From Nitrospirota bacterium (GTDB lineage Bacteria > Nitrospirota > JACRHL01): a stretch of DNA of 64,000 nucleotides. The notes below the pieces were generated by a model. That model saw only the letters and a program-made list of their open reading frames with translations, made no database searches and was not told the DNA's origin. Shown in pieces: positions 1 to 64,000 of the stretch (positions are counted from its first letter, which is position 1; every line of letters starts with the position of its first letter). The stretch is taken from contig JAOUFN010000002.1 of NCBI GenBank assembly GCA_029858285.1, positions 9,842 to 73,841 of the forward strand, written 5' to 3'. The position numbers and the translations under genes are program-made.

Positions 1-2
1 AT

Positions 3-1403
3 ACCTTCGAATTCGCCTCCGAGGTACGCGCCCTGGAGCACGGCGGGCGCATCGATCCCCTGGCCCTGGACCACTACCTGGCCCTGGGGTACATCCCCGG
101 CGACCTGTGCCTGTTCGAGGGGGTGCATAAACTCCCCGCCGCCCACACCGCCCGCCTCGACCTGGGCGATTTCAGCCTGCGCACACGCCGCTACCGGGAA
201 CTGCCCGGCGCACCGGTCGGCGAAACCGGCTCCGGCACACCGGCTGAAACGGACGTCGAGGCCCTGGAGCGGGAACTCGAACACCTTTTGGAGGACGCGG
301 TGCGCCTGCGTCTGGAAAGCGACGTGCCGCTGGGGGTGCTGCTGAGCGGCGGGCTGGACTCCGGTCTGGTGCTGGCCGCCGCCAGCCGGGTGTCGTCCCG
401 GCCGATCGAGGCCTTTACCGTCAGCCTCCCCGACAGCCCCCTGGACGAATCCCGCCGTGCCACCCAGGTGGCCCGCCACTTCGGGGCGCACCACCACATC
501 CTGCCCCTGGCCCCCACCGGCCTTGGCGTGCTGCACGACCTCGCGCCGCTGGTGGACGAGCCGCTGGGGGATTCGTCGCTGATTCCGTCGTTTCTGGTCT
601 CGGCCCTCACCCGCCGCCACGTCACCGTGGCCCTGGGGGGTGACGGCGGCGACGAACTGTTTGGCGGCTACACCGCCTACGTCACCGGCCTGAACGCCCT
701 GCGCCGCGCCGGCTGGATGCCGCGCCCCCTGCTGGCCCTGGCCGGGGCCGCCCGCTACCTTCCCGCCGGGCTGAAGGGGCGCGCCTACGGCCTCTCGCTG
801 CGCCACGGGGCGTTGCAGCAGGCGTCGTGGTACACCACGTTCTTCGACCCGCGCCTGCGCCACCGCCTGTACCGTAACCCGCCACCGCTGGCGCGTGCCG
901 ACGCCCCGGAGCGGTGGCACGCCAGCTTGCTGGGGGCGCCGGGGGCGGCACCGATCCACCGCCTGTGCCGACAGGGCTTTTTGAGTACCCTGACGGACGA
1001 CTTTCTGGTCAAGGTGGACCGCGCCAGCATGGCCCATGCCCTGGAGATGCGCTCCCCCTGGCTGGACCCGCGCCTGATCGACTTCGCCTTCGGACGCATC
1101 CCGGCCAGTTGGAAGGTGCAGGGCAATGCCACCCGGCGCCTGCAACGTCGGCTGGCGGCGCGCCTGCTTCCCCCCGATGCCGAAGTACCCCGCAAGCAGG
1201 GTTTTTCCATCCCCATGGATGCCTGGCTGCGCGCCGACCGCTGCCAGTGGGTGCGCGACACCCTGCCGGACCTGCCGGACAGCATCAACCGGGTTTATGT
1301 GGAAAAACTCATCCACGGCCACATGCGCGGCCGCGCCAACGGCGCCCGGCTGTTTGCCCTTATAATGCTGGCGTTCGCCAACCGCAACGCACGCCGCCAC
1401 TAA
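3..1403 (+). CDS. asnB: Asparagine synthase (glutamine-hydrolysing)-like amidotransferase of a polysaccharide cluster, 5'-partial
   Basis: Frame open from the window edge (TFEFASEVRAL...); motifs LSGGLDSG, DEPLGDSS, GGDGGDELFGGY, KVDRASMAHALEMRSP, RKQGF. Confidence 0.9.
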   Translation, partial: TFEFASEVRALEHGGRIDPLALDHYLALGYIPGDLCLFEGVHKLPAAHTARLDLGDFSLRTRRYRELPGAPVGETGSGTPAETDVEALERELEHLLEDAVRLRLESDVPLGVLLSGGLDSGLVLAAASRVSSRPIEAFTVSLPDSPLDESRRATQVARHFGAHHHILPLAPTGLGVLHDLAPLVDEPLGDSSLIPSFLVSALTRRHVTVALGGDGGDELFGGYTAYVTGLNALRRAGWMPRPLLALAGAARYLPAGLKGRAYGLSLRHGALQQASWYTTFFDPRLRHRLYRNPPPLARADAPERWHASLLGAPGAAPIHRLCRQGFLSTLTDDFLVKVDRASMAHALEMRSPWLDPRLIDFAFGRIPASWKVQGNATRRLQRRLAARLLPPDAEVPRKQGFSIPMDAWLRADRCQWVRDTLPDLPDSINRVYVEKLIHGHMRGRANGARLFALIMLAFANRNARRH

Positions 1404-1476
1404 TGATCCGCGCCACCACATGCACCCCGGTCCACAGGCGGCCCCCCCGTCCGGTCATGTCGATGGGAGCCGTGCG

Positions 1477-2607
1477 GTGAAGATCTTGCTGGCGGGCGAT
1501 TGGCAAACCCCGGTCTACGAAGAGCCGGCCCGCGCCGCCCTGGCGCGGCTGGGGCACACGGTGGAGCCCTTTGCCTGGCACTCCTACCTGCACATCCCCC
1601 GCCGGGGTGCGCGCCCCGGAACACCCGAAACGCCCAAAATCCCCGAAACGCCCGCCGCATCCACCCCCTCACGGCTGTGGGGCAGGATCCAGAACCGGCT
1701 GTTGCGGGGGCCGGCTGTGGAACGCCTCAACCGCGACCTGCAGGCCGCCGTGGAACGCCTTCGGCCCGATCTGCTGTTCATCTACCGGGGCACCCACATC
1801 CTGCCCCGCACCCTCCGCCGCATCCGCGCCGCCCACCCCGGCATCCTGCTGGCCGGATACAACAACGACGACCCCTTCGCCAGCGGCCATTTTCCCGGCC
1901 TGTGGCGGCACTTTCTGCGCGGCCTGCCGGAATACGACGTGATGTTCGCCTACCGCCACCACAACCTCGACGACTTCCGCCGCCACGGGGTGCGGCGCGT
2001 GGAACTGCTGCGTTCGTGGTTCGTGCCGGAACTGCACCGGCCCCTGCCTTCCGGGGAAGTGACCCGTTACGACTGTGACGTGGTGTTTGTCGGCCACTAC
2101 GAGGCAGACGGACGGCTGGAACTGCTCGAAGCGGTGGTCCGGGCCGGTTACCACCTGCGGCTGTTCGGACACGCCAGGCAGTGGAACCCGGTACTGGCAC
2201 GCTCGCGCACCCTGCGGCACCTGATCCCGGTGGATCTGGTATGGGACGACGACTATGTGCGCGCCCTGAACGGCGCCCGCATCGCCCTGTGCTTCCTGTC
2301 CCGCATCAACCGCGACACCTACACCCGCCGCTGCTTCGAAATCCCCGCCTGCGGCACCCTGATGCTGTCGGAATACACGGAGGATCTGGCCGCCCTGTTC
2401 GCCCCGGACCGCGAGGCGGCATTCTTCCGCTCCCGCGAGGAACTGCTGGCGCAACTGCACCGTTACCTCGGAGATGACCGGCTGCGCGGCCAGGTGGCCA
2501 AAGCCGGGCACCAGCGGGTGGTGCGGGACGGGCATGACGTGACATCGCGCATGCGGAACATGCTCGCCACCATCACCGCCGTCGCGCCCCGGGCAGGGTT
2601 TGCTTGA
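1477..2607 (+). CDS. Glycosyltransferase, CgeB/GT4-like
   Basis: GTG at 1477 after GGGAG; DVVFVGHYE, RCFEIPACGTLMLSE, C-terminal GT-B signature. Confidence 0.85.
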   Translation: MKILLAGDWQTPVYEEPARAALARLGHTVEPFAWHSYLHIPRRGARPGTPETPKIPETPAASTPSRLWGRIQNRLLRGPAVERLNRDLQAAVERLRPDLLFIYRGTHILPRTLRRIRAAHPGILLAGYNNDDPFASGHFPGLWRHFLRGLPEYDVMFAYRHHNLDDFRRHGVRRVELLRSWFVPELHRPLPSGEVTRYDCDVVFVGHYEADGRLELLEAVVRAGYHLRLFGHARQWNPVLARSRTLRHLIPVDLVWDDDYVRALNGARIALCFLSRINRDTYTRRCFEIPACGTLMLSEYTEDLAALFAPDREAAFFRSREELLAQLHRYLGDDRLRGQVAKAGHQRVVRDGHDVTSRMRNMLATITAVAPRAGFA

Positions 2608-4088
2608 GCCGCCACCGGCCACTGATCCCCCTCGTTCCCGGCGAGGTGTCCCCCTTGCGCTACCGCGTGGGCATCCTGTTGTGTGTGGCCACCATGCTGC
2701 CCACCGCAATCACCCTGGCATGGGGACAAAGCGCCGCCCCTTCCACCCAGACCCAGTTGGGCCTGACCCTGGGGCTGGCGGCGATGCTGTCCATGGCCGT
2801 CTACGGCTGGCCTTCCCTGTATATCGTGCGCACCGGGCTGCTGGCCCTGCCGGGACTGGTGTCCGGAAGTGTCCTGCTGCTGCCGGATATCAGTTCGATC
2901 AGCCCCCACGCCTTGCTGTTCCAGACCCGGCAGATGGGCGCCACCATCACCCTGCTGACCAGTCTGGCGCTGGGGGCATCGGGGGCCGCGTGGGGTCTTG
3001 GCTGTCTCACCGCGCGACCGCCCGCGCCAGCCCCCCCCCGGGAATTCCGGGTGCGGTTTGTGGCCTACCTGATACTGGCCGTGACCGCCGCCACCTGGAC
3101 CGCCCACAGCGCGGGACCGCTGATCTGGACGGCGGCGTACGTCACCCAAAAACAGAGACTGCCGCTGGGCTTGGGATCCATTCCGGCCATGATCGCCCTC
3201 GGCATTCTCGGCATGCTGGCATTTGCCTGCTTCGATCCCCGGGGAACCTCCCGGCACCGCTGGCTGGTCCTGCCGGTCGCGATCTATGCCTGCGTCTACT
3301 GTCTCTGGCTGCGGGGCGAACGCATCGAGACCCTCGGCACCCTCACCGGCGGCTATTTCATGTGGCTGCTGTACCGGCGCAGACCCGTGCGGCCCCTGTT
3401 CCTGGCTGCTGGCGCCGTGCTGATATTCGCCTTCTCCGTCAGTTGGGGCAACTACCGGATCCAGGCCACGGGGGGAACCCCGTTCCTCACATCCATCGTG
3501 TCCTCCTGGGAAGACCTGATAATAGAAACCGACGACGGGCTGGTGTCGGTGCAAGCCTCCACTTTCGGCGACATCGCGGCGACCCTGCTGAGCATGATCG
3601 GTCTGGTGGACGAAGGCGAGTTGACCCTGGTCCACGGCAAGACTTACCTGGATTTTATTCTGCGCACCCCTCCGCAGTTTCTTTACCCCGACCGGCCCGA
3701 GACCGTCGCGTGGATATTCTGGAGACACGACACCTCCACTGGCGGCGGCTTGTACGAACTGGCCGAGGCTTACTACAATTTCGGACCCGCGGGCGCCGCT
3801 CTGGTTCCGGCAATCATCAGCTTTCTGTTTGCCCGCGTTTACATGCGCGCCATCCGCCTGCGCACCCCCCTCGCCGTGCTGGCCCTGGGGCTGCTGATCG
3901 CCACCAGCTACCGCGGCATCTGGTATCAGACTTTCAATTACTACCGAATGGCGACCATCTGGCTGACGTTCGAGGCGGTTTTGATCGTGTTCACCGAGTT
4001 CAAGCGGCATGCCGCTGCTGCAACACCACTGCCGGAGCCCGAACATCCGGAACCGGCGCCGGGGCCCGCTTCCACGGGTGGTGGCTGA
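2604..4088 (+). CDS. Wzy-like polysaccharide polymerase / polytopic membrane protein
   Basis: About 10-12 hydrophobic segments, a large late loop ending in GGGLYELAEAYYNFG, position within a glycosyltransferase cluster; TTG start overlaps upstream stop. Confidence 0.65.
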   Translation: MSRHRPLIPLVPGEVSPLRYRVGILLCVATMLPTAITLAWGQSAAPSTQTQLGLTLGLAAMLSMAVYGWPSLYIVRTGLLALPGLVSGSVLLLPDISSISPHALLFQTRQMGATITLLTSLALGASGAAWGLGCLTARPPAPAPPREFRVRFVAYLILAVTAATWTAHSAGPLIWTAAYVTQKQRLPLGLGSIPAMIALGILGMLAFACFDPRGTSRHRWLVLPVAIYACVYCLWLRGERIETLGTLTGGYFMWLLYRRRPVRPLFLAAGAVLIFAFSVSWGNYRIQATGGTPFLTSIVSSWEDLIIETDDGLVSVQASTFGDIAATLLSMIGLVDEGELTLVHGKTYLDFILRTPPQFLYPDRPETVAWIFWRHDTSTGGGLYELAEAYYNFGPAGAALVPAIISFLFARVYMRAIRLRTPLAVLALGLLIATSYRGIWYQTFNYYRMATIWLTFEAVLIVFTEFKRHAAAATPLPEPEHPEPAPGPASTGGG

Positions 4089-5239
4089 TGCACGAAGAGC
4101 ACACCCATCCGGCACCCCCCAAGGAAAAAACCCCTCCGCCCGCGCCCCGGATCGTCCATTTTGTGCTGGACCACCGCCCCGGAGGGCACCATGCCTTTAT
4201 CCGCGGCCTGCGCTCCGCCCCCGCCACCCCCCCGTCCACAATGGTTACGGTGGGCAGCGGGCCGGACACCGACTTTGGCCTCACCAACCTGCGCCACCGC
4301 TGGCGCCTTGCCTTTCCCCTGGAAGTCGCGGTCAACGTGGCGCAAATCTGTCTGCTGCGCTGGCGCGGCCGGCTGGGGGGCGCGGGCACGGTGTTCCACG
4401 TCCATGGCGCCGCCAACCTGGCGCCGCTGGTGGCGGCGCGCCTGCTGCGGGTCCCCACCATATGGCAACTGCACGAAACCCTGGGCGTGCCACGCCTGCT
4501 GGCCCGGCTGGGGCAATGGGCGTTGCCCGGCGGCCCTGCGCGCATCGCCACCGTCACCCAAAAGGTGTATGCGGCGTTCGGCATCGACACCGCCACCACC
4601 GTGATGCCGCCCCTGGACACCGCTGTGTGGGTGCGCACCACCCCGCTGGGGAAAAAAACCCAGCCGCCGGTGATTCTGTCTGTCGGCAACCTGAATCCCC
4701 TGAAAGGGCAGGATGTTCTGATTGAAGCCATGGGGCAGGTTCCGGGACAATGGCGGCTGGAGCTCGTCGGCGAACCCCTCGCAACCCAGTCCGCCTACGT
4801 TCACCGCACACGCCAGATGACCGCCCGGGTCACCGGGGACAACCCACAGGGGCAGATCCACTGGGCGGGTCGGCAGGAAGGGGAACAGGTTCGGGAACGC
4901 CTCGAATGCTGTACCCTGTTCGTGCTGCCGTCCCGCAGCGAAGGGTGCCCCATCGCCCTGCTGGAGGCCATGTCGATGGGGTGTGTCTGCATTGCCACCG
5001 ACGTGGGGGAGGTGGCAAGCATGATCCGTCACGGCGTCAGCGGGTGGCTCGTCCCCCCCGCCGATCCCCGGGCGCTGGCGGATGCCATCCGCGCCGCGCT
5101 CGCGCAACCACAGGAGGACCGCACCGTCATGGCCCGCGCCGCCCGAGAATACGTACTCGAACACCACACCCCGGAGCATATCGCGCGCCAGTTGGGCGCC
5201 CTTTACAGCCAGACGCTGGCCGACAGGATGCGGGCATGA
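4088..5239 (+). CDS. Glycosyltransferase family 4
   Basis: ATG overlaps upstream TGA; VGNLNPLKGQDVLIEA and FVLPSRSEGCPIALLEAMSMG (EX7E motif). Confidence 0.88.
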   Translation: MHEEHTHPAPPKEKTPPPAPRIVHFVLDHRPGGHHAFIRGLRSAPATPPSTMVTVGSGPDTDFGLTNLRHRWRLAFPLEVAVNVAQICLLRWRGRLGGAGTVFHVHGAANLAPLVAARLLRVPTIWQLHETLGVPRLLARLGQWALPGGPARIATVTQKVYAAFGIDTATTVMPPLDTAVWVRTTPLGKKTQPPVILSVGNLNPLKGQDVLIEAMGQVPGQWRLELVGEPLATQSAYVHRTRQMTARVTGDNPQGQIHWAGRQEGEQVRERLECCTLFVLPSRSEGCPIALLEAMSMGCVCIATDVGEVASMIRHGVSGWLVPPADPRALADAIRAALAQPQEDRTVMARAAREYVLEHHTPEHIARQLGALYSQTLADRMRA

Positions 5240-6993
5240 TCGTTCTCGGCCTCAACGCCTACCACGGTGATGCCTCCGCCTGTCTGCTGCGGGATGGCCG
5301 CCTGGTGGCGGCCGTCGAAGAGGAACGGTTCCGGCGCATCAAGCACTGGTCGGGGTTCCCCTCCGAGGCCATCCGCTACTGCCTGGCTCAGGCCGGCGTG
5401 CGCCTGCAGGACGTGGACTGCGTGGCGGTCAACGGCGACCCCGGCGCCAACCTGGGGGGCAAGCTGCGCTTCACCTTGCGCTCCCTGCCCAGCCCCGCCC
5501 TGCTGCTGGACCGGTTGCAGAACAGCGGCCGCCGCATGAGCATCGAGGCGGCGCTGGAAAAGGCCGTGCCGGAAGGAACCTTTCACGGCATCGTGCAACC
5601 GGTGGAGCACCACCTGGCGCACCTGGCCTCGGCATTCTTCACCGCGCCGTACGAGCACGCCGTCGCAGTGTCGGTGGACAGTTTTGGCGACATGTCCAGC
5701 GCCGCCTGGGGGCTGGGGGCGGGCACCCGGTTGCAGATGGACGGCCGGGTCGGGTTTCCCCACTCCCTGGGCATTTTTTATCAGGCGCTCACCCAGTTTC
5801 TCGGCTTTCCCCACTACGGTGACGAACACAAGGTGATGGGGCTGGCCCCCTACGGCCAACCGTCCTACCTGGACGAGATGCGCCGGGTGGTGAAGGTGCA
5901 GGCGGACGGCACTTTCCGGCTGCAGCTCGACTATTTCCGCCACCACCGCGAAAAGCTGACCCGGGCGCAGGACGGCGGCACCCCGGAAAGCGGCCCCCTG
6001 TGGTCCCCCAAACTGGAGCAGTTGCTGGGCCCGCCCCGCACGCCACGGGCACCGGTGACCCCACGCCATGCGGACATCGCCAGTTCGGTGCAGGCCATGT
6101 ACGAAGAGGCGCTGGGTGCCCTGCTGGGACACATCCACGCCATCTACGGCGTGGACAACCTGGTGCTGGCCGGGGGCTGCGCCCTGAACTCGGCGGCCAA
6201 TGGCAGGATTTGCACCTCCACGCCGTTCCGCCACCTGCACGTACCGGCGGCGGCGGGCAATGCCGGAGGCGCGCTGGGGGCGGCCCTGGCCGTCTGGCAC
6301 GATTCCGAGGTAGAGGCTCCCCGGCAGCCGGTGGAACACGCCTGCTGGGGCCCGGGTTACACCGACGCCGAGATCGGCGTGGTGATCAAGAATCTCTGGT
6401 CCCGCCTGCGCGCCCGCGACTGCGCTGTGCGCAGTGCCGGAAACGACGCCGAGGTGTGTGAATTCACCGCCCGCGCCCTCGCCGACGGCAAGGTGGTGGG
6501 CTGGTTCCAGGGGCGTATGGAGTGGGGTCCGCGCCCCCTGGGCAACCGCTCCATTCTGGCCGATCCCCGGCGCGCCGACATGCGTGAGTTCATCAGCCAG
6601 AAGATCAAGCGCCGCGATTCGTTCCGGCCGTTTTCCCCCTCCATCCTGCGCGAGGCCGTGGCCGACTGGTTCGAGGTGGATGCCGACGTGCCGTACATGA
6701 GCCAGGCTCACCCGATCCGCGAGGAGCGTCAGGATCAGGTTCCGGCGGTCACCCACGTGGACGGCAGCAGCCACCTGCACACCGTGTCCGCCAGCTTCAA
6801 CCCCCTGTATCATCGGCTGATCAGCGCCTTCCGCGATATCACCGGCGTGCCCATGCTGCTGAACACCTCGTTCACCGACCACGAACTGCTGGTCTGCAAC
6901 CCGGCGGAGGCCCTCGAGTGCTTCCTGCGCAGCGATATGGAGGTGCTGGTGATGGGGCGTTACCTGCTGGACCGCAGCCGCACCACCGGATGA
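5236..6993 (+). CDS. Carbamoyltransferase, NodU/CmcH family (divergent motifs)
   Basis: ATGA overlap; MIVLGLNAYHGDASA, EEERFRRIKH, EHHLAH, KVMGLAPYG, GWFQGRMEWGPR, LNTSF. Confidence 0.9.
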   Translation: MIVLGLNAYHGDASACLLRDGRLVAAVEEERFRRIKHWSGFPSEAIRYCLAQAGVRLQDVDCVAVNGDPGANLGGKLRFTLRSLPSPALLLDRLQNSGRRMSIEAALEKAVPEGTFHGIVQPVEHHLAHLASAFFTAPYEHAVAVSVDSFGDMSSAAWGLGAGTRLQMDGRVGFPHSLGIFYQALTQFLGFPHYGDEHKVMGLAPYGQPSYLDEMRRVVKVQADGTFRLQLDYFRHHREKLTRAQDGGTPESGPLWSPKLEQLLGPPRTPRAPVTPRHADIASSVQAMYEEALGALLGHIHAIYGVDNLVLAGGCALNSAANGRICTSTPFRHLHVPAAAGNAGGALGAALAVWHDSEVEAPRQPVEHACWGPGYTDAEIGVVIKNLWSRLRARDCAVRSAGNDAEVCEFTARALADGKVVGWFQGRMEWGPRPLGNRSILADPRRADMREFISQKIKRRDSFRPFSPSILREAVADWFEVDADVPYMSQAHPIREERQDQVPAVTHVDGSSHLHTVSASFNPLYHRLISAFRDITGVPMLLNTSFTDHELLVCNPAEALECFLRSDMEVLVMGRYLLDRSRTTG

Positions 6994-7063
6994 TCCGGAA
7001 GCCGACAGAGGATCAAGCCAGATATAGATTATCCCCGGTACACCTTCCCGGAGACGGTCGGCC

Positions 7064-7837
7064 ATGCCTGTGACCATCAGCGTCATCACAGTCGCCCGCA
7101 ACAGCAGGGACACCATCGCCGATACCCTGAAATCCGTCACCGGACAGCACTATGAAAACATTGAACACATCGTCATTGACGGTGCGTCGAAAGACGGCAC
7201 GGCCGAACTGGTGGCGGAACTTCGCAGCAACCATCTGAAGCTTGTGTCCGAGCCCGACAACGGCATATACGACGCGATGAACAAGGGTATATGTCTGGCC
7301 TCCGGAGACGTCGTCGGTTTTTTGAACTCGGACGATTTGTTCAGTGACGAACACGCGCTGGAAAGGGTCGCGCAGGCTTTTGAAAACCCCGACGTGGACG
7401 CCTGCTACGCAAATCTGGTGTACGTCGACAAACAGAACCGCCGCACGGTTCGTTGCTGGAAGTCAAAGCCGTTCAAAAAGGGTTTTTTCGCCAGGGGATG
7501 GTGCCCGGCCCACCCCACATTTTACGTTCGAAAATCGGTCATTGACCGGCTTGGTGCGTTTGATACCGGCTACCCGCTCGCGGCCGATGCGGACCTGATG
7601 ATCCGCTACCTGGAGCGGGAAAACGTCAGGTCGGTCTACATCCCCCACGTTCTGGTGCGAATGCGCACGGGCGGAGTGACCAATCGAACGTGGCGCAACA
7701 TTGTCCGGCAAAACGTGGAAATTTTTGCCGCCCTGCGCAAAAACGGGATACCGTTTTCCCCGATGCTGTTCTGGGCATTCAAACTGGAGAATCGTTTTCG
7801 GCAGTTCCTGGCAGGGCGATCCGCAAATGAGCGCTGA
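7064..7837 (+). CDS. Glycosyltransferase family 2 (WcaE-like)
   Basis: ISVITV, IVIDGASKDGT, SEPDNGIYDAMNKG, FLNSDD, HPTFYVR. Confidence 0.9.
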   Translation: MPVTISVITVARNSRDTIADTLKSVTGQHYENIEHIVIDGASKDGTAELVAELRSNHLKLVSEPDNGIYDAMNKGICLASGDVVGFLNSDDLFSDEHALERVAQAFENPDVDACYANLVYVDKQNRRTVRCWKSKPFKKGFFARGWCPAHPTFYVRKSVIDRLGAFDTGYPLAADADLMIRYLERENVRSVYIPHVLVRMRTGGVTNRTWRNIVRQNVEIFAALRKNGIPFSPMLFWAFKLENRFRQFLAGRSANER

Positions 7838-8780
7838 CCCGGCTGTGCTTGTCACGGGCGCAAACGGCTTCATCGGGCGCGCCCTGTGTGCCCACCTGCT
7901 GGCTCGGGGTAAAACCGTACATGGGGCCGCGCGGAAGACGGCGGCCCTGCCCGGTGGCGTGCGGCCCTTTTCCGTGCCCGGTGTGGATGGCTCCACCCCT
8001 TGGAAGGAAGCCCTGGATGGCTGTAGCGCGGTGGTGCATCTCGCGGCACGCGTCCATATGACGCGGGACGTCGCCGCTGATCCCGCAGCAGAATTCCGCC
8101 GGGTGAACACCCTGGGCACGTTGAACCTGGCCCGCCAGGCGTCGGCTGCGGGGGTCCGTCGCTTCGTGTTTCTCAGTTCCATCGGCGTGAACGGCTCACA
8201 GACGTCCGGCTGTCCCTTCCGCGCCGGGGATGCCGTGGCGCCGCAGACACCCTACGCACGGTCCAAACACGAGGCCGAACAGGAGCTGCGTGGCCTGGCG
8301 GAACGCACCGGAATGCAGGTCGTCATCGTTCGGCCCCCGCTGGTGTACGGGGCGAACGCGCCGGGAAATTTCGGCACCCTCCTGCGCTGGCTCCGGCGTG
8401 GCGTGCCACTGCCTCTGGGAGCCGTGCATAACCGCCGCAGTCTGGTGTCCCTGGACAACCTGGTGGATCTGCTGAACGTCTGCCTCGACCACCCGGCCGC
8501 TGCCAACCACACGTTTCTGGTGAGCGACGGCGAAGATCTGTCCACCACCGATCTGTTGCGCCGTCTGGGCGGGCACCTGGGTATCCCGGTACGGCTGCTG
8601 CCCGTACCGGCTTCCTTGATGGGGTGGGGCGCCGGATTGCTGGGGAAAAAATCCCTGGCGCAAAGCCTGCTGGGCGACCTGCGGATCGACATCCAGAAAA
8701 CTCGCCACCTGCTGGGCTGGACCCCCCCCATCGGGGTGGACGAGGGTTTGCGCCGTGCGGCCCGGAGGGGGCAGCCGTGA
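7827..8780 (+). CDS. NAD-dependent sugar epimerase/dehydratase (extended SDR)
   Basis: VTGANGFIG, VVHLAARVH, YARSK, RPPLVYG. Confidence 0.9.
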   Translation: MSADPAVLVTGANGFIGRALCAHLLARGKTVHGAARKTAALPGGVRPFSVPGVDGSTPWKEALDGCSAVVHLAARVHMTRDVAADPAAEFRRVNTLGTLNLARQASAAGVRRFVFLSSIGVNGSQTSGCPFRAGDAVAPQTPYARSKHEAEQELRGLAERTGMQVVIVRPPLVYGANAPGNFGTLLRWLRRGVPLPLGAVHNRRSLVSLDNLVDLLNVCLDHPAAANHTFLVSDGEDLSTTDLLRRLGGHLGIPVRLLPVPASLMGWGAGLLGKKSLAQSLLGDLRIDIQKTRHLLGWTPPIGVDEGLRRAARRGQP

Positions 8781-9337
8781 AACGCCTGTTCGACCTGTCG
8801 CTGGCACTGCTCTCCGGGCTGCTGCTGGCCTTGCCAATGCTGGTGCTGGTGCTCGCGGTACGTCTCACCTCGCAGGGTCCGGCCATCTACTGGAGCGACC
8901 GGGTCGGTCGTCACAACCACATTTTCCGGATGCCCAAGTTCCGCAGCATGCGGATGAATACCCCCGCCGTGGCCACGCACCGGCTGACCAGCCCGGCCGA
9001 CTACCTGACGCCAATCGGCGCGTTTTTACGCAAGACCAGCCTGGATGAATTGCCGCAATTGTGGAGTATCATCAGGGGGGACATGAGCTTTGTCGGGCCC
9101 CGCCCGGCCCTGTTCAACCAGAATGATCTGATCGCCCTGCGCACCCGGTCGGGGGTACACGAACTGACACCGGGCCTGACCGGCTGGGCCCAGGTGAACG
9201 GTCGCGATGAGTTGCCAATTCCCCAAAAGGCCGCCCTGGACGCGGAATACCTGCGGCGGAAATGCCTGTGGTTCGATATCCGCATATTGTGGCTGACCTT
9301 CGTGCGGGTGGTGCGGCGCGACGGCGTGTCACACTAG
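8777..9337 (+). CDS. Initiating phosphoglycosyl transferase (PglC/Bac_transf family)
   Basis: KRLFDL, KFRSM, SLDELPQLW, GDMSFVGPRP, PGLTGWAQVNGR; GTGA overlap. Confidence 0.9.
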   Translation: MKRLFDLSLALLSGLLLALPMLVLVLAVRLTSQGPAIYWSDRVGRHNHIFRMPKFRSMRMNTPAVATHRLTSPADYLTPIGAFLRKTSLDELPQLWSIIRGDMSFVGPRPALFNQNDLIALRTRSGVHELTPGLTGWAQVNGRDELPIPQKAALDAEYLRRKCLWFDIRILWLTFVRVVRRDGVSH

Positions 9338-9559
9338 GGCGTCGGCAGGGACGGGGTGGCGTGGCCGCAGGATGCACACGGACCCCGTGTTGTATTGTAG
9401 ACTACGAACTTCCGAACCCTGAGCGCCTGCATGGCCCGGGGTTCGACCCGGGTGACCGGTTGGGATGACGCGGCCTCGCGTTTTGAAGGAACGCGGCCCG
9501 GAAAACCAGACGAGCACACTGTCACCGTGACGGAAAGACCTCAGACCAGACACACACGG

Positions 9560-11626
9560 ATGAACCAGACCAACACGGACAAATTCTGGGCTGCCCGGCT
9601 GCTGGAAATGCCCAGGATGGCCAAGCGCCTGCTGGCCCTGGCTGTGGATGGGGTCATGTGCGTGCTCACCGTGTGGCTCGCCCTCTATCTGCGTCTGGAG
9701 CAGTGGGTGACACCCCAGCCCGCGTACGAGGTGGCGGCAGCGGTGTCTATCCTGATCGGGTTGCCGCTGTTCGTGCGCTTCGGTCTGTACCGCGCCATTT
9801 TCAGGCATACCGGCTGGAACGCCATGCTGAGCCTGCTGCAGGCCATGGCGATATACACCCTGGGTTACGCCACGGTCTTTTCGGTAATCGGCGTGAACGG
9901 CGTGCCGCGCACGGTGGGCATCATTCAGCCCTTGTTGTTGATGGGGGGAATGGGGCTCACCCGCGTGATGGCGCGTTACTGGCTGGGCGGCATGTACCGT
10001 TCGGCCCTGCAACGGCAAAGCCTGTCAGGGGTGCTGGTGTACGGCGCCGGGTCCGCCGGGCGGCAGTTGGCCGCAGCCCTGTCCGGAGAGAGAGAGTACC
10101 GGCTGCTGGGCTTTCTGGACGACGACACCCGCCTGCATCACCACAGCCTGGACGGGCGGATGGTCTACTCCCCCGGGGAACTGGAACACCTGATCCCGAA
10201 GTTGAAGGTGACGGACGTCCTGCTGGCCATTCCGTCGGTCACCCACAAACGCCGCCTCGAAATTCTGGAAATACTGCGGCACTTTCCGGTACATGTCCGC
10301 ACCATGCCCAGCATGGCCGACCTGGCCTCTGGCCGCTTGCGCCTGAATGACATACGCGAACACATTACCGACCTGCTGGACCGCGAGATGGTCACCCCCA
10401 GCCGCCAGTTGCTCCACCGCAACACCTTCGGCAAAACCGTTCTGGTAACCGGTGCGGGTGGTAGCGTCGGCAGCGAACTGTGCCGCCAGATCGTCAAATG
10501 CCGACCCAAGGCCCTGCTGCTGGTGGACATGAGCGAGTTCGCGCTGTACCGGATCCACCACGAACTACAGGCCGAGCAGGAGGCACAGGGCTTCGCCTGG
10601 GGACCCGAACTGGTGCCGTTGCTTGCCTCCGCGTGCGACCCGACACGCATGCAGGAGATCATGCATACGTGGCACCCGCACACGGTCTATCACTCCGCCG
10701 CCTACAAGCATGTGCCACTGGTGGAGCACAACCCGGCGGAGGGGGTGCGCAACAACGTATGGGGAACCTGGATTTGCGCCCGGGCGGCGGCGCTGTGCGG
10801 GGTGGAAAGCTTCGTTCTCATCAGCACCGACAAGGCCGTTCGTCCCACCAACATCATGGGCGCCAGCAAACGTCTGGCCGAAATGGTGTTGCAGGGATTG
10901 GCCACCGCCGATTGGGAGCACCTGCCGGGTGACCAGCACCTCAACCCGACGCGCACCTGTTTCTCCATGGTGCGTTTCGGCAACGTGCTGGGTTCCAGTG
11001 GCTCGGTGGTGCCCCTGTTCCGCGAACAGATCAGGAACGGTGGCCCCATCACCATCACCCATCCCGACATCACCCGCTATTTCATGACCATCCAGGAGGC
11101 GGCCCAGTTGGTGATTCAGGCCGGCGCCATGGCCACCGGGGGCGACGTATTCGTGCTGGACATGGGCCAGCCGGTGCGCATTTACGACCTGGCGCGACGC
11201 ATGGTGCAGTTGTCCGGATTGACGGTGCGTGACGAGGCCCACCCCCACGGGAACATCGAAATCCAGATCACCGGCCTGCGGCCCGGCGAGAAACTCTACG
11301 AGGAGTTGCTGATCGGCGACAATCCCGAACCTACCCAGCACCCGCGTATTCTGAAGGCACATGAACACTGCCACAGTTGGGAAGTATTGCAGGATGAACT
11401 GCACACCCTGGAACTGGCGCTCAACAGGAACGATGTGCCTGTCATTCGCAACACCCTGCGCCAGTTGGTTCAGGGCTACGAACCCGCGAATACCGTGGTG
11501 GACTGGGTACACCTGGCCCACGAACGCGAGGAAATGGCGAAAACGTGGCGCGTCAAGCCCTCGCCCATCACCATGCCGCCCGGCCAGGATCCCTTCCCCA
11601 ACTCCAGACGACCGCTGGACACCTAG
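9560..11626 (+). CDS. UDP-GlcNAc 4,6-dehydratase, PglF/WbpM/CapD family
   Basis: N-terminal TM helices, YGAGSAG, VTGAGGSVGSEL, HSAAYKHVP, STDKAV, MGASK, VRFGNVLGSSGSV, GLRPGEKLYEEL. Confidence 0.93.
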   Translation: MNQTNTDKFWAARLLEMPRMAKRLLALAVDGVMCVLTVWLALYLRLEQWVTPQPAYEVAAAVSILIGLPLFVRFGLYRAIFRHTGWNAMLSLLQAMAIYTLGYATVFSVIGVNGVPRTVGIIQPLLLMGGMGLTRVMARYWLGGMYRSALQRQSLSGVLVYGAGSAGRQLAAALSGEREYRLLGFLDDDTRLHHHSLDGRMVYSPGELEHLIPKLKVTDVLLAIPSVTHKRRLEILEILRHFPVHVRTMPSMADLASGRLRLNDIREHITDLLDREMVTPSRQLLHRNTFGKTVLVTGAGGSVGSELCRQIVKCRPKALLLVDMSEFALYRIHHELQAEQEAQGFAWGPELVPLLASACDPTRMQEIMHTWHPHTVYHSAAYKHVPLVEHNPAEGVRNNVWGTWICARAAALCGVESFVLISTDKAVRPTNIMGASKRLAEMVLQGLATADWEHLPGDQHLNPTRTCFSMVRFGNVLGSSGSVVPLFREQIRNGGPITITHPDITRYFMTIQEAAQLVIQAGAMATGGDVFVLDMGQPVRIYDLARRMVQLSGLTVRDEAHPHGNIEIQITGLRPGEKLYEELLIGDNPEPTQHPRILKAHEHCHSWEVLQDELHTLELALNRNDVPVIRNTLRQLVQGYEPANTVVDWVHLAHEREEMAKTWRVKPSPITMPPGQDPFPNSRRPLDT

Positions 11627-11689
11627 CCCTGAACCCGCCGCCCGGTGAGTGCCACGAAACGCTCCACCCCTCCCGCGTGCCCGCCGCGC

Positions 11690-12739
11690 CTACGCCTTGC
11701 GCCGGGTTCCGCCCGTGCCTGTTCGTCTTGCCCCGTCGGCTCCCCCTGATCTCCCCGATTTCCCCGATTTTCCCGATCCTCCGGCCCTTGGATGGGCGGC
11801 CTCGTAGGCGGCGGTGAGCTGGGCCGTGGAGACGTGGGTGTAGCGCTGGGTGGTGGACAGGTTGGCGTGGCCGAGCAGTTCCTGAATCGCCCGCAGGTCG
11901 GCGCCGTTGTCCAGCAGATGGGTGGCGAAGGCATGGCGCAGGCCGTGGGGCGAGGTGGGGCGGAGCACCCCCGCCTCCGCCAGACGGCGCGACAGGATCC
12001 ACGCCAGCCCCCGGGTGGTCAGGCGGTTGCCCTCCCGGTTCAGGAACAGGGGCGCGCGCTTCGGCTCCCGGCGTCCGGTGGCGCGCCATGCGCTCCACAG
12101 GTTGAGGTAATCGGCCAGCGCCCGCGCGGCGCCGCCGCCGATGGGCACGATGCGCTCCTTCCGGCCCTTGCCCAGCACCCGGATCAGCCCCTCGCCGAGG
12201 CGCAGGTCCTGACGGTCCAGCCCCACCAGTTCGGCGGCGCGGACGCCCGCCCCGTAAAGGGTTTCGAAAATGGCCCGGTCGCGCACCGCCAGCCGATCGG
12301 CCGCAACGCCCTGCGGCGGAGTGGCGGACCCGCCGACGTCGGCGGGAGAATCCGCCGCTTCCCCCCCGCCGCCCGCCAGCAGGCGGTTCAGGTCATCCCG
12401 GCCCGGCAGGCGCGGCAGGCGTTCCGGCAGTTTGGGGCTGCGCACCCGGGCGCACGGATCGGTACTCACCTCGCCCCGGCCACGCAAGTCGGCAAACAGG
12501 CCGCGCACCGCCGCCAGCTTGCGGCCGGTGGAGGCGGCGGCCAGCCCGCGCCCCATGAGCCCGGCCATGAAGCCGCGCACCATGCCGGGGGTAACTTCTG
12601 CCGGGGCCGGAGCTTCGCCCTCGGCACGTGCCAGAAAGACGCGGAATTCGGCCAGATCACCGCCGTAGGCGCGCACCGTGTGGGCCGACATGCCGCGCCC
12701 GGCCAGCCGCTCCAGATATCCGGCGATGGCCCGCTCCAT
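11690..12739 (-). CDS. xerC: Tyrosine recombinase XerC
   Basis: R-K-H-R-H-Y set (YGAGVRAAEL, GKGRKER, PHGLRHAFATHLL, LLGHANLSTTQRY); canonical position after topA-trmFO; alternative start at 12829. Confidence 0.9.
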   Translation of the reverse strand: MERAIAGYLERLAGRGMSAHTVRAYGGDLAEFRVFLARAEGEAPAPAEVTPGMVRGFMAGLMGRGLAAASTGRKLAAVRGLFADLRGRGEVSTDPCARVRSPKLPERLPRLPGRDDLNRLLAGGGGEAADSPADVGGSATPPQGVAADRLAVRDRAIFETLYGAGVRAAELVGLDRQDLRLGEGLIRVLGKGRKERIVPIGGGAARALADYLNLWSAWRATGRREPKRAPLFLNREGNRLTTRGLAWILSRRLAEAGVLRPTSPHGLRHAFATHLLDNGADLRAIQELLGHANLSTTQRYTHVSTAQLTAAYEAAHPRAGGSGKSGKSGRSGGADGARRTGTGGTRRKA

Positions 12740-12801
12740 TTCAGAAGCCGGGGCGGCGTTCGGCGCAAAGTCCACCCCGGACTCCGGCCCCGCCCCCGCT
12801 C

Positions 12802-14160
12802 CTACGCCTGTTGCTGAGTCCCCGACCATTCCATCCCCCCCGCCCGCCAGGCCAGAAAGTCCTCCCGTGCCCGCTGGATGGCCGCCTCCCGTCGCTGGGC
12901 GCGGCTGCGCACCCGCGCCGCCGGGGGTGGAAACAGGCCAAAATTGATGTTCATCGGCTGAAAACGCTCCGCCCCCTGCGTCAGATAGCGCGCCAGCGCG
13001 CCGATGGCGGTACCTTCCGGCACTTGCAGGGGACTGTCGATACCTTGCACCCAGCGGGCGGCGTTGAGGCCCGCCAGCAGCCCCATGGCGGTGCTCTCCA
13101 GATAGCCCTCGACACCGGTGATCTGCCCCGCCAGCCAGATGCCGGGATGCCCCTTGAGCATCAGCCCCGGCTCCAGACAGGTGGGGGAGTGAACGTAGGT
13201 GTTGCGGTGGATCGCGCCAAAACGAAAAAATTCGGCGTTTTCCAGCCCCGGAATGGTGCGCAGCACCCGCTCCTGCTCCGGCCACGCCAGCTTGGTCTGG
13301 AAGCCCACCAGGTTGTAGTAGCTGCGCGCCAGGTCCTCCTGCCGCAGTTGCACCACCGCGTGGGGCATGCGGCCGGTGCGCGGGTCGGTCAGCCCCACCG
13401 GCTTCATCGGCCCGTGGGCCAGGGTTTCCGGGCCGCGCGCGGCCATCACCTCGATAGGCATGCAACCCTCGAAATAGATCGCCGGCTCCTCGAAGGCGGC
13501 CGCTTCCACGGTGCGCGCCGCCAGCAGGTCGCGGATGAACCCGGCATACTGCTCCGCATCCAGAGGGCAGTTGAGATAATCCCCCTCCGGGTCGTCCCCG
13601 GCGTCGTAGCGCGAGGCGCGGAACGCCACCTCCAGATTCACCGAATCGGCGGCCACGATGGGGCTGATGGCGTCATAAAAATACAGGCCGCGCTCACCGG
13701 TGGCCGCCCGGATCGCCTCCGCCAGAGCCGGGGCGGTCAGCGGGCCGGTGGCGATCACCGCCGGGGCCGGGGGCAGGCCGGTGATCTCCTCCCGCACCAG
13801 CCGGATGCGGGGGTGGGATTGAATGGCCTCGGTGACGCTGCGGGAAAAAACCTCCCGATCCACCGCCAGGGCCTTGCCCGCGGGCACCCGCGCGGCGTCC
13901 GCCGCGCGCAGGATCAGGGAGCCCAGGCCGCGCAACTCGGCCTTCAGTTCCCCCGCCGGGGTGTCGGGGGCGTCGGATTTGAGGGAATTGGAGCACACCA
14001 GCTCCGCCAGCCCCTCGCCGCGATGCGCCTCGGTGGGGCGCGCGGGGCGCATCTCGTACAGGGTGACCCTCAACCCCGCCTCGGCGGCCTGCCAGGCGGC
14101 CTCGGAACCCGCCAGCCCGCCGCCCACCACGGTCAGGTCAGTGGCGCCCGGTGTCGGCAC
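12802..14160 (-). CDS. trmFO: tRNA (uracil-54)-methyltransferase TrmFO (Gid)
   Basis: VVGGGLAGSEAAWQ, ELVCSNSL, YFYDAISP, YLNCP, FEGCMPIE, GAIHRNTY, AGQITGVEGY. Confidence 0.95.
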   Translation of the reverse strand: MPTPGATDLTVVGGGLAGSEAAWQAAEAGLRVTLYEMRPARPTEAHRGEGLAELVCSNSLKSDAPDTPAGELKAELRGLGSLILRAADAARVPAGKALAVDREVFSRSVTEAIQSHPRIRLVREEITGLPPAPAVIATGPLTAPALAEAIRAATGERGLYFYDAISPIVAADSVNLEVAFRASRYDAGDDPEGDYLNCPLDAEQYAGFIRDLLAARTVEAAAFEEPAIYFEGCMPIEVMAARGPETLAHGPMKPVGLTDPRTGRMPHAVVQLRQEDLARSYYNLVGFQTKLAWPEQERVLRTIPGLENAEFFRFGAIHRNTYVHSPTCLEPGLMLKGHPGIWLAGQITGVEGYLESTAMGLLAGLNAARWVQGIDSPLQVPEGTAIGALARYLTQGAERFQPMNINFGLFPPPAARVRSRAQRREAAIQRAREDFLAWRAGGMEWSGTQQQA

Positions 14161-16416
14161 CTAGGCGGCCTTCTTGGTGTATCCGCAGCCCTTGACCGGG
14201 CAGACCAGTCCGCCGCGCTTGACCACCAGGAACGGGTGTTCGCAGGTCGGGCACGGTTCCGCCACCGGCCGGTCCCAACTGGCGAAGTCGCACTTGGGGT
14301 AGTTGCCGCAGGAGAAGAACACCTTGCCCTTGCGGCTCTGCTTTTCCACCAGATCGCCGCCACACCCCTCCCGCGGGCATTTGACGCCGGTGGGGATGGG
14401 GCGCGTGGTCTTGCACTCCGGATAGCCGGTGCAGGCCAGAAAACGCCCAAAACGGCCATTCTTGATGGCCATCGGCTTGGCGCACTGGGGACAGGGGGTG
14501 CTGGTCACCTCGTCGTGGACGATCTCGATGCCGCGCTCGGACTCGCGGAACTCCTGGGTGTTCTTGCACTCGGGATAGGCGGAGCAGGCCAGAAAACGCC
14601 CGTGGCGGCCCCAGCGGATGACCATCTTCTGGCCGCACTGGTCGCAGTCGATGTCGGTGGGCACCTGCTCGCGCTTGATGTTGCGCATCTCCTCCTGAGC
14701 CGTTTCCATGTCCTTGTTGAACGGCACATAGAAATCCCGCACCGACTCCTGCCAGTTCTTCTTGCCGTGCTCCACCTCGTCCAGTTCCGCCTCCATGCCG
14801 GCGGTGAACTCCGGGTCCAGCACCTTGGGGAAGTGGGCCACGAGCAGGTCGTTGACCACCACCCCCAGGTCGGTGGGGTGCAGGCGCGATTCGCGCTTTT
14901 CGACGTACTTGCGGTCCTGGATGGTGGTGATGATGGTGGCGTAGGTGGACGGCCGGCCGATGCCGCGTTCCTCCAGCTCCTTGATCAGGCTGGCCTCGCT
15001 GTAGCGCGGCGGCGGCTGGGTGAAATGCTGTTTCGGCTCCAGTTCGCGGGCGGTCAGTTTCTGCCCTTCCTCCAGGGCCGGCAACACCCCCTCCTGCTCC
15101 TCGGCGGTTTCGTCCGGCTGAACTTTTTCGTCCTCCGGGTCCGCCACCGTCTCGCCGTAGGCGCGGCGCCAGCCGGGGAAGGTCAGCACCGAGCCGGTAG
15201 CGCGGAAGGTGGCGCGGCCGCACAGCAGGTCGGCGGCGGTATCGTCGTAGCGTGCCGGGGTCATCTGGCAGGCCACAAAACGCTCCCAGATCAGTTTATA
15301 CAGGCGGTACTGGTCGCGGCTCAGAGCCCCCGCCACCTGATCGGGGTGCAGCGTCACGTCGGTGGGGCGGATCGCCTCGTGGGCGTCCTGGGCCGAGGAC
15401 TTGGACTTGTAGACGTTGGGCTTGTCCGGCAGGTAGTCGGCGCCGTAGCTGGAGCGGATGAAATCCCGCGCCGCCTCCACCGCGTCCGGGGAGATGCGGG
15501 TGGAGTCGGTACGCATATAGGTGATGAGACCCACCGGCCCCTCGCTGCCCATCTCCACGCCCTCGTAAAGCTGCTGGGCGATGCTCATGGTGCGCTTGGG
15601 GGCAAACCCCAGACGGCGCGAGGCGTCCTGCTGCAACTGGCTGGTGATGAACGGCGCCAGCGCCTTCTTCTTGCGCTCCTTGCGGGTGACCGCATCCACC
15701 CGATAGGGGTGGTCGGCAAGTTCCGCCACCAGGGCGCGGGCGGGGCCTTCCTCGGTGAGCTTGACGGCCTTGCCGTCCAGCCTGGTAAAGCGTGCCTCGA
15801 AGGGCGGCGGCCCGGCAAAGCGGGCGGTGATGGACCACGACTCCTCGGGCACGAAGGCGCGGATCTCGGCCTCGCGCTCGGCCACCAGCCGCACCGCCAC
15901 GCTCTGCACCCGGCCCGCGGACAGGCCGCGCTTGACCTTGTCCCACAGCAGGGGCGACAGACGGTAGCCGACGATGCGGTCCAGCACCCGGCGCGCCTGC
16001 TGGGCGTTGACCATGTCGTCGTCGATGCGGGTCGGCTCTTCCAGACCTTGCAGGATGGCCTTCTTGGTGATTTCGTTGAAACGGACGCGGAATAGCTTGT
16101 CCTTGGCGTAGCCCGCGTCCTGAATCTCCTGGGCAATATGCCAGGCAATGGCCTCGCCTTCGCGGTCAGGGTCGGTGGCCAGATAGACGCGGGCGGCGTT
16201 GCGGGCGGCGCTGCGGATTTCGTCCAGCACCTTTTTTTTGCCGTGGATGGTGATGTAGTGGGGCTCGAAACTGCCGTCCACGTCGATGCCGATCTCGTCC
16301 TTGGGCAGGTCCTTGACGTGCCCGACGCTGGATTTCACGACAAAATCCTTGCCCAGATACTTCTGGATGGTGCGCGCCTTGGAGGGCGATTCGACGATGA
16401 GCAGTGACTTGGCCAT
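14161..16416 (-). CDS. topA: DNA topoisomerase I
   Basis: IVESPSKA, LATDPDREGEAI, SAGRVQS, ITYMRTDS, AHEAIRPT, GIGRPSTY, C-terminal Zn ribbons. Confidence 0.97.
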   Translation of the reverse strand: MAKSLLIVESPSKARTIQKYLGKDFVVKSSVGHVKDLPKDEIGIDVDGSFEPHYITIHGKKKVLDEIRSAARNAARVYLATDPDREGEAIAWHIAQEIQDAGYAKDKLFRVRFNEITKKAILQGLEEPTRIDDDMVNAQQARRVLDRIVGYRLSPLLWDKVKRGLSAGRVQSVAVRLVAEREAEIRAFVPEESWSITARFAGPPPFEARFTRLDGKAVKLTEEGPARALVAELADHPYRVDAVTRKERKKKALAPFITSQLQQDASRRLGFAPKRTMSIAQQLYEGVEMGSEGPVGLITYMRTDSTRISPDAVEAARDFIRSSYGADYLPDKPNVYKSKSSAQDAHEAIRPTDVTLHPDQVAGALSRDQYRLYKLIWERFVACQMTPARYDDTAADLLCGRATFRATGSVLTFPGWRRAYGETVADPEDEKVQPDETAEEQEGVLPALEEGQKLTARELEPKQHFTQPPPRYSEASLIKELEERGIGRPSTYATIITTIQDRKYVEKRESRLHPTDLGVVVNDLLVAHFPKVLDPEFTAGMEAELDEVEHGKKNWQESVRDFYVPFNKDMETAQEEMRNIKREQVPTDIDCDQCGQKMVIRWGRHGRFLACSAYPECKNTQEFRESERGIEIVHDEVTSTPCPQCAKPMAIKNGRFGRFLACTGYPECKTTRPIPTGVKCPREGCGGDLVEKQSRKGKVFFSCGNYPKCDFASWDRPVAEPCPTCEHPFLVVKRGGLVCPVKGCGYTKKAA

Positions 16417-16458
16417 TACCTACTTCTTAAACCAACCCGCGCCTTTGGGCAAGCGGCA

Positions 16459-17592
16459 TTACGCAACCGAAGGGGGGCGAATATACCGGTTACCGGGCAA
16501 TTTTTCCACCAGTCCCGCCAGTTCCAGCGCCAAAAGGTCCCCCAAAAGCCCCGGCACCGGGCGACCCACCCGTGCCGCCAGAGTGTCCACCGCCATCGGC
16601 ACCGTGTCCAGTTCCGCCAGCAACCGCCGCTGTTCCCCGGGCAACCCCGGCCAGCGTTCGGCGGGATCCTCGGCCACATTGTTGCCGGTGGCGGCCAGCG
16701 CCAGTTGCGGCAGCAGGTCGGCGATCAGGTCCGTGGGCGAGGTAACCAGCGTGGCCCCTTCGCGGATCAGGGCGTGAACCCCCGCCGAGCCGGGCTGGTC
16801 GATGTTGCCCGGCACCGCGTACACCGTCCGCCCCTGTTCCGCCGCCATGCGCGCGGTGATCAGGGAGCCGCTGCCCTTTTTCGCCTCCACCACCAGCACG
16901 CCGATGGACAACCCGCTGATGATGCGGTTGCGACGCGGGAAATTATGCCCCACGGGACGGGTTCCGGGGGGAAATTCGCTTACCACCGCCCCTTTCTCGG
17001 CGATTTCACGGAACAGGGTAATATTTTCCGGGGGATAGGGGATGTCCAGACCGGTGCCCATCACCGCCACCGTGTTGCCCCCCGACCCCAGTGTGGTGCG
17101 GTGCGCCATGCCGTCCACCCCCACGGCCAGCCCGCTGACCACGGTCACTCCGGCATCCACCAGGCTGCGGCAGAAATCCTGGGTCACCTGTCGGCCATAG
17201 GGGGTGATCCAGCGCGAACCGACCACGGCCACCGCCCGGCCAATGCGCGCCAGACCGTCCCCTTTCAGGTACAGGAGCGGCGGCGGATCGGCGATCTCCG
17301 TCAGCCTTTTCGGGTAGGCCGGGTCTTCCATGGCCAGCAGCCGCACCCCGCTCTGCTGTGCCCACTCCAGCAGCCGTTCCTCGGCAGCCGTGGGGCGTGC
17401 CTCGACAATCGCCTGCGCCAGCGCCGGAGACGCCTCCGCCTCGGCCATCAGCCGCTCCTCCCCGGCCGCCAGCACCGCCGCCGCGCTGCCGAACTGGCGC
17501 ACCAGCCGCGCATAGCCGATGGACCCCACGCCGCGCACCGCCGCCAGTGTCAGGGAGGCCCCCACATCCACCGCCGCACCGCTCACGGGCAC
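16459..17592 (-). CDS. dprA: DNA-processing protein DprA
   Basis: DPPPLLY, VAVVGSR, VSGLAVGVDG, FPRRNRIISGLS, SGSLITA, C-terminal winged helix. Confidence 0.95.
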   Translation of the reverse strand: MPVSGAAVDVGASLTLAAVRGVGSIGYARLVRQFGSAAAVLAAGEERLMAEAEASPALAQAIVEARPTAAEERLLEWAQQSGVRLLAMEDPAYPKRLTEIADPPPLLYLKGDGLARIGRAVAVVGSRWITPYGRQVTQDFCRSLVDAGVTVVSGLAVGVDGMAHRTTLGSGGNTVAVMGTGLDIPYPPENITLFREIAEKGAVVSEFPPGTRPVGHNFPRRNRIISGLSIGVLVVEAKKGSGSLITARMAAEQGRTVYAVPGNIDQPGSAGVHALIREGATLVTSPTDLIADLLPQLALAATGNNVAEDPAERWPGLPGEQRRLLAELDTVPMAVDTLAARVGRPVPGLLGDLLALELAGLVEKLPGNRYIRPPSVA

Positions 17593-19208
17593 CCACCGGC
17601 AGGGGCGTGGCCCTGCAGCCAGTCGCGCACCCGCTGCGCCACCTCGTCCGCAGTCTGGCTGCGGGTGTCCACCACCAGCGCCGTGGCCCTTTCAGGCCCC
17701 ACAAGGGGCTCCCCGTCGCGCCATTGCTGCTCCAACACCTCCAGAGTGGCATCGGAAAGGTCAACGCCAAGGGCGGCGCGTTTTGTGACCCGCTCCGCCA
17801 GCACCTCCGGGGAGGCCTCGCAGGACACGGTCAGACACGGCACCCCGGCGCGTTCCGCCACCTCCCGTGCTGCCTGCCGCCGGGCGGCCTTCAGGTAGGT
17901 GGCGTCCAGCACCACCGGAAATCCGGCCTCCAGCGCCTGTGCCGCCAACTGGTGCAGACGCTGATAGGTGGCGTCGGTGGTGGCGGCGCCGTACAACCCT
18001 TCTCCCACGGCGGCGGCGTGATGCTCCCGGCCCATCCCGGCCAGCCGTTTGCGTTCGGCATCGGAACGGATGCGCACCGCCCCCAGCCCCTCCACCAGCC
18101 GGTTGCTGAAATGGGTTTTGCCGCTGCCGGTCACGCCGTGCATCAGCGCCAGCCACGGACGGGGCGGACGGGTGTAGGCATCGGACAGCGCCACCCGCGC
18201 GCCCACGGTGGCGGTGCGGGTGGCGGCATCGAAGCCGGTGGCAACGGGGGTCAACGCCGCCACCTTGGCGCGCACCCAGGCGCGGTACGACAGGTACAGG
18301 GGCAAGAGGGCCAGCCCCGCGTAGTCGCCGCTGTGTTCCAGGTACAGGTTGAGGAAGCGCGCCCCCAGTTCGGGCCGCCCCCTGGCGTCCAGGTCCATGC
18401 GTGTAAACGCCACCTCGGCCATCACGTCGGTAAAGCGGAAGGCCGGATTGAACTCGATGCAGTCGAAAAGTTGCAGTTCGCCGTCCACCCACGCCGCGTT
18501 TTGCAGGTGCAGGTCGCCGTGGCACTCGCGCACAAAGCCGTCCGCCAGACGCGCCGCGATGCGTGCCTCCAGCGCCGCAAGGCGCGCCTCGCTCCACTCC
18601 CGCACGCGCCGAAAGGTGTCCGCCGGGATCAGTTCCGGCACAAAGCGCGCGGTCAGTTCGAAATTCGCCAGCACTGCGGCGCGCACCTGCTCCACGCCCC
18701 CCACGCCGTCCCCGGGCCGGGCCTGCGCCGCCCGGGCGTGGAATTTCGCCACCTGCCGGGCCATGGTGTCCACATGCGTCGGCTCCAGGGTGCCCGCCTC
18801 CAGCATGCGGTCCAGTTGTGCCGACTGGGGAAACTCGCGCATGCGCACGGCGTATTCCAGCGTCGGCTCCCCGGCAGGACCCGCATTTTGGCCACCGGCC
18901 TCTCCGTCAATCCGCACCCTGGGCGCCCGCTCGCTGCCGGTGATCGCCGCCACCCCCAGATACAGGGGCGCGGCCAGGCGCCGGTTGAGACGCACCTCTT
19001 CCGCGCAGAAATGACGCCGTTTTTCCAGCGTCGAGTAATCGACAAAGCCGAGATTCACCGGCTTCTTGAGCTTGTAAACGTACTCGCCGGTAAGAAACAC
19101 CAGGGAGATGTGGGTTTCGATCACACGCACCGGGACGGTTACCGGGTGGGGGTAGGCCTCGGGGCGGCAGAGCCCCTCACGCAGCGGATGCGCAGTGGAT
19201 GCGGCCAT
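17583..19208 (-). CDS. Aminoglycoside-phosphotransferase-like kinase fused to an AAA_33/P-loop domain
   Basis: ETHIS, KLKKPV, ECHGDLHLQN, FDCIEFN, Walker A GVTGSGKT, RSDAERK, VVLDATY. Confidence 0.85.
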   Translation of the reverse strand: MAASTAHPLREGLCRPEAYPHPVTVPVRVIETHISLVFLTGEYVYKLKKPVNLGFVDYSTLEKRRHFCAEEVRLNRRLAAPLYLGVAAITGSERAPRVRIDGEAGGQNAGPAGEPTLEYAVRMREFPQSAQLDRMLEAGTLEPTHVDTMARQVAKFHARAAQARPGDGVGGVEQVRAAVLANFELTARFVPELIPADTFRRVREWSEARLAALEARIAARLADGFVRECHGDLHLQNAAWVDGELQLFDCIEFNPAFRFTDVMAEVAFTRMDLDARGRPELGARFLNLYLEHSGDYAGLALLPLYLSYRAWVRAKVAALTPVATGFDAATRTATVGARVALSDAYTRPPRPWLALMHGVTGSGKTHFSNRLVEGLGAVRIRSDAERKRLAGMGREHHAAAVGEGLYGAATTDATYQRLHQLAAQALEAGFPVVLDATYLKAARRQAAREVAERAGVPCLTVSCEASPEVLAERVTKRAALGVDLSDATLEVLEQQWRDGEPLVGPERATALVVDTRSQTADEVAQRVRDWLQGHAPAGGCP

Positions 19209-19230
19209 GGGGGCAGCCGGGCGCGGCCCC

Positions 19231-20748
19231 CTACAGTACGATAAGTTTCTGGCCGCGCCGCGCCGGGCGCAGGGCGGTCAGGTCGCCGGAGAACGCCACG
19301 TGCAACTTTACCGGCATGCGCTCCCCCTCCCAGGCGCTGATGGACAGCGCCCCCTGGGCGTCCACGTCGAAGCGCATGTGCAGGTCCGGTTCCCCCTGGG
19401 GCACCGGCGGCAACCCGTCCAGTCGCAGTTCGCCGAGCAGGGTCACACGGCCATCGGCGTCGCGGCGTACGATGCGGAACACCACCTGGGACTGGCGGTC
19501 CTCCACGGTGGTGAACACGTGTTCGCCCTTGGCGGGCAGACGCTGGCCGCGCGCCACCACCACCACCAGGTGCCCCACGTCGTCCGCCACCCCCAGGTCG
19601 TAGGGAAGGTGTTCGTGCAGGGTTGGAAAGCGTACCGGCTCCGTAGCCTTCTTGCCCGGCATGGTCAGCTTGCCGTACAGGGCGGTGCCCACCGCCACCG
19701 CCTCGTCCGGGCCCAACAGCGGGTCGTGATGGGCCACCACCGGCCCCAGCCGCTCCAGCATGCGTTCGCGGAACGCGGGCACGGCGCTGCCGCCGCCAGA
19801 AAACACCGCGCGAGTGATGCCGATGCCCTGGGCGGCAGCCGCATCCAGAGCCTGCTCCAGCAGTGTCCCGGCGCGCTCCAGCAATCCTTCCCACAACGTC
19901 TCGGCCTGCTCGCGGGTCAAATCCAGAGGGGCACATTCGCGTCCCTCCAGCCAGGTGTCGGGCACCGGGATGGTCACCTCGGTGTTGTAGGTCAGTGATT
20001 CCTTGGCCCAGCGCGCCAGGTCCAGCAGGCGAAAGCGGAATTCCGGGATGTCGGCGGGGTCGATGCCGGTTTCGTCCAGGATGTGGTGACACAGGTGATA
20101 ATAGATCACCCGGTCGAAATCCATTCCCCCCAGGTGGCCGTCGCCATACACCACCGGCACATCGATGATGTCCGTGGTGCAGGTGACCACCGAGATGTCC
20201 AGGGTGCCGCCGCCCATGTCGATCACCAGCGTCGGCGCGCCGTCCCCCAGCCCTTGATAGAGGCTGCCGGACTGGGGCAGGGCGAAGGCCAGGGTGGCGG
20301 CCACCGGCTCGCTGACGATGGCGTGCAGTTCCACCCCCGCCAGCAGCGCCACCTGATGAATCGCGGCCCGCTGCGCCACGTCGTAATGGGCCGGCACCGC
20401 GATGGTCACCGGGCCAATGTCGTCGTTCAGGCGCTCCCTGGCCCGCGCCACCACCTTGCGCAGAATCAGGGAGCTCAGTTCGACTGCGGAATATTCGCGG
20501 CCGTGGAACAGAAAGCTGCGCGGACGGCCCACCCAGCGCTTGGACTGCAGGGCCAGGTTCTCGGCGCGCATGCCCGGGTTGAGGAACGGGTCCTGCCCCA
20601 CCTGCACCACGTTGGGGGTTTCGAAATAGATGGTGGAGGGCAGCAAGGCGTTGCCGTCGTTGCCGTACAGCACGCGCGGCTCGCCGCTCGCGTCCACCCA
20701 CGCTGCGACGGTGTTGGTGGTACCCAGATCAATGCCGATCGGTGTCAT
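19231..20748 (-). CDS. Hsp70-family protein, atypical and short (no alpha-helical lid)
   Basis: GIDLGTTNT, AVPAHY, SEPVAA, DMGGGTLD, HLGGMDFD, DEAVAVG; beta substrate-binding-like segment then stop at 505 aa. Confidence 0.85.
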   Translation of the reverse strand: MTPIGIDLGTTNTVAAWVDASGEPRVLYGNDGNALLPSTIYFETPNVVQVGQDPFLNPGMRAENLALQSKRWVGRPRSFLFHGREYSAVELSSLILRKVVARARERLNDDIGPVTIAVPAHYDVAQRAAIHQVALLAGVELHAIVSEPVAATLAFALPQSGSLYQGLGDGAPTLVIDMGGGTLDISVVTCTTDIIDVPVVYGDGHLGGMDFDRVIYYHLCHHILDETGIDPADIPEFRFRLLDLARWAKESLTYNTEVTIPVPDTWLEGRECAPLDLTREQAETLWEGLLERAGTLLEQALDAAAAQGIGITRAVFSGGGSAVPAFRERMLERLGPVVAHHDPLLGPDEAVAVGTALYGKLTMPGKKATEPVRFPTLHEHLPYDLGVADDVGHLVVVVARGQRLPAKGEHVFTTVEDRQSQVVFRIVRRDADGRVTLLGELRLDGLPPVPQGEPDLHMRFDVDAQGALSISAWEGERMPVKLHVAFSGDLTALRPARRGQKLIVL

Positions 20749-20917
20749 GCGGGCGCTTCCAGGCTGTTTTGTAGGTTGCCCCGCCGCCGTTCGGACGAAC
20801 GGCGGTATCGGGTTCTAAAATCTGTTTCCCAGTCTACCCGAAAAGTCTCTGTCCGCCGAACCTGGCGCGTCCGCCAAAGCCGTCTCATCCGCAAGTGCCC
20901 CCCTCCTGCGCGGCGGG

Positions 20918-20965
20918 AAAAAAAGCGGCCCCGCCCGGAGCAGGTCTTGCCCTGGGCGGGGCCGC
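20918..20965 (-). terminator. Intrinsic terminator after the cytochrome bc operon
   Basis: 12-bp stem GCGGCCCCGCCC/GGGCGGGGCCGC followed by a T run on the minus strand. Confidence 0.85.
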
Positions 20966-20987
20966 GGGTTCACGGCCAGGGTGGCGG

Positions 20988-21890
20988 CTAGTCGCGGACC
21001 GCGACCACCTCGGCGTCAAACGGATAGCTGCTCAGGAACTTCATCGGGATACTTTCCTTGGTCTCGTCCTTGAAGGAGGACACCAGGGTGGTAAGCTGAT
21101 CGGCCTCCTCGTCGGTAAGGCGGAAGTTGGGCATGATGGTGCCCGGCGTGATCTTGCCCGGATCCTTGAAGTGCTCCCACTCCCACTGCAGCTTGGTGTG
21201 GTCGCCTTCCACATGCTCGAAGATGTGCACCAGATAGAAGGACAACTCGGTCTTGCTGCCGAAGCCCGACAGCTCGGGACCGGCGGTACCCTTGGTACGC
21301 ATCTGGCGCGCCGTGTGGCAGGCGCCACAGCCCTTGGTGCGGAACAGCTCCTTGCCGGCCATCAGGGTCGGCGCCTCGGGCAGACTGGCATTGCGCGAAT
21401 ACAGGTTCTGGTGGCACTTGGAACACGACGACTGGGCGAACACGCCGGTCAGCAGTTCCCGGTCCAGATGGTGCACGTCGCCGTGGGTGGCCTCCACCGA
21501 CAGGGCCTGCCCCTCGCCTTCGTGACACACGGTGCAGCCGAATTTTTCGAACGGATGCCTGAGGATGTAGCCAGTGGGCTTGCCTTCTTCGTCGAAGAAA
21601 TCCGGGTGGGTGGTGTAGGGCTGCGGCGCGTCCTTGAACAGGGGGTTGCCGATGCCCTTGTGGCAGGTCATGCAGCGGTCCGCACGGTTGTTTACCGTCG
21701 GCAGCCACACCTGCTCAATCTTGAGCGGCGCGTTGGCCAGCGCCGGATCGTTCATCTTCTGCGCCAGCATTTTGTAGTAGGGCCGCTGGTAGTCGTGCCA
21801 CTCGGGGTTGGCCCCGTTGTAGCTGAGAATCCCGAACACCACCGCCATGCTCACGCCGGCGAAGGCAAACAAAACATTCTTGATGTCCAT
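20988..21890 (-). CDS. Membrane-anchored tetraheme cytochrome c of the Rieske/cyt b complex
   Basis: N-terminal TM helix; four CxxCH motifs (CMTCH, CTVCH, CSKCH, CGACH). Confidence 0.9.
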   Translation of the reverse strand: MDIKNVLFAFAGVSMAVVFGILSYNGANPEWHDYQRPYYKMLAQKMNDPALANAPLKIEQVWLPTVNNRADRCMTCHKGIGNPLFKDAPQPYTTHPDFFDEEGKPTGYILRHPFEKFGCTVCHEGEGQALSVEATHGDVHHLDRELLTGVFAQSSCSKCHQNLYSRNASLPEAPTLMAGKELFRTKGCGACHTARQMRTKGTAGPELSGFGSKTELSFYLVHIFEHVEGDHTKLQWEWEHFKDPGKITPGTIMPNFRLTDEEADQLTTLVSSFKDETKESIPMKFLSSYPFDAEVVAVRD

Positions 21891-21953
21891 GGATGCGAAG
21901 GCCTCTCCCTCTTTACTTGGATCTCGCTCGGCCCTGAAACACTGCCTGGGGCG

Positions 21954-22784
21954 CTAGAGCTTGAACCAGGGGGTCACCAGGAAGTACTTGATATTGAAGC
22001 CCAGGCGCAGAAACACCTTCACGGGCGACAGCCACAACAACGCCATTAAAGACCACACGGTCACATAGCGCGCCATGCCGAGTTGGCGCGAAAAACTGCG
22101 CCACAGCAGGGCCGGCAGGACCATGAACGCCACGAAATAACCGATCACCAGCAGGTAGGTCAGCCAATCGGCGGCGACCGCATCCAACCCCCAGCCGTGC
22201 AGGATCACGTTCATGTCGTTGAGCGAGGCGCCGGAGGCGGACTTGTGCTTGTGCCAGTCGTCCCACGGCCAGTACCACGCCCAGTCCAGACCGCGGAAGA
22301 ACACGCCGATGATGATGAAAATCCACCACTGGATGAAGCCGAAGATGAACGTCCAGATGGCGAACTTGCGTTCCTTCCAGGCCCAGTAGCCGACCCCCTT
22401 GGGGTTGATGTCGACGTAGGGGATCGCCATCAGGCCGACGATGATCAGGCTCGGCAGCACCACGCCCGCCAGCCACGGGTCGAAGAACACCAGCAACTCC
22501 TGCAGCCCCAGGAAGTACCAGGGGGCCTTCATGGGGTTGGGGGTGGTGTCGGCGCTGGCCATGTCTTCCAGCGGGGCGTGCTTGAAGGTACACACCCACA
22601 GCAGCCCGGCCAGGAACACCAGGGCCGCGATCAGCTCGATATACAGCAGGTGCGGCCACACGAAGACCGTGTCCTCGGGCTGCTTGCGCACCTGGAAGCC
22701 CTGCCCCTTGACCAGTTCCATCAGGGCATAGGACTTCTTCTGGTTGCGCGGGTAGATGTTCTCTGTGGTATGGCGTTCAGACAC
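21954..22784 (-). CDS. Cytochrome b C-terminal subunit (subunit IV/PetD-like, extended)
   Basis: FVWPHLLYIE, TPNPMKAPWYFLGLQELL, IPYVDINP; several TM helices. Confidence 0.85.
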   Translation of the reverse strand: MSERHTTENIYPRNQKKSYALMELVKGQGFQVRKQPEDTVFVWPHLLYIELIAALVFLAGLLWVCTFKHAPLEDMASADTTPNPMKAPWYFLGLQELLVFFDPWLAGVVLPSLIIVGLMAIPYVDINPKGVGYWAWKERKFAIWTFIFGFIQWWIFIIIGVFFRGLDWAWYWPWDDWHKHKSASGASLNDMNVILHGWGLDAVAADWLTYLLVIGYFVAFMVLPALLWRSFSRQLGMARYVTVWSLMALLWLSPVKVFLRLGFNIKYFLVTPWFKL

Positions 22785-22877
22785 GGGGTGCCTCTCCTCT
22801 CGCGTTCAGCTCACAGGACAATTCACAAGGCAATTCACAACACATCGGGGCCGTCCCCTGCAAAAACACCGGAGCCA

Positions 22878-23639
<762 letters not shown>

Positions 23640-23806
23640 AACAAACTCTCCACATGTTCACAGGCCACATGCCCACAGGCCGCATGCTCACAGAACACCG
23701 CATCCACACATCCGCCGCGACCGCAGCGGAAAACCAACCTCCCGGCTCCGGCACAGGCCCGGCGCTACAGGCCCGGCGCTACAGGTCCAGCGCTACAGGT
23801 CCGACA

Positions 23807-24385
23807 CTACACGTCCAGATAGAACGGCTTGACCTTGCGCCCATCCGGGTCCACATACACCGCGATCCCCTCGATGGATTTGGGATCCGGATCCTGACGC
23901 ACCGAGGTGTTTACCACCACCTGCCCGTCGATGGGGTCCAGCGAAATCGCCGCCCGCCACAGGGTGCGCGGCGCCGGACCACCTCGAACGTTGCCGTTGG
24001 TGTCATAAATACTGCCGTGACACGGGCAGCGGAACCGCTCCTGATCCGGGAACCAGTTGGGGGTACACCCCAGGTGGCGGCAGATCGAGATCAGCGCATA
24101 CATTCCCTGCGCCTCGCGCACCACCCAGAACTGCCCCTCGGTTTTCCAGCGGGTGTCCACCCCCAGACCGTAGTCCTTGGGGGGGCCGATCTTGAACGTT
24201 GTGGGCGGCTCATAGAGAACCGTCGGCACGTAGAACTTGAACGAGCCGAGGCCCACTCCGCCCATGGCCGCCAGGAACCCGCCCCAGCCTACCAGGGTGA
24301 AGAAGTCGCGGCGCGACACAGGCTCGGAGCCTGCCTCGCCGCCAACGGCCTCAAAGCCACGCATATCCTTCAATGGCACACGCAC
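23807..24385 (-). CDS. petC: Rieske [2Fe-2S] subunit with Tat signal
   Basis: SRRDFF twin-Arg motif; CRHLGC and CPCHGS; GGAGG RBS. Confidence 0.93.
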
Positions 24386-24652
24386 CTCCTTACCGGGACC
24401 ACGGGGACATCATTCGCCGGACAGGGGAACAACTCACCCTGAATCCGCCCCGGCACTCCCCCGAGCCAGCCAGCCAGCCGCCGGTCGGGTCATGAAACGG
24501 AACCTTCCGGTCATCATAACACCCGACGGGAAACAAACTCACCAATCTGCACCAACCCCTGTGACGCGAACCGGAGCGACCTCTCCAGAGCGGCTCCCGG
24601 GAAGGGGCCGCAGGCCGACACTCACGCCTTTTCCACACTGACAGGGGGCATA

Positions 24653-24681
24653 TATTTACCGACCTTGGCGCCCGGCGTCAA
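24653..24681 (-). promoter_or_regulatory. Sigma70-type promoter for the cytochrome bc operon
   Basis: TTGACG-N17-TAAATA on the minus strand, about 265 nt upstream of the Rieske start. Confidence 0.55.
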
Positions 24682-24777
24682 CCCACGAACGTGATTCCTG
24701 GCCCGGAATCCTGCTGCCCGGGACCACCCCACCCCCCGGTCGCCCGGCGCGCGACCGCACCACAGGCCAAGGTCAGG

Positions 24778-24804
24778 AAAAAAACCGGGGAACCCGGCAA
24801 AAAA
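24778..24804 (-). terminator. Probable intrinsic terminator after malQ
   Basis: CCGGG-TTC-CCCGG hairpin followed by T7 on the minus strand. Confidence 0.6.
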
Positions 24805-24817
24805 TCGACCTGGAAAA

Positions 24818-26320
24818 TCAGACCAGCCGCCGATGCCGCTCCAGCAGCCCGCGCAGGCGTTCCACGGGAGCCTCCGCAAGTTGCCCGGCGGTAACCCGCC
24901 AGCACCAGTTGCCATGGGCCAGACCGGGGCGGTTCATGCGCGCCCGGCCATTCAGCCCCAGCACATCCTGCAGCGGCACGATCGCGGTGGCGGCCACCGA
25001 TGCCATGGCGGCATCCATCAGGTCCCAGTGAATTTCGGCACCGTCGCTGCGCAGGTAGCGGCGGGCAAAATCCCGCACCGGCTCCGGGGCGGCCTGAAAC
25101 CAACCCACGGTGGTGTCGTTGTCGTGGGTGCCGGTATACACCACCTGATTCACCTGATGGTGTTCCGGCAGGTGGGGGTTTTCCGCGCCGGAATCGAAGG
25201 CGAACTGCAGCACCGCCATGCCCGGCAGGCCGGCGTCGCACCGCAACTGTTCCACGTCCGGGGTGATTACCCCCAGATCCTCGGCGATGATGCGCCCCGA
25301 GGCGCCCTCCGGCAGGGCCCGGTCCAGGGCCTGAAACAGCGCCAGACCCGGTCCCGGCATCCACTTGCCGCCGATGGCGTCGGTGGCGTCGGCGGGCACC
25401 TCCCAGCAGGCGGAAAAACCCCGAAAATGGTCCAGCCGCACCTCGTCGGCCACCTCCAGCGCCGCCCCCACGCGTTCCACCCACCAGGCGAAGCCGCTGC
25501 CGGAGTGGGCCTCCCAGCGGTACAGAGGGTTGCCCCACAATTGACCGGTGGCGGAAAAATAGTCCGGCGGCACCCCCGCCACCACCTCCGGGCGGCCCTG
25601 GGGGTCGAGCTTGAACAGGTGACGGTGCGCCCACACGTCGGCGCTGTCCAGGGTGACGAAGATCGGCAGGTCGCCGATGGTGCGCACGCCGCGCTCGTGG
25701 GCGTAATCGCGCACCCGGCGCCACTGGTGGAAGAACAGAAACTGCCCCAGCCGCACCGCCTCGATCTCCCGCGCCAGACGCGCCCGCCAGCGGCTCATGG
25801 TCGCCGGGTGGCGGTCGCGCAGGTCGTCTTCCCACGCGAACCACGGGGCGCCGCCGTGGTGCGCCTTGAGGGCGACGAACAGGGCATAGTCGTCCAGCCA
25901 CGATTGCGCCGATTTAAGGAAGGTGGCGTAGGCGGAGGCCATGTCCCCCGGCGGGCGGCGCTCGAAGTGGCGCAACGCGTGGTCCACCACCTCGCCCTTG
26001 GCGCGGGCCGCCCACGCATAGTCGGTAACCGACTCGTCGCCGGAGGCGGGCCGGGGGCACTCGGAGCGCTCCAGCAGCCCCTCCTCCATCAAATCCCCGG
26101 CACTGATCAGCAGCGGGTTGCCCGCGAAGGTGGAGCAGGAAGAATAGGGCGAATCACCCATGCCGGTGGGCACCAGGGGCAGAAGCTGCCAGCGGCGCTG
26201 TCCGGCTGCGGACAAAAAATCCACAAACGCCCGCGCCCCCGCCCCCAGTTCGCCGATACCGGCAGGTCCCGGCAACGACGTGGGGTGCAGCAGAATGCCG
26301 CTGACCCGTTCCTCTCCCAA
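24818..26320 (-). CDS. malQ: 4-alpha-glucanotransferase (amylomaltase)
   Basis: TTG at 26320 after GGAGG; GILLHPTSLPG, SPYSSCS, IGDLPIFV, GVPPDYFSATGQLWGNP, RLDHFRGF, IIAEDLG, YTGTHDNDT. Confidence 0.95.
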   Translation of the reverse strand: MGEERVSGILLHPTSLPGPAGIGELGAGARAFVDFLSAAGQRRWQLLPLVPTGMGDSPYSSCSTFAGNPLLISAGDLMEEGLLERSECPRPASGDESVTDYAWAARAKGEVVDHALRHFERRPPGDMASAYATFLKSAQSWLDDYALFVALKAHHGGAPWFAWEDDLRDRHPATMSRWRARLAREIEAVRLGQFLFFHQWRRVRDYAHERGVRTIGDLPIFVTLDSADVWAHRHLFKLDPQGRPEVVAGVPPDYFSATGQLWGNPLYRWEAHSGSGFAWWVERVGAALEVADEVRLDHFRGFSACWEVPADATDAIGGKWMPGPGLALFQALDRALPEGASGRIIAEDLGVITPDVEQLRCDAGLPGMAVLQFAFDSGAENPHLPEHHQVNQVVYTGTHDNDTTVGWFQAAPEPVRDFARRYLRSDGAEIHWDLMDAAMASVAATAIVPLQDVLGLNGRARMNRPGLAHGNWCWRVTAGQLAEAPVERLRGLLERHRRLV

Positions 26321-26645
26321 GCGCTCCCTCCTCCCGAAACGGCCCGAAAAACCCAATGGTACCACCATCGCGGAACAGTGACCGGAACACTGGCCGGAAC
26401 ACCCCGTAACGGCCACGCCCTCCAATTTGCCGCTTGACCAGCCCGCGACACCCCTCGTAGCATCTTCCGACAGTCACCGCTTTTGTGCCCGTAACCGGTT
26501 GTCCTGACGGATATTTTCCGGCTGCGGGAGGGGGGATGGGGAGACACTGCATCCGGTGGGGTCCATTGGGGTGCAGCGGTGGTCTCCGGTTCCCCGGGCA
26601 CGCCCGGGACCGCCATCTTCCCCGCCAACAACATAAGGAGTCGCC

Positions 26646-26738
26646 ATGAAAAACCCGCTTGAGACCATCTCCGGAACCATCGTTCTGGGATTCATCCTGA
26701 CCGGCGTGCTGTACGTCATCGTCAACGCCATCGCCTGA
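26646..26738 (+). CDS. 30-aa single-TM small protein (absent from the supplied ORF track)
   Basis: AAGGAG RBS, ATG...TGA; MKNPLETISGTIVLGFILTGVLYVIVNAIA; mostly C/G third positions in the second half. Confidence 0.75.
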   Translation: MKNPLETISGTIVLGFILTGVLYVIVNAIA

Positions 26739-26840
26739 TCGCACGCTAGCCATCGGACCGGCGGGCGTACGGGCCCCGGTCCCCGACAATTTTCAAAAAA
26801 AATTTCCCCGGGAAATTCACAAGCTGACGGGAACAGAACA

Positions 26841-27332
26841 ATGGAAATGGCATTTTTCGCCCGCTGGGCGCACTTCATGGCCGGCATCACCTGGATCGGC
26901 CTGTTGTATTACTTCAACTTCGTGCAGGTGCCCGCCATGGGCGCCGCCAAGGCCGACGGCACCGCTGCGGGCATCGTCAAACACGTGGCCCCGCGCGCGC
27001 TGCTGTGGTTCCGCTGGGCCGCAGTGGTCACCTGGCTGTCCGGCGCGGCCATGCTCGGCCACATGGGCATCCTCGGCCAGGCCTTCACCCTGCAGGGCGG
27101 CAACGCGGTGATCGGCATGGGCGCCTGGCTGGGCACCATCATGCTGTTCAACGTGTGGGTGCTGATCTGGCCCAACCAGCAGAAGGTGCTGGGCCTCAAG
27201 CCCGCCGACGACGCCGCCAAGGCCCGCGCCGGACGCGTGGCCCTGCTGGCCAGCCGCACCAACACCATGCTGTCCATCCCCATGCTGTTCTTCATGGCCG
27301 CCAGCATGCACGGCCGCATGTTGTTCGGCTAA
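26841..27332 (+). CDS. COG3748 / urate-hydroxylase PuuD-like membrane protein, short form without cytochrome c domain
   Basis: RWAHFMAGITWIGLLYYFNFVQ, RALLWFRW, IMLFNVW..IWPNQQK, SRTNTMLSIPMLFFM. Confidence 0.8.
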   Translation: MEMAFFARWAHFMAGITWIGLLYYFNFVQVPAMGAAKADGTAAGIVKHVAPRALLWFRWAAVVTWLSGAAMLGHMGILGQAFTLQGGNAVIGMGAWLGTIMLFNVWVLIWPNQQKVLGLKPADDAAKARAGRVALLASRTNTMLSIPMLFFMAASMHGRMLFG

Positions 27333-27380
27333 CAGCCGCCAGCAGCAGATGGAAGCAGGCGGAAGCCTGCCGACAACGGT

Positions 27381-27426
27381 AAAACGGCCTTCCCGGACGC
27401 AAGGATTCCGGGAGGGCCGTTTTTTG
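27381..27426. terminator. Bidirectional intrinsic terminator
   Basis: AAAACGGCCTTCCCGGA...TCCGGGAGGGCCGTTTTTT between convergent genes. Confidence 0.85.
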
Positions 27427-27428
27427 CC

Positions 27429-28898
27429 TCAAACGCGCCGCGCCAGCAGCCGTGCCACCAGGCCCGCGTCGAGGCGCACCTGAATCACCTTTTCGCCGGT
27501 GACCAGGGCCTGGCCGGGTTTGCCTCCCTTGGGGCGGCGCACGTTCTTGCGCGGCGTGCAGATTACCTCGCCACCCCCCTCCTGCTTGAGGCGGCTGAAA
27601 TGGGCGGCCAGTTGCGCGGCCTCCTGAATGGTCTGCTGGGACGGCTCGCCCTTGCCGTGAATCACCACGTGCGACCCCGGCACGTCCCTGGCGTGCAGCC
27701 ACAGATCGTTGCCCCGCGCCATGCGAAAGGTGATGCGGTCATTTTCGGTGCTGCTGCGCCCGACCCGGATCTGCCGCCCGTCGGAGGCCAGAAAGGCCCG
27801 CACCCGAAAGCGGGCGTCGGCGGCTTTGCGGCCCGCCGGAGCATCGGCCTCCGCCGCCGGGGAGGGAAAAATGCCCGCCACGGCCAGCGCCGCCTCCGGC
27901 GTGCCGCCTTCGTCCAGCACCCGGCGCGCCGCATCGACACGCTCCAGTTCCGCCATTGCCTCGGCAATGCGCTGCTGCAGCACCGGGATGCCGCGCCGCG
28001 CCCGGCGCGCCGCCTGAAAAAACACCTCGATGTTCTCCTCCGGAGTGCATTCGGCCCGCAGCGGCACCACCAGTTGGGGGCAGGCGTCGCTGAACCAGTC
28101 GGTGACGGCCACTTCGCGCAGTCCCCGGCGCAGCAGGTGGCGGTGGGCCGCCAGCAGTTCCCCGGTGCGCGCCGATTGCTCGCTGGCGGTGTGGCGGGCC
28201 AGATCCGCCTGCATGTTCTTCAGGCGTCGGGCCACGCGGCGCCGCAACCCGCCCAGGGTGCGCGCCGCCTGCCGCCGTTGTTCCACGCGGTGGGCGACGG
28301 CCATCCATCCGGCGTAGCGGCTCTCCAGGGCGGCGCTGTCGGGGACCGGTCCGGCGAAGACACCCGCACCCGCATCGGCCACGTCCTCCGCATCGGCCAA
28401 ATCTTCCGCCGGAGCCGTGTACGCCTCCCCGATCTTCAGGCCGCGCATGCCGCCGGGGCCATACCCCATCAGCACCCGGCCCGCCCCGTCCAGCAGCAGC
28501 AGGCGGCCACGGGGAAGCAGTTCCGCCACCAGGGTGGACTGCCACTCCTGCCCCGCAGCGTCGCCGTGGCGCGACACCGCAATGCGCACCACCCGGCCAC
28601 CGCCGGGCCGCTCGATTCCCACCACCCGTGCCGGACGCAGCAGGGCGCGGGCGCGCAGGACGAAGGGAGGCACCACTCCCGGGGGAGTGGGGGGCGCATC
28701 CACCACCAGATGCAGGCGCGCCATGTCCGGCGCCACCCCCACCAGCAGTTCGTGGTTGCGGCCCCGGCAGCGCACCGTCAGGGACAGGTGGTGGGGCCAG
28801 GGCGAGCGCACCCGCACCACCGCGCCACCCGCCAGCGCCGCCGTTACCTCGACCACGGCGGCGGCAATTTCCGGCAATGTCATGGAGCGGGGCGGCAT
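27429..28898 (-). CDS. rqcH: NFACT / Rqc2-RqcH ribosome quality-control protein (FbpA-like)
   Basis: N-terminal NFACT-like region, coiled coil, C-terminal VGRSSTENDRIT, DLWLHARDVPGSHV, AAQLAAHFS, PRKNVRRPKG; start 28898 or 28883. Confidence 0.82.
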   Translation of the reverse strand: MPPRSMTLPEIAAAVVEVTAALAGGAVVRVRSPWPHHLSLTVRCRGRNHELLVGVAPDMARLHLVVDAPPTPPGVVPPFVLRARALLRPARVVGIERPGGGRVVRIAVSRHGDAAGQEWQSTLVAELLPRGRLLLLDGAGRVLMGYGPGGMRGLKIGEAYTAPAEDLADAEDVADAGAGVFAGPVPDSAALESRYAGWMAVAHRVEQRRQAARTLGGLRRRVARRLKNMQADLARHTASEQSARTGELLAAHRHLLRRGLREVAVTDWFSDACPQLVVPLRAECTPEENIEVFFQAARRARRGIPVLQQRIAEAMAELERVDAARRVLDEGGTPEAALAVAGIFPSPAAEADAPAGRKAADARFRVRAFLASDGRQIRVGRSSTENDRITFRMARGNDLWLHARDVPGSHVVIHGKGEPSQQTIQEAAQLAAHFSRLKQEGGGEVICTPRKNVRRPKGGKPGQALVTGEKVIQVRLDAGLVARLLARRV

Positions 28899-29135
28899 CA
28901 CGGAAAGGGAAAATAACCGCTCACGGCACCACGCAAAACAGTGCCCGGGTGGCCACCCGGACATGCCCCGGACATGCAGTGTTCATCGGCATGAAAACGC
29001 TCAAGTAACGGACAAATAATTCCGAAGCGTACAACATAATCGGAACCGCGCGTTTGTCGCTGCGCCAGGTGATGCATCTCAACAAGGCCCACCCGACCCT
29101 TATTTTCCCCTCTCACTCCTGATCATGACGTACCC

Positions 29136-30713
29136 ATGACCCTGTTTGCACGCCTCACCGCCGCCCTGATCCTGGCCTCCGCCGCCGGGGGCACCGCGCT
29201 GGCGGTGCTGTATTCGGGGGTTCTGCCCTACGGCACGGCGGGGCTGGTCATCTCCGCGCTGCTGTTGATGGGCACCGCGGGGCTGGCGCGCTGGGTGATT
29301 CGCCCGTTGCAGAACGACCTCCGGCGGGGCGGCAGCGGGCGGAACGATATCGACCAAAGCCACGTTGCGGACGACCCGTGGGCAGAGGCGGCGCTGCACG
29401 GCAACCAAGCCTGGGACGAACTGATGGCGCGGCTGCACCACTACGGCTACGGTCCGGGCACGCCCGGCGACACACGGCCGGGGCTGCCCGCCAACCCGCT
29501 GCTGGCATGCCTGTTTCAGGCCGCCAGCACCGACGTTGCCAGCCACTCCCACGAGGCCTTCGTATCGCGCCTCTTTTCCGACTGGATCAACGACGGCACC
29601 CTGCGGGCGGTGGCGCTGGCCCAGGGGGCACGCCACACGGTGTCGTTCCTGGCCCACTGCCCCCCCGGCCTGCGCCCCCTGCACCAGGAAGACATCCCCC
29701 CGGAAATCCGCAAACTGCCCGCCACCGCCCCGCAACCCAAAGTGGTGACCACCGACACGGCGGTGTGGGCGGCCTTCCCCACGGGTCCGGCCCCGGCGCA
29801 CCCCGGCGACCACACCAACAGCGCACCCCGCAACCTGATGGTGGCCTGGCCGGAGGATCACCGCGTCGAGCTTCAGGAATTGATCGCTCTGGCCACCGTG
29901 GCCCGCTACATTGGCGCCCGTGGCCACATTGCCGCGGCAATGAGCCGACCCCAGACCCACAGTGTGCCACCGGCGGCGGATCTGCAGGCCCACCTGTTTG
30001 CCTACCTGGGGTTGCGCCTGCACGATCTGGTGCGGGAGGTCGAGGAATTCTGCAACGCCGTCCACCGCGCCGCCCAGGGCGATTCCGCCTCGCTGCCCGC
30101 GTCCCTCGACGCCCAGGGGCGCCGCCTGCGGGAACGCCTGACCGACTTGCTCCACGGCGCCGACGGCGGCTGGCTGCCCGCCCCCGGAACGCACTGCCCG
30201 GTGTTCCTCCCGTCGCTGATCGAACAGGTGCTGCTGCCCTACCGGAATGAAATGGAACGGGGCCACATCACCCTGCGCTGCGACACCCGCGGCGCCGGGA
30301 AGCCGGTCACCACCGATCCGGTGGCGCTGTCGGCGATCATGGACGCCCTGATCTCCAACGCGGTACGCTTTACTCCGGACCACGGGCGCATTGTCCTCAG
30401 GGTGACCCGACTGGACGACGGTCGGCAGGGGGAGCTGGTGGTCGCTGTGCGCGACTCCGGCGTCGGCCTCTCCCCCGACAGCGCCGGACACCTCGGGGAG
30501 GCGTTTTTTCAGGGGCCGGAGGCGGCCCGGCGCATGGGCTCCGGACACGGGCTGGGGCTGGCCCTCGCCACGCGGCTGGCGGAACGGCTGAACGGCAGCC
30601 TGAACGGCGCGGGAAACGACACGGGGAACCGCAAGGGCAGCACCTTCGTGCTGCGGATTCCCCTTCATCCAGTCACCTCCCCCAACCGGGAGACGCTGGT
30701 CAAGGCGGCTTGA
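29136..30713 (+). CDS. Membrane histidine-kinase-like protein with ATP-binding boxes but no phospho-acceptor His
   Basis: Two N-terminal TM helices; N box LISNAVRF, G1 VRDSGVG, F box EAFFQ, G2 GHGLGLAL; H-box position reads LFAYLGLRLHDLV. Confidence 0.8.
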   Translation: MTLFARLTAALILASAAGGTALAVLYSGVLPYGTAGLVISALLLMGTAGLARWVIRPLQNDLRRGGSGRNDIDQSHVADDPWAEAALHGNQAWDELMARLHHYGYGPGTPGDTRPGLPANPLLACLFQAASTDVASHSHEAFVSRLFSDWINDGTLRAVALAQGARHTVSFLAHCPPGLRPLHQEDIPPEIRKLPATAPQPKVVTTDTAVWAAFPTGPAPAHPGDHTNSAPRNLMVAWPEDHRVELQELIALATVARYIGARGHIAAAMSRPQTHSVPPAADLQAHLFAYLGLRLHDLVREVEEFCNAVHRAAQGDSASLPASLDAQGRRLRERLTDLLHGADGGWLPAPGTHCPVFLPSLIEQVLLPYRNEMERGHITLRCDTRGAGKPVTTDPVALSAIMDALISNAVRFTPDHGRIVLRVTRLDDGRQGELVVAVRDSGVGLSPDSAGHLGEAFFQGPEAARRMGSGHGLGLALATRLAERLNGSLNGAGNDTGNRKGSTFVLRIPLHPVTSPNRETLVKAA

Positions 30714-30716
30714 CAC

Positions 30717-31397
30717 ATGGACCACCCGGCAGACACCACCTCCCCCCGTCCCCTCGATGCCCCCCGCCCCGGCGGCGCCTCCCCCACGGAGTCCGAGCGG
30801 GAACTGCTGCAACTCGCGGTGTCCCTGCTCAACCACGACCTGCGCTCCCCGATCCACGCCATTCTGGGCTTTTCCGAACTGCTCACCATGCGCGACGGCT
30901 CCCCGGAGGAGATTCACCGCTACGCCGAGATGATCGGCCACGGCGGTGAACAGCTCATGCACCAGGTGGACCAGATTGTCGGGCTGATGCGTGCGGTGAT
31001 GGGGCAAACCGCCTGGGGGTTTGCCGAAACGCCCCTGACCGTGATTCTGGGAGCGGTTGCCCCGGAAGGCGTTGTCATCGGCGTCGCCAAAGGCGACACC
31101 ACCGGAACGGTCCGCTGGGACCCGGAGCGCATGGGCGGTGCCCTGGGCGACCTGCGCGACCACGGCCGCCAGGCCTCGGGCGACGAAACCTTTGCCGCCG
31201 ACGCCGACGCCAGTCGGGTGCGCATCCGCATCGGCCAACCGCTGGGGGCGTTGCACCCGGTGGACATCAACTTCCGCAATGCCGCCGTGCAGTACGCCGC
31301 CCAAGTGGTCACCGCCCACCACGGCACCCTGCTGGCGGACCAAGGCGGTTTCGGCTTTTCCCTGGATATTCCCCGCTACCCGGACCTGGGGGCGTAG
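30717..31397 (+). CDS. Histidine phosphotransfer-like protein: intact HisKA H-box, degenerate ATP-binding domain
   Basis: LLNHDLRSPIHAILGFSELL; no recognisable N/G1/G2 boxes; starts 4 nt after the upstream stop. Confidence 0.78.
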   Translation: MDHPADTTSPRPLDAPRPGGASPTESERELLQLAVSLLNHDLRSPIHAILGFSELLTMRDGSPEEIHRYAEMIGHGGEQLMHQVDQIVGLMRAVMGQTAWGFAETPLTVILGAVAPEGVVIGVAKGDTTGTVRWDPERMGGALGDLRDHGRQASGDETFAADADASRVRIRIGQPLGALHPVDINFRNAAVQYAAQVVTAHHGTLLADQGGFGFSLDIPRYPDLGA

Positions 31398-31454
31398 GCC
31401 CTCGCCGACCGGCAGTGGGGGCCTTCCGAAGATGTCCCCCCCGGCGCCACACCC

Positions 31455-31553
31455 ATGGGGCGGGGTGCCCCCGGCGTCACCGATGGGGCGGGGTGCCCCC
31501 GGCGTCACCGATGGGGCGGGTGCCCCCGGCGTCACCGATGGGGCGGGTGCCCC
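31455..31553. repeat. 27-28 bp tandem repeat, about 3.6 copies, overlapping the fabH stop codon
   Basis: ATGGGGCGGGGTGCCCCCGGCGTCACCG starting at 31455, 31483, 31511 (27 bp) and 31538 (partial). Confidence 0.95.
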
Positions 31554-32605
31554 GCCCCTGTGCCCTGCCACCGCAACCGGCACGCCCCCCAGGTCAGCCC
31601 GCCGCCGAAGGTGGCCAGCAGCACGTTGTCGCCGTCACCGATGCGCCCCTCGGACAGGGCCGTGGCCAGGGTGATGGGCAACGACGCGGACGAGGTGTTG
31701 CCATAGCGCTCCAGCGTGGTGCACACGCGTCCCTCGGGAATTCCCAAACGCCCGGCCACCGCCTCCAGAATGCGCAAGTTGGCCTGATGAAACACGAAGC
31801 AGGCGATGTCGTTCACCCCCAGCCCGTCCCGCTCCAGGGTGGCGCGGATGATCTCCGAAAAGCGGCTGACCGCCATTCGGAACAGGGGGATGCCGTCCAT
31901 CTTCAGGGTGTGCTGGCCGGCGGCGAGGGTATCCGCCGAAAGCGGCAGGCGCGAGCCCCCGGCGGGCATGTGCACATAGTGCCAGCGGCTGCCGTCGGTA
32001 CGCAGGGTGACCGGTCCCACCCGTCCGCCGCTCAGGGTGCCGTGGGGGTCGGCCTCGATCAGGGCGGCACCGGCGCCGTCCCCGAACAGGATGGCGGTGG
32101 CCGGGTCGTCCAGGTCGAGAAAGCGGCTTTTCACGTCTGCCGAGATCACCAGAATGCGCCGCGCCTCGCCGGTAAGGATCGCCGCCCGCGCCATCGACAG
32201 GGCGGCCAGAAAGCCGGTGCAGGAGGCGAACACGTCCATGGCGCCGCCTTCGGAAGAGATGCCCAGGGCTTGCTGGATCAGGCAGGCGGTGGCGGGAAAC
32301 GCCATGTCCGGCGAGGTGGTGGAGACCAGAATCCGGTCCACCCCCGCCGGGTCCACCCCGGTTTCCTTGAACAGGGCCTGCGCGGCCCGCGTTCCCAGGG
32401 TAGAGGTGGCGTGTTGCGGCGGTGCCCAGCGGCGCGTGCGGACGCCGGTGCGGCGCACGATTTCCGCCGCGCTCAACCCCAGCCGCTGTCCCAGGTCGGC
32501 ACTGGTGACCTCGGTCTCCGGGACGTAGAGGGCGGCGGCGCGCAACACCACGCCGGGGGGAGATAAAACCGGGACGGATCCAGGTACAGAGTCGGGGACG
32601 GACAT
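31532..32605 (-). CDS. fabH: 3-oxoacyl-ACP synthase III
   Basis: ASCTGF (Cys), ILFGDGAGA, FHQAN (His), RYGNTSSAS (Asn), FGGGLTWG. Confidence 0.95.
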   Translation of the reverse strand: MSVPDSVPGSVPVLSPPGVVLRAAALYVPETEVTSADLGQRLGLSAAEIVRRTGVRTRRWAPPQHATSTLGTRAAQALFKETGVDPAGVDRILVSTTSPDMAFPATACLIQQALGISSEGGAMDVFASCTGFLAALSMARAAILTGEARRILVISADVKSRFLDLDDPATAILFGDGAGAALIEADPHGTLSGGRVGPVTLRTDGSRWHYVHMPAGGSRLPLSADTLAAGQHTLKMDGIPLFRMAVSRFSEIIRATLERDGLGVNDIACFVFHQANLRILEAVAGRLGIPEGRVCTTLERYGNTSSASLPITLATALSEGRIGDGDNVLLATFGGGLTWGACRLRWQGTGAGHPPHR

Positions 32606-32679
32606 GGGGGGATTTTAAGTTTCGCCAGCGGACTGGTCAACCGCACCGGATGAGACCGGTTAACCAGCCTCCCCCCACA

Positions 32680-32833
32680 GCGATGAAGCTGGCCGCGCCA
32701 CGGATTTTACGCGCATGCGCCGGCCCCCACCCCGCCCGCCGCGATGAATGCAGAACTGCCGTGTGTGTTAGCGAATATGCCCGGGGGGTTCCCCCGCCGC
32801 GAATATGCCTGCGGGCCCCCCCCCCGCCCGCCG
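32680..32833 (-). repeat. Short degenerate array of the REP-like family found at 53.5-57 kb
   Basis: GCGATGAAGCTGGCCGCGCCACGGATTTTACGCG plus GCGAATA motifs, directly after the lpxC stop. Confidence 0.85.
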
Positions 32834-33721
32834 CTAGACGGCGAGGGCGGCGGGTTCGGCGCCGTGCACGTATTCCCAGCAATCGGGGCGGCGCAGAATT
32901 TCTTCCACCAGCCGGGTGTGCAGGGCGTGGCCGGAGCGATGGGCGATCAGATGGCCCCACAGGGGGAACCCCAGCAAGGCCAGGTCGCCTACCAGATCCA
33001 GCACCTTGTGGCGCACCGGCTCGTCGGCAAAGCGCAACCCGCCGGGGTTGAGCACGCCGTCCTCGCCGATCACCACGGCGTTGTCCAGGGAACCGCCCCG
33101 GGCCAGTCCCCTGGACTTGAGGTAGTCCACCTCGGCAGCAAAGCCGAAGGTACGGGCGGCGGCCAGTTCATTCTCGAAATTCTGCGGGCTCAGTTCCAGG
33201 TGAAAGCGCTGCTGCCCGACGGAGGGGTGTTCAAAATCAATGGCGTAGTCGATGGTCAGGCCGGGCACGGCGGCGGGCAGCAGTTCGATCCACTTGCCCT
33301 CGGCCTCCACCCGGAGCGGGCGGGTAATGCGCACGGCCGAGCGTTCCTTGCTCTGCTCCACGCGGCCAACGGCCTTGAGGCCTTCCACGAACGGCATGGC
33401 GCTGCCATCCATCACCGGCACCTCGCAGCTGTCCAGCCACATTTCGGCGTTGTCCACCTCCAGCCCGGCGAGGGCCGCAAGCAGGTGTTCCACGGTGTGC
33501 AGTTGCACGCCGTCCTGCCCCAGGGAGGTGGCGTAGGAAGTGGCCTGGATGTTGCCGGAGCGGGCATGAATGGTCACCGGCTGCATACCGGGGCGCGCAA
33601 TCACGAAACGGAAACCGGAATCCACCACCGCCGGGCGGACGCTAAGGGTCACCGGCGCGCCGGTATGCAATCCCACCCCGGTAAAGCGTGCTTCCCTGCT
33701 GACCGTGCTTTGAAAAACCAT
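32834..33721 (-). CDS. lpxC: UDP-3-O-acyl-N-acetylglucosamine deacetylase
   Basis: ATG after AAGGAG; GVGLHTG, TVEHLLAAL, MDGSA, ARTFGF, HKVLDLVGD, GHALH. Confidence 0.96.
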   Translation of the reverse strand: MVFQSTVSREARFTGVGLHTGAPVTLSVRPAVVDSGFRFVIARPGMQPVTIHARSGNIQATSYATSLGQDGVQLHTVEHLLAALAGLEVDNAEMWLDSCEVPVMDGSAMPFVEGLKAVGRVEQSKERSAVRITRPLRVEAEGKWIELLPAAVPGLTIDYAIDFEHPSVGQQRFHLELSPQNFENELAAARTFGFAAEVDYLKSRGLARGGSLDNAVVIGEDGVLNPGGLRFADEPVRHKVLDLVGDLALLGFPLWGHLIAHRSGHALHTRLVEEILRRPDCWEYVHGAEPAALAV

Positions 33722-34054
33722 CCTGGGCTCCTTGGGTGTCCGGTCACATCCTGTGCCGGATCTACGGCTGCCCGCAGGCGGCGAAGGTGCCGGTCCGGGG
33801 CGCAGCGACCGGACAGACTGCAACCGCTGTGCCAGCGCGTAACGGCCCGGACAATTCGATGCAATGCATTGTATTTAATGAAATGCCGAAACAACGGAAA
33901 TGCGCCACCGGGGCCTCTCCGGGGGTGGCCGGGAGGGTTCGTTTCACCCGCACGGCGCCGTCACGGGTAGGTTTCACCCGCACGGATGCGGCGCACTGCC
34001 TCCCGCCGATAGCGGTTGACGTTGCCGTACGCCGCGCCCGATAATCGGGTACCT

Positions 34055-34549
34055 ATGAACGAATCGGCCCAACAGATCCCCGACAGCGGACAACTCGGCA
34101 CCCTGCCCCTGATCCACATTCTCGAGCATTTTGTGGACAAGGGGGTGACCGGCACCCTGGCGGTGCATCAGGACGCGGTGGTCAAGGCGATTTTTCTGCG
34201 CGACGGCGAGGTGGTGTTTGCCACCTCCACCAAGAAGATGGATCGTCTGGGCGAAGTGCTGGTGCGCACCGGGGTGATTTCGGCCTCGGCCCACGATGCC
34301 GCCACCAAGTCCATGCAGCAGAGCGGCAAACGCGAGGGGGAAACCCTGGTGGACATGGGCATCCTCACCCCCAAGGGGCTGTTCGAGGCCCTCAAGGTGC
34401 AGGTGGAGGAGATCATCCTCTCCATGTTCTTGTGGGATCAGGGCAAGTATCAGTTCATGCCGGGACGTCTGCCGGCCCACGTGGTGCCCCTGCCGGTGCG
34501 CATGGACCAGCTTCTGCCCCGCGCCCTGGACCGATTGGGCGGTCAGTAG
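34055..34549 (+). CDS. Stand-alone DUF4388 (PatA-N-like) protein
   Basis: GQLGTLPLIHIL, TGTLAV, IFLRDGEVVFA, RLGEVLV, FLWDQGKYQF. Confidence 0.8.
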   Translation: MNESAQQIPDSGQLGTLPLIHILEHFVDKGVTGTLAVHQDAVVKAIFLRDGEVVFATSTKKMDRLGEVLVRTGVISASAHDAATKSMQQSGKREGETLVDMGILTPKGLFEALKVQVEEIILSMFLWDQGKYQFMPGRLPAHVVPLPVRMDQLLPRALDRLGGQ

Positions 34550-34655
34550 GCATCGCCCGATTGGGCGGTCAGCAGGCATCGCCCGATTGGGCGGTCAGCA
34601 GGCATCGCCCGATTGGGCGGTCAGCAGGCATCGCCCGATTGGGCGGTCAGCAGGC
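34531..34655. repeat. 26-bp tandem repeat, about 4.8 copies
   Basis: CCGATTGGGCGGTCAG(T/C)AGGCATCGC starting at 34531, 34557, 34583, 34609, 34635. Confidence 0.97.
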
Positions 34656-34716
34656 GCCCCGCCGCCCCCCCCGGGACAACACGAACAGGCCGCACCAATC
34701 CCCGGCCCCCCGGTTT

Positions 34717-35700
34717 TTATCCGGCGGGGGTTTCCCCCTTGCCGCCCCGGACCTGGCGTGAATCCACCCAGATATCGAACACCCCGGTAAGGGCCAGGGA
34801 CGGCAGCAGAAACAGCGGCGCCGGGGGGATTAAAAACAGCGCGTAGAAGGCCACCTGCAAGGCCGGGTGGGTGGCGGCGCGCCGGAAATAGTGGGCCATT
34901 ACCGCCCACCCCTGCAGGGCATAGGCCAGCAGCAGAATTCCCAAAAGATTTCCCGCCACCACCGGCAGGGCGCCCGACAGGGGGGCGCCAAGGCCGCCAA
35001 TGGCCAGGGGCGCGGCGACGGCAATCAGATACCAGATCCAGGTATCGGGCAGGTACCACTCCGTGATCGGCTGCATCTCCCCCACGGCGGGGTGCGGGTA
35101 GCGCCGGAAGATGCGGCGCGTCATCAGCAACGAAGCAGTGCCCAGGGCCATGCCGGTAAACATGAAGGCGACCGGGGAAAAGCGGTACATGTTGCGGGAG
35201 ATTTCCGCAGCGTGCTCGCGGAACGTGGCCAGGGCCGGGTCTTTGGGGGCCGCGACGGCGTATTCGCGGATGGTTTCATCGACGAAGCGGTTGGTCACCT
35301 GCCGCATCCCCCCCGGCGTGGTCAGTTCGATGGCCGCCAGCACCGTGACGGTGAGCAGGGCGGCAGACAGGCCCACGGCCAGTTCCGGGCGCCAGCGCAG
35401 GGTCAAACAACGGGCCACCAGCAGGGCGGGCGCGGCCACCGCCACCAAAAACGCCACCGCCGCGCCATCGCTGCCCAGGCCGAACTCGAAGGCGGCGCCC
35501 ACCAGCGCCGCGGCCAGCATCACCCGCTCGCCCCGGCGCACCGCGAGCGCCGCCAGGGGTACCGGCGCGAACAGGGCGAAGGGCATGCCGAACACGCCCA
35601 GGGCCCGCACCGCCCAGTAAAGGGAAAGCGCAAGAAAAAGGGACGCGGCAGCCTCGGCCAGCGTCCCTCGGGCGTTACCGCCGTTGGCCGTGGGGGCCAT
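34717..35700 (-). CDS. DUF2232 / YybS-family membrane protein
   Basis: Polytopic; W.LPDTWIW and LQGWAV-like segments, TGVFDIWVD; directly after rpsR. Confidence 0.8.
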   Translation of the reverse strand: MAPTANGGNARGTLAEAAASLFLALSLYWAVRALGVFGMPFALFAPVPLAALAVRRGERVMLAAALVGAAFEFGLGSDGAAVAFLVAVAAPALLVARCLTLRWRPELAVGLSAALLTVTVLAAIELTTPGGMRQVTNRFVDETIREYAVAAPKDPALATFREHAAEISRNMYRFSPVAFMFTGMALGTASLLMTRRIFRRYPHPAVGEMQPITEWYLPDTWIWYLIAVAAPLAIGGLGAPLSGALPVVAGNLLGILLLAYALQGWAVMAHYFRRAATHPALQVAFYALFLIPPAPLFLLPSLALTGVFDIWVDSRQVRGGKGETPAG

Positions 35701-35708
35701 CTTGCCGG

Positions 35709-35939
35709 TCAGACCGGCACTTCCTTGAAGGCGATCAGCGCGATGTTGCGGGCGCGCTTGATGCCCACGGTCAACTGCCGCTGGTGCGGCGCACAGGTGC
35801 CGGACACGCGGCTGGGGATGATCTTGCCCCGCTCGGTGATGAAGCGACGCAGGGTGGTCACGTCCTTGTAGTCGATCTCTTCCACTTTATCCACGCAGAA
35901 GCGGCACACGCGCTTGCGGAACATTTTTCCACGCATCAT
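35709..35939 (-). CDS. rpsR: 30S ribosomal protein S18
   Basis: [38 protein letters not shown]. Confidence 0.97.
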
Positions 35940-35994
35940 GGCTAGGGTCCTTTTCTTAAACAGCTATATGGCCCGATCCCCGTGGGGACGCGGC

Positions 35995-36450
35995 CTAAAA
36001 CGGGATGTCGTCGTCGGTAAAGTCCGGCGGCGCAAAATCAGACTGATTGCCACCCCCCCCGGTGCGCCCGCTTTCGCTGACGCTGCCGGAGTGGGCCGAG
36101 GCCCCTGCGGACATAGACTCCTGGCGACGCGGCATGAAGCGGATGTTCTGGGCCACCACTTCGTGCTTGCTGCGCTTGGAGCCGTCCTCCGCCTCCCAGC
36201 GACGCTGGGAGAGACGGCCATCCACGATCACGCCTCCGCCGCGGGTGAGGTACTGGCTGCACGATTCCGCCTGCTTGCCAAACACCACAACGTCGACGTA
36301 GCAGACGTCTTCGCGGGTTTCCTCGCCCTGGCGGTAGCGGTGGTTGATGGCCAGCGCCAGGGTGGCGACGGCGGTCCCGCTGGGGGTGTAGCGCAGTTCC
36401 GGATCCCGGGTCAGGTTGCCGATCAGGATCACCTTGTTGAAGCTGGTCAT
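35995..36450 (-). CDS. ssb: Single-stranded DNA-binding protein
   Basis: NKVILIGNLTRDPELRYTPSG; C-terminal DDDIPF. Confidence 0.98.
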   Translation of the reverse strand: MTSFNKVILIGNLTRDPELRYTPSGTAVATLALAINHRYRQGEETREDVCYVDVVVFGKQAESCSQYLTRGGGVIVDGRLSQRRWEAEDGSKRSKHEVVAQNIRFMPRRQESMSAGASAHSGSVSESGRTGGGGNQSDFAPPDFTDDDIPF

Positions 36451-36452
36451 GC

Positions 36453-36860
36453 TCAGTCTCCGAGGTCGGGGGAAAGTCCCTCGTCGTCATCGTCGTCGTC
36501 GCGGCGCGGCCGGGAACGGCGCGGCTTGTACGGCTCGCGGGGGACGTGGGCGTCGGTACCGACGGTCAACGCGTTCTCGTTGACACGGCTGGTGAGGAAC
36601 TTCAGGAACGCCTCGTCCAGGCGGAACATGCGCTCCATTTCGGCCAGCATGGCGGCATTGCCGACGAAGCGCAGCAACTGATAGTTGCCCTTGCTCTGCT
36701 TGGCGATGTCGTAGGCGAGGCGCTTGTTGCCCCAGTTCTCGCGGTAGTAGATCCGCCCGCCGTGTTCTTCGACCAAAGCCTCAAGGCGCGCCTTGGCGGC
36801 TTCGGTGCCTTCGGCACCCAGGTCCGGGTGCATGATGTACAGTGATTCGTAGCAGTGCAT
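36453..36860 (-). CDS. rpsF: 30S ribosomal protein S6
   Basis: YESLYIMHPDL, WGNKRLAYDI, GNYQL; position before ssb. Confidence 0.95.
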   Translation of the reverse strand: MHCYESLYIMHPDLGAEGTEAAKARLEALVEEHGGRIYYRENWGNKRLAYDIAKQSKGNYQLLRFVGNAAMLAEMERMFRLDEAFLKFLTSRVNENALTVGTDAHVPREPYKPRRSRPRRDDDDDDEGLSPDLGD

Positions 36861-36867
36861 GCGTTTT

Positions 36868-36911
36868 CCTCTCGGTCATTCGGCCCCGGCCACACGCCGA
36901 CCGGAGCGAGG
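36868..36911 (-). promoter_or_regulatory. Possible S6:S18 autoregulatory leader hairpin
   Basis: Minus strand CCTC-GCTCC-GGTC...GACC-GA-GAGG pairs over the RBS, with a CC-containing internal loop; judged by eye. Confidence 0.4.
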
Positions 36912-37109
36912 TTGAGTATCGGACGAGCTGCCGCGGCGGAATTGCCGTGGCATCAGGACACCGGGGGACCCGGCATCAAAAAAATATCCGAGGTGGGCAT
37001 TATACGCAGGCAGTCAGGCCGCTGGCAACCGCGCCCGCCTCCGCCCCGCGTCTCCCGCCCTCCGCCCCCCCCTCCGGCCTCCTCCCCCCTCAGTCGGGGG
37101 GGGCGACGG

Positions 37110-37487
37110 TCAGGTGAGGTCCATGGCCTCCTGGGCTTCTTGCTCGGTTTTACAGTCGATGCACAGGGTGGTCACCGGGCGGGCCTTGAGGCGCTCGAAA
37201 GCGATGTCCTCGCCGCACTCCTCGCACACACCGTAACTGCCGGTACCGATGCGCTCCAGTGCGCCTTCGATCTTGATCAGCAGTTTTTGTTCGCGACTGC
37301 GCATGCGGATGTTCAGGTTTTGATCCTGCTCCGCAGTAGCCTGATCGCTCATGTCGGGAAAATTCGTACCCTCGGTGCCCATGGCTCCGTTGGCGATGAT
37401 CTCCTCGGCCAGCGCCAGGATGTCATCCCGCTGCTGCTCCAGGATCCGGCGAATTTCCTCAAAATCTCTGATACCGCCCTGCGTCAT
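37110..37487 (-). CDS. dksA: RNA polymerase-binding transcription factor DksA
   Basis: DMSDQA tip motif; CEEC...CIDC Zn finger. Confidence 0.93.
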   Translation of the reverse strand: MTQGGIRDFEEIRRILEQQRDDILALAEEIIANGAMGTEGTNFPDMSDQATAEQDQNLNIRMRSREQKLLIKIEGALERIGTGSYGVCEECGEDIAFERLKARPVTTLCIDCKTEQEAQEAMDLT

Positions 37488-37591
37488 CCGAAACACCCCA
37501 AAATCAAGCCAGCCTGCCCGGATGGAAATCCCGGAGCAGACGTGTGACGCCGAGACACACATCACGCATCGGCCAAAATACGAAACGCAGA

Positions 37592-37620
37592 ATTGTATGC
37601 AAGGGATTCCGCAAAGTCAA
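37592..37620 (-). promoter_or_regulatory. Sigma70 promoter for dksA
   Basis: TTGACT-N17-TACAAT. Confidence 0.7.
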
Positions 37621-37651
37621 CGCAAAATGCCTTCGAGGGGCCGCCCGGCCC

Positions 37652-37682
37652 TTGACATCCCCCCCCCTCTTCCGCTAAAAAT
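37652..37682 (+). promoter_or_regulatory. Sigma70 promoter for the tRNA operon
   Basis: TTGACA-N18-TAAAAA(T), GC-rich discriminator, C9 tract in the spacer. Confidence 0.6.
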
Positions 37683-37743
37683 AGCGGCCCTGTCGACGGA
37701 TTTGGACGGAGCCGGTAGCGGTTGAACCGGCAGAGGATTGAAC

Positions 37744-37820
<77 letters not shown>

Positions 37821-37894
37821 CCTTGCCCCGCAAGAGCGGCGGTTTCCACGGGGAGCGAATGGACGCGGGTGGCGCCCGCACGCGGACACGGTTT

Positions 37895-37971
<77 letters not shown>

Positions 37972-38054
37972 TTTTCCGGCGCCCTGCGAGGTGGCAGACG
38001 GCAAAACACCGCCCCGGCGGCCCCGTCCGGGGGCACCTGGCGGCAAAAGATTGT

Positions 38055-38131
38055 GGTGGGCGTAGCTCAGTCGGTAGAGCCCCGGATTGTGGTTCCGGTT
38101 GTCGCGGGTTCGAGCCCCGTCGCTCACCCCA
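38055..38131 (+). tRNA. tRNA-His(GTG)
   Basis: G-1, anticodon arm CCGGA-TT-GTG-GT-TCCGG, C discriminator, CCA. Confidence 0.97.
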
Positions 38132-38139
38132 TCCCCAGT

Positions 38140-38176
38140 AACCCCCGGAGAGGCGCCCCCCCTCCGGGGGTTTTTT
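38140..38176 (+). terminator. Intrinsic terminator of the tRNA operon
   Basis: ACCCCCGGAG...CTCCGGGGG-TTTTTT. Confidence 0.88.
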
Positions 38177-38298
38177 GTCCACCCTTTGCCGTCGCCTCCC
38201 CTTGGGCTATCATCTGACCTGAAACCACCGATCTGGAACCACGCCCGCCCGGCCGCGCCATCTCTGGGGTGCCCGGAAACCGAACCGGAGAACCAAAC

Positions 38299-38529
38299 AT
38301 GCTGATGACCCCCGAAGAGGCCCAAACCAAGTGGTGTCCCTTTTCCAATACCCCCCCCAGCAAAGCCCTGCCCACCCCCAGCACCGTCGGCCGACGCCTG
38401 GAAGCCGCCGGCAACAGCACCTGTCTGGCCGATAGTTGCGCGGTGTGGCGCTGGTGGGCCGACCCCAAGGGGGAACAACCGGGCGACTATTCCCCCATGG
38501 GTTTCTGCGGCATGGCCGGTCGCCCCTAG
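38299..38529 (+). CDS. Small Cys/Trp-rich hypothetical protein (76 aa)
   Basis: GGAG RBS; pattern MTPEEAQTKWCPF...CLADSCAVWRW...GFCGMAG. Confidence 0.7.
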   Translation: MLMTPEEAQTKWCPFSNTPPSKALPTPSTVGRRLEAAGNSTCLADSCAVWRWWADPKGEQPGDYSPMGFCGMAGRP

Positions 38530-38582
38530 GCCGGCGCTTCAGCCCTCCGCAACAGATCCCCGAGCAGCCCAGGCCCGCCCGC

Positions 38583-39314
38583 ATGACAGATTCCACCCCG
38601 GACGCCCCGCCCGAGCCATCGCCCGAGCCGTCATCACCCCCGCGCCCCCTGAGCAGCGCCGAGGGCCGCACCTTCGCCGCCGGTCTCGGCGTTGTGGTGG
38701 CGGGCCTGATCGCCCTCACCGCCGTGTGGTTCGTGAACCCCGACGACGCCCATTTGGCGGGCGCCATGGTCATGGCCCACCTCATGTTCGGTCGCGCCGC
38801 GGGCATCACTTTTGGCTACACGGCGGGCCTCGGCCACGCCGTGGTGATTCCGGTCAACATCGTGGTGGAATGTGCGCTGGTGCTGCTGGCCTATCCCCTG
38901 CTGGTGGCGGGCTGGAGCCGCGCCGCCACCCGCCTGAGGCCGTTTCAGGCCATGATGGAAGGCACCACCCGCATGGCGGAGCGCTACCGCGGGCAGATCC
39001 GCCGCTACGGCGTGGTGGGGCTGATCGCCTTCGTGCTGATACCGTTCTGGATGACCGGGCCGGTGGTGGCCTGCCTCATCGGCCATCTGCTGGGATTGCG
39101 CACCTGGGTGATTCTGGCCGCGGTGCTGCCCGCTGCGGCCCTGGGTGTGGTGGCCTGGGCGCTGCCCCTGAAACTGTTCCACGACAAGTTGCAGGACATG
39201 CACGACATGGCCCCCGTCGTGCTGGTGGTTGTGATTGTGTTGATTGCCGTGGCCGGCCCCCTCATCCGCCGGGCTTCCCGAAGCGCTTCCCGCCGCCCGC
39301 CGCCCGAATCCTGA
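38583..39314 (+). CDS. Putative small multidrug export family membrane protein
   Basis: GRAAGITFG, YGVVGLIAFVLIPFWMTGPVVACLIGHLLG; multiple TM helices. Confidence 0.7.
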   Translation: MTDSTPDAPPEPSPEPSSPPRPLSSAEGRTFAAGLGVVVAGLIALTAVWFVNPDDAHLAGAMVMAHLMFGRAAGITFGYTAGLGHAVVIPVNIVVECALVLLAYPLLVAGWSRAATRLRPFQAMMEGTTRMAERYRGQIRRYGVVGLIAFVLIPFWMTGPVVACLIGHLLGLRTWVILAAVLPAAALGVVAWALPLKLFHDKLQDMHDMAPVVLVVVIVLIAVAGPLIRRASRSASRRPPPES

Positions 39315-39347
39315 GCCAGGGGGGGCGCGGGCGCGAAGGCGCCTGGT

Positions 39348-40315
<968 letters not shown>

Positions 40316-40319
<4 letters not shown>

Positions 40320-41299
40320 GCGCGGGCCTCGGCGCGGGCGTAGAGGTGGCAGCGCACCGAATGCCCCTCGGCGGCCAGGGTCAGCGGCGGCTCCGGCCCG
40401 TCACAGGCGGCAAAGCGTTCGGTGCAGCGGTCGCGGAACTTGCAGCCAGGCCCGAGTTCCGTCAGTGCCGGAACTGTGCCGGGGATCGCCGCCAGCCGCC
40501 CCTTGCTCCCCTGCCCGACACGCGGCAGGCTGGCCAGCAGCCCTTGGGTGTAGGGGTGCATGGGGGCGCGGAACAGTTCGGTGGTGGTGGTCTCCTCCAC
40601 CACCCGTCCGGCGTACATGATGGCCACCCGGTCGGCGGTTTCGGCGATCACCCCCAGGTCGTGGGAGATCATCACCAGCGCCATGCCGGTGCGCTCCCGC
40701 AGTTCCGACAGCAGGGCCAGAATCTGTGCCTGAATGGTCACGTCCAGGGCGGTGGTCGGCTCGTCGGCGAACAGCAGGTCGGGCTCGCAGGCGATGGCCA
40801 TGGCGATCATCACCCGCTGGCGCATGCCGCCGGAGAGCTGGTGGGGGTATTCGTCCACGCGCATGCGCGGGGCCGGAATGCCCACCCGTTCCAACATCTC
40901 CACCGAGCGTTCCCGGGCCTCGTGGCGCGACAGGCCCCGGTGCAGGCGCAGCCCCTCGCCGATCTGGTTGCCGACCGTGAACACCGGGTTCAGGGCGGTC
41001 ATCGGCTCCTGAAAGATCATCGAGATGCGGTTACCCCGCACCTTCCGCATCTGCTCCTCCGGCAGGCTGAGTAGTTCCTGGCCGTCAAAGCGCACCGAGC
41101 CGCCGGTGATCCGCCCCGGCGGATTCGGCACCAGACGCAGGACAGAGAGGGAGGTGACGCTCTTGCCGCAGCCCGACTCGCCGACGATGCCCAGCACCTC
41201 GCCCCGGTCCACGCAAAAATCCACCCCGTCCACGGCGGCGACCGGCCCCTTGGGGGTGTTGAATGTGGTGGTCAGTCCTTGGACTTCCAGTAGCGGCAC
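40316..41299 (-). CDS. Oligopeptide/dipeptide ABC ATP-binding subunit, OppD/DppD type
   Basis: [46 protein letters not shown]. Confidence 0.93.
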
Positions 41300-41330
41300 G
41301 TCTCTCGCCCATCCCTGGCGGGGTTGTGGT

Positions 41331-42038
41331 TCACTGCTGCAGCAGCGCCCTGCGCACGGTGGCCAGCAGGGCCTCCGCGTCGCGCCGCGACGGGTCCAGT
41401 TCCAGCGCCTTCTGCCATTCTCCGATGGCCATGGCGTGGAAACCCTTGCGGAAATAGATCTGCCCGGTCTGCACAAACGGCAGCGGGTATTCGGAATTCA
41501 ACGTCTTGGCGTGGGCGAACACCCGAAGCGCCTCGTCCAGCCGTTCCTGGCGGCGCAGCACGATGCCCACCTTGCACACCACGTCCACATAGCGCGGGCG
41601 CAGCATCAGGGCGCGGCGGTATTCGTGCAGGGCGTCGTCCAACCGCTCCAGGCGCGCGTAATCGTCCCCCAGTTGCACGTGGCGGTTGGCGATGCGGTCC
41701 AGCACCGGTCCGTCGTCATCGGCGCGCACCTGCCCGGCGGCGTCCCGGAACACCTGTTCGGCGTCCTCGAAGCGGCCGGTGTCGTTGTAGGCCACCACCA
41801 GATTGAGGCACGCCTCGGTGTAGGCGGGGTTGGCGGCCACGGCGCGCTCGAAGCAACGCACCGCCTCTTCCATGCGGCCGCAGGCGTGGTGAATTTCCCC
41901 CAGCCGGTTGTACACATCGGGGTAGCCGTCCGGACGGTCTTCGACGACCTGCTCGAACAGGCGCCGACTCTCTTCCAGTGCGCCGCGCCGGAACAGGGCG
42001 TCGGCCATATCGAGCACATTGGAGGTATCGGAAAACAT
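41331..42038 (-). CDS. Tetratricopeptide-repeat protein
   Basis: Several TPR-like units ([29 protein letters not shown]). Confidence 0.85.
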
Positions 42039-42368
42039 GCAAGCCCCGCTATCAACTGCCCCGGACCCGGCGGCAGGCACCCGGAATACCCCTGCCGTAC
42101 ACCCCTGCCGCGCGCGTCTGCACCGCACCGCCGCCGCACGCCAGGGTCCGCAAACCCCGCTTGCGGACGCCGCCCCGTCACGGTCACCCGTAACCCATTT
42201 TTGCAGACAATTCGGGGCTACTTGAGCAATCGTACCACAACCGGTGATTTTGCCACAGGTCCAGCGGGGGCGGTACCGCAATCGGCAAAGGTGGAGGGCG
42301 GATCGGCCTCCGGAACGGAGGACGGCGGAGAATGCCCGCCCCAAGGCAGGGGCGGCAGGAAGGCGAAC

Positions 42369-42965
42369 CTAGGCGTCGCCCTCTTTCTTCTTGAGTTCCA
42401 TGATGACCTGCTTGGCGATGTCCTTGAGGGTGTCGAACACCCCGTCGCCCTTGGAGGCGCAGCCCTCGAAGGTGGGCACGCCGCGCGGGTTGAGCAGGCC
42501 GTTCATCTCCTGCGTCGAGGCCACGTCCGGCAGATCGCGCTTGTTGAACTGGATGTTGAACGGAATCTTGTCCAGGTCAAAACCGTGCTCCGCCAGGTTG
42601 GTGCGCAGGTTCTCCAGCGACTCCACGTTGGCCTCCATGCGGTCCACCTGGGAATCGGCCACGAACACCACGCCGTCCGCGCCGCGCAGGATCAACTTGC
42701 GGCTGGCGTCGTAGAACACCTGGCCGGGCACGGTATAAAGGTGAAAACGCACCTTGAAACCCTTGATGGAGCCCAGGGCCAGAGGCAAAAAGTCGAAGAA
42801 CAGGGTGCGCTCGGTCTCGGTGGCCAGCGAGATCATCTTGCCCCGGTTGTCCGGATTGGTCTTCTGGTAGATGTAATTCAGGTTGGTGGTCTTCCCGCAC
42901 AGACCCGGACCGTAGTACACGATCTTGCAGTTGATCTCGCGGGATGAATAATTAATGAACGACAT
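42369..42965 (-). CDS. mglA: MglA small GTPase
   Basis: [35 protein letters not shown]. Confidence 0.96.
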
Positions 42966-42970
42966 GGGGC

Positions 42971-43450
42971 CTACCGGAACAACTGATCGATGTCATCTTC
43001 CGTGATTTCCGCAAACGGCGAGAGGTCTTCCTCTTCGCCGATACCGTCTTCCACTCCCTGGATGAGCAGTGCCTCGAGATTCTTGGTGGTGTTCTTGACC
43101 CGCAGCCTCACCAGACCAATGGAGGTCTCGGCGTTGAACAATACCACCAGAATAGCCACCCCACCTACCACCGAAAGGTGCAGGTGCTCCTCTTCTCCCT
43201 CGTGCAGCACACCGCCGAACTTGTCTTCGCCCACCAGCTCGGCGATGGCCTTGGAGGCCGCCATGTTGCTGGCGGTGAGCGCGGCGATGGCCGTGGTGTC
43301 CACCTTGGCGGCGTCGCCCGCCTGACCCAGCAACTGGCCGTTGCCGTCGATCAGGAACGCAACCCGCGCCTTGGCGGCCTGGCGAAACGTGCGCAACTCC
43401 TCCTCAACCCTCTCGAGGACCTGCGCTGTCAGAAAACTCCGGGTACCCAC
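42971..43450 (-). CDS. mglB: MglB roadblock/LC7 GTPase-activating protein
   Basis: [35 protein letters not shown]; directly upstream of mglA. Confidence 0.9.
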
Positions 43451-43751
43451 GTCTGCTCCCTCGCCAGTTCCCTCGTTCGTTCCCTCGTTTCGTGCCCCCG
43501 GCGGTGGCTACCCCTCTTTCGAGGCGAGGGGGTTATAGCACACCTTCGGGACTCCCCCCAAGGAGTCTTTGTCGGCAACCTGCCGCGAACCGGTGGCGGT
43601 TCCATCCTCTATCGGCCAGCCCATGCCGCTTCAAAAGTCCATTTTGCAGGCAACGGCAAGACACCTGAAGACACCGGCCCGGACAGCCGACTGTCCACAT
43701 TTTGATGCCCGCTTGATGCCCGCGCCCGCCACAGACCGCACCGTCACCCCG

Positions 43752-45248
43752 TTACCGGCGCGGCACGGCGGCGCCCGACCGGGCGTCTGCCGGGTCACCT
43801 GCCGGGTCACCCGCCAATTCGTCCACCGGCCCGTTCCCCGGCGCCTCCCCGCCCGGCAAAATTTTTCCGGGATTGAGCACGCCGAGCGGATCGAAGGCCT
43901 GTTTGATGCGACGCATCACATCAAGCCCCAGCGGACCGACCTCAATGGGCAGATAGGCCGCCTTGGTGAGGCCGATGCCGTGCTCCCCGGACACACTCCC
44001 CTCCAGCCGCACCACGGTTTCGAACAATTCCCGCACTGCCCGTCCGGCACGCTCCATGCGTCCGGCGTCGGCGCTGTCCACCATGATATTGACGTGCAGG
44101 TTTCCCTCACCGGCGTGGCCGAAGCAGACGATGGGCAGGTCGTGGCGGGTGGCCAGTTCGTCCACCGCCCGCACCAGTTCCGGCAGACGGCTGCGGGGCA
44201 CCACCACGTCCTCGTTGATTTTGGTGGGGGCCACCTCGTACATGGCCTGTGACAGGGCCTTGCGCGCCGCCCACACGCGCCGCGCCTCGTCGGCGGTGGC
44301 GGCGTGACGCACCTCGATGGCTCCCGCCGCGCGGCACACCTCGGCCACCCGTGCGGCGTCCCGTTCCACCTCGGCGGCGCTGCCGTCCACCTCCAGCACC
44401 AGCAGGGCGCGGGCGGCGGCGGGAATTTCCACGCCGCCGTGGGCGCGCACCAGTTCCAGGGAGCGGGCATCCATGAATTCACAGGCCCGCGGCACCACGG
44501 CGCGGGCGATGGTATCGCTCACCGCGCGGGCCGCCGCCGTCACGTCGTCGAAGGCCACCAGAAGGGTGCGCACCGCCTCCGGCAGGGGGAGCAGGCGCAG
44601 GGTGAGGCCGGTGATCACCCCCAGCGTGCCCTCGGTGCCCACCAGCAACCGCGCCAGATCGTAGCCCGCCACCCGTTTCACGGCGCGGGAGGGGTTGGTC
44701 AGAATGTCGCCGTTGGGCAGCACCGCGTCCAGCGCCAGCACATAGTCGCGGGTGCCGCCGTACTTCACCGAGCGCGGCCCGGTGGCGGCGCAGGCGGCGT
44801 TGCCCCCCAGGGTGCAACTGGCGGAGCTGGATGGGTCCGGGGGATAAAACAGCCCCACCGCCTCCACTGCCCGGTGCAGGTCGGCGGTGATCACCCCCGG
44901 CTGCACCCGCGCCACCAGATTGTCGCGGTCGATTTCCAGAATGCGGTTCATGCGTTCCAGACTCAGCACGATGCCGCCGTTCACCGGCACGCTGCCACCC
45001 ACAAAGCCGGTGCCCGCACCACGCGGCACCACCGGAATTCGCAGGCGGTTGGCCACCCGCAACACCGCCGCCACCTCGGCGGCGGATTCCGGAAACACCA
45101 CCACGTCCGGCATGGCGCTGAGCCGGGTGGCGTCATAGCCATAGCAAAGCCGCTCCGCCCGATCGGTGCGGATCCGCTCCCGGGACAGGGCGGCGGACAG
45201 GGCATCCACCAGGGCCGGGGCCGGTTCAGTGCGGGAAAGTGCCGTCAT
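43752..45248 (-). CDS. FAD-linked oxidase, GlcD / D-2-hydroxyacid oxidase family
   Basis: PRGAGTGFVGG, YPPDP, GYDL, GTEGTLG, EDVVVP, FGHAGEGNLH, GEHGIG, LNPGK. Confidence 0.9.
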   Translation of the reverse strand: MTALSRTEPAPALVDALSAALSRERIRTDRAERLCYGYDATRLSAMPDVVVFPESAAEVAAVLRVANRLRIPVVPRGAGTGFVGGSVPVNGGIVLSLERMNRILEIDRDNLVARVQPGVITADLHRAVEAVGLFYPPDPSSSASCTLGGNAACAATGPRSVKYGGTRDYVLALDAVLPNGDILTNPSRAVKRVAGYDLARLLVGTEGTLGVITGLTLRLLPLPEAVRTLLVAFDDVTAAARAVSDTIARAVVPRACEFMDARSLELVRAHGGVEIPAAARALLVLEVDGSAAEVERDAARVAEVCRAAGAIEVRHAATADEARRVWAARKALSQAMYEVAPTKINEDVVVPRSRLPELVRAVDELATRHDLPIVCFGHAGEGNLHVNIMVDSADAGRMERAGRAVRELFETVVRLEGSVSGEHGIGLTKAAYLPIEVGPLGLDVMRRIKQAFDPLGVLNPGKILPGGEAPGNGPVDELAGDPAGDPADARSGAAVPRR

Positions 45249-45340
45249 GGAAAGCACGGTAACAGACCAAACGTCCCCGGTAAAGACTATTAAATACCCC
45301 GAAAAAACGGCATTTTCCGACCCTTCAGGGACCGCTCCCC

Positions 45341-45370
45341 TTGTCAAATCCCCCCTTGCGGCGGTATAAA
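45341..45370 (+). promoter_or_regulatory. Possible sigma70 promoter for mdh
   Basis: TTGTCA-N18-TATAAA about 80 nt upstream of the ATG. Confidence 0.45.
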
Positions 45371-45451
45371 TGCGGGTTCGATTGATGCAAACAGAAGAGT
45401 TTTCGGCCACGGCGGGGGCGTCCCGTCGCAGGTATACGGAGGAGACCGCGG

Positions 45452-46444
45452 ATGCGCAGATTCAAGACGACGGTGGTAGGTGCGGGAAACGTCGGGTCGA
45501 CCCTGGCGCAGCGCCTGGTGGAAAAGCAGCTCACCGACGTGGTTCTGATCGACCGGGTCACCGACCGTGGCGAGGGCAAGACCCTCGACCTGCTGCAGAG
45601 CGCCCCCATCCTCGGCTTCGACACCAAGATCATCGGCGCCGATGACTACGGCCCCACCGAGGGTTCGGACATCGTGGTCATCACCGCCGGTTTTCCGCGC
45701 AAGCCCGGCATGAGCCGCGACGACCTGCTGAAGACCAACATGGAAGTGGTGCAGGAGGTGACGGAAAACATCGTCCGCCACTCCCCGGAGGCCATCATCA
45801 TCGTGGTCACCAACCCCCTGGACGCCATGTGCCACGTGGTCAAGAAGGTCAGCGGCTTCCCCAAGAACCGCGTGTTCGGCATGGCCGGCATCCTCGACAC
45901 CGCGCGCTTCCGCACCTTCATCGCCATGGAACTGAACGTGTCGGTGGACAACATCCACGCCTTCGTGCTGGGCGGCCACGGCGACACCATGGTGCCGGTG
46001 CCGCGCTACTCCACCGTGGCCGGCATCCCCATTCCGGAACTGCTCTCCCAGGACCGCATTGACGCGCTGGTGGAGCGCACCCGCAACGGCGGCGCCGAAA
46101 TCGTCGCCCTGCTGAAAACCGGCAGCGCCTACTACGCCCCCTCCGCCGCCACCGTGGAGATGATCGAGGCGATCATGGTGGACAAAAAGAAAATTCTCCC
46201 CTGCTCGGCCCTGTGCGAGGGGGAGTACAGCATCGACGGCGTGTTCGTGGGCGTGCCGTGCAAGCTCGGCAAGGACGGCATCGAGGAGATTGTGGACGTG
46301 CGCCTGGCCAACCCGGAACTGGCCGCCCTGCACCGCTCCGCCGAACTGGTGCGTGAGCAGATCGTGACAGTTGACCGCTTCATGGCCGAAGCCGCCGCCG
46401 CCAAGGCGCCCAAGAAAAAGGAACCCTCGCCCGCCAAAGGTTGA
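45452..46444 (+). CDS. mdh: Malate dehydrogenase (LDH-like type)
   Basis: [48 protein letters not shown]. Confidence 0.96.
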
Positions 46445-46579
46445 GCTTCCACCCCGTTGGCCCCCCTCGCCGCGCCGGATCGCGGGGGGAGGGTTTCGGG
46501 CCGCCGGGGCGGGGCCGCCCGATCGGGGGCAAGGCCGTCAGGGAAAAGCCCATCAGGGCAGACGGAGACATCGACACCC

Positions 46580-48016
46580 GTGGACCCGCATAAAGTGAAC
46601 GCCCACGAGCTGACGGTGGCCGGAACCACGTTCCGCGCCGCCGCCACCGATCCTGTCACCAACCCCCACACGGGCGAGGTCATCGCCGACATTGCCCTGG
46701 CCGGTCCCGACGCCGTGGAGGCGGCCATCGCCGCCGCCCGTGCGGCCTTCGAGGAATACCGTGGCTGGCCCACGCACCGGCGCGTTCGCCTGCTGGCGGA
46801 CCTGGCCTCCCACGTTGCCCGGCGCCGCACGGAACTGGCCGCCAGTATCGTGGCCGAAGCGGGCAAACCCATCACCCAGGCGCAGGGCGAGGTGGACCGC
46901 GCCATCACCACCTTCCAGCTTGCCGCCGAAGAGGCCGGACGCATGGGGGGCGAGGTCATCCCCGCCGACCTCACCGCCGCAGGGGAGGGGTATCTGGCCC
47001 TCACCCGGCGTTTTCCGGTGGGGCCGGTGACCGCCATTTCGCCGTTCAATTTTCCCCTCAACCTGGTGGCCCATAAACTGGCCCCGGCCCTGGCCACGGG
47101 CTGCTCCATGGTGCTCAAGCCGCCGGTGCAGACCCCCCTCACGCCGCTGCTGCTGGGTGACCTTTTGCAGGAAGCCGGAGCCCCCCCCGGTCTGTTCACC
47201 GTGCTGCCGTGCTCGGCGGAAAACGCCCGCCCCCTGATCACCGACGAGCGCATGGCCACCCTCTCCTTCACCGGCAGCGACCGCGTGGGCTGGCATCTCA
47301 AGTCGCTGGCAGGCAAAAAGCGCGTGACCCTGGAGCTGGGCGGCAACGCCGCCGCCATCATCTGCCCCGGCGTGGACATCGAGGCCACCGCCCGGCGCGT
47401 CGCCTTTGGCGCCTACGCCTACGCCGGGCAGATCTGCATTTCGGTGCAGCGCATTCTGGTGCAGCGGGGGATTCAGGAGGAATTCCTGGCCGCCCTCACC
47501 CGCGCCACCGAGGCCATCGTCACCGGCGACCCGCGCGACCCGCGCACCGTGGCCGGCCCCCTCATCGACCGGGCGGCAGCGGAGCGGGTGGCGGCGTGGA
47601 TCCGGTCCGCCGTGGATGGCGGGGCGCGCCTGCTCACCGGCGGTGAGCGCGAGGGCAACATCATCCGTCCGGCGCTGCTGACCGACGCCGCCCCGGAGCT
47701 GGAAATCTGTTGTCAGGAGGTATTCGGCCCGGTGGCGGTGGTGGAACCCTTCGACACCTTCCCGGAGGCGGTGGCGACGGTAAACCGCTCCCGCTACGGC
47801 CTGCAGGCGGGGGTTTTCACCCGCGACCTGGGCGAGGCCCTGTACGCCCACCGCCATCTGGAGGTGGGAGGGGTGATCGTGGGCGATATCCCCACCGTGC
47901 GCTTCGACCACCTGCCCTACGGCGGCGGCAAGGATTCCGGGCAGGGGCGCGAGGGGGTGCGCTACGCCATGGACGAGTTCACCGAGCCGCGCCTGCTGCT
48001 GATCAAAACCGGCTGA
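46580..48016 (+). CDS. NAD(P)-dependent aldehyde dehydrogenase
   Basis: ISPFNFP, FTGS, LELGGN, AGQICIS, EVFGP, YGGGKDSG; start approximate. Confidence 0.92.
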   Translation: MDPHKVNAHELTVAGTTFRAAATDPVTNPHTGEVIADIALAGPDAVEAAIAAARAAFEEYRGWPTHRRVRLLADLASHVARRRTELAASIVAEAGKPITQAQGEVDRAITTFQLAAEEAGRMGGEVIPADLTAAGEGYLALTRRFPVGPVTAISPFNFPLNLVAHKLAPALATGCSMVLKPPVQTPLTPLLLGDLLQEAGAPPGLFTVLPCSAENARPLITDERMATLSFTGSDRVGWHLKSLAGKKRVTLELGGNAAAIICPGVDIEATARRVAFGAYAYAGQICISVQRILVQRGIQEEFLAALTRATEAIVTGDPRDPRTVAGPLIDRAAAERVAAWIRSAVDGGARLLTGGEREGNIIRPALLTDAAPELEICCQEVFGPVAVVEPFDTFPEAVATVNRSRYGLQAGVFTRDLGEALYAHRHLEVGGVIVGDIPTVRFDHLPYGGGKDSGQGREGVRYAMDEFTEPRLLLIKTG

Positions 48017-48026
48017 AGAAAGAAAT

Positions 48027-48821
48027 ATGTCGCCCCGCAAGCAACAATCCTCCGCCCCCCATATCGGCGTGGTTGGCGATTTCAATCCGGGTACTCCGCC
48101 CGGCAACATGGAGCGCTTTGGCGGCGACGAGGCCCACCACTTTCTGAACGCCCGCTACACCCGGGCGGTGCGCGACGCCGGGGGCATTCCGTGGCTGCTG
48201 CCGACCCCGGTGGACCCCGCCGACGCGGAGCGTTTTGCGGAAATCCACCTGGAGCGTCTGGACGGCCTGCTGATGACCGGCTGCGGCCGCCACCTGGACC
48301 CCGCCGCCTACGGCGAGTTGCCGCGCTTCGACCTGAACCTGATGGCCCCCGCCAAGCAGCGCTTCGAGGAGGCACTGGTGCGGGCCACCCGTGCGCGCCA
48401 GATGCCGGTGCTGGCCATTTGCGGCGGCATGCAGACCGCCAACGCGGTGCTGGGGGGAACCCTCGTCCAGCGCATCGGCGCCGAGGTGCCGGGGGCCCTG
48501 GAGCACATGCAGGAAACCAAGGCCATCCACACCGTGCACGATGTAACGGTGACCCCCGGCAGCCGCCTGGCGCGCATCACCGGCGCCAGCACCTTTGCCA
48601 CCAACTCTTCCCACACCCAGGCGGTGGGGCGGCCGGGGAACGGACTGACCGTCACCGCCCGCACCACCGACGGCGTGGCGGAGGCCTATGAATCCGCGGA
48701 CGGCTACCTGATCGGCCTGCAATGGCACCCGGAATACCTGTACCCGGAACACCCCGGCCAGGCCGCACTGTTCCTGGCCCTGATCCGCGCCGCCACGAGC
48801 GGCGGCCCGCTGGGGGGCTAG
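48027..48821 (+). CDS. Peptidase C26 / gamma-glutamyl-gamma-aminobutyrate hydrolase family
   Basis: DGLLMTG, AICGGMQ (Cys nucleophile), NSSHTQAV, QWHPE. Confidence 0.88.
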   Translation: MSPRKQQSSAPHIGVVGDFNPGTPPGNMERFGGDEAHHFLNARYTRAVRDAGGIPWLLPTPVDPADAERFAEIHLERLDGLLMTGCGRHLDPAAYGELPRFDLNLMAPAKQRFEEALVRATRARQMPVLAICGGMQTANAVLGGTLVQRIGAEVPGALEHMQETKAIHTVHDVTVTPGSRLARITGASTFATNSSHTQAVGRPGNGLTVTARTTDGVAEAYESADGYLIGLQWHPEYLYPEHPGQAALFLALIRAATSGGPLGG

Positions 48822-50209
48822 CGCCGCCCTCCGGACTTTGGCCCCGATCTGGATCCCGGCTTCGGCCCCGGCTTCGGACCGGGACCACCGCTGCCGCCGC
48901 GACCTCCCCGTGGGGGAGGGCCACCGGCATCCCGGTCACGACGCGGCGGGCCGCTTCGACCGGCACGATCAGGACGGTCGGCCCGGTCGGTGGGGCCAGT
49001 CCGATCCGTGCGTTCGGGGCGGGTCACCCGGCGGCCACCACGCCCCTCCTCGGCAAATCGCCCGTGCGGACGCCCCTCCGGTTCCTCCCGCCGGTTGCGG
49101 ATGCGCCCCCGTGGAGGCGGTCCGGCGTCCCGGTCACGCGGATCCCGGTCACGCGGATCCCGGTCACGCGGATCCCGGTCACGCGGATCCCGGTCGCGCG
49201 GGTCCCGGTCGCGCGGGTCCCGGTCGCGCGGGTCCCGGTCGCGCGGGTCCCGGTCGCGCGGGTCCCGGTCGCGCGGGTCCCGGTCGCGCGGGTCCCGGTC
49301 ACGCGGATCCCGGTCGCGCGGGTCCCGGTCATAAAACTCCCGCCGGGGCGACTCCTGCCTGAACTCTTCCCGCCGCCGGGCCGGGCGACGCGGGGGCCGC
49401 TGGGTCGGCTCGGCCTTTGCCGCCCGTTCCGCCAACGCCGCCCGCTCCGCCCGCGCCGAGCGTTTGACCACCGGTGTCGGTTCCGCCACCGGCTTTTCCG
49501 CGTCGGGGACCGGAATGGGCCGCCGCCCCTTTTCCTTGTACATGATGAACAGGTAGTTGAAGCCGCGCAGCAGGTAATTGCCCTCCACCGCCGAGGTGTG
49601 CCAGTGGTTGCGCATCAGGGTGCGGTTGTGGCGGCACACCGCCACAATGTCCACCGGCGTGAAATGCCGGCACAGCGCCCCGAACAGCTTGAAGCCGATG
49701 GCCTCGAACGGCTTGCCCAGTTCAAAGGAATCGCTCACGTACAGGGCCATGAAGCGCTCCGGGCGCAGGACGCGGTCCATGTCGGCGATGGCCGCCTCCA
49801 TGGCCGGATAGTAGGCGTCGCCCCGGGCGTCCAGTTCGCCGATGCAGTCGGGGCGGCCCGAGTAGCGCACGTGGTTCGAATAGGGCGGGTCCACGAACAC
49901 AAAGTCGGCCTTGGCGTCCTCCAGGGGCAATTTGCGCGCGTCGGCGCGAAAGATGTCGGGGCGGGAGGGGGCCACGTCGTACCCCAGGGCGCGGCGGTCC
50001 ATCTGGCGCGCCACATCCAGTGTGGTGCCGCTGCCGCACATGGGGTCCACCACCAGTTGTCCGGGGCGGGTGTAGCGCGCCAGCAGGTTGGCGATCAGGT
50101 AACTGGGGGTGGAGCCAACGTAGGCATTGTCCCCCTGCCCCCCCTCGCCGTGGGTGCGCGACGCATAGTCCCACAAGGTGGTGGTCATTACCGGCAGATC
50201 GCCGTCCAT
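48818..50209 (-). CDS. SAM-dependent amino-methyltransferase (DPPY type) with a long Arg/Asp-rich low-complexity tail
   Basis: VVDPMCGSGTT (motif I) precedes FVFVDPPY (motif IV); (DRDPR)13 tail; start approximate. Confidence 0.82.
   Translation of the reverse strand: MDGDLPVMTTTLWDYASRTHGEGGQGDNAYVGSTPSYLIANLLARYTRPGQLVVDPMCGSGTTLDVARQMDRRALGYDVAPSRPDIFRADARKLPLEDAKADFVFVDPPYSNHVRYSGRPDCIGELDARGDAYYPAMEAAIADMDRVLRPERFMALYVSDSFELGKPFEAIGFKLFGALCRHFTPVDIVAVCRHNRTLMRNHWHTSAVEGNYLLRGFNYLFIMYKEKGRRPIPVPDAEKPVAEPTPVVKRSARAERAALAERAAKAEPTQRPPRRPARRREEFRQESPRREFYDRDPRDRDPRDRDPRDRDPRDRDPRDRDPRDRDPRDRDPRDRDPRDRDPRDRDPRDRDPRDRDPRDRDAGPPPRGRIRNRREEPEGRPHGRFAEEGRGGRRVTRPERTDRTGPTDRADRPDRAGRSGPPRRDRDAGGPPPRGGRGGSGGPGPKPGPKPGSRSGPKSGGRR
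49126..49330. repeat. 15-bp coding tandem repeat, about 13.7 copies, encoding DRDPR
   Basis: G(A/G)TCCCGGTC(A/G)CGCG repeated; variation confined to synonymous positions on the minus strand. Confidence 0.98.
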
Positions 50210-50475
50210 GATAAAGCGAATTTCCCTGGTCACGGTGCTCCGTTGTCCATCTCCGTTGTCCATCTCCACGCCCTGGCCACCCCCCGTCCACACCCGGACG
50301 GAAGCGCGGACATTTGCGGAAATCGCGATTGCGGGTAAAGTATCGCGAGCCGGTCACGCATGCCGACACACGCCGGTAATTGTACGGCAGGTCGGACGCA
50401 AGGTGACGCCGGAAGCGGAATCCATCACGGGACGGGGACACGGGATGGGGTTGCGGTGCGCGGCGAACGTGCAAG

Positions 50476-50534
50476 CGGTTCATGGCAACGGTTCATGGCA
50501 ACGGTTCATGGCAACGGTTCATGGCAACGGTTCA
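50476..50534 (+). repeat. 13-bp tandem repeat, 4.5 copies, immediately upstream of the pntA RBS
   Basis: CGGTTCATGGCAA starting at 50476, 50489, 50502, 50515, plus CGGTTCA. Confidence 0.97.
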
Positions 50535-50551
50535 CGGGAGGGGATTCAGGC

Positions 50552-51670
50552 ATGAAAATCGGCATACCCAAAGAGACCGCCCCCGGCGAGCGGCGCGTGG
50601 CCGCCACGCCCGACAGCGTCAAGCAGGCGGTGGGCAAGGGGCTCACCCTGCTGGTGGAACAGGGCGCGGGCACCGGCGCCGCCTATCCGGACGCCGCCTA
50701 CGCCAAAGCCGGTGCGCAGGTGGTGGACGCCGCCACCCTGTACCGCGACGCCGACGTGGTGTTCCGCGTGCAGCCGCCCAACGACGCGGAACTGGGGCAA
50801 CTGCGCTCCGGCACCGTGCTGATCGGCATGCTGTCTCCCCTCACCACCCCGGAGCGGGTGCCCCTTTACGCCCAAAAGGGCATCGCCGCCCTGGCCCTGG
50901 AACTGCTGCCGCGCATCACCCGCGCCCAAAGCATGGACGTGCTCTCGTCCCAGAGCAACATCGCAGGCTACAAGGCGGTGCTGCTGGCGGCGCACCACTA
51001 CGGGCGCATGTTCCCCATGATGATGACCGCCGCCGGCACGGTCACCCCGGCCAAGGTGCTGGTGCTGGGGGGCGGCGTGGCCGGATTGCAAGCCATCGCC
51101 ACCGCCCGGCGGCTGGGGGCGGTACCCACCGGCTACGACGTGCGCCCCGAGGTGCGCGAGCAGGTGGAAAGTCTGGGCGGCCGTTTTATCGCCGTGGAAC
51201 GCGAGGCCGCCACCGGCGCCACCGTGTATGCCAGCGAAATGGGTGACGACTACAAGGAAAAGGAGCGCGCCCTGCTCGCCACCCACGTGCCCCAGAGCGA
51301 CGTGGTCATCAGCACCGCCCTGATCCCCGGCCGCCCCGCGCCGCGCCTGGTGGACGAAGAGATGGTGCGCGGCATGCGCCCCGGTTCGGTGGTGGTGGAC
51401 CTGGCCGCCGCTTCCGGCGGCAACTGCGCCCTGAGCGTGGCCGATCAGGTGATCGAGCATCACGGCGTGACCATCCTCGGCCCCACCAATCTGGCGGCCC
51501 AGGTGCCCACCGACTCCAGCCACCTGTTCGCCCGCAACCTGATGACGTTCCTGCTGCCGCTCCTGGACAAGGAGGGCAAGCTCACCCTGAATACCGACGA
51601 CGAGGTCGTGGCCGGGTGCCTGCTCACCCGCGACGGCCAGGTGGTCCACCCGCGTTTCAAGGCCGGTTGA
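50552..51670 (+). CDS. pntAA: NAD(P) transhydrogenase subunit alpha, part 1
   Basis: [58 protein letters not shown]. Confidence 0.96.
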
Positions 51671-51692
51671 GAAGGCCAAGGAGGGCCGACAC

Positions 51693-52046
51693 ATGAGTGC
51701 TTTTTCCGAAAATCTTGCCCGGTTGACCCACGACGTGCCCGCCGCCGTCCCCCACGGTGCCCTGCCGTCGGCGTTCGTGATCGGTCTGACCGTGTTCGTG
51801 CTGGCGGTGTTCGTCGGCTACCACGTGGTGTGGAAGGTCACCCCGGCCCTGCACACTCCGCTGATGAGCGTCACCAACGCCATCAGCGCGGTGATCATCG
51901 TGGGCGCGCTGCTGGCCGCCGGACCTCATGAACTCAGTCTGGCCACGGTGCTGGGGCTGGTGGCGGTGGCCCTGGCCAGCGTCAACATGTTTGGCGGCTT
52001 TCTGGTCACCCAGCGCATGCTTGAAATGTTCAAGAAAAAGAAGTAG
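51693..52046 (+). CDS. pntAB: NAD(P) transhydrogenase subunit alpha, part 2
   Basis: [31 protein letters not shown]. Confidence 0.96.
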
Positions 52047-52122
52047 GCCCGTCCCGCCGTTCTTTCCCCATTTTCATCCACGGCCCGATAACCCCGATCA
52101 TCGGCAGCGGAGGTTTTTTTTC

Positions 52123-53514
52123 GTGTCCCAGAACGCCACCAGCCTTGCATACCTGACCGCCTCGGTCCTGTTCATCCTGTCCCTCAAGGGGCTGTCGTCC
52201 CCGGAAACCGCCCGGCGCGGCAACCTTGCGGGGATGCTGGGCATGGCCATCGCGGTGATCACCACCCTGCTCACTCCGGGTGTGGTCGGGTACGGCCCAA
52301 TCCTCGCCATGCTGGTGCTGGGCGGCACCATCGGCGCCGTGGTGGCGCGGCGCATTCCCATGACTTCCATGCCGGAACTGGTGGCGGCCATGCACTCCCT
52401 GGTGGGTCTGGCTGCGGTGCTGATCGCCGTGGCGGCCTACCTGAACCCCCATGAATACGGCATCGCCCTGCCTGGCGGCGGCATCGCCACCGGCAGCCTG
52501 GTGGAGATGGTGGTCGGCGCCTTTGTCGGCGCCATCACCTTCACCGGTTCGGTGGTGGCCTTCGGCAAGCTAAAGGGGACTTTTGGCAGCAACCCGTTGA
52601 TGTTCCATGGCCAGCACTTGCTGAACCTGCTGCTGGGGCTGACCATGGTCGGCACCACCATCTGGTTCTGCACCCACCCCTCTCTGGCCCCGTTTCTGGT
52701 GGTCATTGCCCTGGCGCTGGCGCTGGGGGTGCTGCTGATCATCCCCATCGGCGGCGCCGACATGCCGGTGATCGTCTCCATGCTCAACTCGTACTCCGGG
52801 TGGGCGGCGGCGGGCATCGGTTTTACCCTGGGCAACCACCTGCTGATCATCACCGGGGCGCTGGTGGGCAGTTCCGGCGCCATCCTGTCGTACATCATGT
52901 GCAAGGCCATGAACCGCTCCATCTGGAACGTGCTGTTCGGCGGCTTCGGCGCCGAGGTTGCCCCCAGCGCCCAGCAGGCCGCCGCCAGCAAGGGCGCCAA
53001 GAGCGGCAGCCCGGAGGACGCGGCGTTTTTGATGAAGAACGCCAGCAGCGTGATCATCATCCCCGGCTACGGCATGGCCGTGGGGCGCGCCCAGCACGCG
53101 GTAAAGGAAATGGCCGAACTGCTCGGCGAGGCCGGAGTCAAGGTGCGCTTTGCCATTCACCCGGTGGCGGGCCGCATGCCCGGCCACATGAACGTGCTGC
53201 TGGCAGAGGCCGAAGTACCCTATGACCAGGTGTTCGAAATGGAGGAGATCAATCGCGAATTCGTGGACTGCGACGTGGCGCTGGTGATCGGCGCCAACGA
53301 CGTGGTCAACCCCCTGGCGCGCACCGACCCCTCCAGCCCCATCCACGGCATGCCGATTCTGGACGCGGACCGCGCCAAGACGGTGATGGTGGTCAAACGC
53401 AGCCTGGCCCCCGGCTACGCGGGCATCGACAACCCCCTGTTCTACGCCGACAACACCCTGATGCTGTTCGGCGACGCCAAGCACATCGCCGAAGCCATCG
53501 TCCACTCCCTCTAG
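52123..53514 (+). CDS. pntB: NAD(P) transhydrogenase subunit beta
   Basis: GTG after CGGAGG; MPELVAAMHSLVG, SMLNSYSGW, PGYGMAV, HPVAGRMPGHMN, GANDVVNP, FGDAK. Confidence 0.97.
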   Translation: MSQNATSLAYLTASVLFILSLKGLSSPETARRGNLAGMLGMAIAVITTLLTPGVVGYGPILAMLVLGGTIGAVVARRIPMTSMPELVAAMHSLVGLAAVLIAVAAYLNPHEYGIALPGGGIATGSLVEMVVGAFVGAITFTGSVVAFGKLKGTFGSNPLMFHGQHLLNLLLGLTMVGTTIWFCTHPSLAPFLVVIALALALGVLLIIPIGGADMPVIVSMLNSYSGWAAAGIGFTLGNHLLIITGALVGSSGAILSYIMCKAMNRSIWNVLFGGFGAEVAPSAQQAAASKGAKSGSPEDAAFLMKNASSVIIIPGYGMAVGRAQHAVKEMAELLGEAGVKVRFAIHPVAGRMPGHMNVLLAEAEVPYDQVFEMEEINREFVDCDVALVIGANDVVNPLARTDPSSPIHGMPILDADRAKTVMVVKRSLAPGYAGIDNPLFYADNTLMLFGDAKHIAEAIVHSL

Positions 53515-54530
53515 CCGGGGAGCCCCCACGGGCGTATTCGCGGCGGGCACGGCCCGCAGCGGTATTCGCGTAAAACCCAGGGGGGGACGCCCCCCGGCGA
53601 TATTCGCGCAAAACCCGTGGCGCGGCCAGCTTCATCGCGAAACAATCCGCGCCTTTTTCTTCCGCTTTTTCCGTCCCCCTGCCAGTGTCACCGATCGACG
53701 ACAAACCATACGTGACGGCTATTCCAGCCGGTCTCACGTGGGACAAATCTAATCCATCACTTTCCGCATCACGTGCCGTGCGCACAGCACCTCCCTTTCC
53801 TCCCCATTGGGGGGGCGGGCACGGCCCGCAGCGGTATTCGCGCAAAACCCGTGGCGCGGCCAGCTTCATCGCGGCCGGGGAGCCCCGGCGGGCCTATTCG
53901 CGTAAAACCCGTGGCGCGGCCAGCTTCATCGCGAAACAATCCGCGCCTTTTTCTTCCGCTTTTTCCGTTCCCCTGCCAGTGTCACCGATCGACGACAAAC
54001 TATACGTGACGGCTATTCCAGCCGGTCTCACGCGGGACAAATCTAATCCATCACTTTCCGCATCACGTGCCGTGCGCACAGCACCTCCCTTTCCTCCCCA
54101 TTGGGGGGGGAAAGGGCTGGGGATAGGGGGGGCCGGAATTGACGTGGGAGGCAACCCGGACACGGGGGTGCTGGATCGCCGCCCCTTCTGCGCCCCCCGT
54201 CACGGCCCCGTTCATCGCGGCCGGGGAGCCCCGGCGGGCGGCGGGCACGGCCCGCAGCGGTATTCGCGTAAAACCCGTGGCGCGGCCAGCTTCATCGCGA
54301 ACCGGGCCGCGTCTTTTCTTCCGCCCCCCGCAAGGGCAACGCAAGGGGCTGAACGCCGCTTCTGCGCCCTTGAAAGGGTCTTTCGCCAATGCGGTGGGGA
54401 CGGGGGCGAAAACCGCATATTCGCCCCCTGAAAGGGCCGCAATCGGTTTTGCCCCTGCGGCGGGCACGGCTCGTTTCGCGATGAACGCGGACCCACCACG
54501 GGTTTTACGCGAATACCGCCGGGAACCCCG
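53512..54530 (+). repeat. Left modular REP/REPIN-like array containing two copies of a long conserved core
   Basis: 39-bp unit TATTCGCGYAAAACCCGTGGCGCGGCCAGCTTCATCGCG at 53601, 53835, 53895, 54261 (inverted variant near 54475); long modules 53601-53815 and 53895-54155; small GC hairpins between. Confidence 0.95.
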
Positions 54531-54583
54531 CCACCCGCCACTGCTGCTGGACACGTTCGGGTGTGCTCGCATAGGATTGGGCG

Positions 54584-55156
54584 ATGCGGTCCCTGTACCC
54601 CACCCCCCCCCTTCGACCGCGCCGGGCACCCGTCTGGCTGAGCGCGGGGCTGGGCCTTCTGCTGGCGGGATGCAGCGGCTGGCAGCCGGTGACGGATCCC
54701 TCCCGCACCCTGTCCAGCGACCATTACGGCTCCAGCCAGTTGGCCGGCTCCCTGATGGTCACCGTGCGCCTGGTGGGATGGCGCGAACCGGCTCCCTCCC
54801 GCTTGCAGGAGTACGTAACACCCATCTACCTTCAGGTACGTAACGGCGGCGCGGCCACCGCACATTTTTCCCCCGAGGACGTGGTGCTGGTGGACGACGA
54901 GGGGACGCTCTTTCGGGCCATTTCTCCGGAGCGGCTGGAGGCGCTGGTGGGCGGTCGGGGCGGCGCCGAGTTTCAGGGCGCCGGGGGGGATGACCTGGGC
55001 GCCACCCTGGCGGCGCTGACCGCCGGAGACATTACCCCCAACACCCAGGTGCGGGGTGCGGTCTATTTTGCCCGTGGCGCCGCTTTCACCCGCACCATGA
55101 CGGTACGGGTGCCGGTGCAGGGCGAAACCCTCGAATTCCGGTTCCGTGCCCGCTGA
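54584..55156 (+). CDS. Hypothetical lipoprotein
   Basis: Lipobox LLLAG-C; beta-rich mature domain; stop overlaps the ppx start. Confidence 0.75.
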   Translation: MRSLYPTPPLRPRRAPVWLSAGLGLLLAGCSGWQPVTDPSRTLSSDHYGSSQLAGSLMVTVRLVGWREPAPSRLQEYVTPIYLQVRNGGAATAHFSPEDVVLVDDEGTLFRAISPERLEALVGGRGGAEFQGAGGDDLGATLAALTAGDITPNTQVRGAVYFARGAAFTRTMTVRVPVQGETLEFRFRAR

Positions 55157-56108
55157 TCTGATCCGCCTTACCCCTCCACGCAGTGGCCGGGTGGCGGCGG
55201 TGGACGTGGGCACCAACACCATCCGCCTGCTGGTGGCGGAGGTGGACGAGCGCAACGCCATCCGCGTGGAGGTGTCGGGCCGCGCCATGGCCCGGTTGGG
55301 AGAGGGGCTGGCGGCCAGCGGCAAACTGTCGCCCGCAGCCATGGAGCGCGCCCTGCGCACCCTGGGGGAATTTGCCGGACAGATTCGCGACGCCGCCCCG
55401 CAAGGAGTGGTGGCCGCCGCCACCAGCGCGGTGCGCGAGGCCGAAAACGGCGCGGAATTCGTCGATCGGGTGCGGCGCGAGACCGGCCTGCAACTGAACA
55501 TCATCTCCGGCGAGGAGGAAGCCCGCCTTACCGCACTGGGGGCCGCCTCGGTGCTGAACGGCGATGTGCGCAACCTGCTCATCGTGGACATCGGCGGCGG
55601 CAGCACCGAATTCATTCTGATCCGCTCCGGGGAGCAACGGGCGCGGGTTTCCACCACCATGGGGGTGGTCACCGGCAGCGAACGTTTTTTGCGCTCCGAC
55701 CCACCCCACGCGGCAGAGCTGTACGATCTGGACGAGTTCATCCGCGACCACATGCGCCGCGTGCGCGCGGAACTGGGCGAGGTGGGGCAGGTGCGGCTGG
55801 TGGCCACTGCCGGAACCCCCACCACCCTGGCCGCCATGGACCAGCAAATGGCCGAGTACGATCCGGCGCGCATCAACAACCATGTGTTGCCCCTGGCGCG
55901 GGTGGAAGAGATGTTCGACCACATCGTACGCGCCCCCATCGCCGAACGCTCCCGCATGATCGGCATCGAGCCGGGCCGCGAGGAGCTGATGGTGGTGGGC
56001 TGCTGCATCCTGCTTCGGGTGATGCACGATTTCCAGTTCGGCGCCGTGGCCGTGAGCGATTACGGCCTGCGCGAAGGGCTGGCCCTCGACCTCTTCCATC
56101 GCCTCTGA
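55146..56108 (+). CDS. ppx: Ppx/GppA family phosphatase (short form)
   Basis: AVDVGTNTIRL, ARLGEG, ATSAVREAENG, ISGEEEA, DIGGGSTE, YGLREG. Confidence 0.92.
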   Translation: MPADLIRLTPPRSGRVAAVDVGTNTIRLLVAEVDERNAIRVEVSGRAMARLGEGLAASGKLSPAAMERALRTLGEFAGQIRDAAPQGVVAAATSAVREAENGAEFVDRVRRETGLQLNIISGEEEARLTALGAASVLNGDVRNLLIVDIGGGSTEFILIRSGEQRARVSTTMGVVTGSERFLRSDPPHAAELYDLDEFIRDHMRRVRAELGEVGQVRLVATAGTPTTLAAMDQQMAEYDPARINNHVLPLARVEEMFDHIVRAPIAERSRMIGIEPGREELMVVGCCILLRVMHDFQFGAVAVSDYGLREGLALDLFHRL

Positions 56109-56968
56109 CCGGCGGAGGGCGCCCCCCGGCGGAATTTGTGGAGGGCAGAGCCGGGGCGCTCCCCGGCCCGGCACCCCCACGCCCGCGTTGCCTCCCACGT
56201 CGATTCCGGCCCCCCCTATCCCCAGCCCTTTCCCCCCCCAATGGGGAGGAAAGGGAGGTGCTGTGCGCACGGCACGTGATGCGGAAAGTGATGGATTAGA
56301 TTTGTCCCGCGTGAGACCGGCTGGAATAGCCGTCACGTATGGTTTGTCGTCGAGCGGTGACACTGGCAGGGGGACGGAAGAAAACGGAAGAAAAGACGCG
56401 GCCAGATTCGCGATGGACGGGGCCGCGCCATATGTTTTACGCGAATATGCCCGCCGGGGCTCCCCGGCCCCGTACCCCCGTTTCCGCGTTGCCTCCCACG
56501 TCGATTCCGGCCCCCCCTATCCCCAGCCCTTTCCCCCCCAACGGGGGGGAAAGGGAGGTGCTGTGCGCACGGCACGTGATGCGGAAAGTGACTGATCGGA
56601 TTTGTCCCGCGTGGGACCGGCTGGAATAGCCGTCACGTATAGTTTGTCGTCGATCGGTGACACTGGCAGGGGGACGGAAAAAGCGGAAGAAAAAGGCGCG
56701 GCCGGATTCGCGATGGACGGGGCCGTGCCACGGGTTTTACGCGAATACCGCTGCGGGCCGTGCCCGCCGCCTGCCGGGGCTCCCCGGCCGCGATGAAGCT
56801 GGCCGCGCCACGGGTTTTGCGCGAATACCGCCGGGGGGCGTCCCCCCCTGGGTTTTACGCGAATACGCCCGCCGGGGCTCCCCGGCCGCGATGGACGGGG
56901 CCGTGCCACGGGTTTTACGCGAATACCGCTGCGGGCCGTGCCCGCCGCCCGCCGGGGCTTCCCGGCTA
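56109..56968 (-). repeat. Right modular REP/REPIN-like array, inverted relative to the left array
   Basis: Long modules 56187-56447 and 56488-56748 (301-bp period); 39-bp units near 56408, 56708, 56790, 56888; terminal GGGGCTTCCCGGCTA. Confidence 0.95.
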
Positions 56969-56975
56969 TGCCCCC

Positions 56976-59549
56976 TTAACCGATGGCGCCCCAACTGAGA
57001 TGATCGCGCCAGCGTTCGGCCACGGTGCGGCGCAGGGGGGCGTGATGGGGGCGGGACAGATCGGGATCGGCGGCCAGCAGGGTGACGGCGGCCTGTCTGG
57101 CTTCGGCCAGCAGGGGGGCATCCTTGATGAGATTGGCCACCTTGAGCTCCGGCAAACCCGACTGGCGACGCCCGAACAATTCACCGGGGCCGCGAATTTC
57201 CAGATCGCGCTCGGCGATGACAAAGCCGTCTTCGGATTCCACCACGGCCTTGAGGCGTGCGCGCCCGTCGCGAGACACCGCGTGGGACGCCACCAGCAGG
57301 CACTCCCCCTGCCAGGCGCCGCGCCCCACCCGGCCGCGCAACTGATGCAACTGGGACAGGCCAAAACGCTCGGCGTGCTCCACCACCATCACGGTGGCTT
57401 CGGCCACATCCACGCCCACCTCCACCACTGTGGTGGTGACCAGCACCTGGATCTTTCCGGCGGCAAAATCGGCCATGATGCGGCTCTTGTCGTCGCTGCC
57501 CATGCGCCCGTGCAGCAGGGTCAGGGACAGTCCGGCCAACGCGCCGTGCTGCAATTCCTCAATGGCCCCGGTGGCGGCGCGCAGGTCGGATTTTTCCGAC
57601 TCCTCCACCAGCGGATGCACCACATAGGCGCGCCGCCCCTTTTCCACCGCGCGCCGCAGGCGGGCGTAAACCTGCTCCCGGTGGGTAGCGGAATAGAGGC
57701 GGGTGCGCACCGGGGAACGGCCCGGCGGCAACTGGTCGATCACCGACAGGTCCAGGTCGCCGTAGACGGTCATGGCCAGACTGCGGGGGATGGGGGTGGC
57801 GGTCATGGTCAGGGTGTGGGGAAACAACCCCTTGGCGCCGATCTGGGCCCGCTGGCGCACACCGAACCGATGTTGCTCGTCCACCACGGCCACCCCCAGC
57901 CGATGGAAGGCGACCTTTTCCTGAATCAGCGCCTGGGTACCGACCACCATGGGCACACTGCCGTCGGCCACGGCGGCGAGGGTGGCGGCGCGACCGGCGC
58001 GGGCGCCGCCGGTGAGCAGCACGATGGGCACCCCGAGTGGCGCCAGCAGCGCCCCCAGCTTGCGATAATGCTGCTCGGCGAGCACCTCGGTGGGGGCCAT
58101 CAACGCCCCCTGAAAGCCGTTGTCCACCGCCCGCAGCAGGGCCATCAGCGCCACCACCGTCTTGCCGCACCCCACATCGCCCTGCACCAGCCGGTGCATG
58201 GGGGTGTCTCGCGACAGGTCCCTGAAAATCTCCGCCAGTACCCGCTCCTGGGCGGCGGTGAGGGCAAATGGCAGGGTTTCGCGCAGGCGCGTCTCCAGCG
58301 CACCGGGGCGGTCGGCCAGGAGCACCCGCGTATGGCGACGGCGCACCGTCTGGCGGCGCAGTCCCAGCCCCACCTGCAGGCAAAAAAACTCTTCGAAGGC
58401 AAAGCGCCGGGTGGCCAGGGTGGCGTCCGCCAGCCGCGCCGGGCGGTGCACGTCGCGGAACGCCTGGCTGCGTTCCGGCAGGCCGAGGGTTGCACGCAGA
58501 TCCGCCGGCAGGGGGTCTTCCAGGCGCACGGCCTCCAGGGCTTTGGCCACCCAGGTGCGCAACTGGCGGGAGGTGAGCCCCTCGGTGACCGGGTAGACCG
58601 CCACCACCCGGCCGGTATGGAGTTTTTCCTCGCCGGATTCCCACGGTTCACACTCCGGGTTCTCCAGCACCGGCCCTCCCGTGAAGCGGTCGAACACCAC
58701 GCGGCCGGAGAACAGGTACTGGTTTCCGGTCTGGATGCGGCGTGCCTGAAACGGCTGGTTGAACCAGCGCGCCACCACCATCCCGCCCAGCGGGGAGCCG
58801 TCGCTGATGGCGGCCTCGAAGATGCGCATGCGGCGGCGCGGCGTGGTCTTGAGTTCCGTGTCCACCACCGTGCCGCGCACCGTGGCGGCGCTGCCGTGGG
58901 ACAGTTCCGACACGTTCTGGATGTGGCTGCGATCCTCGTAGCGGGACGGCAGATGCAGCAACAGGTCCTCGATGCTGCGGATGCCCAGCCGTTCCAGCAG
59001 CAGGGCGCGGCGCTCGCCGACCCCCGGCAGGTAACGCACCGGGCTGTCGGTGCCCAGCACCTCGGGCGCCTTGTCGGCGGCGGGCGCCGGATGCGAGAGC
59101 ACGGTGGCGGACGGGACGGCGGACCCGGCGGCGACCTTGGGGCTGGATTTGGGGCCGGATTTGGGGGCAGACCGGGGGACAGAGGCAGCGGCGGACGCGG
59201 CGGCGATCTGCGTTCCGGCGCCAGACGCCTCCGCCACGGCACAGATGCCGTCCAGCACCGCCTTCAGGCAGGTGCGGCGGGCGGCGGCGTCCTGGCTGTC
59301 CCATGTGGACAGGGCGTCCAGCCATGCGGCGGCGCGAGCGTGTTCTGCGCTGCCCCCGGGAAAGGTCTCGCGCCACGCGCCGAGCCTGGCGCGCACCAGA
59401 TCGGCCAGCCCGCGGATACGGTCGAGGGGGGCGCCGGTGCGGGTGGCAAAGGTAAGGGGGCCGATCAGGTCCGCCAGCGGTCCAGGGACCGAGGCGCTAC
59501 CAGGGGAAGTGGCGGGGCCAGTGCCGGGTTTGGCGGTGGGACGTTTCAC
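56976..59549 (-). CDS. recG: ATP-dependent DNA helicase RecG with a Pro/Ala-rich N-terminal extension
   Basis: QGDVGCGKT, APTEVLAEQH, VDEQHRFG, MTATPIPR, LSQLHQLRGRVGRG, RGPGE; start approximate. Confidence 0.95.
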   Translation of the reverse strand: MKRPTAKPGTGPATSPGSASVPGPLADLIGPLTFATRTGAPLDRIRGLADLVRARLGAWRETFPGGSAEHARAAAWLDALSTWDSQDAAARRTCLKAVLDGICAVAEASGAGTQIAAASAAASVPRSAPKSGPKSSPKVAAGSAVPSATVLSHPAPAADKAPEVLGTDSPVRYLPGVGERRALLLERLGIRSIEDLLLHLPSRYEDRSHIQNVSELSHGSAATVRGTVVDTELKTTPRRRMRIFEAAISDGSPLGGMVVARWFNQPFQARRIQTGNQYLFSGRVVFDRFTGGPVLENPECEPWESGEEKLHTGRVVAVYPVTEGLTSRQLRTWVAKALEAVRLEDPLPADLRATLGLPERSQAFRDVHRPARLADATLATRRFAFEEFFCLQVGLGLRRQTVRRRHTRVLLADRPGALETRLRETLPFALTAAQERVLAEIFRDLSRDTPMHRLVQGDVGCGKTVVALMALLRAVDNGFQGALMAPTEVLAEQHYRKLGALLAPLGVPIVLLTGGARAGRAATLAAVADGSVPMVVGTQALIQEKVAFHRLGVAVVDEQHRFGVRQRAQIGAKGLFPHTLTMTATPIPRSLAMTVYGDLDLSVIDQLPPGRSPVRTRLYSATHREQVYARLRRAVEKGRRAYVVHPLVEESEKSDLRAATGAIEELQHGALAGLSLTLLHGRMGSDDKSRIMADFAAGKIQVLVTTTVVEVGVDVAEATVMVVEHAERFGLSQLHQLRGRVGRGAWQGECLLVASHAVSRDGRARLKAVVESEDGFVIAERDLEIRGPGELFGRRQSGLPELKVANLIKDAPLLAEARQAAVTLLAADPDLSRPHHAPLRRTVAERWRDHLSWGAIG

Positions 59550-59839
59550 GGGCGGTCCGTGCGGACAACGCCCGGAATATTCCCGGAAATGTTCCCGGAA
59601 ATGTTCCGGTGAAGGGCACCCGCAAGACCCTTGTGGGCAGAAATCCGTTCTGGTATCATACTCGGCCCGTGCGGTTTTTTGCCGTCCCCCCCGCATTCCC
59701 ACATGCTGGCGCCCCGCGCGGGGACGCCTTGCCTGGCAGGGATTGACGGCGAGGGGGCATGGGGTTCGCGGGTGTGCAGCAGTTGCAGCGACCGCGTACG
59801 CAAGGGTTTCCGCGAGTTTTTTTTCCGGGAGAGTTTCCG

Positions 59840-60031
59840 ATGGCTAACGTCTGTGGGTACTGTGGCAAGGGCCGGATGTCCGGCAACAACGTGAGCCACT
59901 CCAACCGTCACACCAAGCGCGTGTTCCGCCCCAACGTTCAGGGCATGCGTGCGCTCATCAACGGTGTGGCCAAGCGCGTCAAGGTGTGCACCCGCTGCCT
60001 GCGCTCGGGCAAGGTTCAAAAGCCCTGCTGA
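59840..60031 (+). CDS. rpmB: 50S ribosomal protein L28 (Cys-containing type)
   Basis: [27 protein letters not shown]. Confidence 0.96.
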
Positions 60032-60231
60032 CCACCGCCCGCCGCCGTTTCTGGCGGCCCGGCACCACCACGACCCGCCCGACCGCCTGACAACCCGGCG
60101 GCCACGCCGTTCGCTGGCCGCCCCGTGCGCCCCACGCGCCCCGGCGCCGTGCGGGGCCCCTCCAGACACCCGACTCCGACTCCGGCGCATGGACACCCCC
60201 TCGTCGTTCCGCACGCCCCGGGGCCGTACCT

Positions 60232-60678
60232 TCAAGACTTCTTTTTCGGCCGTACCACCAATACCGGGCACGGCGCCCCCTGCACCACCCGCTCGGCGGT
60301 GCTGCCAATGGCCTCGTAGGACAGCCCGGTGCGCCCGTGGGTGCCCATCACCACCAGATCGGCGCCGATCTCCTGGGCGGTTTCGACAATCGCCCGCCAC
60401 GGTTTGCCCTGGGCCACCCGGCTCTCCACCTTCACCCCCTGCTCCTTGCCGCTGTCCACCAGTTCCTTGAGCTTGAGGCGCGAGGCAATGTCGTGCTGCG
60501 CTTCCAGTTCGGTGACGCTGGGGATCAGCCCCACCACCCCGTAGTGGGACATTACCGGCTCGGCAACGTAGAGCAACATCAGGCGGGCGCCACACAGCTT
60601 GGCAAGGGCGGCGGCGTGTTGCCACACCCGCTCGGAAGGCTCGGAAAAATCGGTGGGGACCAGAATCGTCTGATACAT
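60232..60678 (-). CDS. Universal stress protein
   Basis: ILVPTDFS, ADLVVMGTHGRTG, GSTAERVV..APCPVLVV. Confidence 0.93.
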   Translation of the reverse strand: MYQTILVPTDFSEPSERVWQHAAALAKLCGARLMLLYVAEPVMSHYGVVGLIPSVTELEAQHDIASRLKLKELVDSGKEQGVKVESRVAQGKPWRAIVETAQEIGADLVVMGTHGRTGLSYEAIGSTAERVVQGAPCPVLVVRPKKKS

Positions 60679-60833
60679 GCGCTGTCCTTCTGGCTGAAGC
60701 GTACAAAAACAGGGGGCCACAGCTCCCCACCCCCGGGGAGCGGCATCTGTCACAAGGGTACGGTTTTGGCGCCGTCCGTGGCAACCGGAAACCGTGTCGG
60801 CGGGGCCGTGGCGCGGGATCGGTGCGAACGGCG

Positions 60834-61871
60834 TCAGCCGTTGCGGACGTCCAGCACCACCTTGCCGAAGTGGCCGCGCGACTCCAGCCAGGCGTGGGCT
60901 TCTCCCGCCTGGCGCAGGGGAAAGGTGCGGTCGATCACCGGGCAAATTGCGCCTGCGGCCACCCTGGCCAGCAGGGCGTGCAGGTCGGAAATTCCCCCCA
61001 GACGCGCCCCCAGCACCGACTGCTGGCGCGAGAACAGGTCGCGCAGGGGGAGTTGAGCGGTGGCCCCGGTGGTGGTGCCGCACACCAGCAGCCGCCCCCC
61101 CACCGCCAGCGCGGCGAGGTCGTCGGCAAAGCGTTCCGCTCCGGTGTGGTTGAGCACCACGTCCGCGCCCCAGCCGCCGGTCTGCTCCCGCACCCAGGGG
61201 GCAACCGCCCCGCGGCTGTGGTCAAAACAGGCCTCGGCCCCCAGTTTCAGAACCTTTTGGCACTTTTCGGCCCCCCCGGCGGTGGCCAGCACCCGCGCCC
61301 CCCACAGGCGCGCGATCTGCACCGCAAAGGTGCCCACCCCGCCGCCCGCGCCGGGCACCAGCACGGTGTCGCCGGGGCGCAGCCGGGCGCGGGTGACGAG
61401 CAGGTGCCAGGCCGTCACCCCGGCCACCCCCAGGGTGGCGGCGGCGGCCATGTCCAGCCCTTCGGGCAGGGGCAGCAGGTTGCGCCCCGGCAGCAGCACG
61501 AATTCGGCGTAAGTTCCGGCCACCCTCGGGGCCGCCCCCAGGATGGCGAACTGCGGGCACAACTGCCCCTGGCCACCGGCACAGGCGGAGCAGACACCGC
61601 AGGACAGGCCGGGGTGGATCAGATAGGCGCCGCCAGGAGTGACGCCGGACACCCCCGGCCCCACCGCCACCGCCACCCCCGCGCCGTCACAGCCGGGGGT
61701 GTGAGGCAGGGGCAACGTCAGGGCGCCGCGCCGCAGCCACACGTCCAGAAAATTGACCGAGGCGGCATGCACCCTCAGCAGCACCTCGCCGGGGCCGGGG
61801 CGGGGCACCGCCACGGTGCCGGGCGCAAGCACTTCCGGGCCGCCGCCGCGCCCGCAGCGCATTGCCGTCAT
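60834..61871 (-). CDS. Zn-binding MDR-family oxidoreductase (quinone-reductase-like)
   Basis: SVNFLD in place of the catalytic Cys, PGCDGAG, structural CGVCSAC...C, PGAGGGVG, GHFGKVVL. Confidence 0.85.
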   Translation of the reverse strand: MTAMRCGRGGGPEVLAPGTVAVPRPGPGEVLLRVHAASVNFLDVWLRRGALTLPLPHTPGCDGAGVAVAVGPGVSGVTPGGAYLIHPGLSCGVCSACAGGQGQLCPQFAILGAAPRVAGTYAEFVLLPGRNLLPLPEGLDMAAAATLGVAGVTAWHLLVTRARLRPGDTVLVPGAGGGVGTFAVQIARLWGARVLATAGGAEKCQKVLKLGAEACFDHSRGAVAPWVREQTGGWGADVVLNHTGAERFADDLAALAVGGRLLVCGTTTGATAQLPLRDLFSRQQSVLGARLGGISDLHALLARVAAGAICPVIDRTFPLRQAGEAHAWLESRGHFGKVVLDVRNG

Positions 61872-61942
61872 GGTGGCGGGAATGGCGCCTGGCGCCGGAG
61901 GATTCGCGGCGTGGCTCACGGCTGACCCCGGATCGGCGTGGT

Positions 61943-64000
61943 TCAGTGGCCGCGGGCGAAGTCGCGCAGCCACTGGTTGGGCACAAAGCGCTCGCCGTGC
62001 TGCTGGGCCAACCGGTCCAGCACCGCCACCACCTGCCCTGCGCCGCGCTCCTCCACATAGCGCATCAGGCCGCCCCGGAAGGGCGGGAAGCCGGTGCCGA
62101 ATACCATGCCCGCGTCCAGCATGTCGGCGTTTTCGACAATTCCCTCTTCCAGCACCCGTGCCGCCTCGGCCACCATGGCCAGGATGCAGCGGTCACGCAC
62201 GTCCTCATCGCCAAAGCTCTGGCTGCCGCGCCCCTCCACCAGACGGTAGGTTTCCGGATCGACCCCCTTGGCCTTGCCGTTTTCGTACTTGTAAAACCCC
62301 TTGCCCACCTTGCGGCCATAGCGCCCGGTATCGAACAGGCGGCCCATGCCGGAAGCCGGGGTCATGCGCTCGCCGTAGCCGCTGTGCAGCACGTCCGCCA
62401 CGTGGTGGCAGATGTCCAGGCCCACCTCGTCCGCCAGGCGGAAGGCCGCCATGGGCATGCCGAAGTCGTACAGCACCTGATCCACATGCTCGATGCGCGC
62501 CCCCTCCTGCAACAACAGCATGGCCTCGTTGATGAAGGGCATCAGGATGCGGTTGACCAGAAATCCGGGGCACTCCTGCACGATCAGCGGCAGCTTGCCG
62601 ATGCGCACCGACAGGGCGGTGACCAGCGCCACGGTTTCGGGGGCGGTTTTGTCCCCCACCACCACCTCCACCAGGGGCATTTTGGGCACCGGGTTGAAGA
62701 AGTGCATGCCGCAGGCCCGCTCCGGGCGGGGCACCCCGGCGAACATGTCGGTGATGCCGAGGGACGATGTGTTGGTCAGCAGCAGGGCCTTGTCGCCCAA
62801 CTGGCGGGCGGCGTCGCCGAACAGGGACTGCTTGATGCCCATATTCTCGGCCACCGCCTCGATGATCAGGTCGGAGTGTCCCAGACGTTTGAGGTCCGTG
62901 GTCGGCAGCAGGCGGCTCATGATGCGCTCCGCCTCGCCGCGCCCGGCGTTGCGACCGGCACGTTTGGCCTCCTTGGCGATGCCTTTGAGCCCCTTGCCCA
63001 CGGCCTTGTCGGACAGGTCCGCCAGACGCACCACCAGACCCTTTTTGGCAAACTCCCCGGCGATTCCCGCGCCCATCACCCCGGCGCCCACCACCACGGC
63101 GCGCTGGATGGCGGCGGCGTCGGCCTTGCCCATGCGCGCGGCGTCCTGGTGCTTGAGCTTTTCCGAGGCGAAGAACACGCGGATCAGGTTCTTGGTGACC
63201 GCCAGGGGGGCCAGCGCCCCGCAGGAGATGGCCTCCGCCTGATGCGCCTGCACCGAACCCAGCCCGTGGATGCGCTCCAGCACCTCCAGCGCCGCGAACG
63301 GCGCCGGGTAATGGTCGGGCCGCACCTTGGCGGACAGCATCTTGCGCGCCTGCTTGAAGAACACCTTGCGCCCCAGCGGGTTGCCGGTCAGCAGCCGGTC
63401 CACCAACCCGCCGTGGTGGTGCGCCGCATGGCGCCGGTCCAGTTCACGGCGCGCGGCGTCGAGCAGAATTTCCCTGGGCACCGCCTGCCCCACCAGAGAG
63501 GCCTTTTTCGCCTGACGGGCGGTGACGGTCTTGCCCGCCAGAATCCAGTCGGTGGCCTTCTGCAACCCCACCACCCGGGGCAGGCGCACGCAGCCGCCAA
63601 AGCCGGGGTGGATGCCGAGTTTGACCTCCGGCAGCCCCATGCGGGTGGAGAGGTCGTCGCTGCACACCCGGTGGGTGCAGGCCAGCGCCAGCTCCAAGCC
63701 GCCCCCCAGACAGACGCCGTGAATCGCCGCCACCGTCGGGAACGGCAGGCGCGCCAGTTGCATCAGCACCGCTTGCCCCCGCTCCACCATGGCGGTGGCC
63801 TTGGTGGGGTCGAGCAGGCCAGCGATTTCGTTGACGTCCGCCCCGGCGATGAAGCCGGCCTTGGCGGAGCGCACAATCATGCCCTTGGCCTTGGTGTTGG
63901 CCAAACCGTCGAGGACGCGGGACAACTCCTCAAGCACCGAACCGGACAGGACGTTGACGGCCTTGTCGGGGGTGTCAATAGTAAGGGTAATGATTCCGTC
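61943..64000 (-). CDS. Enoyl-CoA hydratase / 3-hydroxyacyl-CoA dehydrogenase (FadB/FadJ-like), 5'-partial
   Basis: FIAGAD, CLGGGLEL, GLPEVKLG, GAGVMG, IEAVAE, TNTSS, HFFNP, PGFLVNR; frame open to the window end. Confidence 0.93.
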   Translation of the reverse strand, partial: DGIITLTIDTPDKAVNVLSGSVLEELSRVLDGLANTKAKGMIVRSAKAGFIAGADVNEIAGLLDPTKATAMVERGQAVLMQLARLPFPTVAAIHGVCLGGGLELALACTHRVCSDDLSTRMGLPEVKLGIHPGFGGCVRLPRVVGLQKATDWILAGKTVTARQAKKASLVGQAVPREILLDAARRELDRRHAAHHHGGLVDRLLTGNPLGRKVFFKQARKMLSAKVRPDHYPAPFAALEVLERIHGLGSVQAHQAEAISCGALAPLAVTKNLIRVFFASEKLKHQDAARMGKADAAAIQRAVVVGAGVMGAGIAGEFAKKGLVVRLADLSDKAVGKGLKGIAKEAKRAGRNAGRGEAERIMSRLLPTTDLKRLGHSDLIIEAVAENMGIKQSLFGDAARQLGDKALLLTNTSSLGITDMFAGVPRPERACGMHFFNPVPKMPLVEVVVGDKTAPETVALVTALSVRIGKLPLIVQECPGFLVNRILMPFINEAMLLLQEGARIEHVDQVLYDFGMPMAAFRLADEVGLDICHHVADVLHSGYGERMTPASGMGRLFDTGRYGRKVGKGFYKYENGKAKGVDPETYRLVEGRGSQSFGDEDVRDRCILAMVAEAARVLEEGIVENADMLDAGMVFGTGFPPFRGGLMRYVEERGAGQVVAVLDRLAQQHGERFVPNQWLRDFARGH

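Follow-up and report, generated by a model that had tools for sequence, protein, structure and literature searches.

Two adjacent genes in a 64,000-nt stretch of DNA from a Nitrospirota bacterium (the window) encode histidine-kinase-like proteins, P1 and P2, that are damaged in complementary ways: judged by their sequences, the phospho-His and the ATP site would lie on separate polypeptides, as in a split kinase, and each protein probably depends on the other to function. The pair is a natural variation on the known "split" histidine kinases and not a new type of system. The two proteins are best explained as ancient tandem paralogues of a single GAF-DHp-CA sensor kinase that act as one heteromeric signalling unit, for which they would have to form a complex. 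Tentatively, and at a little short of an even chance in our estimate, we propose that in this genome the ATPase of P1 phosphorylates His40 of P2 in trans, and that this is lineage-specific and not the obligate function of the family.

Architecture and motif state of P1 and P2

P1 is encoded at 29136-30713 (525 aa) and P2 at 30717-31397 (226 aa), both on the forward strand, and the two open reading frames are present as an earlier note on this DNA had described. The spacer between them is 3 nt (TGA-CAC-ATG) and they share a reading frame by chance; a read-through fusion was considered and was ruled out by the differing frames in most relatives and by the conserved P1 C-terminal -AA. The genes are probably co-transcribed, with translational coupling predicted. 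A consensus scan gave one promoter-like site against 0.3 expected, ATGAAA-18-AATAAT at 28991..29020 on the forward strand, in the intergenic stretch from which the NFACT gene and P1 diverge, and as a consensus match alone it carries no functional weight. In the public record P1 is labelled 'ATP-binding protein' and P2 'hypothetical protein'. That the window holds no response regulator gene, as had also been noted, is confirmed by its six-frame translation, in which no REC domain was detectable, and none was detectable in 116 kb of orthologous loci either; in unrelated loci, taken as a positive control, the same search had 44 hits over 388 kb.

P1 (29136..30713, forward strand) was delineated from its ORF, Pfam, an AF2 model with an overall pLDDT of 76 and Foldseek matches to the HK853, WalK and DivL cores (TMt up to 0.75), and these describe a membrane-anchored histidine-kinase paralogue with an intact ATPase domain and without the canonical phospho-His. 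Its transmembrane helical hairpin (residues about 3-26 and 30-55; 29142..29300, forward strand) was located by AF2 and by Kyte-Doolittle windows, which exceed 1.6 over residues 7-55, and no other part of P1 is conserved as well across lineages (mean pairwise identity 0.45). Because the loop joining AF2 helices 3-26 and 30-70 is only 3 residues long, an extracytoplasmic domain is absent. There follows a cytoplasmic GAF/PAS-like alpha/beta sensor domain (residues about 121-270; 29496..29945, forward strand), whose secondary-structure order in the AF2 model is a-a-b-b-a-b-b-b-a at pLDDT 76-96 and which family-family hhalign pairs with the GAF domain of the P2 orthologues. The DHp helical hairpin (residues 280-313 and 320-344; 29973..30167, forward strand) was placed by AF2 and alignments; Pfam gave no HisKA match in P1 at E<=1 and was blank at E<=10 for the DHp and the sensor as isolated segments. 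The CA (HATPase_c) domain at 30195..30671 on the forward strand is modelled at a pLDDT of about 90 and is matched by HATPase_c over residues 394-511 (E 1e-19). The earlier reading of its N, G1, F and G2 boxes as intact agrees with this match and with a residue check, in which N408, D440-x-G442-x-G444, F457 and G470-x-G472-L-G474 are all present.

The H-box of P1 is degenerate (LFAYLGLRLHDLV, residues 287-299; 29994-30032, forward strand) and has Leu293 (TTG, 30012-30014, forward strand) on the phospho-His column. This is the register first suggested, LFAYLG-L-RLHDLV with Leu in place of the His, and it is recovered both in an ungapped MAFFT alignment with 25 canonical kinases and when the profile of the 8-sequence family is aligned with 54 kinase cores (confidence 9). 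The orthologue P0064, from the lineage L117, has a His precisely at the Leu293 column (FLAHIGHQLRHSV). The description of P1 as His-less is right for the canonical column and is too broad for the protein, as His296-Asp297 (30021-30026, forward strand) occupy positions +3 and +4, one turn below, and are a candidate acceptor; His296 stands at the canonical Arg position.

P2 (30717..31397, forward strand; ORF, Pfam and orthologue alignments) is the His-only partner, a soluble protein of 226 aa made up of a DHp hairpin and a pseudo-CA domain. The hairpin (residues about 25-58 and 63-94; 30789..30998, forward strand), placed by alignments and AF2, carries the H-box SLLNHDLRSP with His40 (30834-30836, forward strand), Asp41 at +1 and Ser44 at +4. 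Pfam matches HisKA to residues 35-88 (E 2e-10), and the NHDLRSP motif is indeed of the textbook form claimed for it. HisKA was the only Pfam match to P2 at E<=1, HATPase_c being absent, and for the C-terminal domain as an isolated segment Pfam was blank at E<=10. By profile comparison this domain (residues about 106-219; 31032..31373, forward strand) is homologous to CA: the P2 family profile aligns with kinase cores over 209 columns (Prob 99.5%, E 9e-23), and its matches in the PDB (3a0r, 9jfj and DivL, the last being the best sequence match) span the whole kinase core. The AF2 model of P2, made from a 3-sequence alignment, is poor (pLDDT 45), its secondary-structure order nonetheless fits, and the Foldseek matches of this pLDDT-45 model are all kinase cores or ChpT at TM 0.2-0.34, ChpT (4fmt) being among these weak matches. 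In the pseudo-CA of the window's P2 the N-box Asn column is His; in every one of the nine lineages compared below the N-box Asn and G1 are absent and the stretch with the F box, the ATP lid and G2 has been deleted. hhalign and the nine-lineage motif table thus uphold the earlier description of a CA outline without N, G1 or G2 residues. The P2 of the window is without the N-terminal GAF domain that 7 of 9 orthologues have, one orthologue N-terminus giving a borderline Pfam GAF match at E<=10, and the GAF domain has been deleted twice in the family.

Nine lineages with the same locus

The locus order NFACT, P1, P2, FabH, LpxC is the same in nine uncultured lineages, the additional ones having come from a profile search and an exhaustive search of representatives; two of the nine are annotated as Nitrospirota/Nitrospirae. 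The module has so far been seen in uncultured bacteria only, and those with an annotation are Nitrospirota. Adjacency of P1 and P2, whose conservation in related genomes had been named as a check on the pairing, was found in all nine syntenic lineages, with fusion in none of them and the reading frame not conserved. The spacer is -17 to +15 nt in eight of the nine, and in L119 it is nominally 127 nt, where a TTG start right behind the P1 stop would close the gap. Chance does not account for the pattern, since both the adjacency and the state of P2 return in all nine lineages with this synteny, and the position of the module among housekeeping genes (FabH, LpxC, NFACT, ribosomal proteins) marks it as a core signalling element and not a mobile one. 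Scans of genome and metagenome contigs with H-box peptide patterns returned only generic HisKA kinases besides one known MAG. One further candidate, P0065 (2252 aa, 11 stretches), was discarded as a repeat protein with a chance 'DWINEGTLRAV' motif. When the two families are compared profile to profile, homology between P1 and P2 extends through sensor, DHp and CA (hhalign Prob 89%, E 2e-6); this paralogy is visible solely at that level, as pairwise BLASTP of P1 against a P2 orthologue gave nothing significant.

Three states of the pair occur in the nine lineages: a full kinase with a His-only partner, a complementary pair, and two ATP-blind proteins with an invariant His. P1 has lost the His and kept the ATP site, next to a P2 of the opposite kind, in the window and one other lineage (2 of 9, a small sample); it has both in L117 (1 of 9), next to the same dead-ATPase P2; and it has neither in the remaining six, where N, G1, F and G2 are erased. 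The H-box of P2 is invariant throughout (9/9), and the motif NHD(L/M)(R/S)(S/T)P is thus also kept in those six. The ATPase boxes of P1 are intact only in the window, L001 and L117, which form one clade in the NJ trees of both P1 and P2 at 35-59% identity. Retention of these boxes in a diverged clade and their erasure in the sister lineages indicate that nucleotide binding is under selection here, and an ATPase under selection needs a substrate. On the branch leading to the window and L001, after loss of the canonical His, the CA domains are 70% identical and every box is kept. Along the H-box and regulator-docking stretch of helix 1 the mean pairwise identity is 0.75 in the P2s versus 0.24 in the P1s, and between the window and L001 it is 0.88 for P2 and 0.56 for P1, which argues that P2 holds the sole conserved docking face together with the His. 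What the comparison also shows is that the H-box of P2 remained invariant despite the loss of the P1 boxes in six lineages, so the function of the P2 His is independent of the P1 ATPase there, and that the P1 of L117 has its own canonical His, so P2 was not originally an obligatory acceptor. The complementarity that the earlier note had seen is therefore supported by the motif states from Pfam and the profile alignments, and the obligate two-part kinase that it had built on this is supported in part: the two proteins are complementary in the window and adjacent in nine of nine lineages, but an obligate kinase cannot be what the module has conserved throughout, given that six lineages keep the P2 H-box without the P1 ATP boxes; one P1, moreover, keeps its His.

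Proposed phosphoryl transfer within the pair

In the proposed mechanism the membrane anchor, the cytoplasmic sensor and the one functional ATP-binding domain would come from P1, which has Leu on its canonical acceptor column. The one canonical phospho-His (His40, followed by Asp at +1) would come from P2, along with the conserved face of helix 1 for docking a regulator; the CA domain of P2 would be a nucleotide-blind structural remnant. Inside a putative P1-P2 DHp complex, to which the invariant adjacency and the conservation pattern point indirectly, the CA of P1 would phosphorylate His40 of P2 in trans. From phosphorylated P2 the phosphoryl group would go on to a response regulator whose gene lies elsewhere in the genome. 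Unphosphorylated P2 probably would also dephosphorylate that regulator, as suggested by its HDxxS, which is near the phosphatase motif HE/DxxT/N given in PMC3591291.

A different reading, which we regard as rather unlikely for the window, is that P1 hands no phosphoryl group to P2: P1 would be a pseudokinase that binds nucleotide and serves, like DivL, as a scaffold or sensor at the membrane, and its CA would control P2 allosterically whether it has nucleotide bound, as here, or is dead, as in most relatives. P2 would then be a ChpT/Spo0B-like phosphotransferase that swaps phosphoryl groups with REC domains encoded elsewhere, or a dedicated phosphatase that just dephosphorylates a regulator. 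Something of this kind must come close for the six lineages with two dead CAs and an invariant P2 motif, and it fits the ChpT-like architecture of P2 (DHp and pseudo-CA), the best PDB sequence match of the P2 profile, which is DivL, and the closeness of HDxxS/T to the phosphatase motif as given in PMC3591291. It leaves unexplained, however, why four ATP boxes including the catalytic residues are kept in the window, L001 and L117, and this selection on the boxes within the clade argues for catalysis, whereas the replaced His of P1 is in line with a DivL-like pseudokinase. Moreover, P2 is derived from HisKA, with no ChpT match in Pfam and neither ChpT nor Spo0B in the PDB profile search, and no hybrid kinase or REC partner was found at any locus examined, so that REC partners of P2, if any, must have their genes elsewhere.

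P1 might instead be a self-sufficient kinase that has moved its acceptor along the helix by one turn, to His296 next to the acidic Asp297, and P2 an accessory partner that serves as phosphatase, sink or modulator and not as kinase substrate. We consider this quite improbable. The HD is common to the window and L001 (RLHDLV and QMHDLV), where it lies one turn lower on about the same face of the helix, but one residue shared by two proteins that are 58% identical has little weight. The +3 position is solvent-exposed in canonical HisKA (the Arg of HELRTP), and the P1 of L117 has a second His too, at +4. His296 was even set on the His column itself when a profile of two sequences, P1 and its 58% identical orthologue P0005, was aligned by hhalign with 54 kinase cores; that register, with its 3-residue gap and a posterior of about 0.4, was rejected, being overturned by the enlarged family, the ungapped register and the heptad fit. 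The ungapped family alignment sets His296 at +3 with high confidence, and the hydrophobic heptad F288, L291, L295, L298/V299 and V302 fits only the +3 register. Below His296 the helix shows little conservation (0.24-0.56 identity), unlike a regulator-docking surface, and we know of no class I kinase documented with a +3 acceptor.

It is very improbable that the pair are leftovers of a duplicated kinase gene, without function and in decay: catalytic motifs have been lost progressively across lineages and the P2 GAF domain was deleted twice, but neither ORF is broken in any of the nine lineages, whose identity has dropped to 25-35%, the P2 H-box is 100% conserved, the P1 ATP boxes are kept within their clade, and synteny and spacing are conserved.

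Known split kinases and the place of the pair among them

The proposed trans-phosphorylation of P2 by P1 has closer precedents than the earlier note implied, and its idea of a split pair is less novel by that measure, since CheA3/CheA4, FasB/FasC and the Mycobacterium tuberculosis HK1/HK2 pair all came before it. In Streptococcus pyogenes, FasB and FasC, like P1 and P2, are encoded by two adjacent class I sensor-kinase-like genes; H246 of FasC is required and its kinase domain is dispensable, two-hybrid data favour a heterodimer and not homodimers, and the DHp and HATPase of FasB suffice, from which the authors propose that FasB phosphorylates FasC in trans and that FasC is a pseudokinase (PMC12675982). 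FasB keeps a candidate His, H284, and the authors do not exclude phosphorylation in cis (PMC12675982), whereas the canonical His of P1 is replaced. Loss of the ATP boxes was not reported for FasC, whereas in P2 they are physically deleted; both Fas proteins are membrane proteins, whereas P2 is soluble; and the Fas operon includes the regulator gene fasA, whereas P1 and P2 have no linked regulator. CheA3 and CheA4 of Rhodobacter sphaeroides likewise divide ATP binding and phospho-His between two proteins; they form a complex, neither autophosphorylates alone, and the His-bearing partner is also a phosphatase (PMC3591291). They are, however, class II (CheA) proteins from a chemotaxis cluster; their His belongs to an HPt-like P1 domain, and they lack whole domains where the Nitrospirota P1 and P2 keep dead copies. 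In the M. tuberculosis HK1/HK2-TcrA system (Rv0600c/Rv0601c/Rv0602c) the sensor-kinase genes are again adjacent and one regulator is served. HK1 reportedly carries the ATP-binding domain and HK2 the phospho-His (Shrivastava et al. 2007). That system simply divides one kinase by domains and has its regulator gene next to it, whereas P1 and P2 keep the full DHp and CA fold with complementary dead sites.

P2 resembles, by its sequence features, ChpT of Caulobacter and Spo0B of Bacillus, in each of which a His-bearing DHp-type hairpin is joined to a CA-like domain that cannot bind ATP. Both work in phosphorelays, where they take their phosphate from REC domains, and by sequence they fall into families other than that of P2. 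P2, unlike these, is a HisKA-family protein with a textbook H-box and has no match to ChpT (HPTransfase) or Spo0B in Pfam or in the PDB profile search, both at E<=1, and most P2 orthologues differ from them further by carrying a GAF sensor domain. P1 in turn is like DivL of Caulobacter and RetS of Pseudomonas, which have the histidine-kinase fold but signal through contacts with other kinases or with regulators instead of autophosphorylating; both are among the PDB matches. DivL has Tyr instead of His, and RetS forms DHp heteromers with GacS. P1 differs from both in having a fully canonical ATP site and a dedicated, always adjacent His-bearing partner. The proposed transfer is also like the complementation of EnvZ and NtrB mutants, where subunits without the His and subunits without the ATP site are reported to restore phosphorylation in trans, as heterodimers in vitro. 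Separated HisKA and HATPase polypeptides of EnvZ also remain active, as cited in PMC3591291. Those are laboratory constructs, whereas P1 and P2 are natural and the complementary state occurs in at least two lineages.

If P1 does phosphorylate P2, the pair would be a natural counterpart of these classic experiments, a class I kinase with the His and the ATP site on different full-length subunits, in which heteromeric trans-phosphorylation is forced. For annotation, kinase counts that expect HisKA and HATPase_c on a single polypeptide would overlook such pairs or score them wrongly. A more far-reaching reading, which we hold to be doubtful, is that P1 and P2 are a previously undescribed two-protein unit, in which the HisKA paralogue P2 independently evolved into a GAF-regulated, ChpT-like His carrier paired permanently with membrane-bound P1, the window being a rare intermediate with an obligate heterodimeric kinase and its sisters having gone on to an ATP-independent pseudokinase pair. 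If this were true, the lineages would make up a natural evolutionary series from kinase to split kinase to pseudokinase pair. The three states found across the nine lineages offer a testable path from histidine kinases to pseudokinases and phosphotransferases, and they suggest how ChpT-like proteins could arise from HisKA kinases.

The P1-P2 locus and its relatives

P1, the membrane-anchored histidine-kinase paralogue, is encoded by an ORF of 525 aa at 29136-30713 and is followed, in the same orientation, by the soluble P2 at 30717-31397 (an ORF of 226 aa), in a window with a G+C content of about 68%. The junction reads TGA-CAC-ATG (30711-30719) and the two genes share a reading frame in the window; stop-codon read-through to a P1-P2 fusion in this genome appears unlikely because the frame relation varies among the lineages and is not kept in most relatives, and the genes are fused in none of the nine. 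The divergent region between the NFACT-family gene and P1 contains a promoter-like site upstream of P1, and the FabH-like gene is convergent with P2. The gene order by Pfam is GH77 4-alpha-glucanotransferase, Urate_ox_N, NFACT, P1, P2, FabH-like, LpxC, a DUF4388/PATAN protein and DUF2232, which is a housekeeping context and not a mobile element. The DUF4388/PATAN-domain protein (34016-34549, 177 aa, E 9e-19) has no receiver domain, and its gene keeps this position in those relatives with a locus long enough to include it (L001/L004, L114, L116 and L119); in PatA-type regulators, PATAN domains are mostly joined to a receiver domain. Immediately upstream of the Urate_ox_N gene, four relatives have a 30-31-aa ORF (L001 5617-5709; L114 4276-4368; L116 4780-4875; L119 2271-2363). 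Short, near-perfect tandem repeats were found at 31450-31553 (28 nt x 3.8, 97% matches), in the interval from P2 to the FabH-like gene and into the 3' end of the latter, and at 34531-34655 (26 nt x 4.8, 98%), where they overlap the DUF4388 gene at its 3' end and reach toward the DUF2232 gene. Further arrays are at 49127-49330 (15 nt x 13.6) and 56158-56747 (300 nt x 2), and a tRNA cluster, Pro(TGG)-Arg(TCT)-His(GTG), is on the + strand at 37744-38131.

The P1/P2 family is rare: word-seeded searches of 5.8 billion proteins returned one P1 orthologue and two P2 orthologues, and a profile search added two further P2 relatives. Context look-ups gave nine lineages with the locus, namely the window, L001, L117, L118, L114, L119, L120, L116 and L005, two of which are annotated as Nitrospirota/Nitrospirae MAGs. 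The order NFACT, P1, P2, FabH is present in all nine, and the adjacency of P1 and P2, which the earlier note had proposed to check in related genomes, is thus kept throughout with tight spacing. The genes overlap by up to 17 nt or lie at most 15 nt apart; L119 is an exception in name only, as its P2 likely starts at a TTG immediately behind the P1 stop. No REC (receiver) domain was detected by HMM in the window, in agreement with the absence of a response regulator gene noted earlier, nor in 116 kb of orthologous loci, while in 388 kb of control loci 44 such domains were picked up by this HMM. Two other P1 relatives, P0070 (275 aa) and P0071 (297 aa), consist of the TM hairpin and sensor only and stop before the DHp, the His-bearing helical hairpin, which may reflect contig ends or true truncation of P1.

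Domains and motif states of P1 and P2

P1 and P2 are paralogous over sensor, DHp and CA, the ATPase domain (profile-profile comparison, Prob 89%, E 2e-6), and in NCBIfam both have only sub-threshold partial matches to many kinases. The sole Pfam match of P1 is HATPase_c (E 1e-19). Its AF2 model (pLDDT 76) has a TM hairpin (residues 3-26 and 30-70), a GAF/PAS-like domain (121-270), a DHp hairpin (280-313 and 320-344) and a confident CA domain, and in Foldseek it matches the HK853, WalK and DivL cores with TMt up to 0.75. A profile of P1 and one close orthologue against 54 canonical kinase cores had favoured His296 for the phospho-His column (3-residue gap, posterior about 0.4), which was overturned by larger family alignments after a HMMER search, run exhaustively with the N-terminal 336 residues of P1, and the context look-ups had added members. 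The H-box of P0064, the P1 orthologue of L117 (FLAHIGHQLRHSV), aligns ungapped to FLAxxSHELRTPL with its His on the canonical column. Leu293 of the window P1 falls on this column both in MAFFT with 25 canonical kinases and in an 8-sequence family profile (confidence 9), and the hydrophobic F288, L291, L295, L298/V299 and V302 are compatible with this register only. The earlier reading of P1, with Leu at the phospho-His position and intact ATP boxes, is therefore borne out, as N408, D440xGxG, F457 and G470xGLG are all present. P1 ends in Ala-Ala (30702-30710 in the window) in seven of the nine lineages (window, L117, L114, L119, L120, L116 and L005; VKAA, HLAA, ARAA, GKAA, HRAA, RAAA and GKAA, the exceptions being SRTA and EQTV), after a poorly conserved tail. 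This end resembles a C-terminal ClpXP/ssrA-like degron, and proteolysis may control P1 levels.

The sole Pfam match of P2 is HisKA (E 2e-10). The C-terminal domain of P2 is truly homologous to CA (Prob 99.5%, E 9e-23, 209 columns); it has no G1 and has lost the F box, lid and G2 by deletion, and the P2s have His, Tyr, Val, Lys or Arg in the column of the N-box Asn. This matches the earlier description of a textbook H-box on a CA fold without ATP boxes. Foldseek matches of the P2 model to kinase cores and ChpT (TM ≤0.34) give weak support because the AF2 model is poor (pLDDT 45). An N-terminal GAF domain of about 150 aa, present in seven P2s, is missing from those of the window (30717-30800) and L119 (5954-6090), and since these are not sister lineages in trees, the sensor domain was probably lost twice. 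A solved 287-aa 'histidine kinase', PDB 6nb0_A, matches the P2 family profile (E 2.4e-5) with the H-box HDLRSP; its N-box region (ALWLLVTFAVEAS) seemingly lacks Asn too, and the protein is perhaps structurally analogous to the His-only, dead-CA class.

Across the nine lineages the P2 H-box NHD(L/M)(R/S)(S/T)P is invariant and the P2 CA is dead. The P1 phospho-His column holds His only in L117 and elsewhere L, N, E, Q, G, A or Q, a tally that omits L005, whose partial P1 stops short of it. The P1 N, G1, F and G2 boxes are intact only in the window, L001 and L117, which NJ trees of P1 and of P2 group as a clade; the boxes are part-decayed in L118 (N to D, G1 DAGNA, lid deleted) and erased in L114, L119, L120, L116 and L005. 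In agreement with this, Pfam found no HATPase_c in the full-length P1 of L114, L116, L118, L119 and L120.

Possible roles of the pair

The earlier note had proposed an obligate two-part kinase. The complementary states of P1 and P2 in the window stand, but an obligate split kinase as the conserved function of the module does not: neither protein has an ATP site in six lineages, where the P2 H-box is still invariant, and the L117 P1 retains a His on the canonical column beside the same P2. Therefore, the conserved core role of P2 is independent of the ATPase of P1. Most simply, P2 would carry phosphoryl groups for an unlinked regulator, act as its phosphatase, or both; the HDxxS/T of P2 is close to the HE/DxxT/N phosphatase motif (PMC3591291). 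P1 would be its membrane-bound partner, catalytically active in the window clade and a pseudokinase elsewhere.

In the window itself the chance that the CA of P1 phosphorylates His40 of P2 in trans seems to us a little short of even. A live ATPase has been kept in P1 long after loss of the canonical His (CA identity between the window and L001 is 0.70), the sister branch lost the His together with complete ATPase decay, and in every lineage P1 and P2 are neighbours with tight spacing. Positions -6 to +18 around the His column are where the response regulator normally makes contact. Over these positions the P2s have a mean pairwise identity of 0.75 versus 0.24 for the P1s, and between the window and L001 it is 0.88 in P2 and 0.56 in P1, so that the His of P2 is the only one on a conserved regulator-docking surface. 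It is somewhat unlikely that P1 is instead a nucleotide-binding pseudokinase regulating a ChpT-like P2. ChpT and Spo0B, His carriers with a dead CA, and the pseudokinase-type sensors DivL and RetS are functional analogues; by sequence (Pfam, PDB profile search) P2 is not a member of the ChpT or Spo0B family. Autophosphorylation of P1 on His296, which with Asp297 lies at +3/+4 from the phospho-His column, is doubtful, and it is highly improbable that the pair are functionless relics.

Comparison with known systems

The M. tuberculosis HK1/HK2-TcrA system has two sensor-kinase proteins and one regulator, and a division of labour between HK1 and HK2 was reportedly described by Shrivastava et al. 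in 2007. CheA3/CheA4 is an established split kinase, and 3.66% of HisKA proteins have no HATPase domain (PMC3591291). The closest class I precedent is FasB/FasC of group A Streptococcus, also encoded by adjacent genes, for which a heterodimer is backed by two-hybrid data, FasC-H246 but not the FasC kinase domain is required, and phosphorylation in trans by FasB has been proposed (PMC12675982). P1/P2 differs from known systems in that the two partners are full-length paralogues whose dead sites are reciprocal, P2 is a soluble and in most cases GAF-regulated protein, the regulator gene is not linked, and the lineages show an evolutionary series that leads from kinase to double pseudokinase. The pair has precedents and merits a biochemical test, and on present evidence it is not an obligate split kinase family-wide.

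Follow-up and report, generated by a model that had tools for sequence, protein, structure and literature searches.

In the assembly analysed here, the lipoprotein-ppx unit between pntB and recG is enclosed by two arrays of dispersed repeats. The best explanation we can offer, held with moderate confidence, is that the unit was inverted by recombination between these arrays. The evidence supports a historical event of the ordinary repeat-mediated kind and not a mobile cassette. Positions refer to the window, the whole 64-kb stretch of DNA that was analysed, and are collected in Table 1.

Gene order at the locus and in relatives

The window reads pntB→[array] lipoprotein→ppx→[array]←recG. Its pntB is 84% identical to that of one relative (L017), and the Ppx homologues of four relatives show 62-74% identity. 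The Pfam scan of the 190-aa lipoprotein matched no family, and a homologue search returned the query alone. This apparent orphan status is due to the limit of a word-based prefilter and was ruled out by tblastn and alignment with the relatives' loci, where the orthologue is the 187-190-aa gene between recG and ppx (42-48% identity). The lipobox Cys30 is invariant in the alignment of five homologues. The lipoprotein gene and ppx share 11 nt at the stop of the former and the start of the latter, an arrangement also seen in L020 and L022, and the 857-aa recG product equals the gene call in two independent assemblies.

A promoter-like sequence was found upstream of the lipoprotein gene, and is the sole sigma-70-like site within 53300-57200. 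It sits in 43 nt of unique sequence (54541-54583) kept together with the lipoprotein-ppx cassette. A TAGGAT/TACGAT motif 6-7 nt upstream of the start codon is kept in all four relatives, and TGGACA was also found in L017.

The four relatives, all Leptospirillia-like, carry recG→lipoprotein→ppx, and three of them (L017, L019 and L020) go on with ←pntB. In these three, thiolase-ECH-ADH-Usp-recG(+)-lipoprotein(+)-ppx(+) is followed by pntB(-)-pntA2(-)-pntA(-)-GATase(-)-Aldedh(-)-Ldh(-), while L022 retains recG-lipoprotein-ppx. The spacers are short, 44-58 nt from recG to the lipoprotein gene and 10-45 nt from ppx to pntB (L017, L020), and no repeat modules were detected at the loci of L017, L019, L020 and L022. 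The flanks of the window locus are collinear with those of the relatives and the lipoprotein-ppx interior is reversed. The reversed unit of promoter, lipoprotein gene and ppx (1.57 kb) lies exactly between the arrays. Further, the relatives' recG-lipoprotein spacer is split in the window: 7 nt stay beside the recG stop, and the conserved TGGACA/TAGGAT promoter-like site is now 2.4 kb from that stop, adjoining the left array.

Judged by homology and position, the lipoprotein gene and ppx are native genes in their ancestral location, orthologous to the recG-X-ppx neighbours. The comparison of gene order likewise shows the unit inverted with respect to the ancestral recG→lipoprotein→ppx→←pntB, its orientation being taken from one assembly. 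An intermediate genome with arrays present and cassette uninverted was not found among the relatives, the closest of which is 74% identical in Ppx.

The initial annotation had taken the segment to be recombination-invertible, and as a historical event this stands: four relatives have the same neighbours, the opposite orientation and no repeats. It had also reasoned that relatives with the same gene order but no repeats, together with reads free of any inversion, would point to independent local REP expansions. The repeats are indeed absent from the relatives compared, but all four have the cassette in the opposite orientation, so the same order was not what we found. Of the local expansions, the part that agrees with the data is that each array starts at the stop of the outer gene and runs along its transcription; the part that does not is gene order, which differs in the relatives.

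Table 1. Features of the pntB-recG locus, its repeat arrays and the third S cluster, in window positions.
Feature	Position	Strand or polarity	Evidence and remarks
Third S cluster, three S units	32672-32830	-	nhmmer E=4e-10 and 5.5e-5; between lpxC and fabH
pntB, NAD(P) transhydrogenase beta	51928-53514	+	Pfam PF02233, E=2.9e-194
Left array, 1029 nt	53512-54540	+	sequence, repeat search, module blast map, nhmmer with S profile
Left, outer: S-head a	53512-53542
Left, outer: half-S b	53543-53579
Left, outer: S c	53580-53639
Left, outer: B1	53640-53815
Left, middle: S d	53816-53874
Left, middle: S e	53875-53933
Left, middle: B2	53934-54111
Left, middle: C	54112-54218
Left, inner: hairpin f	54219-54239
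Left, inner: S g	54240-54299
Left, inner: D	54300-54476
Left, inner: inverted S	54477-54539
Promoter-like TGGACA-N18-TAGGAT	54548-54577	+	ends 7 nt before lipoprotein ATG (near-leaderless)
Lipoprotein gene, 190 aa	54584-55156	+	lipobox LLAGC in translation
ppx/gppA-family phosphatase	55146-56108	+	Pfam PF02541, E=5.7e-61
Right array, 860 nt	56109-56968	-	sequence, repeat search, module blast map, nhmmer with S profile
Right: degenerate S-head	56109-56136	+	directly after ppx stop, within right array
Right, inner: C''	56168-56232
Right, inner: B4	56233-56408
Right, inner: S	56409-56468
Right, inner: C'	56469-56532
Right, inner: B3	56533-56708
Right, outer: S	56709-56788
Right, outer: S	56789-56848
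Right, outer: half-S	56850-56886
Right, outer: S plus head	56887-56968
recG	56976-59549	-	Pfam RecG_wedge, DEAD, Helicase_C, RecG_dom3_C; convergent with ppx

Structure of the arrays and the probable inversion

Both arrays are mosaics of common modules, namely S (~60 nt), B (176 nt), C and D (177 nt). An S unit consists of an interchangeable GC hairpin of 15-16 nt, seen in three variants (GCCGGGGAGCCCCGGC, GCGGGCACGGCCCGC and GGGGGGGACGCCCCCC), and a conserved tail of ~45 nt. Seven S units of the left arm are in plus orientation and one in minus; in the right arm five are in minus, with one degenerate head in plus, and an inverted S lies at the inner end of each whole arm. Module D is bracketed by S(+) at 54237-54309 and S(-) at 54467-54539 (73 nt, 78% complementary), and the right array holds a 300-nt tandem duplication (91%). 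Wherever the head of an array is visible, it lies close to or at the point where the upstream ORF ends, and it faces the same way as that gene; YTAG or GTAG, usually a stop codon, precedes 8 of 12 heads. A reading of S, B and C as structured RNA was rejected, as shuffled sequence folds just as stably (z -0.8 to +0.65). The Rfam scan of the arrays gave no match at gathering scores and, when run permissively, one meaningless match (E=0.5).

The repeat search returned 39 inverted pairs between the left and right blocks, in accordance with the initial annotation of arrays of ~1.0 and ~0.86 kb built from the same modules in opposite orientation. The longest pair listed is 53870-54174 versus 56168-56472 (305 nt, 90%), and others are 53876-54131 versus 56511-56766 (256 nt, 86%) and 53580-53815 versus 56533-56768 (236 nt, 89%). 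A pair of 96 nt at 91% (53544-53639 versus 56789-56884) confirms that 53512-53640 is mirrored by 56790-56890. Arm-to-arm identity is 86-93%; exact inverted matches extend to 138 nt (54002-54139 versus 56203-56340), with further exact runs of 76 and 60 nt. Chance is excluded by the counts, since 12 matches to an S-unit 20-mer occur in the window where 0.02 are expected, and 4 to a 31-mer taken from B where 0 are expected. From arm to arm the B copies are 89-93% identical, whereas copies elsewhere match them at up to 96-97%; hence the arms are not recent duplicates of one another. The 138-nt run was considered as a recent conversion tract, and this was rejected because every "type I" B copy, including one at another locus, has the same sequence there.

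The outer ends match at 14/15 nt, as had been annotated. The left end (53512-53526) is TAGCCGGGGAGCCCC, and its TAG, the first 3 bases of the array, is the stop codon of pntB (53512-53514). The right end (56954-56968) is GGGGCTTCCCGGCTA, with reverse complement TAGCCGGGAAGCCCC, and 7 nt separate the head of this array from the TAA stop of recG. Such matching ends, each with a TA, could belong to a composite non-autonomous transposon in which the arrays move the lipoprotein-ppx pair as cargo, as proposed in the initial annotation, and in metagenomes the cassette contig is assembled apart from its flanks. That separate assembly, however, arises because contigs break at repeats, and the left "terminal TA" is part of the pntB stop codon. 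The two genes are native and lie between the same genes as their orthologues in the four relatives, the modules are dispersed at unrelated genes, and neither arm resembles the other more than it resembles copies elsewhere. Moreover, the arrays are non-coding, and a Pfam scan of 45 window ORFs (four candidate ORFs were outside the scan) found no transposase, RAYT, invertase or recombinase domains, in line with the annotated lack of a transposase. We therefore consider a composite element extremely improbable.

We favour inversion by homologous recombination. One array begins at the pntB stop and the other 7 nt past the recG stop, each pointing with the transcription of its gene. Because the two genes converge, the arrays make up imperfect inverted repeats of ~0.9-1.0 kb; and as they head at gene ends and point with the gene, their inverted orientation is explained without a duplication event. 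RecA-type homologous recombination between the inverted arrays would then have flipped promoter, lipoprotein gene and ppx together. Collinear flanks, a reversed interior and inverted repeats at both breakpoints, the features by which such an inversion is recognised, are all seen, with the orientation from one assembly. It should be noted that mismatch repair normally suppresses recombination across arms that diverge by ~10%, which counts against the homologous-recombination route. Since the unit brings its own near-leaderless predicted promoter, the flip probably had little effect on expression.

DNA segments between inverted repeats whose orientation differs between genomes are known from the Hin, Gin and Fim switches and from shufflons. 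By analogy, a dedicated site-specific recombinase acting on short sites in the arms might switch the unit and so regulate lipoprotein-ppx or its neighbours. The unit does resemble such a system in being discrete, bearing a promoter, lying between inverted repeats and differing in orientation from the relatives. On the other hand, the 45 scanned window ORFs include no resolvase/invertase or tyrosine-recombinase domain and no nearby recombinase gene, and the arms are long (~1 kb), imperfect mosaics of a genome-wide repeat and not short dedicated sites. The predicted promoter, moreover, lies inside the segment and would serve the genes inside it either way, so that flipping has no obvious on/off consequence. 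A programmed switch is thus very unlikely.

Assembly support for the orientation

The orientation of the unit is backed by a single assembly, and independent short-read contigs diverge inside the arrays. In ERZ27296335 the pntB-side contig (L024) matches the window up to 53639 only, and the match of the recG-side contig (L026) ends at 56887, after which it runs through S-B-C into a gene absent from the window. The cassette contig (L001) covers 53989-56628 at 99.7% and stops short of both unique flanks; the B at its left end is the same as one found at another locus. Across 53640-53988 and 56629-56886 the links come from the window assembly alone. Look-ups of pntA2 and recG for independent orientation support yielded contigs that either stop or part from the window within the arrays, and those of ppx gave nothing on record. 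These conflicts may reflect chimeric short-read joins or real structural variation. The tails of L024 and L026 were also considered as the flipped orientation, and were rejected as such on finding no match to the junctions predicted for the flipped form.

It could accordingly be argued that the true genome has the ancestral order and that the segment was placed the wrong way round, or repeat copies mis-joined, during assembly. A segment between inverted repeats is a classic cause of orientation ambiguity. Inside the arrays, three independent short-read contigs break off or part from the window sequence, and some array stretches are 93-100% identical to sequence at other loci. However, the arms are ~10% divergent and share no exact inverted run longer than 138 nt, so that 150-nt reads or k=141 can tell them apart; L001 (k141) spans both copies of this run in the inner arrangement of the window; and the divergent contigs do not carry the ancestral junctions either. 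An artefact thus seems unlikely to us. Nevertheless, caution is needed when gene order near these arrays is read from MAGs, since short-read metagenome assemblies are fragmented and scrambled by them.

Dispersal of the repeat family and comparison with known elements

The S cluster at 32.7 kb starts at the TAG stop of lpxC, and its location between lpxC and fabH shows that S is dispersed. Within the window S units occur in just three intergenic regions. Further, S, B, C and D were found on 9 contigs of the JGI metagenome Ga0224495, outside the ORFs called there. The arrays on these contigs lie downstream of unrelated housekeeping genes; examples are hisS and the genes for a histidine kinase, an ankyrin-repeat protein and an NMO, the last of which converges with a response-regulator gene. 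Three of the 12 matches in the metagenome contig scan (L013, L014 and L016) were due to chance, inside unrelated coding sequence, and a scan with the S 20-mer of a genome contig collection, from which the source genome is absent, gave a chance match in Alteromonas only. No transposase, RAYT or invertase was found among 20 ORFs beside other arrays scanned against Pfam; those with a match were ordinary chromosomal genes. Most likely, the S/B/C/D arrays constitute a family of intergenic mosaic repeats that is dispersed, non-coding and specific to this lineage.

Dispersal bears on the question of whether the arrays caused the inversion. Illegitimate recombination or replication template switching might have inverted the unit, with the arrays colonising or expanding at the junctions later. 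The family settles directly after the stop codons of many genes, oriented with transcription, so arrays after pntB and recG would be expected whatever the cassette did, and the arms are not each other's closest relatives. Against this, two of the three S-bearing regions in 64 kb, the large ones, are exactly the inversion junctions, and inversions produced by recombination are marked by long inverted homology at the two breakpoints. We regard this later arrival as rather improbable.

A more far-reaching joint reading, which we find doubtful, would see S/B/C/D as an active, undescribed directional intergenic element and lipoprotein-ppx as a reversible, recombinase-free flip-flop that is polymorphic in nature. 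The element may then insert immediately 3' of stop codons, preferentially TAG, may grow head-to-tail with swappable hairpin heads, and may be mobilised by a putative single-strand RAYT- or IS200/IS605-like enzyme; the assembly disagreements may be real structural variation, not assembly error.

Mycobacterial interspersed repetitive units (MIRUs), described by Supply and co-workers in 1997, reportedly measure 40-100 nt and form direct tandem arrays at scattered intergenic sites, where they follow the direction in which the flanking genes are transcribed and abut or overlap stop codons. MIRU arrays are simple one-unit VNTRs inside operons, whereas the present arrays combine several module types with hairpins and have no evident small overlapping ORFs. 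MITEs are small non-autonomous units with terminal inverted repeats and a target-site duplication; set against relatives as divergent as these, the arrays yielded neither a target-site duplication nor an empty site.

The family resembles the REP/BIME elements of E. coli, Pseudomonas, Xanthomonas and Stenotrophomonas (Nunvar et al. 2010, PMC2817692; Ton-Hoang et al. 2012, PMC3333891) in its short GC-rich hairpin units, which are extragenic, dispersed at many loci (here three window regions and the 9 Ga0224495 contigs) and clustered in mosaics with other short motifs. Both are found at the 3' ends of genes, with cluster lengths varying between strains or assemblies. The differences are several. 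S units run head-to-tail within an arm, whereas the REPs of a BIME alternate in orientation at regular spacing. A REP is an imperfect palindrome of 20-40 nt with a 5' GT[AG]G; the S unit has a non-palindromic conserved tail besides its exchangeable hairpin, and internal units lack a conserved GT[AG]G beside them, showing GCGG or GGCG where REP has GTAG; YTAG or GTAG does precede 8 of 12 array heads. REPs have a cognate RAYT (a Y1 transposase) in the genome, and here the 45 window ORFs and the 20 ORFs beside other arrays that were scanned contain none. Modules as long as B and D are part of the mosaics, and the host is a Leptospirillia-like Nitrospirota lineage, not Proteobacteria. Our literature search turned up no account of such elements in this lineage. 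A REP/BIME-like mosaic family is thereby documented in an uncultivated group; its head-to-tail units, exchangeable hairpins and array starts at stop codons are unusual.

Inversions between strains of N. gonorrhoeae have Correia repeat enclosed elements (CREE) and IS-like repeats at their breakpoints (Spencer-Smith et al. 2012, PMC3454330). As proposed here, blocks bounded by small non-autonomous dispersed repeats are inverted and homologous recombination is held responsible. The present block is just ~1.6 kb (two genes), its repeats are ~1-kb mosaic arrays where CREE are single elements of ~100-150 bp, and the genomes compared are distant relatives (62-74% protein identity) and not strains of one species. 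The locus would be a clean small-scale case of dispersed intergenic repeats remodelling gene order, in which the operon-like recG-lipoprotein-ppx order conserved in the clade was broken by the flip of one self-contained transcription unit.

Inverted arrays bracketing lipoprotein-ppx

The two arrays of shared modules in opposite orientation described by the initial annotation were confirmed by direct reading and by a repeat search, which gave 39 inverted pairs between the left block (after pntB) and the right block (after recG). The longest exact inverted run between the arms was 138 nt, with further exact runs of 76 and 60 nt. The mirrored outer stretch claimed earlier was recovered and the outer ends match at 14/15 nt as stated; their terminal TA is present too, but on the left it belongs to the TAG stop codon of pntB. 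Match counts for S and B oligomers in the window far exceed shuffled expectation. Pfam confirmed the identities of pntA, pntB, ppx and recG, and the 190-aa ORF between the left array and ppx carries a lipobox with an invariant cysteine.

The basic building block, the S unit (~60 nt), starts with a GC hairpin that comes in three interchangeable versions (GCCGGGGAGCCCCGGC, GCGGGCACGGCCCGC and GGGGGGGACGCCCCCC) and continues into a conserved tail, GG-TATTCGCG-YAAAACCCGTGGCGCGGCCAGC-TTCATCGCG; some copies are truncated half units. Within each arm the S units run head-to-tail, and each arm holds a tandem duplication of about 294-300 nt. The innermost element of the right arm directly abuts the ppx stop. 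No Rfam family matched the arrays, and the modules fold no better than shuffled sequence.

Repeat arrays, modules and other features (window positions unless a contig is named)
Feature	Position	Length	Description
Left array	53512-54540		outer to inner: S-head, half-S, S, B, S, S, B, C, hairpin, S, D, inverted S
Right array	56109-56968		outer to inner: S, half-S, S, S, B, C', S, B, C'', degenerate inverted S-head
Longest inverted pair	53870-54174, 56168-56472	305 nt	90%
Mirrored outer stretch	53544-53639, 56789-56884	96 nt	91%
Module B		176 nt	two per arm, between S units
Module C		about 60-107 nt	between S units
Module D		177 nt	between S units
Third S cluster	32672-32830		starts at TAG stop of lpxC
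L012 arrays	4-232 (-), 3511-4187 (+)
L026 array	12664-13181		after recG; S-B-C, then a gene foreign to the window
N6/N4 DNA methylase ORF	48818-50353 (-)		between GATase gene and pntA
Repeat in methylase ORF	49082-49390		about 15 copies of 15-nt GTCCCGGTCRCGCGG
13-nt tandem repeat	50463-50552		5-6 copies of CGGTTCATGGCAA, just upstream of conserved pntA part
Intergenic tandem repeat	34505-34660		26 nt x 5 copies, after DUF4388 gene
Intergenic tandem repeat	31458-31547		27/28 nt x 3 copies, after HisKA-domain gene

Gene order in relatives and the inversion

The closest Ppx homologue is only 74% identical, and the Ppx homologues put the source organism with Leptospirillia-like Nitrospirota. By tblastn the window was compared with the retrieved loci of four relatives. 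In three, L017, L019 and L020, the order is thiolase, ECH/3HCDH, ADH, Usp, (L28), recG(+), 187-190-aa lipoprotein(+), ppx(+), pntB(-), pntA2(-), pntA(-), GATase(-), Aldedh(-), Ldh(-) and FAD-oxidase(+), while L022 retains recG-lipoprotein-ppx. In the relatives 44-58 nt separate recG from the lipoprotein gene, ppx and pntB in L017 and L020 lie 10 and 45 nt apart, and repeat modules were found in none of the four loci. The window reads pntB(+), array, lipoprotein(+), ppx(+), array, recG(-); the genes flanking the arrays on both sides have the same order and orientation as in the relatives, and only lipoprotein-ppx is reversed.

Both breakpoints carry long homologous arrays in inverted orientation, and the interior is reversed between collinear flanks; homologous recombination between the two arrays probably flipped lipoprotein-ppx. 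RecA-dependent recombination in E. coli needs roughly 25-30 bp, and the exact inverted runs are well above this length. No special event is needed to place the arrays in inverted orientation, because each runs with the transcription of its outer gene, and pntB and recG are transcribed toward each other. The event is of the same kind as the inversions mediated by CREE and IS-like repeats in Neisseria (PMC3454330). The B copies of one arm are 89-93% identical to those of the other but match copies elsewhere at up to 96-97%, hence the arms are not recent duplicates of each other, which argues against both a replicative-transposition origin and a composite transposon. The mobile composite element proposed initially is rejected, as the cassette also lies between the same flanking genes as in relatives; the proposed invertible segment holds as a historical, in-place inversion, which is supported. 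The segment shows no defining feature of a dedicated invertase switch.

A promoter-like TGGACA-N18-TAGGAT, the sole such site in 53300-57200, has its 3' end 7 nt ahead of the lipoprotein ATG, and the -10-like TAGGAT/TACGAT is conserved 6-7 nt before the lipoprotein start in the window (54548-54583) and all four relatives. The motif points to a lipoprotein-ppx mRNA that is leaderless or nearly so and has its own predicted promoter, also in genomes where the two genes come right after recG. With this promoter included, the inverted piece forms a putatively complete transcription unit, and the ancestral recG-lipoprotein spacer is thus split: 7 nt were left behind next to the recG stop, and the promoter has ended up beside the left array.

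The inversion rests on one assembly, that of the window. An independent contig (L001, ENA ERZ27296335) matches 53989-56628 at 99.7%; it stops short of both pntB and recG, and the B module at its left end is the same as a copy found elsewhere. Contigs from the pntB side (L024, same sample) and the recG side (L026, ENA ERZ27296335 k141_180898) agree with the window only up to 53639 and 56887, respectively, the latter leading via S-B-C into a pentapeptide-repeat-like gene with 15-nt repeats that is absent from the window. These divergences inside the arrays may be chimeric joins through the repeat, or real variation or rearrangement. They leave some room for an assembly artefact with lipoprotein-ppx wrongly oriented, but the ancestral junctions are also absent from the divergent contigs, and with a difference between the arms roughly every 10 nt, reads of 150 nt should suffice to place the segment in its true orientation; we consider such an artefact unlikely.

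Dispersal of the family and its position at gene ends

In a scan of JGI metagenomes an exact S 20-mer was found on 9 contigs of a single sample, Ga0224495; three further matches were attributed to chance. The combination of S, B, C and D differs among these contigs, and several of them terminate inside repeats. With the third S cluster of the window, at the lpxC stop, the repeats are a dispersed family rather than a local curiosity. The genes upstream of the Ga0224495 arrays are ordinary (hisS, a PAS histidine kinase, an ankyrin/Sel1-repeat protein, a dihaem cytochrome c and an NMO gene convergent with a response-regulator gene). No transposase was detected among the Pfam-scanned ORFs beside these arrays, and the 45 window ORFs scanned encode no transposase, RAYT or recombinase, in line with the initial statement on transposases. 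A second case, a ~3-kb unique segment between inverted arrays of this family, was seen on L012 (Ga0224495_10013339, 4187 bp), where the array heads point inward, toward the bracketed DNA; four ORFs scanned there had no Pfam match.

Visible array heads point the way their upstream gene runs, and the first visible unit lies at the end of the upstream ORF or within a few tens of nt of it. TAG directly precedes the head in 8 of 12 cases (window 53512, 56968 and 32836; Ga0224495 contigs L008, L009, L011, L012 and L015), compared with a TAG share of 17/45 (38%) among window stop codons. In most cases it is the codon that terminates the upstream gene; recG stops with TAA, and a separate TAG stands ahead of the array's first hairpin. 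Insertion may favour sites 3' of TAG, or gene ends may simply tolerate it. Mycobacterial MIRUs are likewise head-to-tail, oriented with transcription and abutting stop codons, and by analogy the arrays recall them. REP/BIME elements are variable extragenic hairpin repeats in mosaic clusters, and the family resembles them in where it lies, in its hairpins, in its clustering into mosaics and in its variability (PMC2817692, PMC3333891); it differs from BIMEs in that orientation does not alternate, and it has no clear GT[AG]G.

The two intergenic tandem repeats have no sequence relation to the S/B/C/D family. The methylase ORF looks like an insertion, judged by gene content, because L017, L019 and L020 have no gene at this position. 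The repeat before pntA probably lies in a leader or promoter region, as 13 is not a multiple of 3, and its length could vary.

Follow-up and report, generated by a model that had tools for sequence, protein, structure and literature searches.

REP and BIME repeats are present in tens to hundreds of copies per genome, and in the REP/RAYT system a cognate single-copy RAYT (a Y1 transposase) is flanked by REPs. Among MITEs, the Correia/CREE, ERIC and RIME elements contain functional sites internally and are bounded by clear terminal inverted repeats; Correia elements also have a TA duplication. The REP/BIME (bacterial interspersed mosaic element) clusters of enterobacteria have been reviewed (PMC3333891). 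REPINs are REP-derived, non-autonomous, vertically kept populations of intergenic sequences, each ~100 bp long, in which two inverted REPs with a short spacer between them fold into a single long hairpin (Bertels and Rainey, PMC3116915). In the A’-ssr9-B’ module of Pseudomonas putida KT2440 (ISPpu9, IS110 family), ssr9 has a mapped promoter and transcript, defined A’/B’ boxes and a known transposase (PMC12288879). The RRS/TRIP1 repeats of E. coli are present in 2–3 copies at fixed chromosomal positions and have a demonstrated effect on replication (PMC10592627).

The window, the whole 64,000-nt stretch of DNA analyzed here, contains four modules that, judged from their sequences, are members of a hitherto undescribed family of non-coding repeats in an uncultured Nitrospirota-like bacterium. 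Sequence comparison bore out the four look-alike modules of the preliminary description, and a 39-bp unit (unit A), a pyrimidine tract, and a core were common to all of them. Module c1, a short form, occupies 53601–53815 on the plus strand, exactly as first delimited, with unit A at 53601–53639, the stem partner and pyrimidine tract at 53640–53672, and the core at 53673–53815. The other three are long forms, each extending ~20 nt beyond the bounds initially assigned: c2 at 53895–54175 on the plus strand (unit A 53895–53933, pyrimidine tract to 53966, core 53967–54109), c3 at 56167–56447 on the minus strand (core 56233–56375), and c4 at 56468–56747 on the minus strand (core 56533–56675), which carries the alternative TCCGATCAGT haplotype. 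The G-rich tail of c2 includes a G-quadruplex motif at 54103–54132 on the plus strand. A terminal hairpin had been ascribed to every module, but the short form c1 lacks both its GAAAGGG arm and the G-rich tail. Over their first 215 nt, the window copies were 91–98% identical in pairwise comparison.

The core, previously estimated at ~110 bp, measures 143 bp, from GTYCCCCTGCC to CCCCRTTGGGGGGG, and the window copies have zero indels and 134–141 identical positions out of 143 (94–99%). Its composition was described as balanced, which is true relative to the window (GC 59–63% versus 67.7%), but the core is C-rich (A27, C54, G32, T29). The 18-mer GTGCCGTGCGCACAGCAC was confined in the window to the four modules (chance expectation 0.28). 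The hairpins CGGCT-ATTCC-AGCCG and GTCYC-ACGY-GGGAC were confirmed, the GTCYC stem being perfect in c4. Column identity of the core was 97% without indels, versus an average of 85% with indels for the full module alignment including the scaffold; the long conserved cargo on REP-like scaffolding is real. The scaffold of c3 was 79–81% identical to those of c1 and c2, but its core was 98–99% identical to theirs, indicating that variants were reshuffled among copies. Conservation of the core above its scaffold is not predicted for a purely selfish element, and on this sequence pattern the core could have a function.

The preliminary description overlooked three points: a wider mosaic, with a second type of cargo, encompasses these modules; there are copies elsewhere; and the gene pair between the clusters is, as assembled, inverted. 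The left repeat cluster (53515–54583, plus strand, ~1.07 kb) extends from the pntB stop to the lipoprotein start, and is a mosaic of unit A, the GC hairpins H1 (GCCGGGGAGCCCCGGC), H2 (GCGGGCACGGCCCGC), and H3 (GGGGGGGACGCCCCCC), c1, c2, a linker, module 2, and one inverted unit A. The right repeat cluster (56109–56975, minus strand, ~0.87 kb), from the ppx stop to the recG stop, contains mosaic motifs of the left cluster in inverted orientation. Module 2 (54261–54413, plus strand) combines the unit A of module 1 and a short T-tract with a different conserved cargo of ~90 nt; additional copies in L001, L006, L008, and L009 showed 88–99% identity. The lone inverted unit A (54477–54515, minus strand) lies directly upstream of the lipoprotein promoter. 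Unit A is also present without the core; the window contains 8 exact-pattern and 12 loose matches, and all but one (11/12) are confined to 53.5–57.0 kb. Unit A, H1–H3, module 1, and module 2 follow each other in varying order in both clusters and in L001–L012, so that short motifs including GC-rich palindromes are found in variable order and orientation, as in REP/BIME clusters. An ~825-bp block in L001 repeats the short–long dimer, the linker, and module 2, and L007 has the dimer alone.

The modules form a multi-copy family, as had been proposed: at least 14 more full or partial cores were found on nine scaffolds of the JGI metagenome Ga0224495. Many of these copies are at contig ends, which is expected because repeats break assemblies. 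Their neighbors are hisS, cysS, lepA, a histidine kinase gene, and ABC transporter genes, and none of the neighboring genes is homologous to the six window proteins around the clusters, showing that these are different housekeeping loci. As in REP/BIME repeats, the copies are extragenic with a preference for gene 3’ ends: all are intergenic, and 13 of the 16 gene ends adjoining clusters are 3’ ends. Eight of ten modules with a known upstream gene run co-directionally with that gene. The core 20-mer had 0 matches in 185,579 GTDB species representatives, where a degenerate unit-A pattern gave a single chance match (Luteolibacter, without the module). A further metagenome match (L005) was dropped as a chance 20-mer within a gene. 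The covariance model R1 recovered near-identical copies only, and no diverged ones, over 199 kb. Nothing that matches a known IS end, a fragment of a gene, a plasmid, or a phage emerged from searches of plasmids, phages, IMG/VR viral contigs, GTDB representatives, and proteins.

Two of the classes suggested initially, a MITE and REPIN cargo, do not fit the modules. Like Correia/CREE, ERIC, and RIME elements, the modules are 150–280 bp in length, have many near-identical intergenic copies, and contain internal hairpins; in contrast to those elements, they have no consistent terminal inverted repeats or duplications. The best terminal match, between the pyrimidine tract and the reverse-complemented G-rich tail, covers only 15 of 24 positions, shows no covariation, and is missing from the short forms. 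Only c2 with its linker is flanked by a possible target-site duplication, TTCATCGCG, which is part of a partial unit A, and the other copies have none. The modules resemble REPINs in being REP-derived, non-autonomous, vertically kept, and intergenic, but each opens at its 5’ end with a single unit A that does not recur in inverted form at the 3’ end, and its long interior is non-palindromic; inverted matches of at least 8 nt in c2 and its flanks were limited to the terminal hairpin and two chance-level 8-mers. The RRS/TRIP1 repeats are likewise GC-rich, intergenic, ~220 bp in length, and marked by a strong G-quadruplex motif on one strand (PMC10592627); the module copies in the window lie in inverted orientation. 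In contrast, our modules are many and dispersed, and the short forms have no G-quadruplex motif.

We also considered whether the modules encode a protein or carry a promoter. On the minus strand, an ORF with a GGAGG-GTG start is broken by TGA in the commoner haplotype. On the plus strand, an always-open frame has no ribosome-binding site, and ~9 non-synonymous versus 4 synonymous changes were counted by eye. Translations of both frames had no relative among 5.8 billion predicted proteins, and both coding readings were rejected. A promoter scan of the module detected none; the best candidate, GTGTCA-16-TATACG, matches at 8/12 positions and lacks the final T, reads CATACG in 5/12 copies, and was discarded.

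With moderate confidence, we favor the interpretation that the modules are a lineage-specific, non-coding, mosaic extragenic repeat family, REP/BIME-like in kind, which supplies homology for rearrangement. Both systems are extragenic and lie mostly behind stop codons, both consist of a few short GC-rich palindromes and further conserved motifs whose order and orientation vary, and both are lineage-specific, break assemblies, and act as rearrangement substrates. They differ in that there is no sequence relation, unit A is not a simple palindrome and has no GTAG-type head, and the cargo motifs are 90–260 bp here versus tens of bp in BIMEs. The building blocks are the 39-bp unit A, a set of three short GC hairpins, and longer cargo sequences, of which there are two or more. 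Each cargo joins a unit A directly behind the terminal CATCGCG and has a hairpin and T-tract after it. Blocks would be copied as units of several hundred bp into short gene-adjacent spacers, mostly behind stop codons, and recent spread together with gene conversion between copies may explain why the 143-bp core hardly differs between them. Against this reading, the 40 ORFs of the window include no transposase, RAYT, or recombinase that could serve as the copying machinery. The hairpin and T-tract of the module 5’ part may serve the upstream gene as a terminator or 3’-end stabilizer, in the manner of REPs. By folding, this part forms a GC stem of 7–9 bp followed by U5CUU in most scaffold variants, and one variant does not fold; the loop is 17–21 nt in length, and a simple terminator scan does not flag the hairpin. 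An A–C mismatch in 8 of 12 scaffold hairpins weakens the idea of a terminator.

The rearrangement concerns the genes between the clusters. On the left is pntB (51928–53514, plus strand), whose true start is probably near 52108, and on the right is recG (56976–59702, minus strand). Between them, at 54584–56108 on the plus strand, are the genes for a lipoprotein (54584–55156) and a Ppx/GppA phosphatase (ppx, from 55146 or 55191 to 56108), preceded by a promoter-like TGGACA-N18-TAGGAT (54548–54577, plus strand) that ends 6 nt ahead of the lipoprotein ATG. The closest relative (L013) has this motif in the same place, and the TAGGAT hexamer is kept in L015. In four relatives, whose Ppx proteins are 74, 69, 65, and 61% identical to that of the window, the gene order is recG>lipo>ppx, followed in three of them by <pntB, whereas the order in the window is pntB>[cluster]lipo>ppx[cluster]<recG. 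By this comparison, the promoter-bearing two-gene unit is, as assembled, inverted between the clusters, in an arrangement known from one assembly only. The relatives’ loci searched (L020 left out) contain none of the repeats. In the three relatives whose gene coordinates cover both spacers, these measure 10–59 nt; the pntB–ppx spacer is 10 nt and the recG–lipoprotein spacer 53 nt in L013, and the pntB–ppx spacer is 45 nt in L015. The structural outcome in the window is ~1.9 kb of repeats, in inverted orientation, in two neighboring spacers, and we infer that recombination between the inverted clusters flipped a self-contained promoter–lipoprotein–ppx unit. The variant patterns, from which the crossover point of the inversion was sought, are mosaic and not decisive.

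The alternative with the best chance, although still an unlikely one, is that the modules are real and the gene-pair inversion is an assembly artefact, with the middle segment placed the wrong way round between inverted repeats that had collapsed. Modules c2 and c3 share an exact inverted repeat of 138 bp (54002–54139 and 56203–56340), at which a short-read assembler could mis-orient the middle segment; both of its orientations are valid paths in a de Bruijn graph, and the JGI assembly of a module-bearing population breaks at the modules. However, the flanks of the 138-bp repeat agree with their neighbors as assembled. The scaffold of c3 is closest to that of c4 (89%), the CAACGCGG variant in the c3 tail is otherwise found only in c4, and the scaffold of c2 is 99% identical to that of c1. 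The contig is also unbroken through the four modules, which suggests read support and argues against an artefact.

A structured RNA had been put forward as another identity of the core, and we examined whether the 143-nt core could be transcribed from the module-sense strand as a multi-copy small RNA or as a structured 3’-UTR element. In the proposed fold, which RNAalifold recovered as the consensus, a 7-bp stem closes off two hairpins together with 24 nt of single strand, and another two hairpins come after it. The two linked haplotypes, UCUAAUCCAU and UCCGAUCAGU, fall within these 24 unpaired nt, where alternative recognition sequences would be expected. The fold z-scores of the core were −3.1 and −4.1 in sense and −1.7 and −3.0 in antisense orientation. 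The variable stem columns all pair on the sense strand (U-G/C-G/U-A in the GUCYC hairpin and U-G/C-G in the terminal hairpin), and 99.4% of cells in the core hairpins were paired on the module-sense strand versus 92.0% on the other. This strand difference arises from three G-U positions and is a hint of a role as RNA or as a single strand. Conservation of the core far above its scaffold and the mostly co-directional placement of modules with the upstream gene are also in keeping with a small RNA. Local hairpins exist, as claimed, but the z-scores are modest (only −1.9 for the whole module), 24 of the 28 tested pairs are invariant, and covariation across copies was not significant, with one compensatory change and an observed value reached by 224 of 500 shuffles. 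The CGGCT hairpin is invariant because it was itself the search pattern. Moreover, no sigma-70-like promoter was found within or ahead of the core, no U-run follows the terminal hairpin, and the core lies downstream of the terminator-like hairpin and T-tract. In Rfam 15, nothing relevant matched in 53400–57000 even at E ≤ 10, and only tRNAs reached the gathering score in the window. Overall, we consider a small RNA rather improbable. We rejected a long-range pairing between the alternative haplotype and the CCGATCG segment, which was seen in c4 only and did not covary.

We have greater doubts that the module is a non-autonomous mobile element, inserted into unit A at one set position by a REP-targeting recombinase whose gene lies elsewhere in the genome; an IS110/IS1111-type enzyme, as for A’-ssr9-B’ of ISPpu9, or a RAYT/IS200-IS605-type Y1 enzyme would be the candidates. 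The junction CATCGCG|AA of unit A is the starting point of every module 1 or module 2 copy with its 5’ end on its contig. Hairpin H1 comes immediately after the empty A units and also comes after c3 and c4, so that the arrangement looks like filled versus empty sites. The copies are near-identical without diverged relatives, as after a recent spread, and there is a precedent in the small RNA module mobilized into REPs by an IS110-family transposase (PMC12288879). In contrast, no transposase was found in the window or adjoining modules in the loci inspected, no terminal repeat or duplication is consistent, and bridge- or guide-like complementarity of the core to the junctions, sought at 8 nt and above, amounted to chance-level 8-mers only and was abandoned as a candidate. 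The ~825-bp blocks common to several loci are explained as well by recombination or duplication as by transposition.

Only a slim chance attaches to the fuller version of this model, in which the core would be a functional RNA, an orphan of guide-like or regulatory character and of the ssr9/bridge-RNA type, within a selfish REP-targeting module copied by an IS110/IS1111-like recombinase of an uncultured Nitrospirota lineage, with the loop haplotypes as alternative recognition sequences and paired inverted insertions driving local gene inversions. Such an ssr9-like model agrees with the constant junction where unit A ends. Like A’-ssr9-B’, the module has a small multi-copy non-coding cargo, a fixed junction with a REP-type sequence, and no adjoining transposase gene, and it would possibly ride on a REP-targeting enzyme; in contrast to A’-ssr9-B’, there is no IS110 gene among the window or module-neighboring ORFs scanned. 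Finally, a reversible switch that flips the lipoprotein–ppx unit to alter its expression is scarcely credible: 305-nt inverted repeats of 90% identity do surround a complete transcription unit, but the 40 ORFs of the window include no invertase or recombinase nearby, the unit has its own promoter in both orientations, and the repeats do not stand apart from the rest of a dispersed family.

The REP/BIME-like reading extends mosaic extragenic repeat systems beyond the well-studied proteobacteria, to an uncultured high-GC lineage resembling Nitrospirota/Leptospirillia, in which the cargo motifs are unusually long and almost invariant. Since such repeats break metagenome assemblies and can mis-orient segments, this locus is also a caution for synteny work based on MAGs. 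The finding would gain weight should the core turn out to act as an RNA or as a substrate of a recombinase. Provided that the assembly is correct, the locus offers a clean local case of repeats reshaping gene order, in which two spacers of 10–53 nt expanded to ~1 kb apiece and the operon remnant that separates them was flipped with its own promoter kept.

Our analysis revealed four copies of one repeat module: c1 (53601-53815, + strand, short form), c2 (53895-54175, +), c3 (56167-56447, -) and c4 (56468-56747, -), the last three in a long form. The preliminary description was right about the four copies and their named motifs, since the near-palindrome and both small hairpins were found in place and the 18-mer lies far above chance; however, the core is longer than it had proposed (143 bp, not about 110 bp), and c1 is truncated on its 3' side. 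In every copy a 39-bp unit A (TATTCGCGYAAAACCCGTGGCRCGGCC..CATCGCG) comes first, followed by a short segment able to pair back into unit A, a pyrimidine tract and the core, and a C-run/G-run hairpin closes the module. The short form breaks off within this terminal hairpin, while the three long copies run on into a G-rich tail with a canonical G-quadruplex motif, G8-AAA-G3-CT-G4-ATA-G7. This motif (G7-8 AAA G3 CT G4 ATA G7 across copies) is found on the module-sense strand of every long-form module, at 54103-54132 (+), 56210-56239 (-) and 56511-56539 (-), and overlaps the 3' arm of the terminal hairpin; the whole window contains 27 G-quadruplex motifs of such kind. The four cores align over 143 columns with zero gaps, at 140-141/143 identity among c1, c2 and c3 and 134-135/143 against c4. 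The flanking scaffold (72 nt) is just 79-89% identical between the left and right sides.

The core 20-mer GACGGCTATTCCAGCCGGTC had no match in 185,579 species-representative genomes, in which a degenerate unit-A pattern gave one chance match. It occurred at 11 true loci, all in one JGI metagenome, Ga0224495, which by BLAST and a covariance model yielded 14 additional cores, full or partial, with 87-97% module identity; many are truncated at contig or scaffold-piece ends. The family proposed in the preliminary description is real and multi-copy. The genes beside the metagenome copies are ordinary housekeeping genes (hisS, cysS, lepA, histidine kinase and ABC transporter genes), and since they include no homologue of the six proteins encoded around the window's clusters, these copies occupy other loci. 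The covariance model detected no weaker, diverged relatives of the module. As far as the collections searched show, the family is confined to the organism of the window, an uncultured Nitrospirota/Leptospirillia-like bacterium judging by the relatives of its Ppx (67.7% GC), and one related population.

The suggestion of a structured non-coding RNA was neither borne out nor refuted. RNAalifold predicted a 7-bp stem (UACGUGA/UCACGUG) around both of the small hairpins named above and an unpaired stretch of 24 nt, followed on the 3' side by a short hairpin and then the terminal hairpin; four linked differences in the unpaired stretch distinguish UCUAAUCCAU from UCCGAUCAGU. Paired cells amounted to 99.4% on the module-sense strand versus 92.0% on the other, a difference due to three G-U positions, and one copy carries a true compensatory change, U-A replacing C-G. 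Against this, 24 of the 28 tested pairs are invariant (one hairpin because it served as the search pattern), and a shuffle control matched the observed value in 224 of 500 trials. The core had fold z-scores of -3 to -4, and the module as a whole one of -1.9. The core may have an RNA role. No sigma-70-like promoter was found in or before the core.

The MITE and REPIN labels of the preliminary description both fail on defining features, since consistent terminal inverted repeats and target duplications are absent, as is an inverted doublet of unit A. The module matches no known RNA family: Rfam gave nothing relevant in the repeat region even at E<=10, and its sole matches in the window were three tRNAs, a tRNA-Pro(TGG), tRNA-Arg(TCT) and tRNA-His(GTG) cluster at 37744-38131. 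Plasmid, phage and viral collections contained zero module matches. As to coding capacity, a TGA cuts the minus-strand ORF that starts behind GGAGG in the commoner of the haplotypes, an open plus-strand frame has no ribosome-binding site and mostly amino-acid-altering changes, and translations of both had no relatives among 5.8 billion predicted proteins. These results indicate that the module is non-coding and is neither a known RNA nor a known mobile element.

The architecture is that of BIME-like mosaic repeats. Unit A is also present without cargo, and three short GC hairpins separate such units. In module 2 (54261-54413), unit A and a T-tract as in module 1 precede a different interior of about 90 nt; this cargo recurs at 88-99% identity in metagenome loci L001 (3810-3954), L006 (5846-5986), L008 (256-326) and L009 (228-363), where a convergent gene has its stop codon 6-42 nt from the 3' end of the cargo. 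A block of about 825 bp (short module, H2-A-H1, long module, linker, module 2; H1 and H2 being GC hairpins) is common to the left cluster and L001, and the short-long dimer was found again in L007. Copy c3 combines the scaffold and tail of the right cluster with the core of the left cluster, and such reshuffling of variants among copies is expected from gene conversion. The modules add a new, lineage-specific family to the mosaic extragenic repeats, a known class, and their cargo motifs are unusually long and uniform. A small separate patch between fabH and lpxC (32680-32830) contains one diverged unit A (32680-32716, -), the sole one in the window outside 53.5-57.0 kb, and a 27-bp duplicated motif of the GCGAATATGCCCGC type.

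Gene ends adjoining the clusters are mostly 3' ends (13 of 16), and where the upstream gene is known, 8 of 10 modules are co-directional with it. The majority of scaffold variants form, in the predicted fold, a GC stem of 7-9 bp with U5CUU after it. This arrangement appears terminator-like, although its loop is long and an A-C mismatch is present in 8 of 12 copies.

The repeats bracket a local gene inversion, as assembled. In four relatives, whose Ppx proteins are 74, 69, 65 and 61% identical to that of the window, recG, a lipoprotein gene (187-190 aa) and ppx run in the same direction. A convergent pntB follows ppx in three of them, its identity in L020 being assumed from a 32-aa contig-end fragment; in the fourth, L017, different genes occupy this position. 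The recG-lipoprotein and ppx-pntB spacers of L013, the closest relative, measure 53 and 10 nt. The outgroup loci searched for repeats, L013-L018 (L020 not among them), contained none. The window instead reads pntB>, left cluster (53515-54583; 1,069 bp), lipoprotein>, ppx>, right cluster (56109-56975; 867 bp), <recG, and is otherwise colinear with L013 (Ldh, aldehyde dehydrogenase and peptidase C26, then pntAB, recG, and ADH and enoyl-CoA hydratase). Comparison of the two orders indicates that the lipoprotein-ppx unit lies flipped at its site, with one of the two inverted clusters exactly at either boundary. The arms of these clusters share 305 nt at 90%, and further pairs reach 100% (39 nt). 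In the simplest account, both spacers would have been colonised by repeats first, and recombination between the inverted clusters would then have flipped the unit. Since c2 and c3 share an exact inverted repeat of 138 bp, a short-read assembler could have mis-chosen the orientation; the scaffold and tail flanking this repeat match the assembled neighbours, which mildly favours the inversion as assembled.

The flipped unit carries its own predicted promoter, as judged from motif conservation: TGGACA-N17/18-TAGGAT is kept in the window (54548-54583) and L013 (5376-5417), with 6 nt between its end and the lipoprotein start codon, and L015 (4430-4445) keeps the TAGGAT hexamer at the corresponding place. 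This -10-like hexamer ends just 6-7 nt before the start codon in the three genomes, suggesting a leaderless or nearly leaderless lipoprotein-ppx transcript. The longest recG ORF (56976-59702, -) has 908 aa versus 804-812 aa in relatives, with homology from residue 55-205; either its start is called too early or it has an Ala/Pro/Ser/Gly-rich N-terminal extension.

Other repeats were also observed in the window. The ORF at 48818-50353 (-), with a partial N6_N4 DNA-methylase Pfam match, contains a 15-bp tandem repeat (49127-49330; 13.6 copies of the five-codon unit GTCCCGGTCGCGCGG); the ORF resembles an insertion, since the peptidase C26 gene and pntAa on either side are adjacent in L013. A 13-bp tandem repeat (50471-50534; 4.8 copies of GCAACGGTTCATG) lies upstream of the start of PntA homology, probably within the leader or promoter of pntA. 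A 26-bp tandem repeat (34531-34655; 4.8 copies of CCGATTGGGCGGTCAGCAGGCATCGC, 98% match), whose period is not a multiple of three, is placed at and just past the end of a DUF4388 gene, and a 28-bp tandem repeat (31450-31553; 3.8 copies, 97% match) is found between a 227-aa ORF and fabH.

All copies of modules 1 and 2 with the 5' end on the contig begin at one junction, after the CATCGCG of unit A, and empty A units continue straight into hairpin H1. This constant junction and the empty units are compatible with site-specific insertion, for which the closest precedent is ssr9, an sRNA module mobilised into REPs by the IS110-family element ISPpu9 (PMC12288879). No transposase, RAYT or recombinase turned up when 40 window ORFs and the module-adjoining ORFs in the metagenome loci were scanned with Pfam, and guide-like complementarity was not found for the modules; the comparison with ISPpu9 and ssr9 therefore stays an analogy. 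The family would gain in importance with evidence that the core is transcribed or that a cognate recombinase exists.
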